Position numbers and translations under genes: made by a program | The notes under the pieces: model-generated | Database searches by the model: none | What the model was told of the DNA's origin: nothing | The model's input: the letters and a program-made list of their open reading frames with translations, nothing else | In this document: positions 1-32,000 of the stretch, piece after piece | Layout: the number at the start of each line of letters is the position of its first letter | Numbering within the stretch: the first letter of the stretch is position 1 | Assembly (NCBI RefSeq): GCF_000025505.1 | Contig: NC_013849.1 | Location: 480,001-512,000 of the forward strand | From: Ferroglobus placidus DSM 10642 | Lineage (GTDB): Archaea > Halobacteriota > Archaeoglobi > Archaeoglobales > Archaeoglobaceae | Direction of reading: 5' to 3' | DNA length: 32,000 nucleotides

Positions 1-101
1 AGCATGCAGAGTCCGAAGCAAAAATAGATAAGGACAGGCTCAGAAAACTCCTGAAAGTTGTTCAGAGACTGAAGAAGGTTGTTCTGGCGGAGATATTGTA
101 A
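1..101 (+). CDS. 3' end of a gene starting upstream of the window (hypothetical protein)
   Basis: Frame 3 is open from the window edge (..HAESEAKIDKDRLRKLLKVVQRLKKVVLAEIL) to TAA at 99-101. It is on the same strand as the next genes and is followed by the same T-rich/SD-like cassette. It is absent from the ORF track because it is truncated. Confidence 0.3.
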   Translation, partial: HAESEAKIDKDRLRKLLKVVQRLKKVVLAEIL

Positions 102-102
102 T

Positions 103-139
103 TTGGTTTTTGTAGTTTTTTGTTCTGCTCGGGAGTGAG
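103..139 (+). repeat. Intergenic cassette copy 1 (T-tracts plus SD-like GGGAGTGAG)
   Basis: ttggtttttgtagttttttgttctgctcgggagtgag. About 80 percent identical to 584-619, with GGTTTT(T)GTAGTTTTT shared exactly. Confidence 0.6.
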
Positions 140-144
140 TGAGC

Positions 145-594
145 ATGCGCTGTGCTGAGGTGATAAAAGAGGCTGAAGAAGGCAACACTGAAGTGGTGCT
201 GGAGCTGGAAGACATCTTCGAATCTTCGAATTTGTCTCATGAATTTGACAGAAAAGTCCAGGAGAACATCGAATACATTTTGAGGAGGAATTGCCTGTGG
301 AGGGAGGGGCTGAGGACTGCTGTCCTAATCTGCAAAATCGCTCCAGACCCTGATGACACATTTTTTGGATATTTTCAGGTCTTTGATGGTACCGAGCTCG
401 TTGCGAGAGGAGAGTTCGGCGGCACATTCGTCGTTCTGGACGAGAGAGCTTTTGAGAAACCGGATGTGGAGGGCATCGAGATCGTAGAGCTAACAATTTC
501 GCTGCCACCGGTGGATGCAAAAAAGCTCTTTCTCCTTGACATCTCTGATCTGGGTGCTGAAGAAAAAGCTAAGCTTCTCTCCTGGGTTTTGTAG
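145..594 (+). CDS. Hypothetical acidic protein (~150 aa)
   Basis: ORF-track 139..594 (GTG). The first ATG at 145 directly follows the purine tract GGGAGTGAGTGAGC. No family motif recognised. Antisense ORFs 40..240 and 62..520 are treated as shadows. Confidence 0.55.
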   Translation: MRCAEVIKEAEEGNTEVVLELEDIFESSNLSHEFDRKVQENIEYILRRNCLWREGLRTAVLICKIAPDPDDTFFGYFQVFDGTELVARGEFGGTFVVLDERAFEKPDVEGIEIVELTISLPPVDAKKLFLLDISDLGAEEKAKLLSWVL

Positions 595-619
595 TTTTTG
601 GTTTTTTCTCGGGGTGAGA
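584..619 (+). repeat. Intergenic cassette copy 2
   Basis: gggttttgtagtttttggttttttctcggggtgag. It overlaps the stop of 145..594 and supplies the SD-like GGGGTGAG for the next gene. Confidence 0.6.
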
Positions 620-621
620 TT

Positions 622-1383
622 ATGAGTGTGAGCGCGGGTATGAGCGAGAGTGTGAGTGTGGTGGAAAGGATGATGGATAAGCTTCAGCTGCTGAATGATC
701 TCTGGAAAAGGGTTAAAGTGCTGCCAGAAATCACAGAACTCGCCAATAAAGTAGTGATAGCTGAATTCGGTGTTGAGGAACACTCATCCCCCTTCAGTTA
801 CGCAGGATATAATATAAGGGCAATTCTGGATGATGTGAGGAAAGAGTTGTTCAGATTTGTTGCAGATCTGCTTGTTGAGGACACGAATGTCAGAGTGGAC
901 TTCGCTGACCTGTATGACCGCTTTAAAGACTTCGATGCGGTAGAGGTGGCCAGATACATTGAGGAGAAGTACCTTCGCCAGGCAGATGAGCTGGCATACA
1001 GAGAAATCGTAAGCAGGGCAAGAGCTCTTCTGCCGGCACATAATGTAAGCCTGGAGAAGATCCTGAAAGGGAGAAAACTTGTCCTGCAGTACTACCTTCA
1101 CTGGAGTTACGGAAAACCATACATACACGACTTTCTTGAGGCCGCATCAGCCCTCGAAAAGCTGGCAAAGATCGTTCTCTGGAGAGTTAAGCCATCCACA
1201 GCCAGGGGGCACGCAATTTACAACGCATACTGGAACGACACAACTGATGAGGAGGTTTTGCAGAAGAAGGAGCTTGGCGGCCCGATCGAGGCTGTGAAGG
1301 TACACAAGAACGGGAACATCTACTTCTGGTTTAAGAGCGAGGAGGATGCAAAAAAGGTTGCGGAGGTGCTCCTGAGTGAGTGA
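622..1383 (+). CDS. Hypothetical protein (253 aa)
   Basis: ORF-track 598..1383. ATG 622 lies 3 nt after GGGGTGAG. The stop overlaps the next ORF start (GTGAGTGA). No recognisable motif. Confidence 0.6.
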   Translation: MSVSAGMSESVSVVERMMDKLQLLNDLWKRVKVLPEITELANKVVIAEFGVEEHSSPFSYAGYNIRAILDDVRKELFRFVADLLVEDTNVRVDFADLYDRFKDFDAVEVARYIEEKYLRQADELAYREIVSRARALLPAHNVSLEKILKGRKLVLQYYLHWSYGKPYIHDFLEAASALEKLAKIVLWRVKPSTARGHAIYNAYWNDTTDEEVLQKKELGGPIEAVKVHKNGNIYFWFKSEEDAKKVAEVLLSE

Positions 1384-1567
1384 ACCTGAACCTGAATATG
1401 AATTTGAGGCCATGTGGCGAAGGGAGATGCAGGAGTGGTCAAAGATTATCGAGGAGCTGGATAAAAGGTCGTTCGAGCAGGTAATAACAATAAATTCCGG
1501 AATCATCAAAGAACTGGTCTCACACTCCACAAAAATTAAAAAGCGGTTGATAGAAGTAGTACTGTAG
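1376..1567 (+). CDS. Small hypothetical protein (63 aa; alternative ATG at 1412)
   Basis: GTG 1376 overlaps the preceding stop by 8 nt, which suggests operon coupling. The product is acidic and looks helical. The call is weak because the ORF is short. Confidence 0.35.
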   Translation: MSEPEPEYEFEAMWRREMQEWSKIIEELDKRSFEQVITINSGIIKELVSHSTKIKKRLIEVVL

Positions 1568-1594
1568 ATTTAACACAATTCGAGGTGTTTTTCC

Positions 1595-1948
1595 ATGACA
1601 GCTGTGCCATCTGGTGCCGCAGCTGCAGCCGCTGGGGGGGCGGCAGCAAGAGCAGCAGCAAGTGCGCAGAAGTTCACTTTTGGCTTTCTCATCTTTGAGC
1701 CTGAGGAATTTCTGAAGCTCGTGAAAACTGCAAGAGAAACAGATGGCAGGGCAGTCGTCATTCTTGTAAAAAAACGAAAGGGAGTGGTTAACAGAAAAGA
1801 TGAGTACATCTACGCCGCCAAATACGCTGATTTCACAATCCTGACCAGAAGCGAAACACCTCTAGCACTGCCGTCAAAAACCGAGCTGATTGTGAGCAGA
1901 GACATAGTACTGCCGGTAGCAGTCATGCACGCTTTGAAGATGCTTTGA
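1595..1948 (+). CDS. Hypothetical protein with Ala-rich N-terminus (117 aa)
   Basis: ATG 1595 has GAGGTG ending 9 nt upstream. The N-terminus AAAAAAGGAAARAAASA is followed by a globular-looking part. No family recognised. Confidence 0.5.
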   Translation: MTAVPSGAAAAAAGGAAARAAASAQKFTFGFLIFEPEEFLKLVKTARETDGRAVVILVKKRKGVVNRKDEYIYAAKYADFTILTRSETPLALPSKTELIVSRDIVLPVAVMHALKML

Positions 1949-1952
1949 GAGC

Positions 1953-2231
1953 ATGCGCCGCCCGGTCTGCGAGCTTTGCGGGATTCCCGGAGATCTGACA
2001 AGGCATCACATTGTTCCAAATCCTGTTAGGAGGAGGCTTAAAAGGAAAAAAGGAAAGAGCGCGGAAGAAGTGAACAGCACAGTTCTCCTCTGCAGGGACT
2101 GCCACAGACAGCTCCACGCATTATTCACCGAAAAAGAGCTTGCTTGCATGACTTGGGATGAAATCAAAAGCAAAGAAAGTGTCAGGAAATGGGTTGACTG
2201 GATAAGGAAGAAGAGAGGGCAGAAGAGATAG
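1953..2231 (+). CDS. HNH (His-Me finger) endonuclease
   Basis: 92 aa: CELCG..TRHHIVPN..LLCRDCHRQLH. Two CxxC knuckles bracket the HH...N...H core typical of HNH nucleases. The C-terminal tail is basic. Confidence 0.7.
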   Translation: MRRPVCELCGIPGDLTRHHIVPNPVRRRLKRKKGKSAEEVNSTVLLCRDCHRQLHALFTEKELACMTWDEIKSKESVRKWVDWIRKKRGQKR

Positions 2232-2256
2232 CAGAGGTAACTAGATCTCGCAACCT

Positions 2257-3033
2257 CTACCAGCTATATGAATCCACGAGATTTCCATCAGCATCGTAAA
2301 GGTATGCTGTATCTCCGTCATTATTCCAGACAGGAGTCCAGGAGCACCAGTACAGATCAGTAGCTGTATCGGTACCGCAGCCTGTGTGCACCGTCACACT
2401 TTGAGATGGTTGAAGTGTGAAGTCGGGGAATGTATACACATGGCCTGCTTCATCTCTGAGCGACCAGCCACCCAGGTTTACGGCGGCGCCACCTTTATTC
2501 GTGATCACCACGTATTCGTCATTAAGGTTGTGCCAGTCGTTGCCAGCAGCGTCGTAGTGAACATAAGCTATTTTGGCCATTGGTTTGCCGACGATGTATA
2601 TGCTTTCTTCAAGTATTGTGCCTGAGGACACCATCAAAGCTAACCTGTACACACCAGTAGGAATGCTGGATACGTGAATGATGATTTGCTCACCACTCTC
2701 GAAAAAACCGTCATTGTAAAATTCCTGTTTGGTAATGTTGGTCGAGTCTCTATCCGCATTGCCGCTGTACATAACGTCACCTTCAGGGCTGTAAATAACG
2801 ATGTTGAGCTTTCTGAAATCTACTGGATCTCCACCGACATGTCTAACCACAATATTATCGGAGTGGCTGTACACCTTCGCTACAAATGCAGGGACACGAT
2901 CTATATCAACAGGGATAAAAGCCGCTATTCCGACAGTAGCCAGAACGGCTACCACAATAAGAATTAAAGCTACAAGCATGTTGCTTAGAGCTCTGCCATC
3001 ATCGCGAAACCCCATGCTCATACTATTTTTCAT
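2257..3033 (-). CDS. Archaeal type IV prepilin-like protein with C-terminal lamin-tail domain (LTD)
   Basis: ORF-track 2257..3318, trimmed. ATGs at 3033/3021/3015 lie just downstream of AAAGTTATATAC (3049-3060), implying a leaderless mRNA.
The N-terminus FRDDGRALSNMLVALILIVVAVLATVG fits the archaeal class III signal (consensus RAVSPVIG plus a hydrophobic helix).
The C-terminus AKIAYVHYDAAGNDWHNLNDEYVVITNKGGAAVNLGGWSLRDEAGHVYTFPDFTLQPSQSVTVHTG...WNNDGDTAYLYDADGNLVDSYSW fits the LTD pattern. Confidence 0.7.
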   Translation of the reverse strand: MKNSMSMGFRDDGRALSNMLVALILIVVAVLATVGIAAFIPVDIDRVPAFVAKVYSHSDNIVVRHVGGDPVDFRKLNIVIYSPEGDVMYSGNADRDSTNITKQEFYNDGFFESGEQIIIHVSSIPTGVYRLALMVSSGTILEESIYIVGKPMAKIAYVHYDAAGNDWHNLNDEYVVITNKGGAAVNLGGWSLRDEAGHVYTFPDFTLQPSQSVTVHTGCGTDTATDLYWCSWTPVWNNDGDTAYLYDADGNLVDSYSW

Positions 3034-3048
3034 AATTTGGTATTTGGT

Positions 3049-3060
3049 GTATATAACTTT
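3049..3060 (-). promoter_or_regulatory. BRE/TATA box AAAGTTATATAC of the pilin-LTD gene
   Basis: The minus strand reads AAAGTTATATAC, 15 nt upstream of ATG 3033. The identical 12-mer occurs upstream of the pilus ATPase gene at 17351-17362. Confidence 0.55.
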
Positions 3061-3202
3061 GTAGGTCTGAACGGTGGATGTGTATACTTTACAGCGAGAT
3101 TCTTGAAACTCTGAAGGATCTGAGAAAAAACCTCGTTTTGAACAGGCAATGAAGAGGAGAGGGCAGGAGTGCATGTAGCACCCTTGGATTTGTTCGTGAT
3201 TC

Positions 3203-3241
3203 TGTTTTTTCCTTATCCTGTGTTTTTTCCTTCTTATCCTG
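3203..3241. repeat. Tandem 18/21-bp direct repeat in a divergent promoter region
   Basis: tgttttttccttatcctg (3203-3220) is followed immediately by tgttttttccttcttatcctg (3221-3241). The units are identical except for a 3-nt ttc insertion. Confidence 0.85.
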
Positions 3242-3269
3242 TGAAAAGCGGAAAGGAGGGTGGTTGAGT

Positions 3270-3797
3270 ATGAGTAAGCGTGGAGGTAGCAGCAGGAAAA
3301 GAAAAAGCAATAATGCACAGCTTGCAGAGAAGGCGTTTCTGTACGCTGAAAAAGCCCCGGTCATAGCGTATCCTGGATGGGAGAGTGCTCTCAACTGTCA
3401 CTTCATGGACCTGATAGCTCACTACAGGATTTGCGAGGCCAGGTGGTGCATAAACAATGAGATCGCAACCGAGTACGAGGCTTTCACATACCTGTACACA
3501 GCTTCCCTGGCCACACCTTTTGACAGGGAGTGGTACAGGATCTACTTCCACCTCTTCAAAAAGTTTTACGGGCACCTGCTGAGCAAAATGGATGACTGGG
3601 ATGAGTGGGATGGAGGAGAGCTGTCTGACTATGAGAAGCAGCTTTTAATAGACCTGAGGAAATGGATATTCAAAAAGCAGATGAGAGTGCTCTCTCAGAT
3701 GCAGAAACAGAGGCAGATGCGGAAGCAGAGGCAGGGCAAAAGTGAGGCAGAACAGGAGAAGGGAGAGGGAGTAGAAACGGGAGAGGTGAGAGAGTGA
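3270..3797 (+). CDS. Hypothetical protein (175 aa) with Q/K/R-rich tail
   Basis: ORF-track 3264..3797 (TTG). ATG 3270 follows GGAGGGTGG. The stop overlaps the GTG start of the RNase H gene. No family recognised. Confidence 0.55.
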   Translation: MSKRGGSSRKRKSNNAQLAEKAFLYAEKAPVIAYPGWESALNCHFMDLIAHYRICEARWCINNEIATEYEAFTYLYTASLATPFDREWYRIYFHLFKKFYGHLLSKMDDWDEWDGGELSDYEKQLLIDLRKWIFKKQMRVLSQMQKQRQMRKQRQGKSEAEQEKGEGVETGEVRE

Positions 3798-4426
3798 AAG
3801 GAGTCCTGTACTTCGACGGAGCCTGTCTTCCCGTGAACCCGGGAGGAATCGCAACCTATGGCTTTGTGATCATCACACCATCCGGCGAAATTGTGAAGGA
3901 GAAGGGGATTGCTGCAGAGAAGGGGACGAACAACATTGCGGAGTACACCGCTCTAATAAGGGGGTTGGAAAAGGCCCTGGAGCTGGGCATTGACGAGCTC
4001 ATCGTCAGGGGGGACTCGCAGCTCGCAATCTACCAGATGAACGGTGTGTACGCTGTTAAATCACCAAACATAATTCCTCTATGGCAGAGGGCAATGGAGC
4101 TGGCAGGAAAGTTCAGGAAAATACGCTTCGAGTGGGTTCCGAGGGAGCAGAACAGTGCTGCTGATGAACTCTCAACTCAGGCCTACATCGAGCATGCGGA
4201 GCGGAAAAGCAGGGAGAGGAGTGAGGAGATAGAGAACTGGGAGATAAAGCATGTCTCCGGGCCGGTGTACCGTGTCAGAAGGTATGATGTTAATGTGGAG
4301 GAGAAAACGTGCACCTGTCCGCACTACTACAATGTCAACAGGTTCAAGCTGCTCAAAAAAGCGGGGATAAAAATAAGATGTAAGCACATATTTGCTGCAG
4401 AGAGGTATAGACAGAACAGAACATAA
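3794..4426 (+). CDS. RNase HI-type ribonuclease H fused to a C-terminal SWIM zinc finger
   Basis: The RNase H DEDD motif order is present: YFDGAC..NPGG, NNIAEYTALIRGLE, IVRGDSQL, EQNSAADELS. The C-terminus CTCPHYYNVNRFKLLKKAGIKIRCKH fits the SWIM pattern CxCx(n)CxH. Confidence 0.85.
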   Translation: MKGVLYFDGACLPVNPGGIATYGFVIITPSGEIVKEKGIAAEKGTNNIAEYTALIRGLEKALELGIDELIVRGDSQLAIYQMNGVYAVKSPNIIPLWQRAMELAGKFRKIRFEWVPREQNSAADELSTQAYIEHAERKSRERSEEIENWEIKHVSGPVYRVRRYDVNVEEKTCTCPHYYNVNRFKLLKKAGIKIRCKHIFAAERYRQNRT

Positions 4427-4483
4427 TCTTCTTGTCCTGGCCGCTCTCTTTTTTGCTTTTGAAGAGTGAGGTAGGGTGGTATT

Positions 4484-4984
4484 ATGGAATTTTTGAAGAA
4501 GGTGAAGGGCAGGTATGAGGTAAAGGGTTTTCTGAAGGTAGAAGTAAGGAGAGGGAAAGGAAGAACAAAAACTAAAACCTACACCATCAGGAAGAGGTTT
4601 TACGATGAAAGAGAGTTCAGGAAGTTCCTTGAAACGGGCAAGGCAGACTACTGGAGGATTACTGCAACGCAGATGCGGTCAATCCTCAACCTCACATCCA
4701 CTGAAGACTGGCTGTACAGGTTCATCGACAAAGATCCGGGGCTTGGAGGGGATCGCTCAGATCCTGATTTCAGGCCGATGACCCGCTACGACCTTGAGAG
4801 GGTTTTGGACTTCATCAGTAAACCCATGGATGGCTGGGAGGGAATAAACTTTGTCAGAAACGGAGAGTACGTTTTCGACATCTGGTACATCAAGTGGTCT
4901 CACCTTCTCAAGCCACAGTTCCCTGTTAGGCTTGAGGTCCCCCTCAACCAGATAAAAGCCTGCTTGCTGGCCGAGACACTTTGA
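4484..4984 (+). CDS. Hypothetical protein (166 aa), basic N-terminus
   Basis: ATG 4484 follows GAGGTAGGGTGGT. A T-tract at about 4458-4473 lies after the previous gene. No family recognised. Confidence 0.55.
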   Translation: MEFLKKVKGRYEVKGFLKVEVRRGKGRTKTKTYTIRKRFYDEREFRKFLETGKADYWRITATQMRSILNLTSTEDWLYRFIDKDPGLGGDRSDPDFRPMTRYDLERVLDFISKPMDGWEGINFVRNGEYVFDIWYIKWSHLLKPQFPVRLEVPLNQIKACLLAETL

Positions 4985-5010
4985 TTTTCCTGTCTGTAGA
5001 GGTGTGATTT

Positions 5011-5337
5011 ATGAGTGTTGATGATGAACTGCCCAGCGTGATAAAGGAGAGTGGTGTGATCGAAGAGACTGTTCTGAACACGGTAGCAAAATTCCTCAGC
5101 GAGTCATCAAAAACCGGGTGTTCGACAGTTGAAATGATTGACACCGTCGTTGAGGAGCTGGTGAAAATGGGATTCGACAGGATAAGTGTTGAAAATGGGA
5201 TAATAGCCGGAATGATTATTCAGCTTGTAGTTGACGCCATGGACTTCGTGCTCCCGCACAAGAGGAGCAGAGTGGAGGAAAGAGTAAAAAAGATGGCTCG
5301 CAAACTCGGTGAAAGGCTTTTAGAGGTTGAAAAGTGA
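5011..5337 (+). CDS. Hypothetical protein (108 aa)
   Basis: ATG 5011 follows GAGGTGTGA. It is co-directional with its neighbours. No motif recognised. Confidence 0.5.
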   Translation: MSVDDELPSVIKESGVIEETVLNTVAKFLSESSKTGCSTVEMIDTVVEELVKMGFDRISVENGIIAGMIIQLVVDAMDFVLPHKRSRVEERVKKMARKLGERLLEVEK

Positions 5338-5448
5338 TTCTGCCAGAAACGCAATGGTGACTGATTCTCAAGCTTGCTGAAAGGCTTTGATTTGCTACGT
5401 TTTGACTGAGGTAGATTATTTATTGTATTATTTTGAAGTATTAATGAG

Positions 5449-6681
5449 GTGGTTTCGTTGGTAGAGGGTACAGCCATCTTCACCCGCAAATGCTGCCGCA
5501 CAATGACGACCAAATTTGGCAGAGTTACGGTTTACATGGCTCACGACGAGCACATGGGGAAGTGTCTGTTCGAGGATGGTTTTGTAACTCCGAACATGCC
5601 AAAACTGCATTATGCGATCGACTTCTCTGTCAGGGATGACACGCTAATCCTGAAAGACTCTCTTTCCCCCAAAGCCAGAGAGTTTCAGGGAGGGGAAGCT
5701 TATGTTTTCGAGAAGAGGGATGGCTTCAACCTCCTCTTCTACATGTACAGGGGAGAGGTGATACCGAAGACCCGCATGAAACCAATGGCGACGGGAAAGA
5801 CTGCACAGGTTGTCACTCTGCCAGGATTCCCCAGAGAGGAGGTGGAGGAACTCGTCAGAGATGGCTATATCCCAATCATGGAGGTCTGGGGGACGAAAAT
5901 TGAAGAGCTGGACATCATGCACGGCCCGGTGAACTACAGGGCTGTTCAGGAGAGAGAAGGGTTACCGGAACTCAATGCCGAGATTATAGCGATCATGCGG
6001 GCTGAAAGTGGAGAGAGAGCCAGCAACAACAGCGGCAACAATAACAGTGGTGGCAGCTTCTCAAAGGATACGCTCACCCTTGCCTCCTCAAACAGCATAT
6101 ACTGCTACGAATTCTTGCCCCCGGATGTGATGATGGAAACAGCAGAATCCTACGGGCTGAAAACAGCCCCACTCCACGATGTTGTAGAGCTGTCTCCTGA
6201 AAACGTGAAGGAGCTCATGAGCTGGGCTGAGAAAGTTAACGAGCGAGAGGTTATTCTGGAAGGATTTGTCGCCCACTGCTCCATCGGTACCGGGTATGGT
6301 ATGTTCAAGATAAAACCCTACAGCATAATGGCAAAAGACGTCATAACTTCGAAAACAATCCCCAGAGAGAGAATAGAGCTCGAAATCTCCAAAATCCTGC
6401 TGGAAACAGATGTGGAAGAGATTGCCAGAAATCCTGGGCTTTACATCGAGCAGCTCAACGATTACCTCGGGGAAGACTTCAAGCTGACAAAAGAGATGAG
6501 GAAAAAAGCCAGGAGAGTGTTTGCAGAGACAATTGCCAGAGAGCTCCTCCGGAAAAATCCAGACCTCACACCTGAGGCAGCTGGGAGGTGCGGGATACAC
6601 GGAATGTTTATCGGCTTTCTGCGGAAGCAGAGGGGGCTGGCTGGGGTGAGAGCAGAGACGGGAGATAAGGGGCTTTTTTGA
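5449..6681 (+). CDS. ATP-dependent RNA/DNA ligase-like nucleotidyltransferase
   Basis: Covalent nucleotidyltransferase motifs occur in the canonical order: I, YVFEKRDGFN (Lys codon 5713-5715); III-like, IPIMEVWG; IV, EGFVAH; V, GMFKIKPY.
A low-complexity insert ASNNSGNNNSGGS lies between motifs III and IV.
The start is uncertain (GTG 5449, TTG 5458 after GAGGTGG, or ATG 5503). Confidence 0.55.
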   Translation: MVSLVEGTAIFTRKCCRTMTTKFGRVTVYMAHDEHMGKCLFEDGFVTPNMPKLHYAIDFSVRDDTLILKDSLSPKAREFQGGEAYVFEKRDGFNLLFYMYRGEVIPKTRMKPMATGKTAQVVTLPGFPREEVEELVRDGYIPIMEVWGTKIEELDIMHGPVNYRAVQEREGLPELNAEIIAIMRAESGERASNNSGNNNSGGSFSKDTLTLASSNSIYCYEFLPPDVMMETAESYGLKTAPLHDVVELSPENVKELMSWAEKVNEREVILEGFVAHCSIGTGYGMFKIKPYSIMAKDVITSKTIPRERIELEISKILLETDVEEIARNPGLYIEQLNDYLGEDFKLTKEMRKKARRVFAETIARELLRKNPDLTPEAAGRCGIHGMFIGFLRKQRGLAGVRAETGDKGLF

Positions 6682-6720
6682 CCTTTTCCTGCCTTTAAGG
6701 GGGGATGGAGAGGTGGTTGA

Positions 6721-7701
6721 ATGAGGGTCCTGAAGAAAACGCAGTTCCCGAAAAGACTGAGAGGGAGAATAGAGAATGAGAAGCAGCTCAGAGAGCTTGT
6801 GTTCTGGACTGTTGAAGTAATACCCAAAGACATCAAGCGAAAGCTTGGCCTCCAGGTTCGGGAGTGGAGGGAGAGGCTTGCGGAGATGCTGTTCAGCAAG
6901 CACAGGGATATGGTGGGCAAGGACTGGGTTCAGGTTGTGAGCGTAATCGAGGACGAGATAATCAGCGGGAGATTCAAAGAGGAACTTGAAAAGAGAAAGT
7001 TACAGGAATATGAGGAGAACAAGCGCTTGCTCGAAAGTGTTGAAAGCCGGATCGGCCGCAGGATCAGCATCAATCCGAATATCCCGGGAAAGGTGTTTAT
7101 CACAGCTCTGACGGAACAGCTAACTCCTCTTGTAGATGTGAAAGTTGAAGCACCTCTCCTCTCCAGAGCACTCTCAAACGACCTTCTGGAAGAGCTGGCA
7201 AGATACTACGCTCAGCACCACATCTGGGTGTTGGTGAGAGAGTTCATCAAAGGCAACAGAGACAGTCTGAGCATAGAGGTTGTTCTGGAAAAACCCTTCA
7301 TGACCTACTGCCCCATCTGCAAAGATTTTGCTGAGGGATCCGAATACCTGTACGAGGAGGCGTTTCCTGACGACTACTTCGCGTACTGGATTGCAAACCT
7401 GGTTAAGCACTACAGACACGAGCACATCCGCTACTACGACCTGAGCTGGAGATACTGGAGCTACGGGGATAAAAATCCGGAGTATCAGAAGCTCGGGCAT
7501 GACGGGTTCAGAATCACGGTGAACAACAGAGCGAAGAGGCAGCTGATAAGGGCGATTCTGAAGGATGAGAACCTGTCGGCATACGGCAAGAGAGAGCTGA
7601 TCCTGGCAGTGCTGAGGTTGCAGCATAATGACGAGAAAACGGTGGAGCTCGTCAAAAAGGCTCTTCAGAAGATCGAGCAAGCTGATGAGGAAAAGTTCTG
7701 A
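6721..7701 (+). CDS. Hypothetical protein (326 aa) with CxxC...HxxxHxH zinc-finger-like motif
   Basis: ATG 6721 follows GGAGAGGTGGTTGA. It contains YCPICKDF...KHYRHEH. No family recognised. Antisense ORFs 6088..6903, 6462..6920 and 7174..7773 are treated as shadows. Confidence 0.6.
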   Translation: MRVLKKTQFPKRLRGRIENEKQLRELVFWTVEVIPKDIKRKLGLQVREWRERLAEMLFSKHRDMVGKDWVQVVSVIEDEIISGRFKEELEKRKLQEYEENKRLLESVESRIGRRISINPNIPGKVFITALTEQLTPLVDVKVEAPLLSRALSNDLLEELARYYAQHHIWVLVREFIKGNRDSLSIEVVLEKPFMTYCPICKDFAEGSEYLYEEAFPDDYFAYWIANLVKHYRHEHIRYYDLSWRYWSYGDKNPEYQKLGHDGFRITVNNRAKRQLIRAILKDENLSAYGKRELILAVLRLQHNDEKTVELVKKALQKIEQADEEKF

Positions 7702-7752
7702 CCGTGAGAAGGATTGCCGCTTTTTCCACTTTTCTGAAGAAGAAGAGGTGGT

Positions 7753-8460
7753 ATGGTGAAGTGGAAAACCCATAAACTGATAACCAGAGCGGTTTGTGAG
7801 GCTTTAAGCATTCCGAACAGCGAGGAGGTTGTTGAATCTTCCGTTTTTCCAGATCAGCACAACGAGTTTTTCGTATCAAATGGGAAGCGTGTCAGAATTA
7901 AGCACCACAGCCCCTTCGCTTTAAAAGCGGCATGGAGGCACATTTTGAAGGCGAGAAAACTCCTGCTTCAGGGAAAGGACTGCTCTGAAGATCTGGGCAT
8001 GGCCCTTCATTACATTCAGGACTATTCTGTGAGCGTGACAAGGAGGTTTCTCTTCTTCAGGTGGAGGAGCGAGAAAGTTCACGATGAGAGGGAGGAGGAG
8101 CTGGCAGAGCTGCCTGTCCCGAGGGATGCGATCGAGGAGGGGATGAAAATAAGAGATCCCAACCAGCTAAAAAAGGCGCTTTTTTCCGAGAAACCGGAGG
8201 AGGAGCTGGAAAGGATAATGTACACAGCAACAACGCTGAGCGCTGCAGCGGTGGCCACAATTTTCTATCCTGTAGGAGATGGGAGTGGATGGAGAAGGGC
8301 TGTTGCACTGCACATCGCAGCGGTTGCATCACCTCTCCTGCTGGCTCTGATAGGTGGATGGCTGTGGCTACCGCTGGCAACTGTGCTGGGATATGCTGTG
8401 CATAAACTGGACTTCAAATACCACAGAGCGAAGCTGGAGAGAGACTGGTTCCGTCCCTGA
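7753..8460 (+). CDS. Membrane-anchored protein with zinc-dependent phospholipase C / P1-nuclease-like motifs
   Basis: The N-terminus MVKWKTHKLITRAV, then FPDQH, HHSP and LGMALHYIQDYSV follow the W..H / PD / H / HY.QD pattern of that superfamily, as I recall it. The C-terminus has 2-3 hydrophobic helices (AAAVATIFYPV.., VALHIAAVASPLLLALIGGWLWLPLATVLGYAV). Confidence 0.4.
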   Translation: MVKWKTHKLITRAVCEALSIPNSEEVVESSVFPDQHNEFFVSNGKRVRIKHHSPFALKAAWRHILKARKLLLQGKDCSEDLGMALHYIQDYSVSVTRRFLFFRWRSEKVHDEREEELAELPVPRDAIEEGMKIRDPNQLKKALFSEKPEEELERIMYTATTLSAAAVATIFYPVGDGSGWRRAVALHIAAVASPLLLALIGGWLWLPLATVLGYAVHKLDFKYHRAKLERDWFRP

Positions 8461-8490
8461 AGTTTTTTAATCTGGACAGGAGGAGAGAGT

Positions 8491-8976
8491 TTGGCTGTGC
8501 TGGTTTACCAGATTAGTGGTGATCTGCCAGAACCACCCAAAAGCTACATCGAGTCGTTTATGTCTCTTGTCCTCTCCTACCGCAGAAAAACTCCTCCTGA
8601 TGAGCTGACAAGGGAGCTCGCATACAGGATGCTCAGGCAGAGGATGGCTCTTCTGAAGGTTGTTGAGCGTGAAAACATCTACGTGGTGACTTTGCAGAGA
8701 AAAAGTGTGGTCGTGTTCGAAATCTACCCGCCAGAGCATAATCTCCTGCCAGAGCATGATAAAACAGATGAGGGAGAGGAGGCAGAGGAGGGAGCATGGA
8801 TAAAGAGGGAAGAGATGGGGAAAGAAGGTAGTAATGGAAGCGGAAATTCAAAAAGCCCAGTGAACGGAAAATTCAACGGCTGGAGATACAGAACAATCAG
8901 AAATCTGCAAGATGTGCCTGTTGAGGTGCTGAAAGAGGTGGTTGAGGAGCTGAGCAGATTGATCGAGCCAGAATGA
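8491..8976 (+). CDS. Hypothetical protein (161 aa)
   Basis: TTG start after GGAGGAGAGAG. It is the last gene of the + strand block. It has an acidic, Gly/Ser-rich middle. No family recognised. Confidence 0.45.
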   Translation: MAVLVYQISGDLPEPPKSYIESFMSLVLSYRRKTPPDELTRELAYRMLRQRMALLKVVERENIYVVTLQRKSVVVFEIYPPEHNLLPEHDKTDEGEEAEEGAWIKREEMGKEGSNGSGNSKSPVNGKFNGWRYRTIRNLQDVPVEVLKEVVEELSRLIEPE

Positions 8977-9090
8977 TTTGACGGTTTTTAACAGCGGTTT
9001 ATAACAACACCACCATTTTTATTTTTTTCTCTAAAAATATTTCAAATTTTTATAAATATTATGTGAAAGTTTTTTGTAAACAAAAAGAAA
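8977..9090. terminator. Convergent intergenic region with oligo-T tracts on both strands
   Basis: The + strand has ccatttttatttttttctc. The - strand has ttctttttgtttacaaaaaacttt. The stretch is AT-rich and lies between convergent gene blocks. Archaeal terminators are oligo-T runs. Confidence 0.45.
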
Positions 9091-10923
9091 TCAGATGTAC
9101 TCCTCTTCCTCCACCACAAGCAACCTCTTCAGAACGTAGTAGAGTATTGCAAGCGGCGCCACTGCGGCCGCAACTATTACGAATTCGTAGATGGGCAGCA
9201 TGAAGGGCTGTATCTTTCCAACATAAAAGCTGCCGTGGAGGGAATCCATGAACACATCCTCGCTGGCGTTGTACCAGTCATCTGGGATGGTTGATGGTAT
9301 GAAGTAGTTAACTGTACCGCTCTCGTTCACGGTAAACTCAAGATAGCCGTCTGTTGCGTTGATTGTGAAGGTTTTTGCCCTGAAGCTGATGTAAACGGGG
9401 CCCGTGTATGTTGAGGTATTGTTGTTGTAGGTGATGAACATTTTTACCGTGTATTCCGTCTCTCCTGGCTTGTGGCCTGGCTTAGCTTCCACCGTAACAT
9501 TAACACTGGGTTTGACCAGCTTTTTAACATGCTGGACAGTCCTAACGGGGTTGCCGAAGATGTCGAGGGGGATGATGCTGAGATTGCCGGGGCTGAGATT
9601 GCCACCACCACCAAGGCTGAGATTGCCGAGGCTGGTGCTACCACTGACACCTCCACTACCGCCAGCCCTCACACACATCATCTCAACATCGAATGGCTTA
9701 ATCTCGCTCTTGAAGTTCGGCACGCTAACTGTTGCATTCCTCACCTCCTCCTTCTCAATCCAGGCTGAGATGGGGAGGATGCTGAATGAGGGTATGGATG
9801 CGATGAAGTATGCGGGCTCGTCCAGGCTTACGTGATCTGATCCAGCATATCCGCTTTTACCTGCCGTTCTGTGGATGTAGGCGTCCGTTATAACCCTGTA
9901 GGTTGTGTAGTATCTGAGCCCTTTAACGGCGGGAGTGAGGGTGGAGGAGGGAGAGGGAGTGCTGCTTCCTGAACTGCCGGAACCAGAACTGGGAGCCCAG
10001 GCGAGGCTGGCAACACCATCGTTGAGGAATATGCACTGCTCAACCGGCTTCTCCCTGAGAAGAGTGTAGATCTGGACGGGCTCGGAGTTTACGATTCTCA
10101 GACTGTCTTCCACCGTGAGCGTGTACGTGTGGTATCTGTATTTGGTGATGTAGTATGTGTGGCAGTGTGTGTGGCAGTGCCCTTCGTCGTCGCAGGATGT
10201 GGAGCAGCTGGTGTGCTTTTCAATTATCTTCTCCTTAACCACAACCTTTATTGTGGCAGTAGCCCTTACACTGTCACTGCCCTCAACCTCAATATCAACC
10301 ACATCCCTATCTCCACCACCCCTCTTCGTGTTCTTGCCGGTAATTGCGACCTCTGCTGAGTGGCTTTCGAGGTAGTAATAGTGTTTTGGATAGCTGCCCG
10401 TTTTATCCGACGGTAGCTGAACCCTGTAATCCAGAAGGTATCCTACTGTCACACTTTTGTTCGCAGCAAATCCACTGTCAACCTCAACAAGCCCCTTAAC
10501 CGGTATTAGCTTTATGTATGCGTGTTTTATCACCCCACTGCTCCGTGTGCTCACTCCGGAGGGGACTGCACTTGCCCATTCATCCGTGTGGGGGAAAGAC
10601 TGGATGAACCTCCTGTTCTGCTCCTCCACCACAGAGGGAATGTACGGGAACACGAAGTCATAGTATTCAGCAGGATCTGAGGTGTTTGTCATATTGCCAC
10701 TTCTGTCCACATCATCTGACTGGTAAGTTCTCGGGAGGTCTGCGGTTGCAGGATGGATGAGGAGGGGCAGCATCAGCATAAGTGTCAGCAGAGTCATCAG
10801 TAATACAGGGGGGCTGAGTATGCGGGACATGCTTCGCAGGCCTCCAAGCACTTCCTGCTCCTCCAGTACACTCCTGTCCAGGCCACGACGTCCCGGCATA
10901 CTACGATCCCGATTCCGGTTCAC
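9091..10923 (-). CDS. Large secreted, C-terminally membrane-anchored protein with a Cys/His cluster
   Basis: There is a Sec-type signal (MSRILSPPVLLMTLLTLMLMLPLLIHPATA/DL). The likely start is ATG 10830, 8 nt after GGAGGC; GTG 10923 is the alternative.
It also has Ser/Gly linkers, the cluster HTSCSTSCDDEGHCHTHCHTYY, and a C-terminal TM helix (FVIVAAAVAPLAILYYVL) followed by an acidic tail.
It is the last gene of the pilus-like operon. Confidence 0.65.
   Translation of the reverse strand: MNRNRDRSMPGRRGLDRSVLEEQEVLGGLRSMSRILSPPVLLMTLLTLMLMLPLLIHPATADLPRTYQSDDVDRSGNMTNTSDPAEYYDFVFPYIPSVVEEQNRRFIQSFPHTDEWASAVPSGVSTRSSGVIKHAYIKLIPVKGLVEVDSGFAANKSVTVGYLLDYRVQLPSDKTGSYPKHYYYLESHSAEVAITGKNTKRGGGDRDVVDIEVEGSDSVRATATIKVVVKEKIIEKHTSCSTSCDDEGHCHTHCHTYYITKYRYHTYTLTVEDSLRIVNSEPVQIYTLLREKPVEQCIFLNDGVASLAWAPSSGSGSSGSSTPSPSSTLTPAVKGLRYYTTYRVITDAYIHRTAGKSGYAGSDHVSLDEPAYFIASIPSFSILPISAWIEKEEVRNATVSVPNFKSEIKPFDVEMMCVRAGGSGGVSGSTSLGNLSLGGGGNLSPGNLSIIPLDIFGNPVRTVQHVKKLVKPSVNVTVEAKPGHKPGETEYTVKMFITYNNNTSTYTGPVYISFRAKTFTINATDGYLEFTVNESGTVNYFIPSTIPDDWYNASEDVFMDSLHGSFYVGKIQPFMLPIYEFVIVAAAVAPLAILYYVLKRLLVVEEEEYI
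10156..10179 (-). repeat. Perfect in-frame 12-bp tandem duplication (encodes HCHT HCHT)
   Basis: On the + strand, tgtgtggcagtg occurs at 10156-10167 and again at 10168-10179. Confidence 0.9.
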
Positions 10924-11003
10924 AATATGCGCCCCGGAACTCTCCTCCCCACACCCTCACCAAACACCCTCACTCCCTCACATCACTCCCTCACCAACCC
11001 TCT

Positions 11004-12911
11004 TCAGAGCAGGTTCATGAACAGAATCCCGGTGATAAGCGTGACTGATAGCATGACAGCAAGCGGAGATGCAATGCGCCTCAGATCACCTCTTGTTGCT
11101 GCAACACCAACTGCCGCGGACATGCTGACTATGTAGCTTGCATGTCTCAGAACCGTTCTCACCTGGTTTATCACAAATGGGCTGATCGAAAATCCAAGGC
11201 TCCTTCCAGATCCTGCTGCAGCTGTTGTAGCCTGCCCGAGCTTCTCGAACTGGCCGAGCAGCATTGCTGAGATTGCAACTGCAATGCCCAGGAAGAGCAG
11301 AGCCGCCAGAACCATCATGCCGCCGTAGGTTTTTGCAACCGAATCCCTCTCCTTCCTGAAAGCATTTAGCCTCATCAGCTCTCCAACAAGGCTTATGAGG
11401 ACCTGCGTAACCCTCCCGCTCACATCAACGGTCTTTGAAAGTATCCTCGCTGCAAGCCTTAAGTCGGTGCTTGGAGTGATTCTGAAAAGCCACTGGAAGG
11501 CCCTGTCCCTCGATATGCCCCTGTCAAGCATCTCGGCAAAAACCTTAACATATTTGCTCAAAGGTGGCCTTGCCTCCTCAGCTGCAAGCTTGAAGGCTGT
11601 TGTCGTGTCCTTCCCAGCCTCAGCGAGGGAGAGGACTCTGTTGAAGTAGAGGGGGAGCTGCGCTGACAGCTTCTCATCCTCCTTAATCCACTTCCTGAGC
11701 ATTACTGCTGATACTGCTGAACCAATTACAGTGAGAGCAAGAGTCCAGAACTCCAGGTTTCCGGGGATGTGGTGGAGGTGGCTTAAGACTCCGAGCAGCA
11801 CTCCGATCAAAGCAGCAGCAGGAATTACTGCGAGCCGCTTTATCCCCGGCCTCTCCACCCCTTTCTCAGGAGATAGACCGTACAGGGCAATGATCAGGGC
11901 AAGGGATGAGAGTGGCATGAATCCATAGACGAGCCCGTAAACCATCGAGATGTCTGCCTGCCCGGCTATGCTCTTGGCGAGCTGTATCGACACAACCATT
12001 GTCGGGATTGCGAGGCTGACGGTGAGGTAAACCTCTGCAATCATCTCAAGCTTCTTCAGATACTCTGTGTACATGATCTTCCTCTCAACCTCCAGGCTTT
12101 CAATCCTCTCCTCCATGTACCTCCCCAGATCACCGCCGGCCTCCATAACACCCACAATACCTCTCAGCAGATCTGCAAGCTTCGCTGACGGAGTTGTTGC
12201 AGCAACCTCAAGCATTGCTGCCTTCAGCGTTGTATTTCCATATCTTACAGCATAATATATTCTTGCGAACTCCTTGGATATCTCACCTAGATCCATTGTA
12301 ACGAGCTCTTTAACGGCCTCCATAATAGAAATGCCTGCCTTTGCAAATCCGAGGAGGGTTATGTAGAGGGTGTGGAGGTTGAAGTCTATGTCCTCTCGCC
12401 TTGATGAGATTTTCCCCTTCAGAGATGCGACGAAGAGGATGGTGAAGATAAAGGGCTGGGAGGTGTAGGCTGTAATTGCATAGATGTAGGGCCTTGTCCA
12501 GTCAGGAATGGGGATCGAGATTGGCAGGGAGAGTATAATGTGACTGCGGAACAGGGTTCCGAGCAGAAATCCGATAACTGCAAGAGTGAGTGCAATGGTG
12601 GAGGAGGCTATGCTTATATTTCTCAGATACTTTTCAGGGAAGAGGATTCCCGCCTTCTTGAAATCATCCCTGTACTCCTCAAGAAGCTGAGGAGGGTACA
12701 TTCCCGGGATGAACAGCCTGAGGGAATCCTTTATCCCTCCCTCCTCCTCCACTCCCTCTATCTTTGCCCCAGCCCTCCGTCTCCTGTGTATTAAAGCCAC
12801 AGCGATTACCGCAACCACCACAACAACTGCGGCAGCGATCACAGCAGTGGAATGCGGGAGCGTATTGAGTCGCAGATTGGACAGCAGATTAGATATGATG
12901 CTCACGTTCAT
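11004..12911 (-). CDS. FlaJ/TadC/PilC-family (T2SS-F) polytopic platform protein
   Basis: 635 aa with many TM helices and two T2SS-F-like cytoplasmic repeats: GISIMEAVKELV..EFARIYYAVRYGNTTLKAAMLEVAATTPSAKLADLLRGIVGVMEAGGDLGRYMEE, and LSLAEAGKDTTTAFKLAAEEARPPLSKYVKVFAEMLDRGISRDRAFQWL. ATG 12911 follows GAGGGGTGATATC. Confidence 0.85.
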   Translation of the reverse strand: MNVSIISNLLSNLRLNTLPHSTAVIAAAVVVVVAVIAVALIHRRRRAGAKIEGVEEEGGIKDSLRLFIPGMYPPQLLEEYRDDFKKAGILFPEKYLRNISIASSTIALTLAVIGFLLGTLFRSHIILSLPISIPIPDWTRPYIYAITAYTSQPFIFTILFVASLKGKISSRREDIDFNLHTLYITLLGFAKAGISIMEAVKELVTMDLGEISKEFARIYYAVRYGNTTLKAAMLEVAATTPSAKLADLLRGIVGVMEAGGDLGRYMEERIESLEVERKIMYTEYLKKLEMIAEVYLTVSLAIPTMVVSIQLAKSIAGQADISMVYGLVYGFMPLSSLALIIALYGLSPEKGVERPGIKRLAVIPAAALIGVLLGVLSHLHHIPGNLEFWTLALTVIGSAVSAVMLRKWIKEDEKLSAQLPLYFNRVLSLAEAGKDTTTAFKLAAEEARPPLSKYVKVFAEMLDRGISRDRAFQWLFRITPSTDLRLAARILSKTVDVSGRVTQVLISLVGELMRLNAFRKERDSVAKTYGGMMVLAALLFLGIAVAISAMLLGQFEKLGQATTAAAGSGRSLGFSISPFVINQVRTVLRHASYIVSMSAAVGVAATRGDLRRIASPLAVMLSVTLITGILFMNLL

Positions 12912-12967
12912 GATATCACCCCTCTTTCCACATTTTCAGCCTCTCTTTTCCCATCCATGATCTCGCC

Positions 12968-12987
12968 CCATCCAGCGCCATCCAGCG
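12968..12987. repeat. Perfect 10-bp tandem duplication upstream of the platform gene
   Basis: ccatccagcg occurs twice in tandem, 57-76 nt upstream of ATG 12911. Confidence 0.9.
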
Positions 12988-13041
12988 CGTTCTGTCCCTG
13001 CCTGTTCCAGCCACTATTGCACATTCTCAACATCACCCAAA

Positions 13042-14250
13042 TCACCCCTCAATCACAAACGCCACCTCATACGTTGATCCGTCAGGCCGGGTAATGGATG
13101 CAACAACTGTATCCACACCGCCTGCACTCTTCGCAACCACTGAAGCTACTCCAAAATCGTTCGAGTTAACCTTAATAGATGTCCCCGTGTTTTTGCCGTC
13201 AGTAAGTGTTGTGGATGAGTTGAGGCTCGTGAAAGTAACTGTTACACCGGGAACGGGGTTGTTGAAAGTGTCTCTCACTTCAGCAGCGAGGGTTGCCGGA
13301 GTTGTTACAGCCCTTGCTGTGAGCCTGTAGAGGTAGTGATGCTCTGCCCTCTCATCCTCAAATCCCGCAGCCCCCAGTATAAGTTTGTAGGTTACACCTC
13401 TCATGAGCTCTATCACCACGTAGTCTCCCTGCATACTTACAGAGGACACGTAGCTCGAATCTGTGCTGTCAAAGTACTGCTTCCAGAAGTCCAGGGGGAG
13501 GGAGGTTTTTAGGAGGATCGTGATTGGTCTTCCACCTCCAGCATCAGTAACGGCAATCCCCTCCCCGTTACCACCGCTGTAGCAGTAGAGTGTTCCGCTT
13601 ACAGCAACACCGCTCTCGGAGAGGTTGCCCTCAAACATGGGGATGTAAACAGTCCTGCCATCAACAATATTTGTCCCACCAACATAGCTGTACTCCGTCT
13701 TCCCAACAGCAACAGCCCCATACTCCACCCTCGTCTCTCCAGGATCAAAGTAAACGTATGAAGGGATGAAGAGGAGGGACTTGCCGGTCAGAACGATCTC
13801 CCTCCCATTCCACACATCCTGTAAATCAGGATCCACAGCTACTGCATTGCGTATCCTTATCTCAGCTGAATATGTTGAGATTGCACCGGAGAAGGTGTTG
13901 GGTGTTGAGAAGAGGGGGATTGTGGGGTAGCTGCCTCCAAGCGTTAGGGAGTACGATCCGGTTTTGCCCTGAAGAGTAATCCTTTCAACATCACCTGTGA
14001 GGGCGATGAGATCCTTAACAGTCTCTGCAAACTGCCTTGTTTCATAGCTTGAGCAGATCTGCGGAACACCATATACCTGGTAGTAGGTGTACATGGCGGA
14101 GAGGAGCATAAGGACTAAGGCAAAGCCAACGAGTGGAGAAAGGGCTCTGCTGTCTGACAGCAGGTGGGGGTGGGAGTGAGGGGGAGTAGGACTTAGGGTA
14201 GATGTGGGTGTTGTAGTCAGGCTCGCCACCACAGCCACCACACTCACCAC
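13042..14250 (-). CDS. Archaeal prepilin-like secreted protein with C-terminal bacterial Ig-like (Big) domain
   Basis: SDSRALSPLVGFALVLMLLSAMY matches the archaeal pilin N-terminal consensus RAVSPVIG plus a hydrophobic helix. The C-terminus TLAAEVRDTFNNPVPGVTVTFTSLN..GVASVVAKSAGGVDTVVASI fits a Big_1-type fold pattern. GTG 14250 overlaps the ATPase stop by 7 nt. Confidence 0.7.
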   Translation of the reverse strand: MVSVVAVVASLTTTPTSTLSPTPPHSHPHLLSDSRALSPLVGFALVLMLLSAMYTYYQVYGVPQICSSYETRQFAETVKDLIALTGDVERITLQGKTGSYSLTLGGSYPTIPLFSTPNTFSGAISTYSAEIRIRNAVAVDPDLQDVWNGREIVLTGKSLLFIPSYVYFDPGETRVEYGAVAVGKTEYSYVGGTNIVDGRTVYIPMFEGNLSESGVAVSGTLYCYSGGNGEGIAVTDAGGGRPITILLKTSLPLDFWKQYFDSTDSSYVSSVSMQGDYVVIELMRGVTYKLILGAAGFEDERAEHHYLYRLTARAVTTPATLAAEVRDTFNNPVPGVTVTFTSLNSSTTLTDGKNTGTSIKVNSNDFGVASVVAKSAGGVDTVVASITRPDGSTYEVAFVIEG

Positions 14251-17200
14251 CTCTCCTCACCCAGCCCCTCCTGCCTCTCCTGCTCCTCTGACTCCTCCTG
14301 CCCTACCGATGGTACATCCTGCCCTTCTGATTCTGCCCTGTCCTCTGACAGATTATCTCCTTTTCCTCCCTCCCTCTTCCTTCCCTCGATCACACCCTCC
14401 TTCTTCATGTCTCTTATTTTTGTCTTTACAGCGCTGTAGCTCCTGTTGAGCGATTCTGCAATCTCCCGCAGAGGTTTCCCCTGTGTGTAAAGCTCGATCA
14501 GCTCCTGGATTTCCTCATCAGTCCATTTCCTTACACCACTTCCAGCTTCGCTCCTTTCGCTCTCTCCTTCTCTTCTCTCTCCCGCCTCTACTGCCTCTTC
14601 TGTCTCTGTAACCTCTACTGCCTCTTCCGTCTCGGCATCTACTGATCCTGCTCTTCCTGCTTCCTCTACCCCTCCCGTCTCTGCCTCTCCCTCACTTCCT
14701 GTTCCTGCAGCCTCATCCTCTACCCCACCTGCTCCTCCTACTCTATCTACTGCTTCCTGCTGAACAGCACTCACAACACCCTCTTCTTCCTCCATCAATT
14801 CTGACTCCACAGCTCGTAAAATCTCCATCCATTCCTCCTCCTTCTTTTTCTCTTCCTCTCTCTCTTCCTCCCTCATCCTGACTTCACCAATCTCTTCTCT
14901 CCCTACCTCCTCTGATACCTCCACGCCCTCCACTTTCCCTACTTCCTCCACCTTCTCTGACCCCTCTACCTCTTCCTCTTCCTCTGCCTCCCTTACCTCC
15001 TCTGCCTCACCTACATCCAATGTTTCTGCCACTCCTGCCGCTGTTCTCTCCACCTCTTTTACATCTCCCATCTCTCCCCCCTCCCCTACCACACCCTCAT
15101 CCACCTCCCTGCATGCTACTGCCTCGCTCTCGCCCTCCGCTACCCCTACCTCTCTCACCCATGCTGTATCCTCCTCTTTCACCTCTACCTCTCCCTCCGT
15201 CTCCGCCTCTGTCCCTACCTCCTCTGTCCCTACCTCCGACCCAATCTCTGCTTTCCCTACCACTACCTCTGTCCCTACCTCCCCTATCTCTGCTCCCTCA
15301 CCTACCTCTGCTGCCTCTACTCCCTCACCTACCACCTCACCTACCTCTACCCCCGTCCCTACCTCCTCTGTCCCTACCTCTGCTCCAACATCTGCTACCT
15401 CCACTTCCTCGCCTACCTCTGCCTCAGTTACTCTCGCTCCCTCTACCTCTGTCCCTACCACTTCTCCTTCCCGCACTTCCCCTTCTTTACCCTCCCATAC
15501 TTCTCCCTCCCCTGCCTCTTCCTGTCCCTCCTCTCTGTCTCCTTCCGCACCTACCATGCCCTCCAGGCCCTCCAGGTCATCCACACTCAGGCCCTGCAAA
15601 CTCTCCTCACTCCCCACACCCTCTGCAATTTCTGCACTTTCTGCACCAGCAAGCCCCTCTGCACCAGCAAGCTCTGCAGCCTCCACACTGAGCTCAGTTA
15701 TAGATTCAGCAGGCTCGGCAGATTCAGAAGTTGATTCAACTCCTGCCACACCCACAGATTCAGCTACACGCCCTAAATGGATCCTCTCAAAGAACCTTCT
15801 GTAATCTGCCCCCTCCTCCGCAAGCCTCCTGATCAGCCTTGTTCTCCTCTCCAGATCCTTCACAAGCTCCTCCCGTGATCTGCCCGTCCTCTCCGAGATG
15901 CGGTGAAGGATCCCTGAGAGATCGAGTTTCCTGTGCAAATCCCTCGGCCCGTCCCACCGGAAGAGAGGGGTGAGTTTTATGCCCTCCCCTGCCCTCACTC
16001 CCGCTATCTCTCCACCCTCTCCAGCTCCTTCCTCCTCTCCAACCAGCCATATTCCGCTGCACCTTCTGAACACCCTGTCCCCCCTCCTGAAGCTCCCTAC
16101 CACCACAACCAGATCTAAATTCAGAATCATAGCTCTCGGAACAGAGTAGGGAGGGCTCATCAGCCTGTTAATCACAGCCTCAGCACTGCTGCCGTGGACT
16201 GTGGAAAGGCACGTGTGGCCGAGGGCCATTGCCTGGAACATGATTTCAACCTCCTTCCCTCTCACCTCTCCAACTATGATGTACTCAGGCCTCTGTCTCA
16301 GAGCTGCCTTCAGCAGGGCGAACATGTCTATTCTGTCAGTTGCAACCGAGGGGATCCAGTTCTTGTGTGGCAGCAGAACTTCCCTTGTATCCTCTATGGA
16401 CACAACCTTGGAGTGGTATGGTATGAAGAGTGCTGTCGCGTTCATTGCAGTCGTTTTTCCTGCTGCTGTACCTCCAACAAACAGCATCGATCCATTCGAC
16501 TCAAGGCAGAGCCAGAGTAGGGCGAGCTCTTCAGCCGAAAAGGAGTTCCACCTCACAAGATCCACGGGGGTGACAGGAGTTTTCTTCACCTTCCTCACGG
16601 TGAATGTTGATCCGTGATCTGTAACCTCGCTCCTGAATGTCAGCTGAACTCTACTGCCATCATACAGGGTTGTGTCAGCAATTGGGTTTGCCATGCTGAT
16701 CTCAATACCCCTCCGCTGTGCAACAGCCAGAACGAAGTCGTCAAGCTCCTCATTGCTCATCACAATGTTTGTGGGGATGCTCTCGTACAGGCTGTGGTAA
16801 ACAAAGACGGGTTTGTTGTATCCGCTGCAGGATATGTCCTCAATAAACCGGTCCTTGAGGAGGGGGGTTATGCGGCCCGCATAGATACAGTCCCTCTCAA
16901 GGTAGTACCACATCTTTGCGATGGTTTCCAGTTCCAGCTTAAGCTCCTGTTCCGGCTCATGTTCACGTTTGCGTTTGTGTTCACGTTTAGTGGGTAATTC
17001 TGTGAGTATGACTTCCTTGAACGCCTCGAATAAAGTTTCCCTGTCGTCCTCCGAGGCGTGCAGGGGGACCCTTTCAAGCACCCTCTCCTTCAGATCCTGG
17101 AGGAACTCAACCTCCTTATTTGTGAGGTCGGGTTCAAGCAGGGCGTAGAAGTATCCCTTGCCATCTGTAAGGATTTGCGCTGCTGCAAAGGGCATCTCCA

Positions 17201-17330
17201 GCCAGTAGTGCTCAACCTCCCTGTATCCCTCCGGTATATCGGCGGACAGCTTTACATTTACACCTCTCAGATCCTCCATTGTAAAGTCAGGTACCTCTTT
17301 CTTTCGGCGGAAGGGAAGTGGAAATTTCAT
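14244..17330 (-). CDS. FlaI/PilB/VirB11-family secretion ATPase fused to an acidic low-complexity region and a C-terminal Myb/GcrA-like HTH
   Basis: aa 1-520 carry the family motifs: YALLEPDLTNKE (FlaI-type N-domain), Walker A GGTAAGKTT (aa 286-294), SIEDTREV (Asp box), EYIIVGEVRG (Walker B) and HTCLSTVHG (His box).
aa 523-932 are E/G/V/A-rich low complexity.
aa 934-980 read RKWTDEEIQELIELYTQGKPLREIAESLNRSYSAVKTKIRDMKKEG.
The ATG 17330 start appears leaderless, 20 nt downstream of AAAGTTATATAC. Confidence 0.9.
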   Translation of the reverse strand: MKFPLPFRRKKEVPDFTMEDLRGVNVKLSADIPEGYREVEHYWLEMPFAAAQILTDGKGYFYALLEPDLTNKEVEFLQDLKERVLERVPLHASEDDRETLFEAFKEVILTELPTKREHKRKREHEPEQELKLELETIAKMWYYLERDCIYAGRITPLLKDRFIEDISCSGYNKPVFVYHSLYESIPTNIVMSNEELDDFVLAVAQRRGIEISMANPIADTTLYDGSRVQLTFRSEVTDHGSTFTVRKVKKTPVTPVDLVRWNSFSAEELALLWLCLESNGSMLFVGGTAAGKTTAMNATALFIPYHSKVVSIEDTREVLLPHKNWIPSVATDRIDMFALLKAALRQRPEYIIVGEVRGKEVEIMFQAMALGHTCLSTVHGSSAEAVINRLMSPPYSVPRAMILNLDLVVVVGSFRRGDRVFRRCSGIWLVGEEEGAGEGGEIAGVRAGEGIKLTPLFRWDGPRDLHRKLDLSGILHRISERTGRSREELVKDLERRTRLIRRLAEEGADYRRFFERIHLGRVAESVGVAGVESTSESAEPAESITELSVEAAELAGAEGLAGAESAEIAEGVGSEESLQGLSVDDLEGLEGMVGAEGDREEGQEEAGEGEVWEGKEGEVREGEVVGTEVEGARVTEAEVGEEVEVADVGAEVGTEEVGTGVEVGEVVGEGVEAAEVGEGAEIGEVGTEVVVGKAEIGSEVGTEEVGTEAETEGEVEVKEEDTAWVREVGVAEGESEAVACREVDEGVVGEGGEMGDVKEVERTAAGVAETLDVGEAEEVREAEEEEEVEGSEKVEEVGKVEGVEVSEEVGREEIGEVRMREEEREEEKKKEEEWMEILRAVESELMEEEEGVVSAVQQEAVDRVGGAGGVEDEAAGTGSEGEAETGGVEEAGRAGSVDAETEEAVEVTETEEAVEAGERREGESERSEAGSGVRKWTDEEIQELIELYTQGKPLREIAESLNRSYSAVKTKIRDMKKEGVIEGRKREGGKGDNLSEDRAESEGQDVPSVGQEESEEQERQEGLGEERW
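14427..14531 (-). repeat. HTH-module copy 1 (one arm of a 105-nt inverted duplication)
   Basis: The reverse complement matches 17825-17929 at 89 of 105 nt in a codon-by-codon count. A perfect 32-nt core lies at 14440-14471. Confidence 0.85.
14535..15764 (-). repeat. Imperfect tandem/low-complexity coding repeats (acidic E/G/V/A region)
   Basis: The + strand is roughly 80 percent pyrimidine over about 1.2 kb by eye, with recurring cctctgtccctacctcc units (EVGTE-type peptide repeats on the - strand). It produces the spurious P/L-rich antisense ORF 15020..15691. Confidence 0.8.
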
Positions 17331-17431
17331 ACTACTACATTGTGCTAATAGTATATAACTTTATCACTCACAAGTATTATATGCTTCCATGACAAGTTAA
17401 GGTGAGGTAGGGGTTAAGGTAGGGTGATAAA
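17331..17431. promoter_or_regulatory. Divergent promoter region between the ATPase operon and the regulator gene
   Basis: Two TATA-like boxes: gtatataacttt (17351-17362, read on the - strand as AAAGTTATATAC) and agtattatatgc (about 17382-17393, + strand). GGGTGAT SD precedes ATG 17432. Confidence 0.55.
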
Positions 17432-18034
17432 ATGGGTAAGACTGATGTGAGCGAGCAGGCCAAGGTAGACGTTGAGTTTGGCTGTTTTCAAGACTTCCAG
17501 GACTACAGGTGTGGGGGTAGGGATTGCAGGGATTGTACTTTCCGGGAAGATTGTGTAGAGCTGAAGGTTAGAGAGATCACGAGAATAATTCTTCAGACTG
17601 AGGAAAGGGTACCGAGCGGCGTTCTCGCCACAATCTTCAACGTACCAGAACAGCTTGTCAAAAAAATAAGGAGCTATGTTGAGCGGGAGATTGTCAGAAA
17701 GAAGATACTGGGAGAAAAGGCAAAACAGTGGCAGACCGCCCAGGCAGAGCATAGACAGGCTACCAAGCAAGAAGAGGAGACAAAGCGGAGAAAAAACCCC
17801 AGGGCAAAAACAAAGGCAAAGGTGAGGAGGTGGACATACGAGGAGACCCAGAAGCTGATTGAGCTTTACACGCAGGGAAAACCACTGCGGGAGATTGCAG
17901 AATCGCTCAACAGGAGTTACAGAGCAGTGGAAAAAAGGCTGTACAAACTGAGAGAGGAAGGGGTAGTGGGGGTTAGAGTGGGGGGTGGTGGGAAAGAGGG
18001 AGGAGGTGTGGGTGGGGGTGTGGGAGGTGCATGA
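17432..18034 (+). CDS. Putative transcription regulator: Cys-rich N-terminus plus Myb/GcrA-like HTH plus Gly-rich tail
   Basis: The N-terminus is CFQDFQDYRCGGRDCRDCTFREDC. The C-terminal module RRWTYEETQKLIELYTQGKPLREIAESLNRSYRAVEKRLYKLREEG is nearly identical to the ATPase C-terminus. The tail is GGGGKEGGGVGGGVGGA. Confidence 0.6.
   Translation: MGKTDVSEQAKVDVEFGCFQDFQDYRCGGRDCRDCTFREDCVELKVREITRIILQTEERVPSGVLATIFNVPEQLVKKIRSYVEREIVRKKILGEKAKQWQTAQAEHRQATKQEEETKRRKNPRAKTKAKVRRWTYEETQKLIELYTQGKPLREIAESLNRSYRAVEKRLYKLREEGVVGVRVGGGGKEGGGVGGGVGGA
17825..17929 (+). repeat. HTH-module copy 2 (other arm of the inverted duplication)
   Basis: See 14427-14531. The perfect 32-nt core ctgcgggagattgcagaatcgctcaacaggag lies at 17885-17916. 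Confidence 0.85.
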
Positions 18035-18096
18035 TGCAAAAAGTGGTGCTGAAGGAAAAGAAGGAGGGAGAGAGGAAGAGGAGGAGGTGAGGTAAG

Positions 18097-19047
18097 ATGA
18101 GGATGTGGATACTGGTTGTGCTTGGTCTTGTTGCAGGGATTGCTGCAGGATATGCTGCAGGAGTTATGGTAGGGATGGGAGGAAAGCAGGTTTGCACATG
18201 GAATGCAGGATCTGGTACTGGCACAGCGATCTCAGAACAGCAGCTAAACAAAACCGTCGAGAAGGTCGTTAAAACTCTCCAGTCTCTTATTCCTGTGAAT
18301 GTGAGCGTGAGAGCCACGAAAGTTGAACCCTACGGCAAGCTATACCTTCTGAACCTGGAGTTCTACAACAAGAGTGGAGTGATTGCAACACAGCAAATGT
18401 TCATGGTAGGTAATGGATCAATGCTGTTATCCAGCAGCCCATCGTGTGCGGTAAACATATCCGAGCTATCAGCCCGGGCCCAGCAAACTCCATCAGCCCA
18501 GGCAGCTGTGAATGTAAGTGCAGATGACGATCCGTGGAGGGGTAACGAAAGCGCAAGTGTTGTGATCATCGAATTCTCCGATTACGCCTGCCCATACTGT
18601 GCAGAATTTGCCAATGATGTTGAACCGAAGATACTGGATAATTATGGGGATAGGGTGAAGATAGTTTTCAGGGACTTCCCCGTGCACGGTGAGATATCCT
18701 ACCTCGCAGCAGAGGCTGCAGACTGTGCCGGTGAGCAGGGTGTGAAGGAGGGGCAGGGCTGGAGCAAATACTGGGAGTACCACGACCTGCTGTTTGCAAA
18801 CCAGCAGGAGTGGATTGAGAACACAACAAAACTGTATGATTATGCAAAACAGATCGGTTTGAACACAACAGCCTTCAAAGCCTGCCTGGATTCCGGAAAA
18901 TACAGATCGGAGGTTGAGAAAGACCTGCAGGATGGCAGAAATTATGGGGTAACTGGCACACCGACATTCTTCATCAACGGCCAGAAGGTTGAGGGATTAA
19001 CGCCATACGAGGTGTTCGCCAGGTTCATTGAACAGGAGCTCAAATAA
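18097..19047 (+). CDS. Membrane-anchored DsbA-family thiol:disulfide oxidoreductase
   Basis: It has an N-terminal TM anchor (MRMWILVVLGLVAGIAAGYAAGVMVG). The thioredoxin fold carries IIEFSDYACPYCAEF (a CPYC active site), and GVTGTPTFFINGQ fits the cis-Pro loop region. Confidence 0.85.
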   Translation: MRMWILVVLGLVAGIAAGYAAGVMVGMGGKQVCTWNAGSGTGTAISEQQLNKTVEKVVKTLQSLIPVNVSVRATKVEPYGKLYLLNLEFYNKSGVIATQQMFMVGNGSMLLSSSPSCAVNISELSARAQQTPSAQAAVNVSADDDPWRGNESASVVIIEFSDYACPYCAEFANDVEPKILDNYGDRVKIVFRDFPVHGEISYLAAEAADCAGEQGVKEGQGWSKYWEYHDLLFANQQEWIENTTKLYDYAKQIGLNTTAFKACLDSGKYRSEVEKDLQDGRNYGVTGTPTFFINGQKVEGLTPYEVFARFIEQELK

Positions 19048-19073
19048 TATTTTTTATATTTTTAAGTGAAAAC

Positions 19074-19739
19074 ATGAAGGTAGGGTTGTGGAGGAGAATT
19101 ACAAGGACATTCAAAGCAAATAGCAAGAAGAGAGAAAGGGAAGGGGAGAACGAAGGGAGAGAAGAAAGCGGGTATGAAGGAGGAAGTGGAGAAGAAAGAA
19201 GAGAAGAGAGAATGAGGGGACAGAGAATGATGAGGCAAAAGATGAGGGATGAAATTGTAAGGAGGGTTAGAGACTGGCTTGTTGAAGAGGGAATATACAA
19301 GGACAGGGTTACAGATGAGAATGCTGACCACCACTTCATTGCAGAAGTCCCACCCAGCTCAGGACAGCTTATCGACATCATCTTTCCAAAAAGCAGAGAG
19401 GATCTGGTGGCCATCGTTTCAGGTGTAAAGCTGAGCGATGAACACCACGCCCGGCTGATGAGCTTAAAAGCTGAGAAAAGGGATGAAATTCTCTGGAAGA
19501 TGAGATTTGACCTGCTCTTTCTCCCGACCGGATTCCAGATTCTTCCTTCTGCCGAGAACCCGCAGATTTTCCAGTTCGTCAGAGAGCTTTACTTTGATGG
19601 GCTGAACAAAAATCTATTCATAGAGGCTGTGAATCAGGTTTACCGCTGCAAGCTCTTTGTGATCTGGACAATGCAGAGACTTTTTGGAAATAACGCGGCA
19701 TCGGTGTCAGCATCTGCACACGACTCAATGTTTCTCTAA
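19074..19739 (+). CDS. Conserved-looking hypothetical protein (possibly the archaeal DUF2299/YbjN-like family; unverified)
   Basis: A K/E/R/G-rich N-terminal 55 aa may be 5' leader instead, since internal ATGs occur up to 19242. The core is IVRRVRDWLVEEGIYKDRVTDENADHHFIAEV...YFDGLNKNLFIEAVNQVYRCKLFVIW. The family assignment is from memory only. Confidence 0.5.
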   Translation: MKVGLWRRITRTFKANSKKREREGENEGREESGYEGGSGEERREERMRGQRMMRQKMRDEIVRRVRDWLVEEGIYKDRVTDENADHHFIAEVPPSSGQLIDIIFPKSREDLVAIVSGVKLSDEHHARLMSLKAEKRDEILWKMRFDLLFLPTGFQILPSAENPQIFQFVRELYFDGLNKNLFIEAVNQVYRCKLFVIWTMQRLFGNNAASVSASAHDSMFL

Positions 19740-19762
19740 TCAGCTGAACTCAGGCATGAGGA

Positions 19763-19784
19763 TGTGATGTGAGTGTGATGTGAG
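19763..19784 (+). repeat. Perfect 11-bp tandem duplication immediately upstream of ATG 19791
   Basis: tgtgatgtgag occurs twice in tandem (19763-19773 and 19774-19784). It is GTGA-rich and SD-like. Confidence 0.9.
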
Positions 19785-19790
19785 GGATTT

Positions 19791-20267
19791 ATGACGTGGT
19801 CTCACGGGTACTTCTGCCCAAAATGCGAGTGCAGGTGGGTAAAACACCTGTGTCGGGATCTACTCCCATGTGGCTGTGGGATTAGGATAGAGGATGCTGT
19901 CTACATCTACACAAAGCGGTATGCAAGGGCGGGCATGGAAATACACATAGCTTTCAAGGGATACGTGCTGGAAGACTTCATACCACGTGAGGAGAGCTAT
20001 GAGGATGCAGTAAAAAGGCTTTACAGGAAAGTGGAGGAGGATTTGCGTCGGCATCCTGGTCTGGATGCATCTACGCTCAAAAAAGCCATAGACAATGCGC
20101 TGTTCGGGAGAAGCCTCAACCTAGGGGATTGGCCAGAGAGATGCGGGAAGTGCGAGCATTTCAATAGTGTGTATGACAGAAAGAAGTGTGAGATTCACGA
20201 CTGGTGCTCGGTGGGCTGTAAAGACTTCTTAAAAAGAGAAGATGGGAGTTTGGATTCGGTGCCCTAA
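19791..20267 (+). CDS. Cys-rich hypothetical protein (158 aa)
   Basis: It has several CxxC-type pairs (CPKCECRW..C..CGC; CGKCEHF..C..C..GC). It lies between the DsbA and VKOR-like genes. No family recognised. Confidence 0.5.
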   Translation: MTWSHGYFCPKCECRWVKHLCRDLLPCGCGIRIEDAVYIYTKRYARAGMEIHIAFKGYVLEDFIPREESYEDAVKRLYRKVEEDLRRHPGLDASTLKKAIDNALFGRSLNLGDWPERCGKCEHFNSVYDRKKCEIHDWCSVGCKDFLKREDGSLDSVP

Positions 20268-20276
20268 TCCATAGAG

Positions 20277-20662
20277 GTGGTTTTATTGCAAGGTTTGTCA
20301 AGGCAAAGAGTGAAAAGGATAGTCTGGATCCTGATAGCTGCCGGTCTGATTGATTCAGCCTACCTGCTCTACATCAACATCCTCAACACCTGCTCCTTTA
20401 ATGTGTGCTCCCTCTCACCTCTGCCCCCTCAGTACCTCAGTACCTGCCAGCTCTTCTTGGTTTGCTGTGGTTCTCCTTCTCCGTGTCCATCTTCAGCAAA
20501 AAGGTGCCGAGAATTCTGCTGGAAGCGTGGAGGGTTAGCGGAGTTGCTGGAGCCTCTTTCCTCGGGACCTACGCCCTCCTGAGCCACTACTACTGTCCAC
20601 TCTGTTTCACCGCATATGCAATTGGCCTCCTTCTTATCTGGCTTTCAAGACACGTTCAATGA
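20277..20662 (+). pseudogene. VKOR/DsbB-like membrane thiol oxidoreductase split by a +8 frameshift
   Basis: ORFs 20277..20582 and 20405..20662 are the two halves of one gene. Deleting one copy of the 8-bp duplication gives a continuous ~126-aa, 4-TM protein.
Restored sequence: ..RIVWILIAAGLIDSAYLLYINILNTCSFNVCSLSPLPPQYLPALLGLLWFSFSV..GASFLGTYALLSHYYCPLCFTAYAIGLLLIW.
It has a loop Cys pair and CPLC at the start of the last TM helix, the VKOR-like layout. It lies near the DsbA gene. Confidence 0.55.
20430..20445 (+). repeat. Perfect 8-bp tandem duplication (cagtacct x2) causing the frameshift
   Basis: Read directly: 20430-20437 cagtacct and 20438-20445 cagtacct. Confidence 0.95.
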
Positions 20663-20750
20663 TCATCCTTTTATTAACAATTCTCACACTAACCGGATCG
20701 CCCTCCTCAACTCCGAGCAGTTTCCTGATCTGCCTGCCGATATACAACAA
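20634..20750 (-). pseudogene. Remnant of an AbrB/SpoVT-type (VapB-like) antitoxin, C-terminal half only
   Basis: The 38-codon frame LLYIGRQIRKLLGVEEGDPVSVRIVNKRMIIERVLKAR resembles the second half of a looped-hinge-helix domain (..IPKEIRKKLGIKEGDKV..). A stop lies directly upstream. It overlaps the VKOR-like 3' end. Confidence 0.25.
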
Positions 20751-20787
20751 ATAACTTTAATTTCGAGTTGAGTTTCTAAACCAATAT

Positions 20788-20952
20788 CTATTTTAAAACC
20801 CTCCATACCCTCACAACCTCTGCCTTGGCTGGCTTTCCTTCAACAAAAATTTCTATAGCTCTATGCTTTCCCGTTTGGTGGATTAGCCTTGGCTTTGACA
20901 CCTTTCTGCCAACACACCTGATCTTCTCCCCTTCAATCCTCTGGTTCGACAT
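20788..20952 (-). CDS. Small ORF (54 aa) overlapping the 3' end of the RHH gene; possible toxin-like partner or remnant
   Basis: ATG 20952 overlaps the RHH gene by 20 nt. Product: MSNQRIEGEKIRCVGRKVSKPRLIHQTGKHRAIEIFVEGKPAKAEVVRVWRVLK. It falls below the ORF-track cut-off. No family recognised. Confidence 0.2.
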   Translation of the reverse strand: MSNQRIEGEKIRCVGRKVSKPRLIHQTGKHRAIEIFVEGKPAKAEVVRVWRVLK

Positions 20953-21253
20953 ATCCCTCCTCCCACAGCTCCAAAAGAATGTCGTTCACAAGGCTGAGAT
21001 CAATTCTCAATGCATCGGCAATTTCATCAGCCCGGATTCTCTCCTTTCCCGTGATAAATTCAATAATTTCCCTCTTTGCCTGTTCTCTCGGGATGTCTCT
21101 GAGTTCAACCACCTCAAGCCCCCTCAGTTCCTCAGCGTAATGCCTGATTGCCTCTCTGATTGCCTCAGCCTTGGATATCTTCAGTTTTTTAATGATGATG
21201 TCGAGTTCTTTCTCAACTTCCGTTAAGTCCACGGGATAAACATACCTCTGCAT
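20933..21253 (-). CDS. Ribbon-helix-helix (CopG/antitoxin-like) plus winged-HTH DNA-binding protein
   Basis: ORF-track 20933..21298, trimmed to ATG 21253. That start lies about 24 nt downstream of TTTTTATACC (21273-21282), so the mRNA is probably leaderless. The RHH part is VDLTEVEKELDIIIKKLKISKAEAIREAIRHY. The wHTH-like part is ADEIADALRIDLSLVNDILLELWEEGYVE. Confidence 0.7.
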   Translation of the reverse strand: MQRYVYPVDLTEVEKELDIIIKKLKISKAEAIREAIRHYAEELRGLEVVELRDIPREQAKREIIEFITGKERIRADEIADALRIDLSLVNDILLELWEEGYVEPED

Positions 21254-21596
21254 GGTATAAGTCGTATAGATTGGTATAAAAACTTGTTGGTTTGACAATT
21301 TGTTTTGGTGCTTTTATTTTTCTACAAGTTAATTAAAAATTCTCAAACTAAATCAAAGAAGTGCAATTACTGTGAGGTGCGGAAACTCTGTTAGAGCTGC
21401 GAAATGCCTCAAATACGGTTAGAAGTCCTGTATTATTTAGACCCAATATATCTAAAGTTCAAACTAAATATCTGCCCTATTTTCTTTGATAGTTCTGCTT
21501 TCCATTAGATAATGGATTTCAGGAATAAAAATTGCATTATCGCTGTTCTTCTGCTTCTCGAACTACTTTGAAGGGATATATTGGCAGATATAGCTG

Positions 21597-21634
21597 GAAG
21601 TCCTTTTTAAATATGCATGCATTTTCAGGACTTC
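21597..21634 (+). promoter_or_regulatory. 38-bp palindrome-flanked TATA element, copy A
   Basis: GAAGTCCT-ttttaaatatgcatgcattttc-AGGACTTC (8+22+8). In a 39-nt alignment that adds one downstream base, 26 positions match copy B at 26987-27024. A half-site GAAGTCCT also occurs at 21422-21429. Confidence 0.5.
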
Positions 21635-21698
21635 AGGGAGGCTCTGGAAAAAAGATATATACGGGTAGTGTTAATTTTATTGAGACATTTTAGGTGGT

Positions 21699-21778
21699 GT
21701 AGAAAAGCAGGTATCCTGAAAATGGATATTGAAAGCCATATACAACCGTGTACTAACTCAAGCAGAAATCATTGAAAG
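21699..21778 (+). repeat. Solitary CRISPR-repeat-like unit plus a truncated second copy (possible one-spacer mini-array)
   Basis: The 37-mer gtagaaaagcaggtatcctgaaaatggatattgaaag (21699-21735) ends in ATTGAAAG, the terminus typical of many archaeal type I/III repeats. A second aagcag..attgaaag ends at 21778, with its ATTGAAAG 43 nt downstream of the first. The unit starts 64 nt downstream of palindrome copy A. It is weak on its own. Confidence 0.25.
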
Positions 21779-21809
21779 TGCAATGGAATACGAATTGCGA
21801 GCTGAACGT

Positions 21810-22814
21810 TCAAAAAGCTCTGATACTGTCAATAAATCTTAACCTCTTCGGAATTGGTGGGTGTGTTGACAGAAACTCTTGCATTGGTGAAACCCTTGCT
21901 TTCTTCAGCCTTTCTATGTCTATTCTTGATATTGGCTCAGCCACTGCATTAACGAAAGCGTATATAAACAGGGTTTTAAGCTTGCTTTCAGCAACAACAT
22001 CTGCATATCTCGGGTAGTGGTTGTAGAACAGATGTATTTTTGCAAGACTTCTCTGCATTGATTCTTTGCTTGTAGCTCTCACACCCTCAAAGTCCGCATA
22101 ATATTCTCTGAGTCTGCTGAAGGCAAGAACGAGTATCTGAACGATGAAAGACACTATGACAGCAGCAAAACCCACAGCTGCGAGCTGCATCCCCCTTCTG
22201 TCATCTCTGAAGGATGCATGAATCAGAGCATAGCCAAGGTAGAAGATTACAGATGGGAGAAGGCCAAATAGGAGCATAACAAGGTTGTCTCTGTGTTTGT
22301 GATGCCCGAGTTCATGACCAATTACAGCTTCCAGCTCATCTCTGTCAAGCATGTTTATAAGGCTGTCAGAAACTGCAACGTACTTTCCTGTCAGAATGTT
22401 TCCGTATGCAAAGGCATTTGGTGGGGAAGAAACAACTACTGCCTTAGGAGGATTTACGTTTAGTCTTCTCGCTACGTTGTTTACAACCATCTGCAGTGCT
22501 TCATCTCTCCTGGCCCCATAAGTTGCATTGATGATGAAGGGTGAAATCAGGTACATCAGCAGATTTATGGCAATGAGAAAGATGATAAGTCCATAAAAGC
22601 TGATGTAGTAGCCTGCAAAGCTCAGGATAACATATATTACGCCCGCCGAAATAGAAATAATAAGAATTGCCAGCAGAACCATTGAGGTTAGCAGAGAGAA
22701 GTTCCCCGAAACTCTGCTTGCAACCTTCGGGGCTACGGTGCTGGCCAACATCAGCATTACAGCATATCCGAGCATTGCCAGCAGTATGTAGATCGGGTCA
22801 AAGAGGAACATCAT
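21810..22814 (-). CDS. htpX: HtpX-family M48 zinc metalloprotease (membrane)
   Basis: 334 aa with four or more TM helices. It has the HEXXH motif in VIGHELGHHKHRD and the AFAYG..YVAVSDSLINML context typical of HtpX homologues. Confidence 0.85.
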   Translation of the reverse strand: MMFLFDPIYILLAMLGYAVMLMLASTVAPKVASRVSGNFSLLTSMVLLAILIISISAGVIYVILSFAGYYISFYGLIIFLIAINLLMYLISPFIINATYGARRDEALQMVVNNVARRLNVNPPKAVVVSSPPNAFAYGNILTGKYVAVSDSLINMLDRDELEAVIGHELGHHKHRDNLVMLLFGLLPSVIFYLGYALIHASFRDDRRGMQLAAVGFAAVIVSFIVQILVLAFSRLREYYADFEGVRATSKESMQRSLAKIHLFYNHYPRYADVVAESKLKTLFIYAFVNAVAEPISRIDIERLKKARVSPMQEFLSTHPPIPKRLRFIDSIRAF

Positions 22815-22914
22815 ATTGGATATTGTTGTGGATCGGATTATAAATTATTTTGAGGTTGCTTGGCGGGCTGTGCGGTAGAGCATCAGATGATACTGACCTT
22901 GTAGACTCCTTTCA

Positions 22915-24777
22915 TCAGTAGCACATCCCACTAATTTTTGGTATAAGCTCCTCGAATGCTGCCACTATCTCAACTTCCTTCCTCGTTTTGAGGAGGTTGA
23001 CCATGTACTCCACAAAATCATTCACAACCTCAGGGTCCTTCACGGGGAACCTGTCCTTGTCCCTTTTCAGGTTCAGCATCCTGATCACCTCATCCCTTCC
23101 TTCCTTCAAAAGCGTGCACACTATCTCCTTCGAAAGCTTCTTTGAAAGTATGCCAGCCTCCATGAACTCCCTCAGCCTTGCAATGTCTCCTGCTTCAACG
23201 CTAATTTTCTCCACCTCAGCAGATTTCACAGCAGCCCTGATCTCAACTGCAAGCTCTTCTCCTGCAGACATAAGCTCGCCCACAACCTCTCCGTACCTCC
23301 TGAGTATCAGCATCTCTCCCTCTCTGACAAGCAACAGCGGTTCCGGATGTATGCTCAGCCCCATGAAGTCGACAAAGCCTGGCTTGAAGTCAATGATTGC
23401 CCTGCCCTCTCTTTCTCCATCCATGCCCGCTCTTCCTCCCCATCCAAGGTCAGCCTCTTCCCCTCTCTCAGGAATGGATTTCCTGACCTTTGGCAGTCTT
23501 GCAAGCAGGTTTCTGGCAGCCTCCTCCTCTCCGTGAACGATGTATATCCTCCTCGGATAGTAGTCCATCCCCTCAACAAAGCCAACCAGCCCATCCTCAT
23601 CTGCGTGGGCTGAGAATGCACTAACATTCACAACATTGCACCTCACATCCACCTCATCACCATTCACGTACACAAGCTTATTTCCATCAACTATCTGCCT
23701 GCCAAGTGTCCCCTCCGCCTGATAGCCAACAAACAGGACTGTTGAGTTCTCATCCTGCAATATGTAAGGCAGGTGGTTCAGGACTCTCCCTCCCTCAAGC
23801 ATTCCGGATGCTGAGAGGATTATGCACGGCTCATTACTCTTAGCCAGCTCCCTGCTCCTGTTGTATGTTGTTACATACTCAAGCCCCTCAAACTCTATCG
23901 GGTTTTTCCCCCTCAGGAACAGCTCGTAAAACTCTTTTCTGAGCATGTTGCTGTAGCTTTTGTAGATATCCGTTACTCTGCTGCCAAGCGGTGTGTCGAG
24001 ATAAACCTTTACCCTGATTTTGTCCCTGAGATTCCTCAGAACATACAGGACCTCCTGCGCCCTTCCAACGGCAAACACTGGAATCAATACTTTACCACCG
24101 GCCTTTATCGTGTCGCTTATCACAGCCTTCATGGTTTCCACAGCTTTTGCCCTGTCCTCATGCCTTCTGTTCCCGTATGTTGACTCCATTATCAGCACAT
24201 CCGCCTCTTTTGGTGGGGTGGGAGGGTTCATGAGTGGAGAGGTGCCTGAACCTATGTCTCCAGTATAGCAGATTTGCAACCCGTTGATTCTGAGCAGTGT
24301 GACTGCAGAGCCAAGGATGTGGCCCGCATCGAGGAAGCTGAGCTTCACATCCTGCAGCCTTACGGGTTTGTTGTAGGGATAGGCGTCGAAATGAGACATC
24401 ACCTCAACAACATCCCTCTCATCAAAAAGGGGCGGGATGTTGCTTTTTTCGTACTCCTCCTTCATAATTTTTGCAGAATCAAGCAAGAGCAGCTCGGCTA
24501 TCGCCCTTGTTGCGGTTGTTGTTACAACCCTCCCCCTGAACCCCCTGAGGTAGAGGTAGGGGATCAGCCCTGAGTGGTCGATGTGGGCGTGGCTGAGTAT
24601 AATGTAGTCAATCTCGGATGGATCGAATGGGATGTGTTTTTCCCGCTCCACAGAATCAACTCCCTGCCTCATTCCACAGTCCAGCAGGATCTTCGTTTTA
24701 CCCGTATCAAGCAGGTGCATCGATCCGGTGACTTCCCTGCATGCTCCCAGAAATCTGATTTTAACCACACTCACCAC
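22915..24777 (-). CDS. Metallo-beta-lactamase / beta-CASP nuclease (CPSF/RNase J superfamily) with an unrecognised 175-aa C-terminal extension
   Basis: Motifs: FLGACREVTGS, LLDCG, HAHIDHSG (HxHxDH), DAGHILGSA, YTGDIG, ESTYG, beta-CASP IPVFAVGRAQE, SAFSAHAD and IVHGE. The canonical fold ends near aa 445 (..IPERGEEADLG). aa 446-620 (nt 22918-23442) have no motif I recognise. The start is GTG 24777 or 24768, after AGAGGTGGTGA. Confidence 0.85.
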   Translation of the reverse strand: MVSVVKIRFLGACREVTGSMHLLDTGKTKILLDCGMRQGVDSVEREKHIPFDPSEIDYIILSHAHIDHSGLIPYLYLRGFRGRVVTTTATRAIAELLLLDSAKIMKEEYEKSNIPPLFDERDVVEVMSHFDAYPYNKPVRLQDVKLSFLDAGHILGSAVTLLRINGLQICYTGDIGSGTSPLMNPPTPPKEADVLIMESTYGNRRHEDRAKAVETMKAVISDTIKAGGKVLIPVFAVGRAQEVLYVLRNLRDKIRVKVYLDTPLGSRVTDIYKSYSNMLRKEFYELFLRGKNPIEFEGLEYVTTYNRSRELAKSNEPCIILSASGMLEGGRVLNHLPYILQDENSTVLFVGYQAEGTLGRQIVDGNKLVYVNGDEVDVRCNVVNVSAFSAHADEDGLVGFVEGMDYYPRRIYIVHGEEEAARNLLARLPKVRKSIPERGEEADLGWGGRAGMDGEREGRAIIDFKPGFVDFMGLSIHPEPLLLVREGEMLILRRYGEVVGELMSAGEELAVEIRAAVKSAEVEKISVEAGDIARLREFMEAGILSKKLSKEIVCTLLKEGRDEVIRMLNLKRDKDRFPVKDPEVVNDFVEYMVNLLKTRKEVEIVAAFEELIPKISGMCY

Positions 24778-24910
24778 CTCTTTACCTCATACTCCTCGCT
24801 ACCTATCCCCAATCTCATCTCTCAACCCAATATCTTCCCGGCATCTTTATGGCTTTGTGGGAGCCATATCCACATGCATCCAGAACATCCAGGCATACAT
24901 CCAGCATGGC

Positions 24911-24930
24911 TGAAAAGAACAAAAACAAAG
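24911..24930 (-). terminator. Oligo-T tract directly after the Cas5-like RAMP gene
   Basis: The minus strand reads CTTTGTTTTTGTTCTTTTCA immediately after the stop at 24931-24933. A 153-nt gap separates the RAMP gene from the beta-CASP start. Confidence 0.4.
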
Positions 24931-25923
24931 CTAAACAACCACAAACTCTCCCTTTCCAAAGCTTGTTTTAGCCCCTATACCCCTAAGCTCGGCGATGGCA
25001 AGGCATTCGTAGAAAATCTCCGGCGGTTTTTCTGCAAACTCAACCTGCACCTTTGCCCCGGCAGGAATTGCCATGTCCTTCATAATCCTGTTCTTTCCCC
25101 CGTTTGGTGTCACCTTTCTGTGGAGCGACAAAACCGTTCTGGGGGGCAGGCATTCCTTCTTAACCCCCACAAATGGATCCTCATAGCTTTCATAATCCGG
25201 GTGGAAGTGCCTTCCGGCATTCTTCACCCCCGTGAGGATAGTCTCTCCCGTAAGCTCCCCGATGAAGTCGGAGATGAAGTGAAGGGTTAGCCTGTCCTTT
25301 CTTTCCAGCTCTCTTTCCAGCTCTCTTGCCCTCCTCCTGATATCCTCCAGCCTTATCATCCTGTAGTTCAGCCTGTCAATCCTGAAGTGCCCCTTCCCCT
25401 TTCCGCTCCTCCTCCCCAGCTTCAGCCCGTTCTCCTCTATCAGCTCCATTACTGCAACAAATTCCTCAGCATAATCCTCCCCCCTCCTCATATTAAGTAC
25501 AGCCTTAAACCTGTAGCTGTATCCGCGCGTAACCGCTTCAAGTCTGAAGGCCGACGTTTTTCCGGTCTTTCTGTCAACCCTCGTCTGGATGATTGTGCCT
25601 TTTCTGGTAGGATGCTTTAAAACCTGGCCGCATGTGCTGCACTTAAAGTTCTGAAACTTCTCAGCCACAAAGGGTAGAAGGAGTCCTCCGTCAGCATGAA
25701 GGGGAATTGCATCCTTGAAGTAGATTAGCGCTGCATTCTCGTCCAAAAAGCTCTTGCTCAATCCAGCATTAACATGCAGGAGTTCATACCCAACACTCCC
25801 CCTTATGTGCTGTCCCTGCGGATAGGGGTGGGTGGTGGAAAGTCCGTGTTTCTTGAAACCAGTTCCAAGGTGGTACTCGGTGATGTTGGTGATCACACCC
25901 TCAGCCACAAGAGCCACCTTCAT
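24931..25923 (-). CDS. Two-domain RAMP protein, Cas5 group-like (Csm4/Cmr3/Csf3-like) with a Zn-knuckle insert
   Basis: 330 aa. Motifs: N-terminal ITEYHLGTG..YPQGQHIRGSVGYELL, FKDAIPL, the insert FKCSTCGQ, VDRKTGKTSAFRLEAVTRGYSYRF, a first G-rich loop LGRRSGKGKGHFRI, and a second, terminal G-rich loop GIGAKTSFGKGEFVVV. ATG 25923 follows GAGGAGAGAGGT. Confidence 0.65.
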   Translation of the reverse strand: MKVALVAEGVITNITEYHLGTGFKKHGLSTTHPYPQGQHIRGSVGYELLHVNAGLSKSFLDENAALIYFKDAIPLHADGGLLLPFVAEKFQNFKCSTCGQVLKHPTRKGTIIQTRVDRKTGKTSAFRLEAVTRGYSYRFKAVLNMRRGEDYAEEFVAVMELIEENGLKLGRRSGKGKGHFRIDRLNYRMIRLEDIRRRARELERELERKDRLTLHFISDFIGELTGETILTGVKNAGRHFHPDYESYEDPFVGVKKECLPPRTVLSLHRKVTPNGGKNRIMKDMAIPAGAKVQVEFAEKPPEIFYECLAIAELRGIGAKTSFGKGEFVVV

Positions 25924-25988
25924 ACCTCTCTCCTCACGTTGCCCTCGCCTTTACCTCGCCTGCTTTTTTACTTCCCTGCTACAGCCTG

Positions 25989-26600
25989 CTACAGCTTTTC
26001 AAGGATGTTTCTGGCCTGCTTGAGGAAGTCCGTCCACTCCCTCTCCTGAATACTGAAATCTACCTTCACCCTTCCTCTTCCTCTCGTAACCCATCCCCCA
26101 ATTCCGAACTCCTCTATTGCCTTCAATCCAGCAACAATTAATTCCTTATCCCTCGGCTTCGGATCCACAACCCTTATTTTCCCCGTGAACACCGCTCCCT
26201 CCTCGATCTCCTCAATTTTGAGGGTGTTCGACACCACCCCATCCTCCCTGCTGATTCTGAGGTGCACTGATGGATGGACAATCTCCTTGTAAGATCTCTC
26301 AGAGACAAGGTCATCAATAATTGCTCTCCCCTTCTTCCCCAGAGATCCAAAGAGATCGCAGAGAACACATCTCCCGCATGGCTTTGCATCCTTCATCCCG
26401 GTATCACATACATTCTCGCCGTTCTCCCTCAGAATTCTCTCCAGATACCCCCTCAAAGCACCGTATATGGGGATTGCAACTCTCCCGTCCCCTGTTATTC
26501 TTGCAAGCTTTATATCTGCCTTCCTGTCCATTTTAATTTCTCCTGTCACTGCTGGCAAGGTTGTTGTGGCCTTTATATCGAACACCAGATACTTATTCAC
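25989..26600 (-). CDS. RAMP protein, Cas7 group-like (Csm3/Cmr4/Csf2-like)
   Basis: ORF-track 25989..26621, trimmed to GTG 26600, 3 nt after GGGGGTGAT. Signature order: YLVFDIKATTTLPAVTG, IPIYGALRGYLE (compare IPGSSxKGxxR), CGRCVLCDLFGS (compare CxxCxLFG), TLKIEEIEEGAVFTGKIRV, and GIGGWVTRGRGRVKV (G-rich loop). Confidence 0.75.
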   Translation of the reverse strand: MNKYLVFDIKATTTLPAVTGEIKMDRKADIKLARITGDGRVAIPIYGALRGYLERILRENGENVCDTGMKDAKPCGRCVLCDLFGSLGKKGRAIIDDLVSERSYKEIVHPSVHLRISREDGVVSNTLKIEEIEEGAVFTGKIRVVDPKPRDKELIVAGLKAIEEFGIGGWVTRGRGRVKVDFSIQEREWTDFLKQARNILEKL

Positions 26601-26637
26601 ACCATCACCCCCTACTCTCAAAAATACTCCTCACCAT

Positions 26638-26647
26638 TATTTAAATA
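26638..26647 (-). promoter_or_regulatory. TATA box of the RAMP gene pair
   Basis: TATTTAAATA is centred about 43 nt upstream of GTG 26600. That is consistent with a short SD-containing leader. It lies between the last degenerate repeat and the Cas7-like gene. Confidence 0.5.
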
Positions 26648-26680
26648 GTTTGCGTATATGTGTATAGTATCCTAAAGTCT

Positions 26681-26921
26681 TTGGATTCACTCTCCTTTGC
26701 AGCGTTATAGTGGTGAGCGAACCCGTCGATACGTTAGAATGTGGATTCATATCATCGTCTTCATCCTCTTTTGCAACCTCAGTGATGGTAGGAAGCTTCC
26801 AGAAAGCACAATTCTGTGGACTCGTATCATTGTCCTATCTCCCTTTGCAATTCTTGTGTATGAAGCAGCATACGACATCATAGAGTGGATTCGTATCATC
26901 ATCCTCATCTCCCTCTGCAAC
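26681..26921 (-). CRISPR. Degenerate mini-array: 4 repeats (~37 nt) and 3 spacers (33/38/37 nt)
   Basis: + strand units:
- R3 26885-26921 gtggattcgtatcatcatcctcatctccctctgcaac
- R2 26816-26851 gtggactcgtatcattgtcctatctccctttgcaat
- R1 26741-26777 gtggattcatatcatcgtcttcatcctcttttgcaac
- R0 26681-26703 ttggattcactctcctttgcagc (internal ~14-nt deletion)
The period is 69-75 bp. Decay increases away from the TATA-bearing AT-rich side at 26922-27024, so the array is probably transcribed on the - strand, like the RAMP genes. Confidence 0.5.
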
Positions 26922-26986
26922 CCCTACCATATATCTCTGTTTCTGTTTAAATACCTATATCCTTTCTCCTTCATAGCCAGAAGTGT

Positions 26987-27024
26987 GAAGTCCTCAAAAT
27001 GGGTTTAAGTATTTAAAGGACTTC
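26987..27024 (-). promoter_or_regulatory. 38-bp palindrome-flanked TATA element, copy B (putative leader promoter/operator of the mini-array)
   Basis: The minus strand reads GAAGTCCT-ttaaatacttaaacccattttg-AGGACTTC. The first repeat (R3) starts 65 nt downstream. A second TATA-like TATTTAAAC lies at about 26946-26954. Confidence 0.5.
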
Positions 27025-27135
27025 AAATCGAATCTGAGCAATTATGAGGTTTCTCTCAAGCAATCCGCCGGACATGGTTGCATATTACAATTTATTTATA
27101 CCTGAGGCCCGCCTGAAACAGATTTAACCTATCGC

Positions 27136-27447
27136 TCAGCCGCCACATGCAGCCACCAACAGGTTGTTGACAACCACCACAGTGTAGAGGATGACAAGCG
27201 CTGCAAGAATTGTAAGCAGGAAACCCGATCTCTCCCATTCATCCAGAAACTCCAGACCGCTCACAGCTCCCACACCCATGAGGAGAAAGAAGATGGAGGC
27301 GCAAAGCTTGCAGTTGGCGAATAGGCCGCTATCCATAACATCCCTCATGACTGGGTTCAGCTCGAACGCTCCGCTGGAGACGGCAAACACTGTTGTCAGG
27401 TAGTCCAGCGTGTTCAGTATTGAAAGCAGGATAAGGAGTAATGACAT
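27136..27447 (-). CDS. Small 3-4 TM membrane protein, DUF5658-like
   Basis: From ATG 27447: MSLLLILLSILNTLDYLTTVFAVSSGAFELNPVMRDVM..FANCKLCASIFFLL... The LDxxTT...G..E.NP pattern fits that family, as I recall it. The ORF-track start at 27591 would add a 48-aa Gly/Pro/Asn-rich N-terminus. Confidence 0.55.
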   Translation of the reverse strand: MSLLLILLSILNTLDYLTTVFAVSSGAFELNPVMRDVMDSGLFANCKLCASIFFLLMGVGAVSGLEFLDEWERSGFLLTILAALVILYTVVVVNNLLVAACGG

Positions 27448-27635
27448 CGTGTACCTTGGCCCGAGTCCGGGTTTGGGTTTAAGCCTCAGTCCTGGTCTCG
27501 GTATCGGCAGCAGTATCGGCGGCAGTTTCAGATTTCTGTCGCCGTTACCGTTGCTGTTGCGGTTACAATCTTTCCCATCTCCATCCACCACGCAATACCC
27601 TCCATTCAGCGTTCTGTAGCACCACTACACCCTCA

Positions 27636-30167
27636 CTACATACCTCCGAACTCATCAAACTCCTCTGGAGACACATCCTCTTCGTAAGCCATACCAAGAC
27701 CTGCTCCTCCCAGACCAGCTCCCGGACCGGAACCAAAGCCAGAGCCAGATCCGGGGCCGAAAGAGGGGCGGAACCTAGCTCCTCTGCCACCACCTCTCAC
27801 CCAGCTCCACCCCCTCATTGCAGCCCTGTAATCGAGCGTGTGGGCCTCGGGGTCGTAGGTGTAGGGGGAGATGTGGGTGAGGTGCCTGTGGTAGCTCTCC
27901 ATCCTGTCCCTTATGTACTCCCTCAGCTTTGCCTGGGCAACCTTCTGCTGTGCGAGATACATCTGCGCTCTCCTTATCTTCTCCGCCTCCTCAGCAGGAA
28001 TTGAGGTTCTCACCAGCCCTCCGGCGGAGATGAAGTCTGCCATCCTCCTCGCAGCATCCGCCTCCCTCGCAGCTCCCTCTCCCCTTGCTGGAGTTTCCAG
28101 AGAGTCCGCCACTATTCTGTCTCCCAGAGTTGCAATTGCTCTCCCCCTCGCATTCACAAGGTGCTCCGCCAGATCGCTTGCCGCCTGCACGTTCCCGCTG
28201 TTTACCTCCTCAAAAACCTCTCTCACCCTTGCCTCCGAAAGTCCTGTTGCCTCAGCATAAACCCTGATAGCATCATCAAACCTGTATGCGGGTGTTTCAG
28301 ATATGTCCTGGACTAATGCCTGAGCAACAGCATCAGTGTTTGATCCTGAAACAAGCTCTCTGAAGGTGTTGTTGTAGGGCTCTATCTGCGCATACACGTC
28401 CCTCAGACTTTCAGCCACATTCCATGCTGCATCATAGTCTCCTGCCACAGCCCCCGCAAGATCCCTCTCACTAACTCCCTGGGCTTTGAGGAACGCCCTG
28501 GCGAAGTCGCTTTTCATCACATACTGCCCGAGCTCGGGATGCTCCTGGAAAAGCCTCTGCACTTTCTCAGCATTCTCCGCAGCATCCTGGCCGGTTGCAG
28601 CAGCAAGAAGCGATGCAAGGCCGAGCACCCCAGGATCTTTCATCTTCTTTGCAAACTCGAAGTTGTCCTGGAGCATTCTGTGGTAGGCCTGCTCAACACT
28701 GCGAAACTCCCTGCCAGCCCCCCTGCCGTACACGGCTGAGACCGCATTTCTCAAATCCTGCAGTCTCTTCACACCCTCCTCACTCCTTCCCCCCAGGCTT
28801 GCAGCATCAGCAGCAAGCCTGCCGATGCCCAGGGAGATATCTTCGAGCGCATTGGCGGCGTGGGGATTTGTTGCATCCACATCCCCTGTTTTGGCGAGGG
28901 AGTGGAGCATGCCGAGAGATGCTGTCGGCACTCCAGCTTTAGCAAGCGCCCCGGCACCGCTCAAAAGTGTCTCATCCCTTTTGAGTTCAGGGGCAAATCT
29001 CTGAACTGCCCTCGCAGCTCTGCCAATGACCGGCGCTCTTGCTGCAAGCCCCGTCACACTCTCACCCAGTCTGTGAAGAGGTACGGCAAGTTTTGAGGGC
29101 ATTGCTGCATACAGCGGGGCGAGCTTCCCACCCATCGCAATGGCTGATGCTCCCTTAACTCCTGCAAACGCCTTGATACCGGGTCTGCCGTAGAATATGA
29201 GCGATCTTATAAGCCCTGCACTTGCAGCACCAAAACCACCCATCATTGATGAGACTATTGTGGGAAAGGCAAATACGAGGAACAAAGGCCCGAGGATTAT
29301 GAACACTCCCATCAGCCCCGCCTGGTTAATCATGTCTGTGTTTGCGAACTTCACCATGAATCCAACTATGAGTGCCCCGAGAACGGAGAGAGTGGGGAGT
29401 ATTATGCCAAGCCCCCAGAAATACTCCACGAACTCTCCGAGCTTTCTCAGTGGTCCAACACCTATGACCAGGAAGAAGCAGAATATGGGCATTGCCGCAG
29501 CAACGAGGTATATTAACACGAGCCTCACAGCCACTATGGCGAGAGCTGACAGGATGAAGAGGAGAAGGAATGGAGCCAGAACCTCTCCGAGCGTTAGGAC
29601 GAGGGCACCGGTTGTAACAGCTGCCGTAAATGTACCGGTAAGAACGTTTGCCAGATTCTGTATGTCGGCAGAGCCTACAAACAGTGTCAGGATCTCATCT
29701 GAAATCTGATTTGTCAGCCAGACGAGTGTGTCCACAATCGGAAAGCTGAAGTATGCCAGCAGAGTTGCGTATGCAACCCTCTTTATGTATCCCTCGAACA
29801 GCATCCTGTTCGGTGGTTCGGATGAAAACATCACGTAAATGCCAAGCAGCACGAGGCTGATGGGGAGGAGCTGTGTTAGGTAGATGTCAAAGCAGGTCTT
29901 CCAGGCATCCTTTACTTCCTCAAGCCTGGCCGGACGGGGGACGTAGGCGAGCCAGCTCGAAAGTGTCTTCACAAGCCCTCCCACAATATACTGCAGAGCA
30001 CCATAGAGCCCCTGGTAAAAAAGCTGGATGGCCCAGTTAATACCACCCGCTATGAAGTCCACGATCGGATTGCCTCCCCCTGTGTTGTTTCCTTCCTGCG
30101 CCGCAACTGGCAGTATAACCGCTGTGAGTATCGCAATCAGCAGTATGGCCTTTACTACCTTCATCAT
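27636..30167 (-). CDS. Large polytopic membrane protein (843 aa) with signal peptide, ~8-10 TM helices and a long Ala-rich helical C-terminal domain; TrbL/VirB6-like topology (inference)
   Basis: MMKVVKAILLIAILTAVILPVAAQEG is the signal. Dense hydrophobic helices run to about aa 330. A soluble domain of about 500 aa then ends in Gly-rich GGGRGARFRPSFGPGSGSGFGSGPGAGLGGAGLG and the acidic tail EEDVSPEEFDEFGGM. The start looks leaderless (TATA-like ATAATATAA about 15-20 nt upstream). Confidence 0.75.
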   Translation of the reverse strand: MMKVVKAILLIAILTAVILPVAAQEGNNTGGGNPIVDFIAGGINWAIQLFYQGLYGALQYIVGGLVKTLSSWLAYVPRPARLEEVKDAWKTCFDIYLTQLLPISLVLLGIYVMFSSEPPNRMLFEGYIKRVAYATLLAYFSFPIVDTLVWLTNQISDEILTLFVGSADIQNLANVLTGTFTAAVTTGALVLTLGEVLAPFLLLFILSALAIVAVRLVLIYLVAAAMPIFCFFLVIGVGPLRKLGEFVEYFWGLGIILPTLSVLGALIVGFMVKFANTDMINQAGLMGVFIILGPLFLVFAFPTIVSSMMGGFGAASAGLIRSLIFYGRPGIKAFAGVKGASAIAMGGKLAPLYAAMPSKLAVPLHRLGESVTGLAARAPVIGRAARAVQRFAPELKRDETLLSGAGALAKAGVPTASLGMLHSLAKTGDVDATNPHAANALEDISLGIGRLAADAASLGGRSEEGVKRLQDLRNAVSAVYGRGAGREFRSVEQAYHRMLQDNFEFAKKMKDPGVLGLASLLAAATGQDAAENAEKVQRLFQEHPELGQYVMKSDFARAFLKAQGVSERDLAGAVAGDYDAAWNVAESLRDVYAQIEPYNNTFRELVSGSNTDAVAQALVQDISETPAYRFDDAIRVYAEATGLSEARVREVFEEVNSGNVQAASDLAEHLVNARGRAIATLGDRIVADSLETPARGEGAAREADAARRMADFISAGGLVRTSIPAEEAEKIRRAQMYLAQQKVAQAKLREYIRDRMESYHRHLTHISPYTYDPEAHTLDYRAAMRGWSWVRGGGRGARFRPSFGPGSGSGFGSGPGAGLGGAGLGMAYEEDVSPEEFDEFGGM

Positions 30168-30326
30168 ATTACACTATAGGTTATATTATGATAAAGCTTT
30201 CTGTTGTTGCTTGATTGGTGGTTAGAGGAGAATATGGGAAGAAGTGTCATGGCATAGATAAACAGTTAAAAACTGTGGTTTTACTTATAGTGTAAGAAAA
30301 AAGAGTGTTTTGAAATGCAAATTATC

Positions 30327-30400
30327 TGGACCGGTGGGGATTTGAACCCCAGGCCTCCGCCATGCCAAGGCGGCGCTCTTCCAGGCTGAGCTACCGGCCC
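30327..30400 (-). tRNA. tRNA-Ala (anticodon GGC), no encoded CCA
   Basis: The reverse complement is GGGCCGGTAGCTCAGCCTGGAAGAGCGCCGCCTTGGCATGGCGGAGGCCTGGGGTTCAAATCCCCACCGGTCCA. It folds as a 74-nt cloverleaf: 7-bp acceptor stem with G3:U70 (the Ala identity pair), D arm GCTC/GAGC, anticodon stem CCGCC/GGCGG, loop TTGGCAT, and T arm TGGGG-TTCAAAT-CCCCA. Confidence 0.95.
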
Positions 30401-30496
30401 AAGTGATTGTAATTTATCTAACTCCATGAGCTTATAAGGTTTATGGACAAGAGAAAAACATATTTTTCAAAGCAATAACCCTTTCACTGTTGCCCT

Positions 30497-32000
30497 ATGA
30501 GAGGCGAAGTGGGGAAAATTGTCGGAGAAGCGACGCCTTATGAGTTCAGCTTTCAAATCTACAACCCTCTCGAAGTGAAGAAAGGAGATTTCGTGAAAGT
30601 TTGGAACGACGCTGACGGATGGTTTGCGGCTTACGTTTCTGAAATAAAGGCTGTTTCAAAAAGCGATGAGAGAGATGGAAGTGAAACTTATCTGGCTAAA
30701 GCAGTAGTCCTCGGAAAGAGAAGTGGAAAGAGCATAATTTTGCCGAAGACGCCTTTCGTTCCCGGAGATAGGGTTTTTAAAGCTGAGGAGGATTTCGTTG
30801 CTGAATGCTTGGGATTTTACGAAGACGGCGTTTACTTGGGATACCTTGGGGATACGAAAATAAGAGTAACCCTAAACCCCAACACTCTCGTTCAAAAGCA
30901 CGTTTGCATTTTGGCAAAAACGGGAAGCGGAAAAAGTTACACGGCAGCAGTAATAATCGAGGAACTGCTCGAGAAAGACGTGGCTCTCCTGATAATAGAT
31001 CCCCACGGAGAATACGAGAGCTTAAAGTATCCGAACGATGACGAAAGCCTCGAGGAGTTTGGTTTAAAACCGAAGGGTTACGCTGACAAAGTCAGGATGT
31101 TCGTTCCTCCTAAATCTCCGTTAGCTGACAAAGCCGACGGCATTCTAAGGCTCGACGGAATAAATCTATCTGCTGAAGAAATAATTGAAATGGGAGAAAT
31201 TAGAAAATCCTCGGCTCAGGCAGCTATCTACCAGTTAATACGGGAGATGAGGGGAAGGACTTACACGATTCAAGATTTGATAGATGAAGCTGAACAACTA
31301 AGCGGGAATCTCAAAGCTGAGATAATTGGAGCTTTAACTAAGATCGAAGAGACTGAACTTTTCAGCGAAAATCCAACGCCTATAGATGTCTTAATGCAGA
31401 AGGGGAAGGCAGTGATTTTAAATTTAGCCGGAGTAGATCCAGTTCATCAGGACATAATCGTGGCTAAGGTTTGCAGGGAGATATTTGAGATGAGGAAAAG
31501 GGGAGAGATAGATCCGGGGATGATCGTTGTCGATGAAGCTCATAACTTCGTTCCGGAGAAAGGAATTGACAAATCTGTTTCTTCGAGCATCCTCAGAACT
31601 ATAGCGAGCGAGGGAAGGAAGTTCGCTTTAGGACTTATGATAATTAGCCAGAGACCTGCAAGGATAGACAAAAACGTTCTCAGCCAGTGCAACACCCAGA
31701 TAATCCTTAGAGTTACGAATCCCAACGATATAAACTCGATAAAGAGGGGGGTTGAAGGGATAACCTCGGAAATGGTGGAAGAAATAAAAAGATTACCCGT
31801 CGGACATGCTCTCGTGATCACTCCCGACTTAGAGAGGCCGGTAATAGTTAGAGTTAGAACGAGAAAGAGCAAGCACAAAGAGGCTGAAGAGATAATTAAA
31901 TTTGAAAAGAAAAAAGCGAAGAAAGAAGAGAAAAGAAAGGACAGCCCGAAAAAGGAAATAAAGGAAAAGAAAGGGGGATTTTTCAAAAAGCTTTTCGGTG
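30497..32000 (+). CDS. HerA-type (DUF87/FtsK-HerA superfamily) ATPase, 3' end beyond the window
   Basis: The frame is open from ATG 30497 to the window end, so it is absent from the ORF track. It has an N-terminal HAS-barrel-like segment (GKIVGEATPYEFSFQIYNPLEVKKGDFVKVW), Walker A ILAKTGSGKSY, Walker B MIVVDEAHNF, and LMIISQRPARIDKNVLSQCNTQIILRVTNPND. The tail is Lys-rich. Antisense ORF 31540..31986 is a shadow. Confidence 0.85.
   Translation, partial: MRGEVGKIVGEATPYEFSFQIYNPLEVKKGDFVKVWNDADGWFAAYVSEIKAVSKSDERDGSETYLAKAVVLGKRSGKSIILPKTPFVPGDRVFKAEEDFVAECLGFYEDGVYLGYLGDTKIRVTLNPNTLVQKHVCILAKTGSGKSYTAAVIIEELLEKDVALLIIDPHGEYESLKYPNDDESLEEFGLKPKGYADKVRMFVPPKSPLADKADGILRLDGINLSAEEIIEMGEIRKSSAQAAIYQLIREMRGRTYTIQDLIDEAEQLSGNLKAEIIGALTKIEETELFSENPTPIDVLMQKGKAVILNLAGVDPVHQDIIVAKVCREIFEMRKRGEIDPGMIVVDEAHNFVPEKGIDKSVSSSILRTIASEGRKFALGLMIISQRPARIDKNVLSQCNTQIILRVTNPNDINSIKRGVEGITSEMVEEIKRLPVGHALVITPDLERPVIVRVRTRKSKHKEAEEIIKFEKKKAKKEEKRKDSPKKEIKEKKGGFFKKLFG

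Follow-up and report, generated by a model that had tools for sequence, protein, structure and literature searches.

The gene that heads a conserved four-gene operon in Ferroglobus placidus DSM 10642 is a genuine, Ferroglobus-specific gene fusion with a previously unreported architecture: a type IV-pilus-like assembly ATPase runs, within a single open frame, into a polyanionic low-complexity spacer, a predicted Myb/homeodomain-like helix-turn-helix (HTH) module and an acidic tail. It lies in the 32,000-nucleotide stretch of DNA that was analysed, here called the window (NC_013849.1, positions 480,001 to 512,000; coordinates count from its first letter). An earlier note on this DNA had already named an ATPase core, a polyanionic low-complexity region, a Myb/GcrA-like HTH and an acidic tail in this order, which holds; its coordinates, 14244-15764, do fall inside the real ORF, yet cover only the 3' half of it. 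The ORF and its parts are:

14244..17330, minus strand: ATPase with C-terminal extension, 1028 aa and a stop codon, a single open frame
15771..17330, minus: ATPase core, aa 1-520, with afGspE-like N-terminal and C-terminal domains (Pfam T2SSE, PDB 2OAP)
16449-16475, minus: Walker A GGTAAGKTT, aa 286-294
16377-16406, minus: Asp box VVSIEDTREV, aa 309-318
16257-16289, minus: Walker B PEYIIVGEVRG, aa 348-358
16191-16220, minus: His box GHTCLSTVHG, aa 371-380
15975..16043, minus: short E/G-rich insertion VGEEEGAGEGGEIAGVRAGEGIK within the core, aa 430-452, facing a gap when aligned with 2OAP
14898..15770, minus: polyanionic low-complexity segment 1, aa 521-811, degenerate in-frame repeats (composition, repeats, AlphaFold pLDDT <50)
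14736..14897, minus: predicted long charged helix, aa 812-865, E/K/R-rich (AlphaFold single-sequence model)
14535..14735, minus: polyanionic low-complexity segment 2, aa 866-932 (composition and charge, AlphaFold model)
14376..14534, minus: predicted tri-helical Myb/homeodomain-like HTH, aa 933-985 (sub-threshold Pfam, Cbp2 profile match, AlphaFold)
14247..14375, minus: acidic C-terminal tail, aa 986-1028 (charge; kept in the related strain contig L098)

The ORF is uninterrupted throughout, and the exact 1028-aa protein is present in NCBI/UniRef; the genome is finished, at 2,196,266 bp and a coverage of 245x by Illumina and 47x by 454 (PMC3236036). Over its 508 codons the extension frame holds no stop, as against 52 and 22 in the remaining two sense frames, and none of 2000 mononucleotide shuffles of the extension stayed open; the frame is open more than chance would allow. 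The frame closes with TGA at 14244-14246, and this stop codon overlaps the GTG (14250) at which the next gene starts, an arrangement known from coupled operons. About 1.5 kb has been added to the ATPase beyond its ancestral stop and before this next gene: GNN-codon repeats for the polyanionic spacer come first, followed by a single HTH of Myb/homeodomain-like type and by the acidic tail.

The core belongs to the secretion ATPase superfamily, with Pfam T2SSE (PF00437) matching aa 209-391 at 105.1 bits (cut-off 24.9; E=4.3e-30). Its nearest structure is A. fulgidus GspE (afGspE, PDB 2OAP/2OAQ; query 21-518 against chain 13-494, E=1e-95), with which all four ATPase motifs align; the complete ATPase that had been claimed for the first 520 aa is thus confirmed. 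Like the window protein, afGspE is a euryarchaeal type IV-pilus-like 'secretion' ATPase of the Archaeoglobales, encoded in an operon with a TadC-type platform; it is, however, only 511 aa long, ends about 15 residues past the point where the window protein runs on for 500 more, and has neither the acidic region nor the HTH. The archaellum motor FlaI/ArlI (PDB 4II7) shares superfamily and fold with the core (E=1.6e-60), and NCBIfam FlaI is the top-scoring named model for the window ATPase, though at 350.5 bits it stays below the equivalog cut-off of 550 (NF058587), and this assignment was rejected. Archaellin, FlaH and FlaF/G genes were not found among the window ORFs scanned; the archaellum locus of F. 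placidus lies elsewhere, at Ferp_1456-1463 (PMC4600277). The insertion at aa 430-452 was not found in the ATPases of four related loci (L001-L003 and L048).

The remaining genes of the operon (ATPase, Ig-like membrane protein, TadC platform, 610-aa protein) are:

13042..14250, minus: membrane-anchored protein with an Ig-like (Big_1) domain (domain search)
11004..12911, minus: TadC/FlaJ-type polytopic membrane platform (Pfam T2SSF E=2.3e-17, synteny)
9091..10923, minus: 610-aa protein, conserved partner in related loci (synteny)

The Ig-like gene is syntenic in L001-L003, L034, L048-L051 and L098, and the ATPase is encoded together with a T2SSF platform protein in at least eight related loci; the platform also matches NCBIfam ArlJ and UpsF, below cut-off. 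The fourth gene has no family match in its window copy, and its orthologue in L098 is a DUF8186 protein. The ATPase itself is of an ordinary euryarchaeal kind, a type IV-pilus-like assembly ATPase of the afGspE type.

What follows the core conforms to the description, in the earlier note, of about 410 aa of imperfect E/G/V/A-rich repeats. The spacer (approximately aa 521-932) consists of 31% E, 16% V, 16% G and 11% A, carries a net charge of about -110, and is written in codons of which 77% start with G (GNN). It falls far on the disordered side of a charge-hydropathy plot and is predicted to be disordered save for the one long charged helix (model residues 312-365, pLDDT up to 86 in a single-sequence AlphaFold model). 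A predicted disordered region of some 400 residues with a net charge near -110 is unusual for a hyperthermophile. The tandem repeats of the extension are degenerate, with periods of 9, 10, 11, 12, 15, 18, 27 and 84 nt, all multiples of 3 barring two short low-scoring arrays (periods 10 and 11), and include an internal 84-nt duplication; the in-frame periods and the duplication are consistent with growth by in-frame slippage and duplication. The coding strand is 77-84% purine and its longest pure purine run measures 43 nt (14832-14874), so that the '1.2-kb polypurine/polypyrimidine tract' proposed earlier was overstated: this is purine-rich GNN-codon DNA with pure runs of at most 43 nt. The protein does end in an acidic tail, as had been stated, with a net charge of -11 over aa 991-1027. 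Low-complexity E/G-rich tracts are present in further genes of the window.

The module between spacer and tail appears from sequence profiles and model to be a Myb/homeodomain-like HTH of DNA-binding type. Several HTH families of Pfam match aa 935-987, every one below cut-off (best HTH_38, 24.4 against 27; Myb, 14.5 against 24.4), and a profile built from this module and the similar one encoded by the neighbouring gene p200 matches Cbp2 (PDB 2LVS) at E=1.7e-8. The AlphaFold model is a three-helix bundle with helix-turn-helix geometry (helices at model residues 14-25, 30-37 and 41-54; pLDDT around 90); every top Foldseek match of it is a DNA-binding HTH domain, although the E-values are weak (0.07-0.3). 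The Myb-type resemblance noticed earlier is thus supported by the sub-threshold Pfam matches, the Cbp2 profile and the modelled helices. GcrA was considered and rejected: PF07750 scores 15.4 bits against 26.9, covering only positions 2-42 of its 155, the N-terminal HTH. Cbp2 and Cbp1 (PDB 2LVS; PMC3597662), archaeal CRISPR-repeat-binding proteins of a tri-helical, Myb/Pax-like, homeodomain-like type akin to that of the window HTH, provide a significant sequence match to it, the best among solved structures, with both Cbp2 repeats aligning. They are, however, small stand-alone proteins with two to three tandem HTH repeats on a basic linker, whereas the window HTH is single, enzyme-fused and flanked by acidic sequence, and it was not assigned to them; no CRISPR array was found in the window.

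The closest counterpart of the module is encoded next door, on the opposite strand:

17432..18034, plus: p200, 200 aa, with a Cys cluster, a helix, a basic linker, an HTH (aa 133-176) and a G-rich tail
17331..17431: divergent intergenic region of 101 bp with two TATA-like A/T boxes
17396-17425: imperfect direct repeat GTTAAGGT..GGTAGGG, a candidate operator

The two HTH sequences are 86% identical in DNA over about 105 nt (p200 positions 17822-17928), and the C-terminal part of the ATPase is 59% identical to p200 over 59 aa (E=2e-22), the likeness being restricted to the HTH; the ATPase HTH is a paralogue of that of p200. The p200 HTH passes two Pfam cut-offs (HTH_23, 26.2 against 24.6; Sigma70_r4_2, 25.9 against 25.7), one p200 homologue (P0006) reaches 35.1 bits with the Myb model against a cut-off of 24.4, and the 748 relatives of p200 are mostly multi-HTH proteins; p200 is presumed to be a regulator, and the donor or sister of the fused HTH. 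Between the two copies, codons 9-44 differ by 12 synonymous and 5 non-synonymous changes, and codons 20-41 (22 codons, helices 1-2) by 5 and 0, with a dN/dS of about 0.08 for the pair; because synonymous changes exceed non-synonymous ones, the fused HTH is taken to be under purifying selection. Helix 3, the presumed recognition helix, is strongly diverged between ATPase copy and p200, with mainly conservative substitutions (K/R, I/L, M/L, I/V); a common DNA target is therefore not implied.

That the extension is unusual for the family had been suggested earlier, and the homologue survey agrees: neither extension nor HTH occurs in any of 95 related loci, whose identity reaches 67% (62-67% for the closest relatives), and the fusion is thus dispensable for the machine. 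Conversely, none of the 150 best relatives of the HTH includes a secretion ATPase. L098, an independent contig of a related strain (nucleotide identity 93-97%), shows the arrangement of the window, with the HTH end and then the acidic tail immediately before the Ig-like gene; over 72 codons the two differ by 4 synonymous and 3 non-synonymous changes, the strain being too close to prove selection.

The reading we tentatively favour, as quite possible though short of probable, is that the fused HTH tether is a regulatory link that lets the motor act back on pilus-locus transcription. In the membrane-associated hexamer every subunit would bear a flexible tether with a terminal HTH, so that the base of the pilus would carry up to six modules predicted to bind DNA (or to be regulator-like). 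The HTH is small and basic, and the tether and tail, being strongly negative, would vie with DNA for it electrostatically, providing autoinhibition or specificity tuning of the kind described for D/E-rich tails of DNA-binding proteins in eukaryotes. As target, the promoter region common to the ATPase and p200 would be likeliest, or else other sites of p200; transcription of the locus would then respond to how much pilus motor there is, or to its state. A more specific form of the proposal, which we consider unlikely, casts the ATPase as a transcription factor on a tether: a polyanionic, DNA-mimicking linker of 400 residues would keep the HTH off DNA, and the assembly or nucleotide state of the hexamer at the membrane would release or reposition it; the status of the pilus machine would then directly set how the locus is transcribed, with p200 competing or cooperating. 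Against the regulatory link count the Pfam scores of the ATPase HTH, below all cut-offs, its weak Foldseek E-values, and its occurrence in one lineage; E/G-rich tracts elsewhere in the window also count against it, as the spacer may be a mutational by-product.

D/E-rich disordered regions autoinhibit DNA-binding domains (PMC10250230), and in eukaryotic proteins with such tails, for example HMGB1, a polyanionic disordered region adjoins a small basic DNA-binding domain, as is predicted here; the window linker might act alike, but it has about 400 residues where those tracts have tens, and they belong to nuclear proteins without a motor ATPase. Two proteins found with the p200 query (P0048 and P0096) combine HAD and phosphoribosyltransferase domains with four HTH modules of the same type (W-x-x-[ED]-E-D...L...G...IA..LGR...AV..R), joined to the enzymes through D/E-rich linkers; the enzymes are different, the HTH copies several and the organisms others, and the proteins are unrelated. 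Transcription regulators are commonly encoded beside archaeal type IV pilus loci, and surveys list many unrelated ones with few mechanisms (PMC4858521). Among them ArnR and ArnR1, membrane-held HTH regulators in or near type IV pilus-like loci (PMC4858521), offer a functional analogy; they have their own transmembrane anchor and an HTH of a different family, and they are separate from the ATPase, whereas the window HTH is fused to it.

The regulation of archaeal type IV pilus-like systems is so far little understood, and a motor ATPase joined to a copy of its neighbour's DNA-binding-type module would make a motor-to-transcription link directly testable, in an organism that is cultured and has a finished genome. 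If the ATPase does act as a tethered transcription factor, it would be a motor-to-gene feedback device in one polypeptide, and its long disordered region would be functional, a rarity in an organism that grows at 85 degrees C. The spacer would lend itself to testing DNA-mimic or autoinhibitory acidic linkers beyond eukaryotes.

The foremost alternative, which we judge somewhat unlikely, is that the extension is a neutral passenger: a stop was lost, a partial copy of the p200 HTH was acquired, GNN repeats expanded unchecked, and a functionless tail is tolerated, since a floppy C-terminal tail would leave the hexamer undisturbed. It accords with the restriction of the extension to one lineage, with the E/G-rich tracts of other genes, which are short and of which one lies inside the ATPase core itself, and with a junction prone to expansions, as L001 (62% identity) carries a different purine-rich low-complexity stretch between ATPase and next gene. 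Strains, too, differ by repeat-unit indels, which in neighbouring low-complexity tracts come in units of 9, 6 and 3 nt, sizes that also speak for a real ORF. The synonymous excess in the HTH (12 versus 5; 5 versus 0), however, argues for translation and selection, and the mainly conservative substitutions in helix 3 and the 508 codons without frame disruption point the same way. Were it a tolerated accident, the fusion would document how GNN-repeat expansion and local domain duplication create multidomain proteins, and how large a burden at its C-terminus a hexameric secretion ATPase can bear.

Purifying selection on the HTH needs no physical fusion, and the HTH part could act as a separate small acidic regulator beside an essentially normal ATPase core, produced by proteolysis of the linker or from an internal start (for example Met-819 or Met-836, with GGAGG-like sequence upstream). 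Long disordered linkers are protease-sensitive, Shine-Dalgarno-like GGAGG motifs abound in the purine-rich DNA, and an in-frame ATG (codon 836) follows GGAGGAGG in the longest purine run (14832-14874). We nevertheless regard two products as quite improbable: the frame is continuous and its stop overlaps the next start as for a single cistron, the likeness to p200 is confined to the HTH, so that nothing points to a gene start that was once independent, and no internal promoter or terminator can be recognised outside the low-complexity DNA, although the promoter scan was of a bacterial type, uninformative for archaea.

DNA uptake is a function of some type IV pilus systems, and the architecture alone, a pilus-like motor ATPase with a DNA-binding-type domain, might suggest six tethered HTHs holding chromosomal or incoming DNA for uptake, transfer or nucleoid anchoring. 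This is very improbable: the operon lacks DNA-translocation components, and a single small HTH of sequence-specific type beside a repelling polyanion is ill suited to non-specific capture. The regulatory link is favoured over DNA handling because the HTH is paralogous to that of the divergent, regulator-like p200, which shares the same 101-bp intergenic region. Scarcely credible, finally, is a mis-assembly or sequencing error that joined the ATPase gene to a downstream HTH gene: purine-rich low-complexity DNA is hard to sequence, and 14464-16036, the central acidic region, lies outside both independent short-read assemblies and has no second witness, but the finished genome combines two platforms at high coverage, frame and strict GNN periodicity continue throughout the tract, the HTH end and tail adjoin the next gene identically in L098, and the assemblies end where true repeats would be expected to interrupt them, at the HTH repeat and a purine run.

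The feature described earlier at 14244-15764 is real, and its true extent is larger: it forms the 3' half of a single unbroken ORF of 1028 aa (14244..17330, minus strand), which is open and forms a single cistron of the operon. The first 520 or so residues constitute a complete ATPase, as the earlier note had recognized: the core (residues 1-520) matches the Pfam family T2SSE at 105 bits (cut-off 24.9), and the closest solved structure is GspE of Archaeoglobus fulgidus (PDB 2OAP), which aligns with query residues 21-518 at E=1e-95, FlaI ranking behind it at E=1.6e-60; all four motifs of the family are present:

Residues 286-294: Walker A
Residues 309-318: Asp box
Residues 348-358: Walker B
Residues 371-380: His box

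Identity with the archaellum ATPase FlaI was rejected, the NCBIfam FlaI score of 350 falling short of the cut-off of 550; the archaellum locus of F. placidus moreover lies elsewhere in the genome. The ORF encodes a non-archaellar, type IV-pilus-like assembly ATPase. Within its conserved core lies an insertion of about 20 residues rich in E and G (residues 430-452; 15975..16043, minus strand), missing from 2OAP and from relatives of 57-67% identity; low-complexity expansion of this kind is thus tolerated in the essential domain too. A homologous-protein search with the C-terminal subdomain of the ATPase (residues 395-545) gave no match at E<=1e-5.

The core is followed by a lineage-specific extension, laid out as an acidic disordered segment, a charged helix, a further acidic segment, a single Myb/homeodomain-like HTH, and an acidic tail. 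The acidic low-complexity region of about 410 aa and the acidic tail were both correctly described from the outset: residues 521-930 (E 31%, V 16%, G 16%, A 11%) carry a net charge of -110, and residues 991-1027 one of -11. Residues 521-930 have a mean net charge of 0.268, which places them deep in the disordered range of the charge-hydropathy plot (boundary 0.066), and a single-sequence AlphaFold model of residues 501-1028 has pLDDT <50 across residues 512-808; the same model predicts a long charged helix at residues 812-865 (pLDDT up to 86) and further helices in the HTH region.

At the DNA level, purines account for 77-84% of the extension's coding strand, codon position 1 is G in 77% of codons, and the five dominant residues are exactly those encoded by GNN. 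A polypurine/polypyrimidine tract of 1.2 kb, as first proposed, is nevertheless an overstatement, because the longest uninterrupted purine run measures 43 nt; for the same reason, a triplex-forming tract of this length was rejected. Tandem Repeats Finder detects only degenerate arrays (63-93% matches), with periods of 9, 12, 15, 18, 27, and 84 nt, all multiples of three, the exceptions being two short arrays with periods of 10 and 11. Over the 508 codons of the extension there is no stop in the reading frame, against 52 and 22 in the two other sense frames, and the open frame was retained in none of 2000 shuffles. An antisense ORF of 223 aa, rich in P, L, and S (15020..15691, plus strand), is almost certainly no gene: opposite purine-rich coding DNA, a frame without stops is expected.

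Homologues were surveyed for C-terminal extensions, as the earlier note had suggested, in 95 related loci retrieved from genomes and metagenomes with the core as query (identity up to 67%), and an extension with an HTH is absent from all of them. Their complete ATPases end within about 10-40 residues of the core end, except for a few in Aenigmarchaeota and Altiarchaeota with about 80-100 extra residues; tblastn of the loci, including flanks of up to 5-6 kb, gave no real match to either the fused HTH or the 200-aa protein encoded next to the ATPase. The gene order of ATPase, membrane-anchored Ig-like protein, TadC platform, and a protein of about 600 aa is conserved in at least 8 of the related loci. 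The stop of the ATPase gene adjoins the next gene in L048, the closest relative; the 1.5 kb in F. placidus are therefore an insertion at this junction. A locus with 62% identity (L001) carries at the same junction a different purine-rich low-complexity stretch (7486..7690; SGGSGGDSRNRNSDRDRNRNRNRDRWRWRRDG), read there as part of the Ig-like gene, which it lengthens at the N-terminus; it is an independent expansion, and the junction is prone to such expansions. Other genes of the window also carry short E/G-rich tracts. A literature search, which was not exhaustive, found nothing relevant on PilB-type ATPases fused to an HTH; archaeal pilus loci commonly encode regulators alongside, and a census of them does not mention such a fusion (PMC4858521). 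The 1028-aa protein is already in public databases, and the same non-exhaustive literature searches turned up no description of its architecture.

The assignment of the terminal module to the Myb/SANT or GcrA type holds for the fold class, and fails for membership in GcrA, whose defining features it lacks. Pfam matches to residues 935-987 include HTH_38, Sigma70_r4_2, HTH_58, GcrA, and Myb, every one below its cut-off, and a homologous-protein search with the 53-aa HTH alone gave no candidate. A profile built from the two copies of the HTH in the window, when compared with the PDB, fits best with 2LVS (E=1.7e-8, both repeats of 2LVS aligning), followed by an archaeal Lrp/AsnC HTH (6.6e-5) and a human Myb-like domain (0.004); the protein in 2LVS, Cbp2 of Hyperthermus butylicus, is homeodomain-like and related to Myb and Pax, and CRISPR repeats are what it binds (PMC3597662). 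AlphaFold predicts a three-helix bundle for residues 925-1000 (pLDDT about 90), and Foldseek with this model returns HTH DNA-binding domains only (NarL, Lrp, DeoR, Cbp2, Myb, Pax), all of them weakly (E-values of 0.07-0.3). Membership in the Cbp family was rejected, the features that define it being absent from the fused HTH. Two RAMP-superfamily (CRISPR-associated) genes also lie in the window (24931..26621, minus strand), one of them weakly Cas6-like at its C-terminus. Together with the similarity to Cbp2, they suggested a CRISPR link, which was rejected: the window has no detectable CRISPR array, and its sole Rfam match is a tRNA.

The second copy of the HTH lies in the gene on the other side of the ATPase promoter region:

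17432..18034, plus strand: gene of 200 aa, divergent from the ATPase gene across a 101-bp intergenic region and carrying the paralogous HTH
17396..17425: imperfect direct repeat GTTAAGGT..GGTAGGG (GTTAAGGTGAGGTAGGG / GTTAAGGTAGGGTG), immediately upstream of the start codon of the 200-aa gene

The intergenic region (17331-17431) contains two TATA-like boxes besides the direct repeat, which may be an operator or just a segment of the ribosome-binding region. The 200-aa protein, which resembles a regulator, combines a five-Cys N-terminal cluster (C18, C27, C32, C35, C41), a helix VLATIFNVPEQLVKKI, a linker rich in K and R, the HTH, and a tail rich in G. It shares 59% identity over 59 aa with the ATPase tail (E=2e-22); since the likeness is limited to the HTH, the idea that a separate gene once stood upstream of the fused HTH was rejected. 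In the DNA, the two copies lie 3.3 kb apart as an inverted repeat 107 nt long, at 85-86% identity. HTH codons 9-44 differ by 12 synonymous and 5 non-synonymous changes (dN/dS about 0.08), the 22 codons of helices 1-2 by 5 and 0; beyond codon 44, in helix 3, divergence is saturated and exchanges are mainly conservative. This pattern would fit an older duplication after which either the 5' part underwent gene conversion or the recognition helix diverged; as judged from the codon counts, the fused HTH has under either origin been retained as a protein, under purifying selection.

A HMMER scan of 1.84 billion representatives yielded 748 relatives of the 200-aa protein, the majority with 2-14 tandem modules of the same HTH; two of them (P0048 and P0096) link HAD and phosphoribosyltransferase domains via D/E-rich linkers to four such modules, and there is no secretion ATPase among the best 150 of the 748. 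The closest relative (P0006; 47% identity) also has the upstream helix; its 3.8-kb contig, with small unannotated genes all on one strand, comes from run ERR15087786, also the source of a second Ferroglobus-like strain. Phage genomes gave no tblastn match to the 200-aa protein.

The extension is tentatively read as a regulatory tether. Each hexamer would carry as many as six HTH modules at the membrane on long anionic tethers, with the polyanion and DNA as rivals for binding to the basic HTH, a mode of action described for D/E-rich tails of DNA-binding proteins (PMC10250230); the likeliest target would be the promoter region shared by the ATPase gene and its neighbor. That the extension is instead a neutral passenger is rather unlikely; the proneness of the junction to expansion speaks for it, the constraint on the HTH against it. 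Two separate products, arising from the single cistron by an internal start or by cleavage, are improbable, and DNA handling by an HTH-bearing ATPase is very improbable. The earlier interpretation, which had offered coupling of filament assembly to DNA handling or autoregulation, is supported in part. F. placidus is in culture, and decisive experiments on the fusion are feasible.

An artefact is scarcely credible, even though coverage by the two independent assemblies stops on either side of the acidic stretch 14464-16036, at 16037 and 14463. The finished genome of F. placidus AEDII12DO (CP001899; G+C 44.1%) rests on 245x Illumina and 47x 454 coverage (PMC3236036). One independent assembly (L097, run SRR019238) matches 16037..17914 at 99.95% identity and breaks inside the HTH repeat of the neighbor; the other (L098, run ERR15087786) is 93-97% identical to 14463..9088 and therefore represents a second strain. 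The latter begins within the ATPase HTH and encodes IAELLNRSYSAVKTKIRDMKKEGVIEGRKRKGGEGDNLSEDRAESEGQDVPSVGQEESEEQERQEGLGEERW-stop; as in the window, this stop overlaps the start of the Ig-like gene, and the remaining operon follows. Over 72 codons of the HTH end and tail, counted by eye, L098 differs from the window by 4 synonymous and 3 non-synonymous changes. Indels between the strains in low-complexity tracts comprise repeat units of 9, 6, or 3 nt, the 9-nt ones at 14233 in the Ig-like gene (TGTGGTGGC) and 9610 in the gene of the 610-aa protein (TGGTGGTGG); a length difference between them is also seen in the low-complexity tract at the N-terminus of TadC (649 against 635 aa). The 1028-aa and 200-aa proteins, TadC, and a DsbA-like neighbor have exact entries in NCBI/UniRef, from one contig, and the best matches all have Archaeoglobales affinities.

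The pilus operon may lie in a variable or acquired region. G+C across it (about 9000-20000) is 0.49-0.58, against 44.1% reported for the genome, and the second strain's sequence past the last operon gene (after 9088) is unrelated to the window. Elsewhere in the window, one ORF (2257..3318, minus strand) joins an archaeal type IV pilin N-terminus to a lamin-tail domain, and weak similarity links it to ORFs lying upstream of the ATPase in three related loci (L002, L003, L048); another (3794..4426, plus strand) joins an RNase H-like (RVT_3) domain to a weak SWIM zinc finger. Neither Pfam nor NCBIfam matches four consecutive ORFs of 410, 326, 235, and 161 aa (5449..8976, plus strand) or an 843-aa protein with a G/S/P-rich tract (27636..30167, minus strand).

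Follow-up and report, generated by a model that had tools for sequence, protein, structure and literature searches.

A palindrome-bracketed TATA element repeated upstream of a type VII CRISPR array and of a solitary CRISPR repeat in Ferroglobus placidus

Introduction

Why would two CRISPR repeats of unrelated families, close together in one archaeal genome, be preceded at nearly the same distance by the same palindrome? This question is raised by a 32,000-nucleotide stretch of Ferroglobus placidus DNA (hereafter the window, meaning the whole stretch that was analysed), in which an inverted repeat built around a TATA-like box lies once upstream of a type VII mini-array and once upstream of a lone repeat of type I/III style. 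Newest and rarest of the CRISPR types, type VII raises questions about its regulation, its crRNA maturation in loci without cas6 and its gain of spacers without adaptation genes. F. placidus is the only complete genome with type VII in the 2025 CRISPR classification (PMC12669027), and six CRISPR arrays are given in its genome paper. The organism is cultured, so predictions made for this locus are directly testable.

A preliminary description of the same DNA proposed an operator laid over a TATA promoter and driving two repeat-containing transcripts. Part of this proposal stands, namely the architecture, the conserved arms and the genuine CRISPR repeats downstream, whereas the similarity it saw between the two leaders and its choice of a neighbouring RHH-wHTH protein as the binder do not. 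That earlier reading identified neither locus B as type VII nor the two repeats as belonging to different CRISPR types. The coordinates of the features are collected in Table 1.

Table 1. Features of the palindrome-TATA element and of the two CRISPR units in the F. placidus window (positions counted from the first base of the window)
Feature	Coordinates	Strand	Remarks
RHH-wHTH gene	20933..21298	-	Adjoins the element; link not conserved
Copy C, degenerate third copy	21402..21461	+	Perfect left arm at 21422-21429; outer flank homologous to copy B; right arm lacking
Copy A	21597..21634	+	GAAGTCCT-N22-AGGACTTC; TTTAAATA at 21606-21613; start expected from geometry at ~21635
Leader from copy A to the solitary repeat, 64 nt	21635..21698	+	Two T4 runs
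Solitary CRISPR repeat, DR47 family (type I/III style)	21699..21735	+	Hairpin UCC-UGAAAAU-GGA, extendable to 6-7 bp; 3' AUUGAAAG tag
Spacer-like segment, 35 nt	21736..21770	+	Unmatched in the window and in viral contigs
Second ATTGAAAG	21771..21778	+	One CRISPR period (72 nt) after the repeat start
M48/HtpX-like peptidase gene	21810..22814	-	Last gene between copies A and B
cas14	22915..24768	-	Beta-CASP nuclease with C-terminal domain
cas5 (type VII)	24931..25923	-	Extra C-terminal RAMP-like part
cas7 (type VII)	25989..26600	-	Protein matches
Separate TTTAAATA box	26638..26645	-	38 nt before the cas7 GTG start, followed by the ribosome-binding site GGGGGTGAT
Type VII mini-array	26680..26921	-	R1 26921-26885, S1 26884-26852, R2 26851-26816, S2 26815-26778
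Type VII mini-array, remainder		-	R3 26777-26741, S3 26740-26704, truncated R4 from 26703
Leader of the type VII mini-array, 65 nt	26922..26986	-	Between copy B and R1
Copy B	26987..27024	-	Arms and spacing as in copy A; TTTAAATA at 27017-27010; start expected from geometry at ~26986

Results

The element occurs twice and its arms are conserved

Copies A and B have perfect 8-bp inverted arms, GAAGTCCT and AGGACTTC, around a 22-nt core, just where the preliminary description had placed them. The pair was also found independently by a repeat finder (as I3), which reports a 39-nt inverted repeat, 74% complementary, with its copies 5350 nt apart; the 26 of 39 matching positions claimed earlier should therefore read 29 of 39 (74%). 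In the 32-kb window GAAGTCCT-N22-AGGACTTC occurs exactly twice against an expected 7.4e-6, and with up to three mismatches allowed in the arm motif shuffled sequences average 0.28 matches. The 8-mer GAAGTCCT is found five times in the window, every time within these elements. Short-range 8-bp palindromes are common in themselves (97 such pairs in the window), and the signal is that the same palindrome occurs twice.

The two copies differ in a patterned way. All ten differences fall inside the 22-nt core (p = 0.0014) and all 16 arm bases are identical, and the 22-nt spacing is equal in both copies although the TATA-like 8-mer is shifted by 2 nt. The confinement of every difference to the core, with the total spacing kept despite this shift, speaks for selection that acts on the arms and the distance between them, and against a neutral duplication of recent date. 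Inverted half-sites that are conserved between two sites at a fixed 22-nt spacing are a feature of operators for dimeric transcription factors. Each half-site consists of GAAGTCCT followed by an A/T-rich run, and in copy B the symmetry extends to arms of 15 nt (26986-27000 and 27011-27025).

The half-site at 21422-21460 that had been noticed earlier is also real. It belongs to a third, degenerate copy that shares 10 of 14 outer-flank bases with copy B (30 of 39 with one gap).

The geometry of the copies fits a promoter with an operator

Five TTTAAATA boxes are present in the window against 0.58 expected, and two of the five lie inside the copies, adjoining the left arm. The box stands on the left side only of each copy, so the element has a direction. 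In archaea the TATA box is usually centred near -26 from the transcription start, and the TFB-recognition element (BRE) lies just upstream of it. Given this usual spacing, transcription would start at about 21635 on the plus strand and at about 26986 on the minus strand, which would put the left arm over the BRE position and the right arm over -9 to -2. With a consensus-like TATA 8-mer beside the left arm, the architecture appears to fit an archaeal promoter combined with an operator. The TTTAAATA box in front of cas7, at the distance expected for a promoter, serves as an internal control, an example of promoter layout in this genome. By flanking the TATA box and covering the predicted start site, the arms would favour repression over activation. 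As for a hairpin or terminator role, the palindromes fold weakly as single-stranded DNA (-5 to -8 kcal/mol).

Copy B leads into a type VII CRISPR-Cas locus

Downstream of copy B the order is array, cas7, cas5, cas14 and the M48 peptidase gene. The Cas14 protein (617-620 aa) matches the NCBIfam equivalog NF045584 over its full length with 1031.8 bits against a cut-off of 800, its best PDB match is Cas14 itself (8yhd_H, E 2.5e-92), and it has full-length relatives of up to 60% identity. Similarly, Cas7 and Cas5 match chains of the solved type VII complex (E 1.7e-46 and E 2.4e-11, respectively). The array holds three full repeats of 36-37 nt and one truncated repeat, with spacers of 33-38 nt; R1 and R3 are identical at 30 of 37 positions. 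The 3' part of the repeat (ATGATAnGAnTnnAC) is shared with L028, an independent type VII locus, where it forms part of the array. A scan of ORFs from the window showed no cas1 or cas2, and type VII loci are known to be without adaptation genes (PMC12669027). On the strength of the Cas14 score, the matches of all three proteins to chains of the complex and the repeat part homologous to that of L028, locus B is assigned to type VII: Cas14, Cas7 with Cas5, and an array without an adaptation module are all present, with crRNA-guided RNA cleavage as a prediction.

Related strains show which end of the array is the leader end. In strain L110 (96.9% identical) S1 is different and R1 and R2 are altered, while S2, R3, S3 and R4 are the same as in the window. 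Because L110 differs only at the unit proximal to copy B, the copy-B end is, by this comparison, the leader end. Strain L109 (99.66% identical) matches the window as far as the M48 start, and the contigs of both strains stop short of both copies of the element. Self-targets were also sought for S1-S3 and for the 35-nt segment behind the solitary repeat, and the best matches in the window cover 21-23 of 33-38 bases, which is about the level of chance.

Against the window, the assemblies of three read sets show 99.97-100% identity, and their contigs end at exact repeats of at least 31 nt (verified at 17887). Two of these contigs meet at R1, one ending at R1 base 30 and the other beginning at R1 base 2; the 31-mer formed by R1 bases 1-31 must therefore occur elsewhere in the genome. 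The copy-B leader and the copy-A region are each crossed by the assembly without a break, and thus neither is repeated at 31-nt identity.

Copy A leads into a solitary repeat of another CRISPR family

The distances to the downstream repeats were correctly given in the preliminary description: 65 nt (26922-26986) separate copy B from R1, and 64 nt (21635-21698) separate copy A from the 37-mer that begins at 21699. This 37-mer, 21699-21735, is the exact span of a full-length match to the Rfam family CRISPR-DR47 (model positions 1-37 of 37), as it had been delimited earlier. The match scores 34.8 bits, which is below the Rfam gathering threshold of 39, with E 4e-5 in a local search and 0.007 window-wide; it is the only CRISPR-DR match in the window and second only to tRNA. 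The window contains a tRNA-Ala gene 3.3 kb from the solitary-repeat unit. Of the last 23 bases of the repeat, a stretch with stem UCC/GGA, loop UGAAAAU and tag AUUGAAAG, 22 fit the DR47 consensus, and the hairpin is present in the predicted fold. A AUUGAAAG tag with such a hairpin is typical of Cas6-processed type I/III repeats. The probability that a DR47 match would by random placement mirror the copy-B distance so closely (64 against 65 nt) is ~1.7e-4.

The solitary repeat is unrelated to the type VII repeat, since a direct comparison with R1 gives 11 of 37 identical positions, and it runs convergent with the cas operon. No type VII-like repeat lies downstream of copy A; the best ungapped matches in the window reach 20-23 of 36-37 positions and all are elsewhere. 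Nor is there a second copy of the solitary repeat in the window, where no other DR47 match appears at E<=10. The second ATTGAAAG that had been reported is present at 21771-21778, and such a recurrence within 100 nt has a chance of ~0.0016, the 8-mer not being enriched in the window overall. An array would have at least two repeats with a spacer; in the unit 21699-21778 only the 8-mer recurs, and on direct reading the 37 nt from 21771 match the repeat at 15 of 37 positions.

For the 35-nt spacer-like segment the best ungapped match in the window (22 of 35) falls inside a pilus gene, and no match to a cas or cargo promoter was found. Neither the segment nor the DR47-like core has a match in viral contigs. 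Folding of the copy-A transcript gives a stability that does not exceed that of shuffles (z = -0.08). Downstream of the M48 stop on the minus strand, no strong T run comes before a T6 at 21653-21648, so that the 3' UTR of the M48 operon would be antisense to the solitary-repeat RNA. Two further resemblances were discarded. A 12/14 match of the 35-nt segment to the TATA-like region upstream of copy B is no better than those of shuffled sequences, and an inverted, degenerate DR47-like sequence at 21533-21498 consists of one shared 8-mer, is missed by the covariance model and was treated as chance.

The two leaders themselves were earlier thought to share weak similarity. In local and in anchored global alignments they score no higher than shuffles (p = 0.09-0.37), and the words they have in common are put down to chance.

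No support for the neighbouring RHH-wHTH protein as binder

The RHH-wHTH gene and an overlapping gene for a 55-aa partner form a two-gene module. Homologous gene pairs occur in ten contigs from Ferroglobus metagenome-assembled genomes (MAGs), where they have other neighbourhoods and no GAAGTCCT palindrome upstream. The protein has weak CasR/Csa3-like wHTH matches and no informative relative in the PDB. Because the module occurs elsewhere without the palindrome, its link to the element comes down to adjacency and these weak wHTH matches, and the earlier suggestion of this protein as the candidate binder is not supported.

No copy of the element was found outside the locus in the collections searched

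In GTDB representative genomes the 18-base form GAAGTCCTTT-N20-AGGACTTC gives 13 hits against ~17 expected by chance, all of them in unrelated bacteria or a haloarchaeon; this search did not return the two copies of the window itself, so that the source stretch is either masked there or belongs to a genome missing from the collection. With no exact copy beyond chance in GTDB, the element is not a general leader motif. The 16-base arm motif gives 11 scattered single hits in viral contigs, and no copy of the palindrome was found outside the Ferroglobus locus.

Related type VII loci were absent from viral contigs and from a metagenome scan with a single protein. An alignment-based metagenome scan returned mostly generic beta-CASP genes and one true type VII locus (L028), which has a different layout and is without the GAAGTCCT element. 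A homologous-protein search with the C-terminal domain gave nothing, as did a search of a plasmid collection. No integrase or viral genes were found in the window, nor any match to it in viral or plasmid collections.

Discussion

A proposed shared leader promoter for two kinds of CRISPR unit

The explanation that we prefer, and to which we give about an even chance of being right, is that one leader-promoter module was duplicated to give copies A and B, and that its arms are putative protein-binding sites through which two heterotypic crRNA units are co-controlled. Each copy would be a version of that module, with the TATA box bracketed by 8-bp arms 22 bp apart and with 64-65 nt between it and the CRISPR repeat that begins downstream. 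Copy B would act as the leader promoter of the type VII mini-array, with read-through into cas7-cas5-cas14 possible. Copy A would drive the solitary DR47-like repeat with its 35-nt guide-like segment, giving a crRNA-like RNA for the type I/III machinery of the host. Host Cas6 could cut this RNA so as to leave AUUGAAAG and the 35 nt (predicted 5' end at 21728), and the RNA would be transcribed convergently with the type VII/M48 operon and be antisense to its 3' end. If one symmetric DNA-binding protein bound the arms, both units could be switched together, and the arrangement suggests such joint switching of the guide-RNA genes of the type VII array and of the solitary repeat. This model is built on two full copies in one genome. 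Within it, the two T4 runs behind copy A could mean that fewer transcripts reach the repeat.

Fixed distances of 64 and 65 nt to the first base of two unrelated repeats could also mean that the palindrome serves chiefly in spacer integration, as a leader motif that a Csa3a- or IHF-like host factor recognises at a set distance from the leader-repeat junction. With Cas1-Cas2 of the host acting in trans, spacers would then enter the type VII array and a one-repeat 'seed' array, and promoter activity would be compatible with this. Type VII loci are without adaptation genes, yet the leader-proximal spacer differs between strains, and Csa3a leader motifs at -130 to -103 and -79 to -53 are known to affect adaptation (PMC5587795; PMC9456107). 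However, the motif was not found elsewhere in representative genomes, so the host's other arrays apparently lack it, and the scanned ORFs of the window include no cas1 or cas2. Moreover, the difference in S1 comes with changes in both flanking repeats and would equally fit recombination with a second R1-like locus. We regard a main role in integration as conceivable but not probable.

Another explanation is that only copy B works, as the array promoter, and that copy C and copy A with its repeat are decaying remnants. Copy C is plainly degenerate, the repeat stands alone, and nothing detectable as a repeat follows the 'spacer'. In addition, the spacer-like segment has no detected target in the window or in viral contigs and the leaders are not similar. 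Decay of copy A is nevertheless difficult to reconcile with arms intact at all 16 bases, a retained TATA box and unchanged spacing around a core in which 10 of the 22 bases differ. The distance to the repeat is likewise preserved, and its hairpin and 8-nt tag are near perfect, with only one of the last 23 bases departing from consensus. Decay is, in our judgement, unlikely.

The two copies are inverted and enclose the whole type VII module, and copies C and B share an outer flank, as would be expected if they were terminal inverted repeats or recombination sites of a 5.4-kb mobile or invertible cassette. This is very improbable, as no transposase or recombinase lies within or adjoining the segment (only cas genes and M48 lie between the copies) and the flanks, read directly, show no target-site duplication. 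Each copy forms a palindrome of its own around a 22-bp core, unlike the core sites of tyrosine or serine recombinases, the 74% identity of the pair is too low for homologous inversion, and assemblies from three read sets cross each copy unbroken. Least credible of all is that the repeat features are a coincidence in a 52-aa ORF (21617-21775, plus strand, with an ATG start) that begins inside the palindrome, for the gene caller passed it over on the identical contig, copy B has no counterpart, its ATG would lie upstream of the expected transcription start, and coding does not explain an end-to-end DR47 match with its hairpin.

Possible consequences of co-control

A host array repeat matching GTAGAAAAGCAGGTATCCTGAAAATGGATATTGAAAG and a cas6 gene are to be expected if the crRNA-like reading of the copy-A RNA is true. 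A more specific proposal, which we consider quite doubtful, is that the type VII cassette carries a crRNA-like RNA gene of another CRISPR type under a shared operator. Opening of the operator would then release type VII guides together with a Cas6-processed RNA that joins the type I/III machinery of the host, where it could serve as a guide against the antisense 3' UTR of the type VII/M48 operon or as a decoy. In either role the RNA would tie the regulation of two CRISPR types together in a hard-wired way. The palindrome half-site and the hairpin core of the repeat share an 11-nt identity (TCCTGAAAATG), which hints that a single repeat-binding protein might read both. With the 38-bp element, the two predicted starts and the heterotypic repeat at hand, cross-talk of type VII with type I/III can be tested. 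Should the arms reflect merely a local duplication of a promoter, the outcome would be a modest annotation of one locus.

Comparison with known systems

Regulated archaeal CRISPR leaders (Csa3a) and standalone repeats are already known, and it is against these that the F. placidus arrangement can be placed. The locus resembles described type VII systems in having Cas14, Cas7, Cas5, a small array with substituted repeats and no adaptation genes (PMC10910872; PMC12669027), and it is without cas6. A leader promoter, a palindrome or an accompanying heterotypic repeat was not found in this type VII literature, and a TATA-bracketing operator common to a type VII array and a heterotypic solitary repeat is absent from the literature searched.

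The copy-A unit resembles standalone repeats and crlRNAs in being a lone repeat with its own promoter near a cas locus and with a spacer-like segment (Shmakov et al., 10.1101/2023.03.03.530964; 10.1101/2024.12.27.630466). In known standalone elements the repeat is a copy of that in the adjacent system and the spacer partly matches a promoter; the F. placidus repeat, unlike crlRNA/CreA, is of a CRISPR family other than that of the adjacent array, and its spacer-like segment gave no promoter match. Similarly, RNA anti-CRISPR (Racr) units consist of a solitary repeat with an intact Cas6-recognition hairpin behind a strong-looking promoter, as here; Racrs are carried by mobile elements and mimic host repeats (PMC10651486).

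A close parallel for the palindrome is provided by Csa3a, which in Sulfolobus binds palindromes in the leader whose distances to the first repeat are comparable (PMC5587795). As in those leaders, an imperfect palindrome lies tens of bases upstream of the initial repeat and is common to more than one promoter, and the Csa3a motifs switch CRISPR transcription and adaptation together (PMC5587795; PMC9456107). The F. placidus element differs in its unrelated sequence, in having no identified CARF-wHTH factor and in that the controlled units are of different CRISPR types. Furthermore, its arms bracket the TATA box with their centres 30 bp apart, which suggests control by occlusion and not, as with Csa3a, by upstream activation.

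Palindrome arms and the solitary repeat

Copies A and B, the two palindrome-flanked TATA elements with identical 8-bp inverted arms, can be compared directly with the solitary DR47-like repeat that lies 64 nt downstream of copy A. The minus-strand sequence of copy A's right half-site is GAAGTCCTGAAAATGCAT. It includes the 11-mer TCCTGAAAATG, which recurs without mismatch in the hairpin core of this repeat; copy B reads TCCTCAAAATG. The match was picked out post hoc; only 10 of 5000 shuffled repeats had an 11-mer in common with the palindromes. The palindrome arms may have originated from repeat sequence, or a single repeat-binding protein may read both the arms and the repeat.

Coordinates of the features discussed (window positions unless a contig is named)
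Feature	Position	Strand	Remark
Small HNH endonuclease gene	1953-2231	plus
RNase H / RVT_3 gene	3794-4426	plus
107-nt inverted repeat	14428-14534 / 17822-17928		85% identity, exact 32-mer included
Myb/HTH-like domain sites			C-terminus of 1028-aa T2SSE-type ATPase; 200-aa HTH protein
Low-complexity repeats	14550-15560	minus	~1 kb, 9-nt period
RHH-wHTH two-gene module	20788-21298	minus
Shared 11-mer, copy A	21620-21630	minus
Shared 11-mer, solitary repeat	21714-21724	plus
Cas5 gene	24931-25923	minus
R1[1-31]	26891-26921		31-mer
Altered array start	L110:1-112; window 26921-26816
Further TATA-like box	27091-27100	minus	TATAAATAAA
Palindrome upstream of cas7	L028:3337-3375		TTAGAAAGAA-N19-TTCTTTCTAA

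Repeat copies and spacer turnover in the type VII array

Contigs assembled from the read sets break on either side of the first 31 nt of repeat R1 (L108 ends and L025 starts there), so the F. placidus genome must hold an identical stretch of type VII repeat at another site. This stretch probably belongs to a second type VII-style array or stands alone as an orphan repeat. In an environmental strain from run ERR15087786 (L110; 96.9% identity) the leader-proximal spacer differs from that of the window, reading TTGCAAATTCTAAGGCTACAATCCTGAATTCCTCCTA, and R1 and R2 are altered while the remaining array is identical. The changed spacer shows that spacers turn over in a system without its own adaptation genes.

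C-terminal extension of Cas5

Cas5 of the window has 325-330 aa, compared to 240 aa in the solved type VII complex, and aligns to the chain of that complex over residues 33-185 only. The extra C-terminal part (residues about 190-330) terminates in a glycine-rich loop and gives weak Cas6-like matches (Pfam PF10040, E 0.009; PADLOC Cas6, E 5.5e-4). This part could be a Cas6-like module replacing the absent cas6.

Neighbouring genes and repeats

The RHH-wHTH gene and an overlapping gene of 54-55 aa form a conserved two-gene module, which is also found in Ferroglobus sp. MAG contigs (L112-L121; 74% DNA identity) and has two or more further gene contexts. The RHH-wHTH gene begins with three direct repeats resembling TTATAC. 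The 107-nt inverted repeat encodes the same Myb/HTH-like domain twice, at the C-terminus of the T2SSE-type ATPase and in the 200-aa HTH protein, and the 9-nt-periodic repeats of the secretion/pilus ATPase gene encode a Glu/Gly/Val-rich linker. Many ORFs without any family match were observed at 1953-4426 (plus strand), and the HNH endonuclease and RNase H / RVT_3 genes are possible traces of foreign DNA.

A further TATA-like box and the palindrome of L028

A further TATA-like box is located after the DUF5658 gene, about 75 nt upstream of the copy B TATA box, so transcripts starting upstream of the copy B palindrome could also reach the array. L028, the sole other type VII locus retrieved, carries a different palindrome with an A/T-rich core just upstream of cas7; its architecture is like that of the window palindromes, but its sequence is unrelated.

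What the first reader, a model, noticed from the sequence alone, without database searches (positions are those of the whole stretch)
22915..27024. Cas10-less RAMP pair (Cas7-like plus Cas5-like) behind its own degenerate mini-array, next to a beta-CASP nuclease with a novel C-terminal domain
Seen in sequence:
- Two adjacent minus-strand genes carry clear RAMP signatures. 25989..26600 has the Csm3/Cmr4/Csf2 motif order: IPIYGALRGYLE, CGRCVLCDLFGS, GIGGWVTRGRGRV.
- 24931..25923 has two RAMP halves, each closed by a G-rich loop, plus IRGSVGYELL and FKDAIPL as in the Cas5-group proteins Csm4/Cmr3/Csf3.
- Directly upstream on the same strand lies a 4-repeat/3-spacer array with its own leader-like promoter.
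- The 32-kb window contains no Cas10 or other large subunit, Cas11, Cas6, Cas1/Cas2, HD nuclease or helicase.
- The next gene downstream on the same strand is a beta-CASP nuclease carrying an extra 175 aa after the canonical fold.

Interpretation:
- A bare Cas7+Cas5 backbone with a tiny array is reminiscent of the reduced type IV or type III derivatives carried by mobile elements.
- I know of no described subtype that combines such a backbone with a beta-CASP nuclease, or with the upstream DUF5658-like and 843-aa membrane proteins.
- It could be a minimal RNA-guided module that recruits the beta-CASP enzyme, a decaying type III fragment, or a module that depends on host Cas proteins encoded elsewhere.

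Caveat: an oligo-T tract and a 153-nt gap separate the RAMP genes from the nuclease gene. The nuclease together with htpX may simply be housekeeping neighbours.
Basis: partly seen in the sequence, partly recalled or inferred. Interest (0 to 1): 0.85.

Follow-up and report, generated by a model that had tools for sequence, protein, structure and literature searches.

The report
Type VII CRISPR-Cas locus, already catalogued

Summary
Window 22915-26921 (minus strand) carries a mini CRISPR array (three full repeats and one truncated repeat, three spacers), then cas7, cas5 and a 620-aa beta-CASP nuclease gene.

The nuclease is Cas14, the signature protein of type VII CRISPR-Cas. It scores 1031.8 bits against NCBIfam NF045584 (cut-off 800), end to end. 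All metal-binding residues are intact. Its "novel" C-terminal part is Cas14's known middle and C-terminal domains, shown by profile and fold matches to solved Cas14 structures.

The two RAMPs match the solved type VII Cas7 (E 2e-46) and Cas5 (E 2e-11). Cas7, cas5 and cas14 are linked in eight other loci, always with different neighbours. So htpX, DUF5658 and the 843-aa protein are bystanders.

Exact protein matches place the window in Ferroglobus placidus DSM 10642. The 2025 CRISPR classification names this genome as the only complete one with a type VII system. Verdict: already known, low interest.

One side result may be new. Repeats of all Cas6-less type VII loci examined, including this one, share a covarying hairpin with a near-invariant AUGAUAnGA loop. 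It looks like a box C / K-turn motif and is absent from the Cas6-dependent system studied experimentally.

The parts
26922..27135 (-). Leader region between the DUF5658 gene stop and repeat 1. It contains a TATA-like box TATTTAAA at 26953-26946.
   Evidence: Read from the sequence. The promoter function is inferred, not tested.
26681..26921 (-). Mini CRISPR array. R1 26921-26885, S1 26884-26852/51, R2 26851-26816, S2 26815-26778, R3 26777-26741, S3 26740-26704, and a truncated, degenerate R4 26703-26681. The repeats end in a hairpin (GGAU/AUCC, GGAC/GUCC) around the loop nAUGAUAnGA.
   Evidence: The same three spacers occur in independent assemblies of the organism.
25989..26600 (-). cas7, the type VII backbone subunit. 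It is 203 aa from the GTG at 26600; the mechanical ORF starts at 26621.
   Evidence: Pfam RAMPs E 6.5e-12. PDB type VII Cas7 E 1.9e-46, 46.5% identity. 42 homologues, with four invariant Cys.
24931..25923 (-). cas5, long form (330 aa). An N-terminal RAMP domain is followed by a 138-aa second RAMP-like domain that ends in the G-rich loop GIGAKTSFGKGEF.
   Evidence: PDB type VII Cas5 E 2.4e-11, or 1.1e-16 with a profile, covering aa 33-192 only. The family is about 25 clusters among 1.84 billion representatives.
24778..24930 (-). Intergenic gap between cas5 and cas14, with a T-rich tract (CTTTGTTTTTGTTCTTTTC) just after the cas5 stop.
   Evidence: Gaps or arrays between cas5 and cas14 also occur in related loci. 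A terminator function is inferred.
22915..24777 (-). cas14, the type VII effector: a beta-CASP/MBL RNase (about aa 1-440) plus a middle linker domain and a helical C-terminal domain (about aa 460-620). An alternative start lies at 24768.
   Evidence: NCBIfam NF045584 1031.8 bits, cut-off 800. Catalytic H63 H65 D67 H68 H153 D174 are invariant. The clade profile aligns PDB Cas14 residues 2-556 of 609. AF2 pLDDT 84.8; best fold match is Cas14 9j9e over the full length, E 1e-47.

Best explanation
This is the type VII CRISPR-Cas locus of Ferroglobus placidus DSM 10642.

Inferred by homology to the characterised system:
- The mini-array is transcribed from the leader and cut into crRNAs.
- Cas5 caps the repeat-derived 5' handle, and about seven catalytically inert Cas7 subunits polymerise along the spacer.
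- When a complementary RNA pairs with the crRNA, a Cas14 tetramer docks on the Cas7 backbone through its C-terminal domains.
- The zinc-dependent beta-CASP domain of Cas14 then cuts the target RNA.

Shown here:
- The identity and completeness of the three proteins.
- Intact Cas14 catalytic residues.
- A cognate array on the same strand.
- Conserved gene linkage in other loci.
- The source organism.

Still unknown:
- No Cas6 is encoded in the locus, so how the pre-crRNA is processed is not known.
- The targets of the three spacers are not known.
For: Protein identity:
- Cas14 passes the curated NCBIfam equivalog cut-off end to end.
- All three proteins find the chains of the solved type VII complex as their best PDB match.
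- The Cas14 model matches solved Cas14 over its full length, whereas other beta-CASP enzymes match only about 450 columns.
- The catalytic residues correspond to H62/H64/D66/H67/H148/D169 of the studied enzyme.

Genomic context:
- Cas7, cas5 and cas14 are linked in L001-L006, L010-L012 and L041, with unrelated flanks.
- The window's repeats carry the same core and hairpin as the arrays of those loci.

Match to the published description:
- The lack of an adaptation module and the degenerate repeats fit the published description of type VII.
- The flanking proteins are exact matches to F. placidus.
- That genome is named as the only complete genome with type VII.
- WP_012965105, the gene next to htpX (WP_012965104), is listed in Altae-Tran Table S5.
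Against: - Activity is not shown for this locus.
- The array has only three spacers and a truncated last repeat. R3's hairpin pairs at only 2 of 4 positions.
- No protospacer was found.
- The characterised system differs in several ways. It has Cas6, a short 240-aa Cas5 and an unrelated repeat. It shares only 40% (Cas14), 46.5% (Cas7) and 25.6% (Cas5) identity with this locus. Details of crRNA maturation and handle recognition may therefore not transfer.
- A T-rich tract and a 153-nt gap separate cas5 from cas14, so the genes may not be co-transcribed.
Confidence: 0.93

Rival explanations
1. An inactive relic. The genes are type VII by descent, but the locus no longer functions as guided interference: it has a fixed three-spacer array, a degenerate last repeat, and neither Cas6 nor an adaptation module.
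For: - The array is tiny and identical in independent assemblies, one of them 99.66% identical over 4.1 kb.
- R4 is truncated.
- No targets were found.
- A related orphan cas7 beside a transposase shows that such loci do decay.
Against: - All three ORFs are intact.
- The Cas14 catalytic residues and the conserved Cas7/Cas5 residues are retained.
- The hairpin loop is intact in R1-R3.
- Small degenerate arrays without adaptation genes are the norm for type VII.
Confidence: 0.08
2. A fragment of a type III system. The RAMPs would be Csm/Cmr subunits separated from Cas10 by a rearrangement, and the nuclease an unrelated neighbour.
For: - Both RAMPs give weak hits to Csm3/Csm4/III-D profiles.
- F. 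placidus does carry a separate minimal Cas10-containing module elsewhere.
Against: - Scores to the type III profiles are far below their cut-offs (24 against 90 bits for Csm3). Matches to type VII Cas7 and Cas5 are much stronger.
- The nuclease carries the Cas7-docking CTD.
- The three-gene set recurs without Cas10 in many loci.
Confidence: 0.02
3. Housekeeping neighbours. The beta-CASP enzyme would be an aCPSF-type RNA-processing factor paired with htpX, unrelated to the RAMPs.
For: - The N-terminal 430 aa resemble aCPSF1/FttA and TTHA0252.
- A gap and a T-tract precede the gene.
Against: - The score is below the aCPSF1 cut-off and the KH domains are missing (alignment starts at model position 174).
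- The full length matches only Cas14.
- htpX is absent from all related loci.
Confidence: 0.01

Closest known systems
Type VII CRISPR-Cas of metagenomic contig Ga0116245_10002768 (Altae-Tran et al. 2023, PMC10910872; structures 8YHD/8YHE/8Z4J/8Z4L/8Z99/8Z9C/8Z9E/9J9E)
   Same: - The same three effector proteins: Cas14 (beta-CASP NTD + MLD + CTD), Cas7 and Cas5.
- The same catalytic residues.
- No Cas10/Cas11 and no adaptation genes.
- Best sequence and fold matches for all three window proteins.
   Different: - That system encodes Cas6 and a short 240-aa Cas5. Its 30-nt repeat, GTTTAAGTCCCATATGGTGGGGTTAAAACT, is a classic hairpin repeat.
- The window has no Cas6, a 330-aa Cas5 with a full second domain, and 36-37-nt degenerate repeats with an AUGAUAnGA-loop hairpin.
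- Gene order here is array-cas7-cas5-cas14.
- Identity is only 40% / 46.5% / 25.6%.
Cas6-less type VII loci in metagenomes and MAGs (L001/L002, whose Cas7 is named Thermococcus sp. by NCBI; L003/L004; L005/L006 Lokiarchaeota; L011; L041)
   Same: - A long Cas5 and no Cas6.
- Arrays on the cas strand with the ATGATAnGA core and a covarying stem.
- Degenerate repeats.
- L001, L003 and L005 share the window's gene order.
   Different: - Their arrays are larger (8-33 repeats). Most lie downstream of cas14, or between cas14 and cas7.
- Cas14 identity to the window is 39-58%.
Type III-D CRISPR-Cas (Csm3-like Cas7, Csx10-like Cas5)
   Same: RAMP folds, and distant profile similarity of both RAMPs. 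The literature derives type VII from type III.
   Different: There is no Cas10 and no Cas11. Target cleavage is by Cas14, not Cas7. Scores lie far below the type III family cut-offs.
Stand-alone beta-CASP RNases (TTHA0252, aCPSF1/FttA, CPSF73)
   Same: The MBL and beta-CASP fold and the zinc ligands of the N-terminal 430 aa.
   Different: They lack the MLD and CTD that dock on Cas7. aCPSF1 has N-terminal KH domains, which are absent here.

Membership tests
Type VII CRISPR-Cas | Signature protein Cas14: a beta-CASP/MBL nuclease fused to a middle domain and a Cas10-CTD-like C-terminal domain | tested here: met
   NF045584 scores 1031.8 bits against a cut-off of 800, aligning aa 5-614 to model positions 1-612. 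The clade profile aligns PDB Cas14 residues 2-556. The Foldseek best hit is Cas14 9j9e over 643 columns, E 1e-47.
Type VII CRISPR-Cas | Intact zinc-binding and catalytic residues of Cas14 (H62 H64 D66 H67 H148 D169 in the studied enzyme) | tested here: met
   H63 H65 D67 H68 H153 D174, plus H391 and H415, are present and invariant in 29 clade members.
Type VII CRISPR-Cas | A type VII Cas7 encoded next to cas14 | tested here: met
   PDB Cas7 E 1.9e-46, 46.5% identity. The gene is adjacent and on the same strand.
Type VII CRISPR-Cas | Cas7 lacks the catalytic Asp of type III Cas7 | tested here: inconclusive
   The loop is four residues shorter than in the solved Cas7. By a naive register, D36 lies where Csm3 has its Asp. 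The column varies (D/E/K/S/N) across the family, which argues against a catalytic role. No structural superposition was done.
Type VII CRISPR-Cas | A type VII Cas5 encoded in the module | tested here: met
   PDB Cas5 E 2.4e-11, or 1.1e-16 with a profile, over the N-terminal RAMP domain. The C-terminal domain is longer than in the solved protein. The AF2 model was too poor to compare.
Type VII CRISPR-Cas | No Cas10/Cas11 and no adaptation module in the locus; an adjacent array with degenerate repeats | tested here: met
   No such genes were found in the 32 kb. The array has three diverged repeats and one truncated repeat. This fits the published description.
Type VII CRISPR-Cas | crRNA-guided cleavage of target RNA by Cas14 | not testable with these tools
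   Shown only for the Ga0116245 system.
Type III CRISPR-Cas | Cas10 large subunit | tested here: not met
   No Cas10 is present in the window. The RAMP scores are below the type III cut-offs.
Type IV CRISPR-Cas | Csf1 large subunit with Csf2/Csf3 (and DinG or CysH) | tested here: not met
   Csf2 scores E 0.0065, 15.7 bits, against a cut-off of 130. No Csf1 or DinG is present.
aCPSF1/FttA housekeeping beta-CASP RNase | N-terminal KH domains and a score above the TIGR03675 cut-off | tested here: not met
   366 bits against a cut-off of 580.2. The alignment starts at model position 174, so there are no KH domains.
K-turn / box C/D-like RNA motif (for the repeat hairpin) | A helix, a 3-nt bulge, and tandem sheared G.A/A.G pairs bound by L7Ae | not testable with these tools
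   The sequence pattern stem-nAU-GA-UAn-GA-stem fits on paper. The only Rfam hints are C/D-box models at E 2-5, which is not significant. The non-canonical helix is replaced by a triloop, unlike a standard K-turn or K-loop.

The most novel reading that the evidence does not exclude
The Cas6-less type VII loci, including this F. placidus locus, may be a distinct variant.
- Their repeats carry a conserved, covarying 4-bp hairpin with a near-invariant loop nAUGAUAnGA, which is box C / K-turn-like.
- The hairpin sits 2-3 nt before the spacer.
- It would replace the Cas6-type repeat hairpin and direct a Cas6-independent route of crRNA maturation or Cas5 handle recognition.
- That route could involve a host K-turn binder such as L7Ae.
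- No paper held in the library links type VII to such a motif.
Probability: 0.25. Interest if true: 0.6.

Novelty: already known. Interest (0 to 1): 0.17.

Why it matters
For the finding as stated, very little is new. Type VII CRISPR-Cas was described in 2023, has cryo-EM structures and a curated NCBI model, and this genome is cited as its only complete-genome example.

Two points still have value:
- A reader working from raw sequence alone inferred the right mechanism (a Cas7/Cas5 backbone recruiting a beta-CASP nuclease), which validates the scan.
- F. placidus is a cultured hyperthermophile, so this is the one type VII locus that could be studied in its native host.

The Cas6-less form found here seems common among the natural type VII loci sampled. 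It differs from the only form studied biochemically in its repeat architecture and its Cas5 size. How it makes crRNAs is open, and the conserved repeat hairpin gives a concrete handle on that question.

Tried and rejected
- **Related loci by single protein.** A single-protein scan of genome contigs for Cas14 relatives found nothing. Related loci came instead from protein homologues and their contigs.
- **Other arrays with this repeat.** Searching the repeat core RGAYRATGATAYGARTCCAC gave only single hits: 8 in genomes and 18 in metagenomes. None had type VII genes or multiple cores, so they are chance matches. The source genome did not appear, so its region is apparently masked.
- **Spacer targets.** No significant match in phage or plasmid records, IMG/VR, or the window and fetched loci.
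- **Cas5 structure.** AF2 on a 6-sequence alignment gave pLDDT 45.8, which is unusable, so no fold search was run.
- **Long Cas5 as a Cas6 substitute.** Rejected as a simple rule, because L012 has both a long Cas5 and Cas6.
- **Module as a strain-variable cassette.** This was suggested because a Logan contig ends exactly at R1 and at htpX. Rejected, because other assemblies also start at R1 but run on through htpX to dsbA.
- **Conserved extra gene in L001.** The 166-aa ORF between cas5 and cas14 has no homologue in the window or other loci and contains repeat-like cores.
- **Sigma-70 promoter/terminator scanner.** Not used, because the organism is an archaeon.


Full report
**What is in the sequence**

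On the minus strand, downstream of a DUF5658 gene (27136-27591), lies a 214-nt leader. It carries a TATA-like TATTTAAA 32 nt before the first repeat.

An array follows: R1 26921-26885, R2 26851-26816, R3 26777-26741 and a truncated R4 26703-26681. The spacers are 34, 38 and 37 nt. The full repeat is expected 0 times by chance.

Three genes follow the array:
- A 203-aa RAMP gene (25989-26600).
- A 330-aa RAMP gene (24931-25923).
- After a 153-nt gap with a T-rich tract, a 620-aa beta-CASP gene (22915-24777).

One correction is that a HerA-type helicase gene begins at 30497 and runs off the window.

**What it is**

The beta-CASP protein scores 1031.8 bits against NCBIfam NF045584, 'type VII CRISPR-associated protein Cas14'. 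The curated cut-off is 800, and aa 5-614 align to model positions 1-612. By contrast it scores 366 bits against aCPSF1, whose cut-off is 580, and it lacks the KH region.

In the PDB, the best matches of all three proteins are the chains of the solved type VII complex:
- Cas14 8yhd_H, E 2.5e-92.
- Cas7, E 1.9e-46.
- Cas5, E 2.4e-11.

A profile of 29 full-length clade members aligns solved Cas14 from residue 2 to 556 of 609, E 1e-144.

An AlphaFold model (pLDDT 84.8) finds Cas14 of 9j9e as its best fold match over the whole length, E 1e-47. TTHA0252, CPSF73 and aCPSF1 cover only the nuclease part.

The metal ligands H63, H65, D67, H68, H153 and D174 are invariant. They correspond to H62/H64/D66/H67/H148/D169 of the studied enzyme.

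**Context test**

- In L001/L002, L003/L004 and L005/L006 the order is cas7-cas5-cas14.
- In L010, L011, L012 and L041 the order is cas14-cas7-cas5.
- In every case the flanking genes are different.
- None has htpX, DUF5658 or the 843-aa membrane protein. Those genes are bystanders.
- No other cas gene was found in the 32 kb.

**Source and prior knowledge**

Ten flanking proteins are exact matches to Ferroglobus placidus DSM 10642. Examples are HtpX WP_012965104 and DUF5658 Ferp_0590.

[quoted passage not shown] WP_012965105, the accession next to HtpX, is listed in Altae-Tran Table S5.

Type VII is defined as follows:
- Cas14 plus Cas7 plus Cas5, and sometimes Cas6.
- No adaptation genes.
- Arrays whose repeats carry many substitutions.
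- RNA as the target, with spacers matching mainly transposons.

The published mechanism is that Cas5 caps the 5' handle, seven inactive Cas7 subunits line the crRNA, and a Cas14 tetramer docks by its CTDs and cuts the bound RNA. The locus is therefore already known.

According to the literature, F. placidus also has six arrays, a I-A system and a minimal Cas10-containing module elsewhere. Cas6 and Cas1/Cas2 therefore exist in trans. I could not read that part of the genome.

**How this locus differs from the studied one**

| Feature | Studied system (Ga0116245_10002768 = the PDB entries) | This window |
|---|---|---|
| Cas6 | present | absent |
| Cas5 | 240 aa | 330 aa |
| Repeat | 30 nt, GTTTAAGTCCCATATGGTGGGGTTAAAACT | 36-37 nt, degenerate |

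- In the window's Cas5, only aa 33-192 align to the solved Cas5. The remaining 138 aa form a second RAMP-like domain with a G-rich loop.
- Identity to the studied proteins is 40% for Cas14, 46.5% for Cas7 and 25.6% for Cas5.
- A full HMMER scan shows a small Cas5 family with long (about 300-370 aa) and short (about 240 aa) forms.
- The long form is not simply a Cas6 substitute, because L012 has both.

**A side result on the repeats**

All eight loci fetched that show no cas6 are the window, L001, L003, L005, L011, L039, L040 and L041; L039 and L040 are truncated contigs. In all of them the repeats lie on the cas strand and contain ATGATAnGA close to their 3' end.

With relaxed detection there are 124 repeats. 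GAUA is invariant in 124 of 124. The flanking A, U, G and A are conserved at 96-99%. The 'n' position is free.

The four bases on either side are complementary and covary between loci:

| Locus | 5' arm / 3' arm |
|---|---|
| Window R1 | GGAU / AUCC |
| Window R2 | GGAC / GUCC |
| L001 | GAAC / GUUC |
| L003 | UGGC / GUCA |
| L011, L040, L041 | CAAC / GUUG |
| L005 | AUUC / GAAU |

On 63 distinct sequences, 84.1% of cells pair, against 60.6% in shuffles (0 of 500 shuffles reach the observed value). The covariation score is 0.605 against 0.208. Controls with the partner column slid give 20-47% paired. All four pairs show changes on both sides.

The two arrays seen in Cas6-bearing systems (L012 and the studied system) lack the motif. 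No array was found in the fetched stretch of L010, which also has Cas6.

The loop reads stem-nAU-GA-UAn-GA-stem. On paper this is a helix, a 3-nt bulge and tandem G.A pairs, with AUGAUA close to box C (RUGAUGA). The only Rfam hints at R1 are C/D-box models at E 2-5, which is not significant. No held paper links type VII with K-turns or L7Ae.

I treat the hairpin as a well-supported conserved RNA element of unknown role. I treat the K-turn reading as an untested lead.

**Limits**

- No protospacer was found.
- The repeat core found no other array in the public collections, only chance single hits. The source region seems to be masked there.
- The Cas5 model was unusable.
- Whether Cas7 D36 matters is unresolved.

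**Verdict**

This is a new description of a catalogued type VII locus, so interest is low. The modest exception is the repeat hairpin of the Cas6-less variant.

Noticed in passing
window 26741-26921 (-); L001 6900-9300; L003 10000-13200; L005 9900-10750; L011 2500-9750; L039 2950-3300; L040 7900-9397; L041 2500-3400: Repeats of all type VII loci examined that show no cas6 share a covarying 4-bp hairpin with a near-invariant loop nAUGAUAnGA, 2-3 nt before the spacer. The motif is absent from the two arrays seen in Cas6-bearing type VII systems. It looks like a box C / K-turn motif.
   Followed up: partly
window 24931-25923 (-): Type VII Cas5 exists in a long form (about 300-370 aa, as here, with a full second RAMP-like domain) and a short form (about 240 aa, as in the solved structure). 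The long form co-occurs with Cas6 in L012, so it is not a simple Cas6 replacement.
   Followed up: partly
window 25989-26600 (-), Cas7 residue D36: Cas7 has an Asp five residues before the invariant R41. By a naive register, this is where Csm3 carries its catalytic Asp. The column is not conserved in the family (D/E/K/S/N). Four Cys (C72, C82, C85, C88) are invariant, suggesting a zinc site.
   Followed up: partly
window 30326-30401 (-) and 30497-32000 (+): A tRNA-Ala(GGC) gene sits next to a divergently oriented HerA-type helicase gene (HAS barrel + DUF87 + HerA_C) that runs off the window end. It is not seen in other type VII loci.
   Followed up: partly
window 2257-3318, 11004-12911, 13042-14250, 14244-17330 (all -): An archaeal type IV pilus-like cluster: a pilin-like protein with a lamin-tail domain, T2SSF, an Ig-like protein, and a 1028-aa T2SSE ATPase. 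The ATPase carries a roughly 450-aa acidic E/G/V-rich low-complexity insert and a C-terminal HTH. This insert explains the extreme GC skew at 14-16 kb.
   Followed up: no
window 20933-21298 (-): A small RHH + winged-HTH protein just beyond htpX gives weak PADLOC hits to the wHTH part of CasR/Csa3 (E 1.7e-4). This is probably generic wHTH similarity rather than a CRISPR regulator.
   Followed up: no
L001 3939-4644: The called 166-aa 'gene' between cas5 and cas14 has no family hit and no homologue in the other loci. The region contains repeat-like cores ATGATAnGA at 4025, 4373 and 4502, so it is probably a degenerate mini-array miscalled as an ORF.
   Followed up: partly
L008 8001-11079: An orphan cas7 (74% identical to the window's) has no cas5 or cas14 and lies next to a DDE transposase. 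It appears to be a decayed type VII locus.
   Followed up: no
L007, L042, L043 (window 26920 downward): Independent Logan assemblies of this organism all begin at the first repeat (window 26920) and carry the same three spacers. One contig is 99.66% identical with 14 substitutions. The shared start looks like an assembly break, not a cassette boundary.
   Followed up: yes
Genome contigs and metagenome-contig scans: The degenerate repeat-core pattern did not retrieve the source F. placidus region itself. The window therefore seems to be masked in the genome collection, and the absence of other arrays there is weak evidence.
   Followed up: no

What the first reader, a model, noticed from the sequence alone, without database searches (positions are those of the whole stretch)
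26681..26921. Mini-array with strongly diverged repeats and polar decay
Seen in sequence:
- Four direct repeats lie on a 69-75 bp period (coordinates and sequences are in the feature list). Three unrelated spacers measure 33, 38 and 37 nt.
- R1 and R3 differ at 7 of 37 positions. R2 has a 1-nt deletion. R0 lacks about 14 internal nt.
- Divergence grows away from the AT-rich, TATA-bearing side at 26922-27024. That is the pattern expected for a leader-distal degenerate terminal repeat.
- On the inferred transcribed (-) strand the repeat starts GTTGCA, like many archaeal repeats. It ends GAATCCAC rather than with an ATTGAAAG-type handle, and it has no internal palindrome.

Interpretation: normal arrays keep their repeats almost identical. 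About 80 percent identity suggests either a fossil array or fixed, non-adapting guides. Those would resemble the atypical repeats that encode dedicated homing or regulatory guides in some mobile-element CRISPR systems, or virus-borne mini-arrays used in inter-element conflict.
Basis: seen in the sequence. Interest (0 to 1): 0.7.

Follow-up and report, generated by a model that had tools for sequence, protein, structure and literature searches.

The report
Type VII CRISPR mini-array of Ferroglobus
This is the short CRISPR array, with drifted repeats, beside the rare type VII (Cas14) RNA-cutting system of the archaeon Ferroglobus placidus. Diverged repeats are a published hallmark of that system, so the finding is real but largely already explained.

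Summary
The four repeats and three spacers are real. The 15-nt repeat core occurs three times in the window, against none expected by chance.

The window is Ferroglobus placidus DSM 10642. The array lies directly upstream of, and on the same (-) strand as, cas7 (Ferp_0589), cas5 (Ferp_0588) and cas14. NCBIfam scores the cas14 product at 1032 bits as "type VII Cas14". The literature names F. placidus as the only complete genome with a type VII system. It also says that type VII loci lack adaptation genes and have repeats with multiple substitutions.

Related type VII loci carry homologous arrays on the cas strand, and their repeats are just as polymorphic (mean pairwise identity 0.66-0.89).

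It follows from the CRISPR type, not from a homing-guide or viral mini-array mechanism. "Fossil" is less likely. The cas genes are intact and under purifying selection, and R3 and R2 keep a 4-bp stem through a compensatory change.

One addition seems new. In loci without cas6, the 3' half of the repeat is a covarying 4-bp stem closing a conserved loop nAUGAUAnGA.

No protospacers were found.

The parts
26885..26921 (-). Repeat R3 (leader-proximal, 37 nt): GTTGCAGAGGGAGATGAGGATGATGATACGAATCCAC. Its 3' module is the stem GGAU/AUCC closing the loop GAUGAUACGA, followed by AC.
26852..26884 (-). Spacer S3 (33 nt): TCTATGATGTCGTATGCTGCTTCATACACAAGA
   Evidence: No protospacer was found.
26816..26851 (-). 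Repeat R2 (36 nt): ATTGCAAAGGGAGATAGGACAATGATACGAGTCCAC. The stem is GGAC/GUCC, a compensatory change relative to R3.
26778..26815 (-). Spacer S2 (38 nt): AGAATTGTGCTTTCTGGAAGCTTCCTACCATCACTGAG
26741..26777 (-). Repeat R1 (37 nt): GTTGCAAAAGAGGATGAAGACGATGATATGAATCCAC. The loop is conserved, but the stem AGAC/AUCC forms only 2 of 4 pairs.
26704..26740 (-). Spacer S1 (37 nt): ATTCTAACGTATCGACGGGTTCGCTCACCACTATAAC
26681..26703 (-). Truncated terminal repeat R0: GCTGCAAAGGAGAG|TGAATCCAA. It keeps the 5' 14 nt and the 3' 8-9 nt. The 5' strand of the stem and most of the loop are deleted.
   Evidence: by direct reading against R1
26922..27135 (-). Putative leader between the stop of Ferp_0590 (DUF5658) and R3. 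A TATA-like box, TATTTAAA, lies at 26946-26953, 24 nt upstream of R3. An inverted repeat spans 26986-27025.
   Evidence: The promoter is inferred from the sequence only, because the sigma-70 scan does not apply to archaea.
26601..26680 (-). Gap between the array and cas7, holding a separate TATA-like box (TATTTAAA, 26640-26647) and a GGTGAT ribosome-binding-like site. The ATTTAAATAA element is conserved in the relative L012.
25989..26600 (-). cas7 (Ferp_0589; 203 aa from GTG at 26600; GenBank aa from 26621)
   Evidence: Pfam RAMPs 6.5e-12. PDB type VII Cas7 (8YHD and others) E = 1.7e-46. Named.
24931..25923 (-). cas5 (Ferp_0588; 330 or 325 aa)
   Evidence: PDB type VII Cas5 E = 2.4e-11. Pfam RAMPs. 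Named.
22915..24777 (-). cas14, the beta-CASP effector nuclease. The HxHxDH zinc motif is present as HAHIDH at residue 63.
   Evidence: NCBIfam NF045584 at 1031.8 bits against a cut-off of 800, covering the full length. PDB Cas14 8YHD E = 2.5e-92. Motif.

Best explanation

**Proposed mechanism**
1. The array is transcribed on the - strand from the AT-rich leader at 26922-27135, towards cas7-cas5-cas14.
2. The transcript is cut into three crRNAs. Each carries repeat-derived tags on both sides of its spacer.
3. Each crRNA is bound by one Cas5 and a filament of catalytically inactive Cas7.
4. When the spacer pairs with a complementary RNA, tetrameric Cas14 is recruited and its beta-CASP domain cleaves that RNA.

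**Why the repeats diverge.** The system has no Cas1/Cas2, so the array is not renewed and no new repeat copies are made. Each repeat therefore drifts on its own, and only the positions the machinery needs stay fixed. Those are the 5' GYTGCA and a 3' module made of a 4-bp stem, the loop nAUGAUAnGA and a terminal AC. The last repeat sits at the leader-distal end with no spacer after it, and it has lost that module.

**Status of each step.** Shown here: the repeats, the identity of the cas genes, homology of the array to other type VII arrays, and the covarying stem. Taken from the literature: the Cas5/Cas7/Cas14 mechanism. Inferred: the promoter, the processing site, who processes the transcript in the absence of cas6, and whether the array is active today.
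For: **Organism and genes**
- Exact protein look-ups name F. placidus DSM 10642 and Ferp_0586 to Ferp_0591.
- Cas14 scores 1031.8 bits against NCBIfam NF045584, cut-off 800.
- Cas7, Cas5 and Cas14 match the solved type VII complex with E = 1.7e-46, 2.4e-11 and 2.5e-92.
- The Cas14 zinc motif HAHIDH is intact.

**Literature**
[quoted passage not shown] - Cas7/Cas5 hold a crRNA with 5' and 3' repeat tags, and Cas14 cleaves RNA (PMC10910872).
- The F. placidus accession WP_012965105, next in number after HtpX (WP_012965104) and so probably Cas14, is in that paper's beta-CASP table.

**Homologous arrays**
- L003, L004, L007, L016, L017 and L021 carry arrays on the cas strand that share the core ATGATAnGA. 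L014 also has an array on the cas strand, but with a variant core (TATATAAGAG). In L003, L004 and L007 the array lies directly upstream of cas7.
- Mean pairwise repeat identity within those arrays is 0.66-0.89. The window scores 0.68.
- L005 has a comparable 3-repeat mini-array with an internally deleted repeat.

**Structure and selection**
- The stem pairs in 89% of cells, against 67% in shuffles and 14-38% in slid controls. All 4 pairs show changes on both sides, and 0 of 500 shuffles reach the observed score.
- cas7 and cas5 compared with L012 give pN 0.06 and 0.11 while pS is saturated at about 0.75.

**The + strand ORF is not a gene**
- It has 0 homologues among 1.84 billion representative proteins.
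- The exact sequence is held by no source in the collection.
Against: - No expression data could be consulted, so transcription and processing are unproven.
- No protospacer was found in the window or fetched loci, in phage or plasmid records (only chance hits with E >= 0.2) or in IMG/VR. The rest of the F. placidus genome could not be searched.
- The locus has no cas6, so the processing enzyme is unknown.
- R1 has a weakened stem and R0 lacks the module, so at most one or two crRNAs may mature normally.
- Other Archaeoglobales carry decayed type VII loci, so decay does happen in this lineage.
- The 4-bp stem is not thermodynamically significant on its own (z from -1.0 to +0.2). It would need protein support at the roughly 85 C at which I recall this organism growing.
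Confidence: 0.88

Rival explanations
1. Fossil array. The units are a decaying remnant of a once longer type VII array. They are no longer transcribed or processed into usable crRNAs, and the cas genes are kept for another reason or are only recently orphaned.
For: - Only three spacers remain. R0 is truncated and the R1 stem is half-broken.
- No targets were found.
- Related Archaeoglobales loci are visibly decaying: L002 has a truncated cas7, and L010/L011 have a split cas5 and only a cas14 fragment.
- In Pyrococcus abyssi, a short array with degenerate repeats was found to be silent (PMC3124441).
Against: - cas7, cas5 and cas14 are full length, and the Cas14 catalytic motif is intact.
- cas7 and cas5 are under strong purifying selection.
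- R3 and R2 keep the conserved loop exactly and keep the stem through a compensatory double change.
- TATA-like boxes precede both the array and cas7.
- Equally divergent repeats occur in 10-19-repeat arrays of intact type VII loci. Divergence alone therefore does not indicate a dead array.
Confidence: 0.22
2. Dedicated guides of a mobile element. The three spacers are fixed homing or regulatory guides, as with the atypical repeats of CRISPR-associated transposons, or a virus- or plasmid-borne mini-array used against competing elements.
For: - The neighbourhood has a mobile-element flavour. A tRNA-Ala gene flanks a TrbL/VirB6-like membrane protein. A PilB-like ATPase, a T2SSF protein and many ORFs without family matches lie in the window.
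- Published type VII spacers mostly match transposon genes (PMC10910872).
Against: - No transposase, integrase or viral hallmark gene turned up among 29 scanned ORFs.
- No att-like duplicate of the tRNA region exists in the window.
- The spacers have no target in the window.
- The repeat core gives only single chance matches in 2.9 million viral contigs.
- Repeat divergence is a general trait of type VII arrays in varied, non-mobile-looking genomic settings.
Confidence: 0.06
3. Protein-coding repeat. The + strand ORF 26697-27008 (103 aa, TTG start) encodes a small hydrophobic protein with an internal repeat. The 75- and 69-nt periods keep the reading frame.
For: - The ORF is open across R1-R3, and both periods are multiples of 3.
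- A gene caller called the equivalent partial ORF on the Logan contig L009.
Against: - It has no homologue among 1.84 billion representative proteins and no Pfam or NCBIfam match.
- The exact sequence is held by no source, and the single locus tag between Ferp_0589 and Ferp_0591 belongs to the DUF5658 gene.
- Homologous repeats in other loci have periods of 64-70 nt that do not preserve a frame.
Confidence: 0.01
4. Iterons. The units are DNA-binding sites for a replication, partition or regulatory protein.
For: They are direct repeats on a regular period in an intergenic region next to an AT-rich stretch.
Against: - No replication or partition gene is adjacent.
- The sequences between the units are unique and 33-38 nt long, as spacers are.
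- The units are homologous to repeats of CRISPR arrays that accompany the same cas genes elsewhere.
- Covariation points to a constraint at the RNA level.
Confidence: 0.01

Closest known systems
Type VII CRISPR-Cas (Cas14 beta-CASP effector with Cas7 and Cas5; Altae-Tran et al. 2023, PMC10910872; Makarova et al. 2025, PMC12669027; structures 8YHD, 8Z4J and others)
   Same: - It has the same three effector genes in one operon, with a CRISPR array on the same strand.
- The locus has no adaptation genes.
- Repeats within the array carry substitutions and indels.
- This very organism is the one the literature cites as the complete-genome example.
   Different: - The studied system (Ga0116245_10002768) has cas6 and a 29-nt hairpin repeat, GTTTAAGTYCCATATNNTGGGGTTAAAAC, with more than 30 spacers.
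- F. placidus has no cas6 in the locus.
- Its repeat is 37 nt with a purine-rich GAT-rich insert.
- Its stem-loop ends only 2 nt before the spacer.
- It has just three spacers.
Arrays of type VII loci without cas6, in ANME-1/Methanophagales, Methanosarcinales and Guaymas-type metagenome-assembled genomes (L003, L004, L005, L007, L016, L017, L021)
   Same: - The repeats start GTTG or GTTT and end AC or ATG.
- The 3' module is shared: a 4-bp stem closing the loop nAUGAUAnGA.
- The apex nucleotide is hypervariable.
- The array lies on the cas strand, directly upstream of cas7 in L003, L004, L005 and L007.
   Different: - Their repeats are 27-30 nt and lack the insert.
- Most of these arrays have 9-19 repeats. 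L005 has three, like F. placidus.
Type III-D and other type III systems
   Same: - They use RAMP Cas7 and Cas5 backbones and an RNA-targeting crRNP.
- They often rely on a Cas6 encoded elsewhere.
- Their crRNAs carry an 8-nt 5' handle taken from the repeat 3' end.
   Different: - The window has no Cas10.
- The cutting nuclease is Cas14, not Cas7.
- The handle would be GA(A/G)UCCAC rather than AUUGAAAG/C.
Atypical repeats and guides of Tn7-like CRISPR-associated transposons, and virus-borne mini-arrays
   Same: Both are short arrays with divergent repeats in systems that do not acquire spacers.
   Different: - The window has no transposition or viral genes.
- No self or homing target was found.
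- The divergence here is a type-wide trait, not one special repeat that privatises a guide.
K-turn / K-loop RNA motifs bound by archaeal L7Ae (box C/D and C'/D' motifs); definition from my own knowledge
   Same: Reading 5' to 3', the module gives:
- a canonical stem ending in a C-G pair;
- a 3-nt bulge (n-A-U);
- G-A;
- a short cap;
- G-A directly abutting the stem's 3' strand.

The invariant or nearly invariant columns in 49 distinct repeats (G8, A9, G13, A14, C4-G15) are exactly the tandem sheared G.A positions and the -1 pair. Rfam gives only weak C/D-box hits at R3.
   Different: - There is no non-canonical helix beyond the two putative G.A pairs, only a 3-nt cap (U-A-n).
- There is no CUGA D box.
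- The Rfam scores are at chance level (E = 3-8).
- No binding or structural data exist.

Membership tests
Type VII CRISPR-Cas locus | Signature effector Cas14: a beta-CASP metallo-beta-lactamase nuclease with a C-terminal adaptor domain | tested here: met
   - NCBIfam NF045584 scores 1031.8 bits (cut-off 800) and aligns residues 5-614 to profile positions 1-612 of 612.
- PDB Cas14 8YHD matches at E = 2.5e-92.
- The HAHIDH motif is present.
Type VII CRISPR-Cas locus | Cas7 and Cas5 of the type VII kind, encoded in the same operon as Cas14 | tested here: met
   - Cas7 matches PDB type VII Cas7 at E = 1.7e-46, and Cas5 matches type VII Cas5 at E = 2.4e-11.
- The gene order cas7-cas5-cas14 lies on one strand.
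Type VII CRISPR-Cas locus | No adaptation module (cas1, cas2, cas4) in the locus | tested here: met
   None of the 29 ORFs scanned with Pfam (9 of them also with NCBIfam) is Cas1, Cas2 or Cas4. ORFs under about 90 aa were not all scanned. The genome outside the window was not examined.
Type VII CRISPR-Cas locus | Cas7 catalytic residues inactivated, with Cas14 cleaving the target RNA | not tested
   The catalytic-loop residues were not aligned. RNA cleavage cannot be tested with these tools.
CRISPR array | At least 3 direct repeats of 23-50 nt, separated by unique spacers of similar length | tested here: met
   There are 3 full repeats and 1 truncated repeat of 36-37 nt. The spacers are 33, 38 and 37 nt and are unrelated.
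CRISPR array | Repeats nearly identical within the array | tested here: not met
   - Identity is 81-84% gapped and 0.68 ungapped.
- This departure is itself typical of type VII arrays, which score 0.66-0.89 in relatives (PMC12669027).
CRISPR array | Adjacent to cas genes, with repeats homologous to those of arrays beside orthologous cas genes | tested here: met
   - The array ends 80 nt upstream of cas7.
- The shared core ATGATAnGA and the covarying stem occur in six other loci.
CRISPR array | Transcribed from a leader and processed into crRNAs | not testable with these tools
   Only a TATA-like box 24 nt upstream of R3 supports this.
Transposon-encoded CRISPR guide (CAST-type atypical repeat) | Linked to transposition genes, with a spacer matching the element's attachment site | tested here: not met
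   The window has no tns or tni genes and no transposase. The spacers find no match in the window above shuffled controls.
Virus-borne mini-array | Located on a viral genome, with repeats shared with a host array | tested here: not met
   The sequence is chromosomal F. placidus. The repeat core gives 54 single, scattered matches in IMG/VR and no array.
K-turn / K-loop | A canonical stem, a 3-nt bulge, and tandem sheared G.A pairs next to the stem | tested here: inconclusive
   The sequence pattern and conservation fit. Non-Watson-Crick pairs cannot be verified from sequence.
K-turn / K-loop | A non-canonical helix or a longer loop beyond the G.A pairs, and L7Ae binding | not testable with these tools
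   Only a 3-nt cap (U-A-n) follows the putative G.A pairs. No binding data exist.

The most novel reading that the evidence does not exclude
In type VII loci that lack cas6, including F. placidus, the classical Cas6 hairpin of the repeat has been replaced. The replacement is a small structured module placed against the spacer: a 4-bp stem closing the loop nAUGAUAnGA.

Its invariant nucleotides match those of a K-turn or K-loop. The module would be the signal for Cas6-independent crRNA maturation or loading. It might act through L7Ae, or be read directly by Cas5 or Cas14.

Because no new repeats are ever copied, each repeat evolves on its own under this structural constraint. That would explain the compensatory changes seen within single arrays.
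Probability: 0.2. Interest if true: 0.6.

Novelty: already known. Interest (0 to 1): 0.3.

Why it matters
As a finding it mostly confirms the literature. F. placidus is the published complete-genome example of type VII CRISPR-Cas, and drifting repeats are a stated hallmark of that type.

Three things still have some value.
1. F. placidus is, from my own knowledge, a cultured organism, so the question "are such worn mini-arrays still used?" can be answered with a small-RNA experiment.
2. The comparison splits type VII arrays into two repeat classes that track the presence or absence of cas6. It also pinpoints a covarying stem-loop as the candidate processing or loading signal in the class without cas6. 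I found no description of this in the papers I could read.
3. Frozen arrays act as a natural mutagenesis screen that shows which repeat positions the machinery needs.

Tried and rejected
- **Protospacer searches all came back empty.**
  - Best ungapped matches in the window and 21 fetched loci were no better than shuffled spacers.
  - blastn of the whole array against the plasmid and phage collections gave only chance hits to unrelated bacteria, E >= 0.2.
  - IMG/VR was scanned with each spacer masked at every sixth base, and nothing matched.
- **Repeat core in IMG/VR.** There were 54 single matches and no array.
- **Rfam on the region.** It gave only sub-threshold C/D-box snoRNA hits, 14-15 bits against gathering scores of 37-80.
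- **Thermodynamic folding.** The single repeats and the whole precursor fold no better than shuffles.
- **+ strand ORF.** It has no homologues.
- **Integrated-element idea.** I looked for a duplicate of the tRNA-Ala region as an att site and found none of 12 nt or more.
- **A longer Cas5 replacing Cas6.** I rejected this because loci that do have cas6 (L077, L079) also have Cas5 proteins of 321-327 aa.
- **Metagenome scan.** A metagenome-wide scan for more Cas7 loci returned only three.
- **K-loop paper.** The paper that defines the K-loop (PMC1289080) is not held. The K-turn criteria therefore rest on my own knowledge.
- **Promoter scan.** The sigma-70 promoter scan does not apply to an archaeon.

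Full report
**1. The observation**

I read them on the - strand:

| Unit | Coordinates | Length |
|---|---|---|
| R3 | 26885-26921 | 37 nt |
| R2 | 26816-26851 | 36 nt |
| R1 | 26741-26777 | 37 nt |
| R0 | 26681-26703 | truncated |

- The spacers between them are 33, 38 and 37 nt and are unrelated to each other.
- R2 differs from R3 by five substitutions and one deletion. R1 differs from R3 by seven substitutions.
- R0 keeps the first 14 nt and the last 8-9 nt.
- The 15-nt core ATGATAYGARTCCAC occurs three times in the window and nowhere else. No dinucleotide shuffle gave any match.
- Adjacent units reach 25/37 ungapped identity, against a maximum of 24 in 300 shuffles.

**2. What lies next to it**

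Three genes lie immediately downstream on the same strand.

- **cas7**, 25989-26600 (203 aa). It has a Pfam RAMPs match and matches the Cas7 of the solved type VII complex at E = 1.7e-46.
- **cas5**, 24931-25923 (330 aa). It matches type VII Cas5 at E = 2.4e-11.
- **cas14**, 22915-24777 (620 aa).
  - It scores 1031.8 bits against NCBIfam NF045584, "type VII CRISPR-associated protein Cas14", cut-off 800, over its full length.
  - It matches PDB Cas14 at E = 2.5e-92.
  - It keeps the HxHxDH zinc motif.

None of the 29 larger ORFs scanned in the window is Cas1, Cas2, Cas4 or Cas6.

**3. The organism**

Exact-sequence look-ups identify the window as the Ferroglobus placidus DSM 10642 chromosome, covering Ferp_0586 (HtpX) to Ferp_0591.

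- Makarova et al. [quoted passage not shown] - The F. placidus accession WP_012965105 is listed in the beta-CASP table of the paper that discovered the type (PMC10910872). It is the next number after HtpX (WP_012965104), so it is probably Cas14.

The locus and the general phenomenon are therefore already published.

**4. Comparison with relatives**

I collected type VII loci through Cas7 homologues.

- Arrays lie on the same strand as the cas genes. They are directly upstream of cas7 in L003, L004, L005 and L007, and downstream of cas14 in L014, L016, L017 and L021.
- Their repeats are polymorphic too. Mean pairwise identity within an array is 0.66-0.89, and the window scores 0.68. The closest relatives that have an array (L016 and L017, Cas7 68% identical) score 0.66-0.67.
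- Even the experimentally studied array, with DR GTTTAAGTYCCATATNNTGGGGTTAAAAC, varies from copy to copy and includes a 1-nt deletion.
- L005 has a three-repeat mini-array whose middle repeat carries an internal deletion.
- A Logan contig from another sample (L009; Cas7 98.5% and Cas14 99.8% identical) carries exactly the same array.

**5. A conserved module inside the drifting repeats**

All arrays from loci without cas6 share the same last 20 nt of the repeat: four bases, then nAUGAUAnGA, then the complement of the four bases, then AC or AT.

The stem sequence differs between arrays and within them:

| Stem | Where it occurs |
|---|---|
| GGAU/AUCC | window R3 |
| GGAC/GUCC | window R2 and L016 |
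| CAAC/GUUG | ANME-1-type loci |
| GAAC/GUUC, GCUC/GAGC | within the single array of L016 |
| UACC/GGUA, UGCC/GGCA | within the array of L021 |
| CUAC/GUAG | L001 |

Across 49 distinct repeats:
- 89% of cells pair, against 67% in shuffles and 14-38% when the partner is slid.
- All four pairs show changes on both sides.
- No shuffle out of 500 reaches the observed covariation score.

The loop nucleotide just 5' of the last 8 nt (n12) is hypervariable in every array.

In the window the module is intact in R3 and R2, half-paired in R1 and deleted in R0. That is a decay gradient away from the leader, although four units cannot carry statistics.

**6. Two repeat classes**

- Loci that encode a Cas6 have classical hairpin repeats ending GCAAAAC or GTTAAAAC. 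These are L077-L080, whose Cas6 has the AF_1859_N and PF10040 domains, and the experimental system.
- Loci with the nAUGAUAnGA-loop class have no Cas6 homologue within the available flanks. That includes the 32-kb window.
- Cas5 length does not track this split.
- How the precursor is cut in the class without cas6 is open. F. placidus is reported to have six CRISPR arrays and other cas modules (PMC3236036, PMC3973734), so a Cas6 acting in trans is possible.

The invariant positions of the module are C4-G15, G8, A9, G13 and A14. In a K-turn or K-loop, these are the positions that form the -1 pair and the tandem sheared G.A pairs, preceded by a 3-nt bulge n-A-U. This comparison rests on my own knowledge. 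It is echoed only weakly by sub-threshold C/D-box hits in Rfam, so I treat it as a lead.

**7. Functional or fossil?**

For function:
- The three cas genes are intact.
- Against the relative L012, cas7 and cas5 show pN of 0.06 and 0.11 with synonymous sites saturated.
- R3 and R2 keep the stem by a compensatory change.
- TATA-like boxes (TATTTAAA) lie 24 nt upstream of R3 and again upstream of cas7.

Against function:
- The array has only three spacers.
- R1 is weakened and R0 is truncated.
- No targets were found.
- Sister Archaeoglobales loci are in decay.

I put the identity "type VII CRISPR array" at about 0.95 and present-day activity at about 0.65.

**8. Rivals**

- **The + strand ORF 26697-27008.** The 75- and 69-nt periods keep it open. 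It has no homologue among 1.84 billion representative proteins, and the exact sequence is held by no source. Homologous repeats elsewhere have periods that break a frame.
- **Iterons.** Unique spacers, adjacency to cas genes and RNA-level covariation all argue against them.
- **Homing guides or viral mini-arrays.** No supporting gene or target was found.

**9. Verdict**

The finding is real and correctly recognised as CRISPR-like, but it is the known array of a known, though rare, system. Its odd look is the documented norm for type VII. Novelty is therefore low. The two repeat classes and the covarying K-turn-like module are a modest new lead that can be tested in a cultured organism.

Noticed in passing
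window 27636-30401: A tRNA-Ala(GGC) gene (30326-30401, - strand) lies about 160 nt upstream of Ferp_0591, an 843-aa multi-pass membrane protein that UniRef names TrbL/VirB6-like. This looks like the edge of an integrated element, but the window holds no att-like duplicate of the tRNA region of 12 nt or more.
   Followed up: partly
window 2257-17330: A cluster resembling type IV pilus or DNA-transfer machinery.
- A PilB/T2SSE ATPase is fused to a C-terminal HTH (14244-17330, 1028 aa). It carries a long tract of tandem repeats, C/T-rich on the + strand (about 14.9-15.4 kb).
- There is a T2SSF protein (11004-12911).
- There is an archaeal pilin with a lamin-tail domain (2257-3318).
- Many ORFs have no family match.
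- The type VII locus L021 also has a T2SSE gene beside its array.
   Followed up: partly
L012 1795-1840; window 24870-24915: In the closest relative with data (Cas7 89% identical), the cas5-cas14 intergenic region holds two solo copies of the repeat's 3' module, GGGCGATGATAGAAGTC and GGGCGATGATATGAGTCAAC, 24 nt apart and with no spacer-sized gap. F. placidus has short CTGGATGY tandem repeats in the same place instead.
   Followed up: no
L002 5997-6330; L010 8001-9676; L011: Other Archaeoglobales carry decayed type VII loci. L002 has a cas7 cut off after residue 113, next to a PCNA-like gene. L010 and L011 have an intact cas7 followed by a cas5 split into two ORFs and only a 95-aa C-terminal cas14 fragment. 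No array is visible in any of them.
   Followed up: partly
all arrays of loci without cas6; window 26749, 26824, 26893: The nucleotide at the loop apex, 9 nt before the spacer (GAUA-n-GA), takes all four bases within single arrays, while its neighbours are invariant. Hairpin-class repeats likewise vary mainly in the middle of the loop.
   Followed up: partly
L009 position 1 = window 26920: The Logan contig that carries the identical locus ends exactly at the second base of R3. The assembly broke at the leader-repeat junction, so the leader, or the number of repeats, may differ in that sample.
   Followed up: no
L001 3822-3850 and L013 8042-8070: A single orphan repeat, GTTTCACCCTACAATGATATGAGTAGAC, lies 66 nt downstream of cas14. 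Its stem is CUAC/GUAG. The covariance model detected no second copy.
   Followed up: no
window 25989-26621: GenBank calls cas7 as 210 aa from a TTG at 26621. RefSeq and all homologues use the GTG at 26600 (203 aa). cas5 likewise has 330-aa and 325-aa versions. The exact 620-aa Cas14 ORF is not in the collection, so its annotated start differs.
   Followed up: partly
window 3794-4426: A 210-aa protein has an RNase H-like (RVT_3) domain and a weak C-terminal SWIM zinc-finger match. It sits among ORFs of unknown function.
   Followed up: no
L016 6866-7321; L017 and L018 equivalents: The Guaymas-type type VII loci have an extra gene of 151-166 aa between cas5 and cas14. It has no Pfam match and is absent from F. 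placidus.
   Followed up: no
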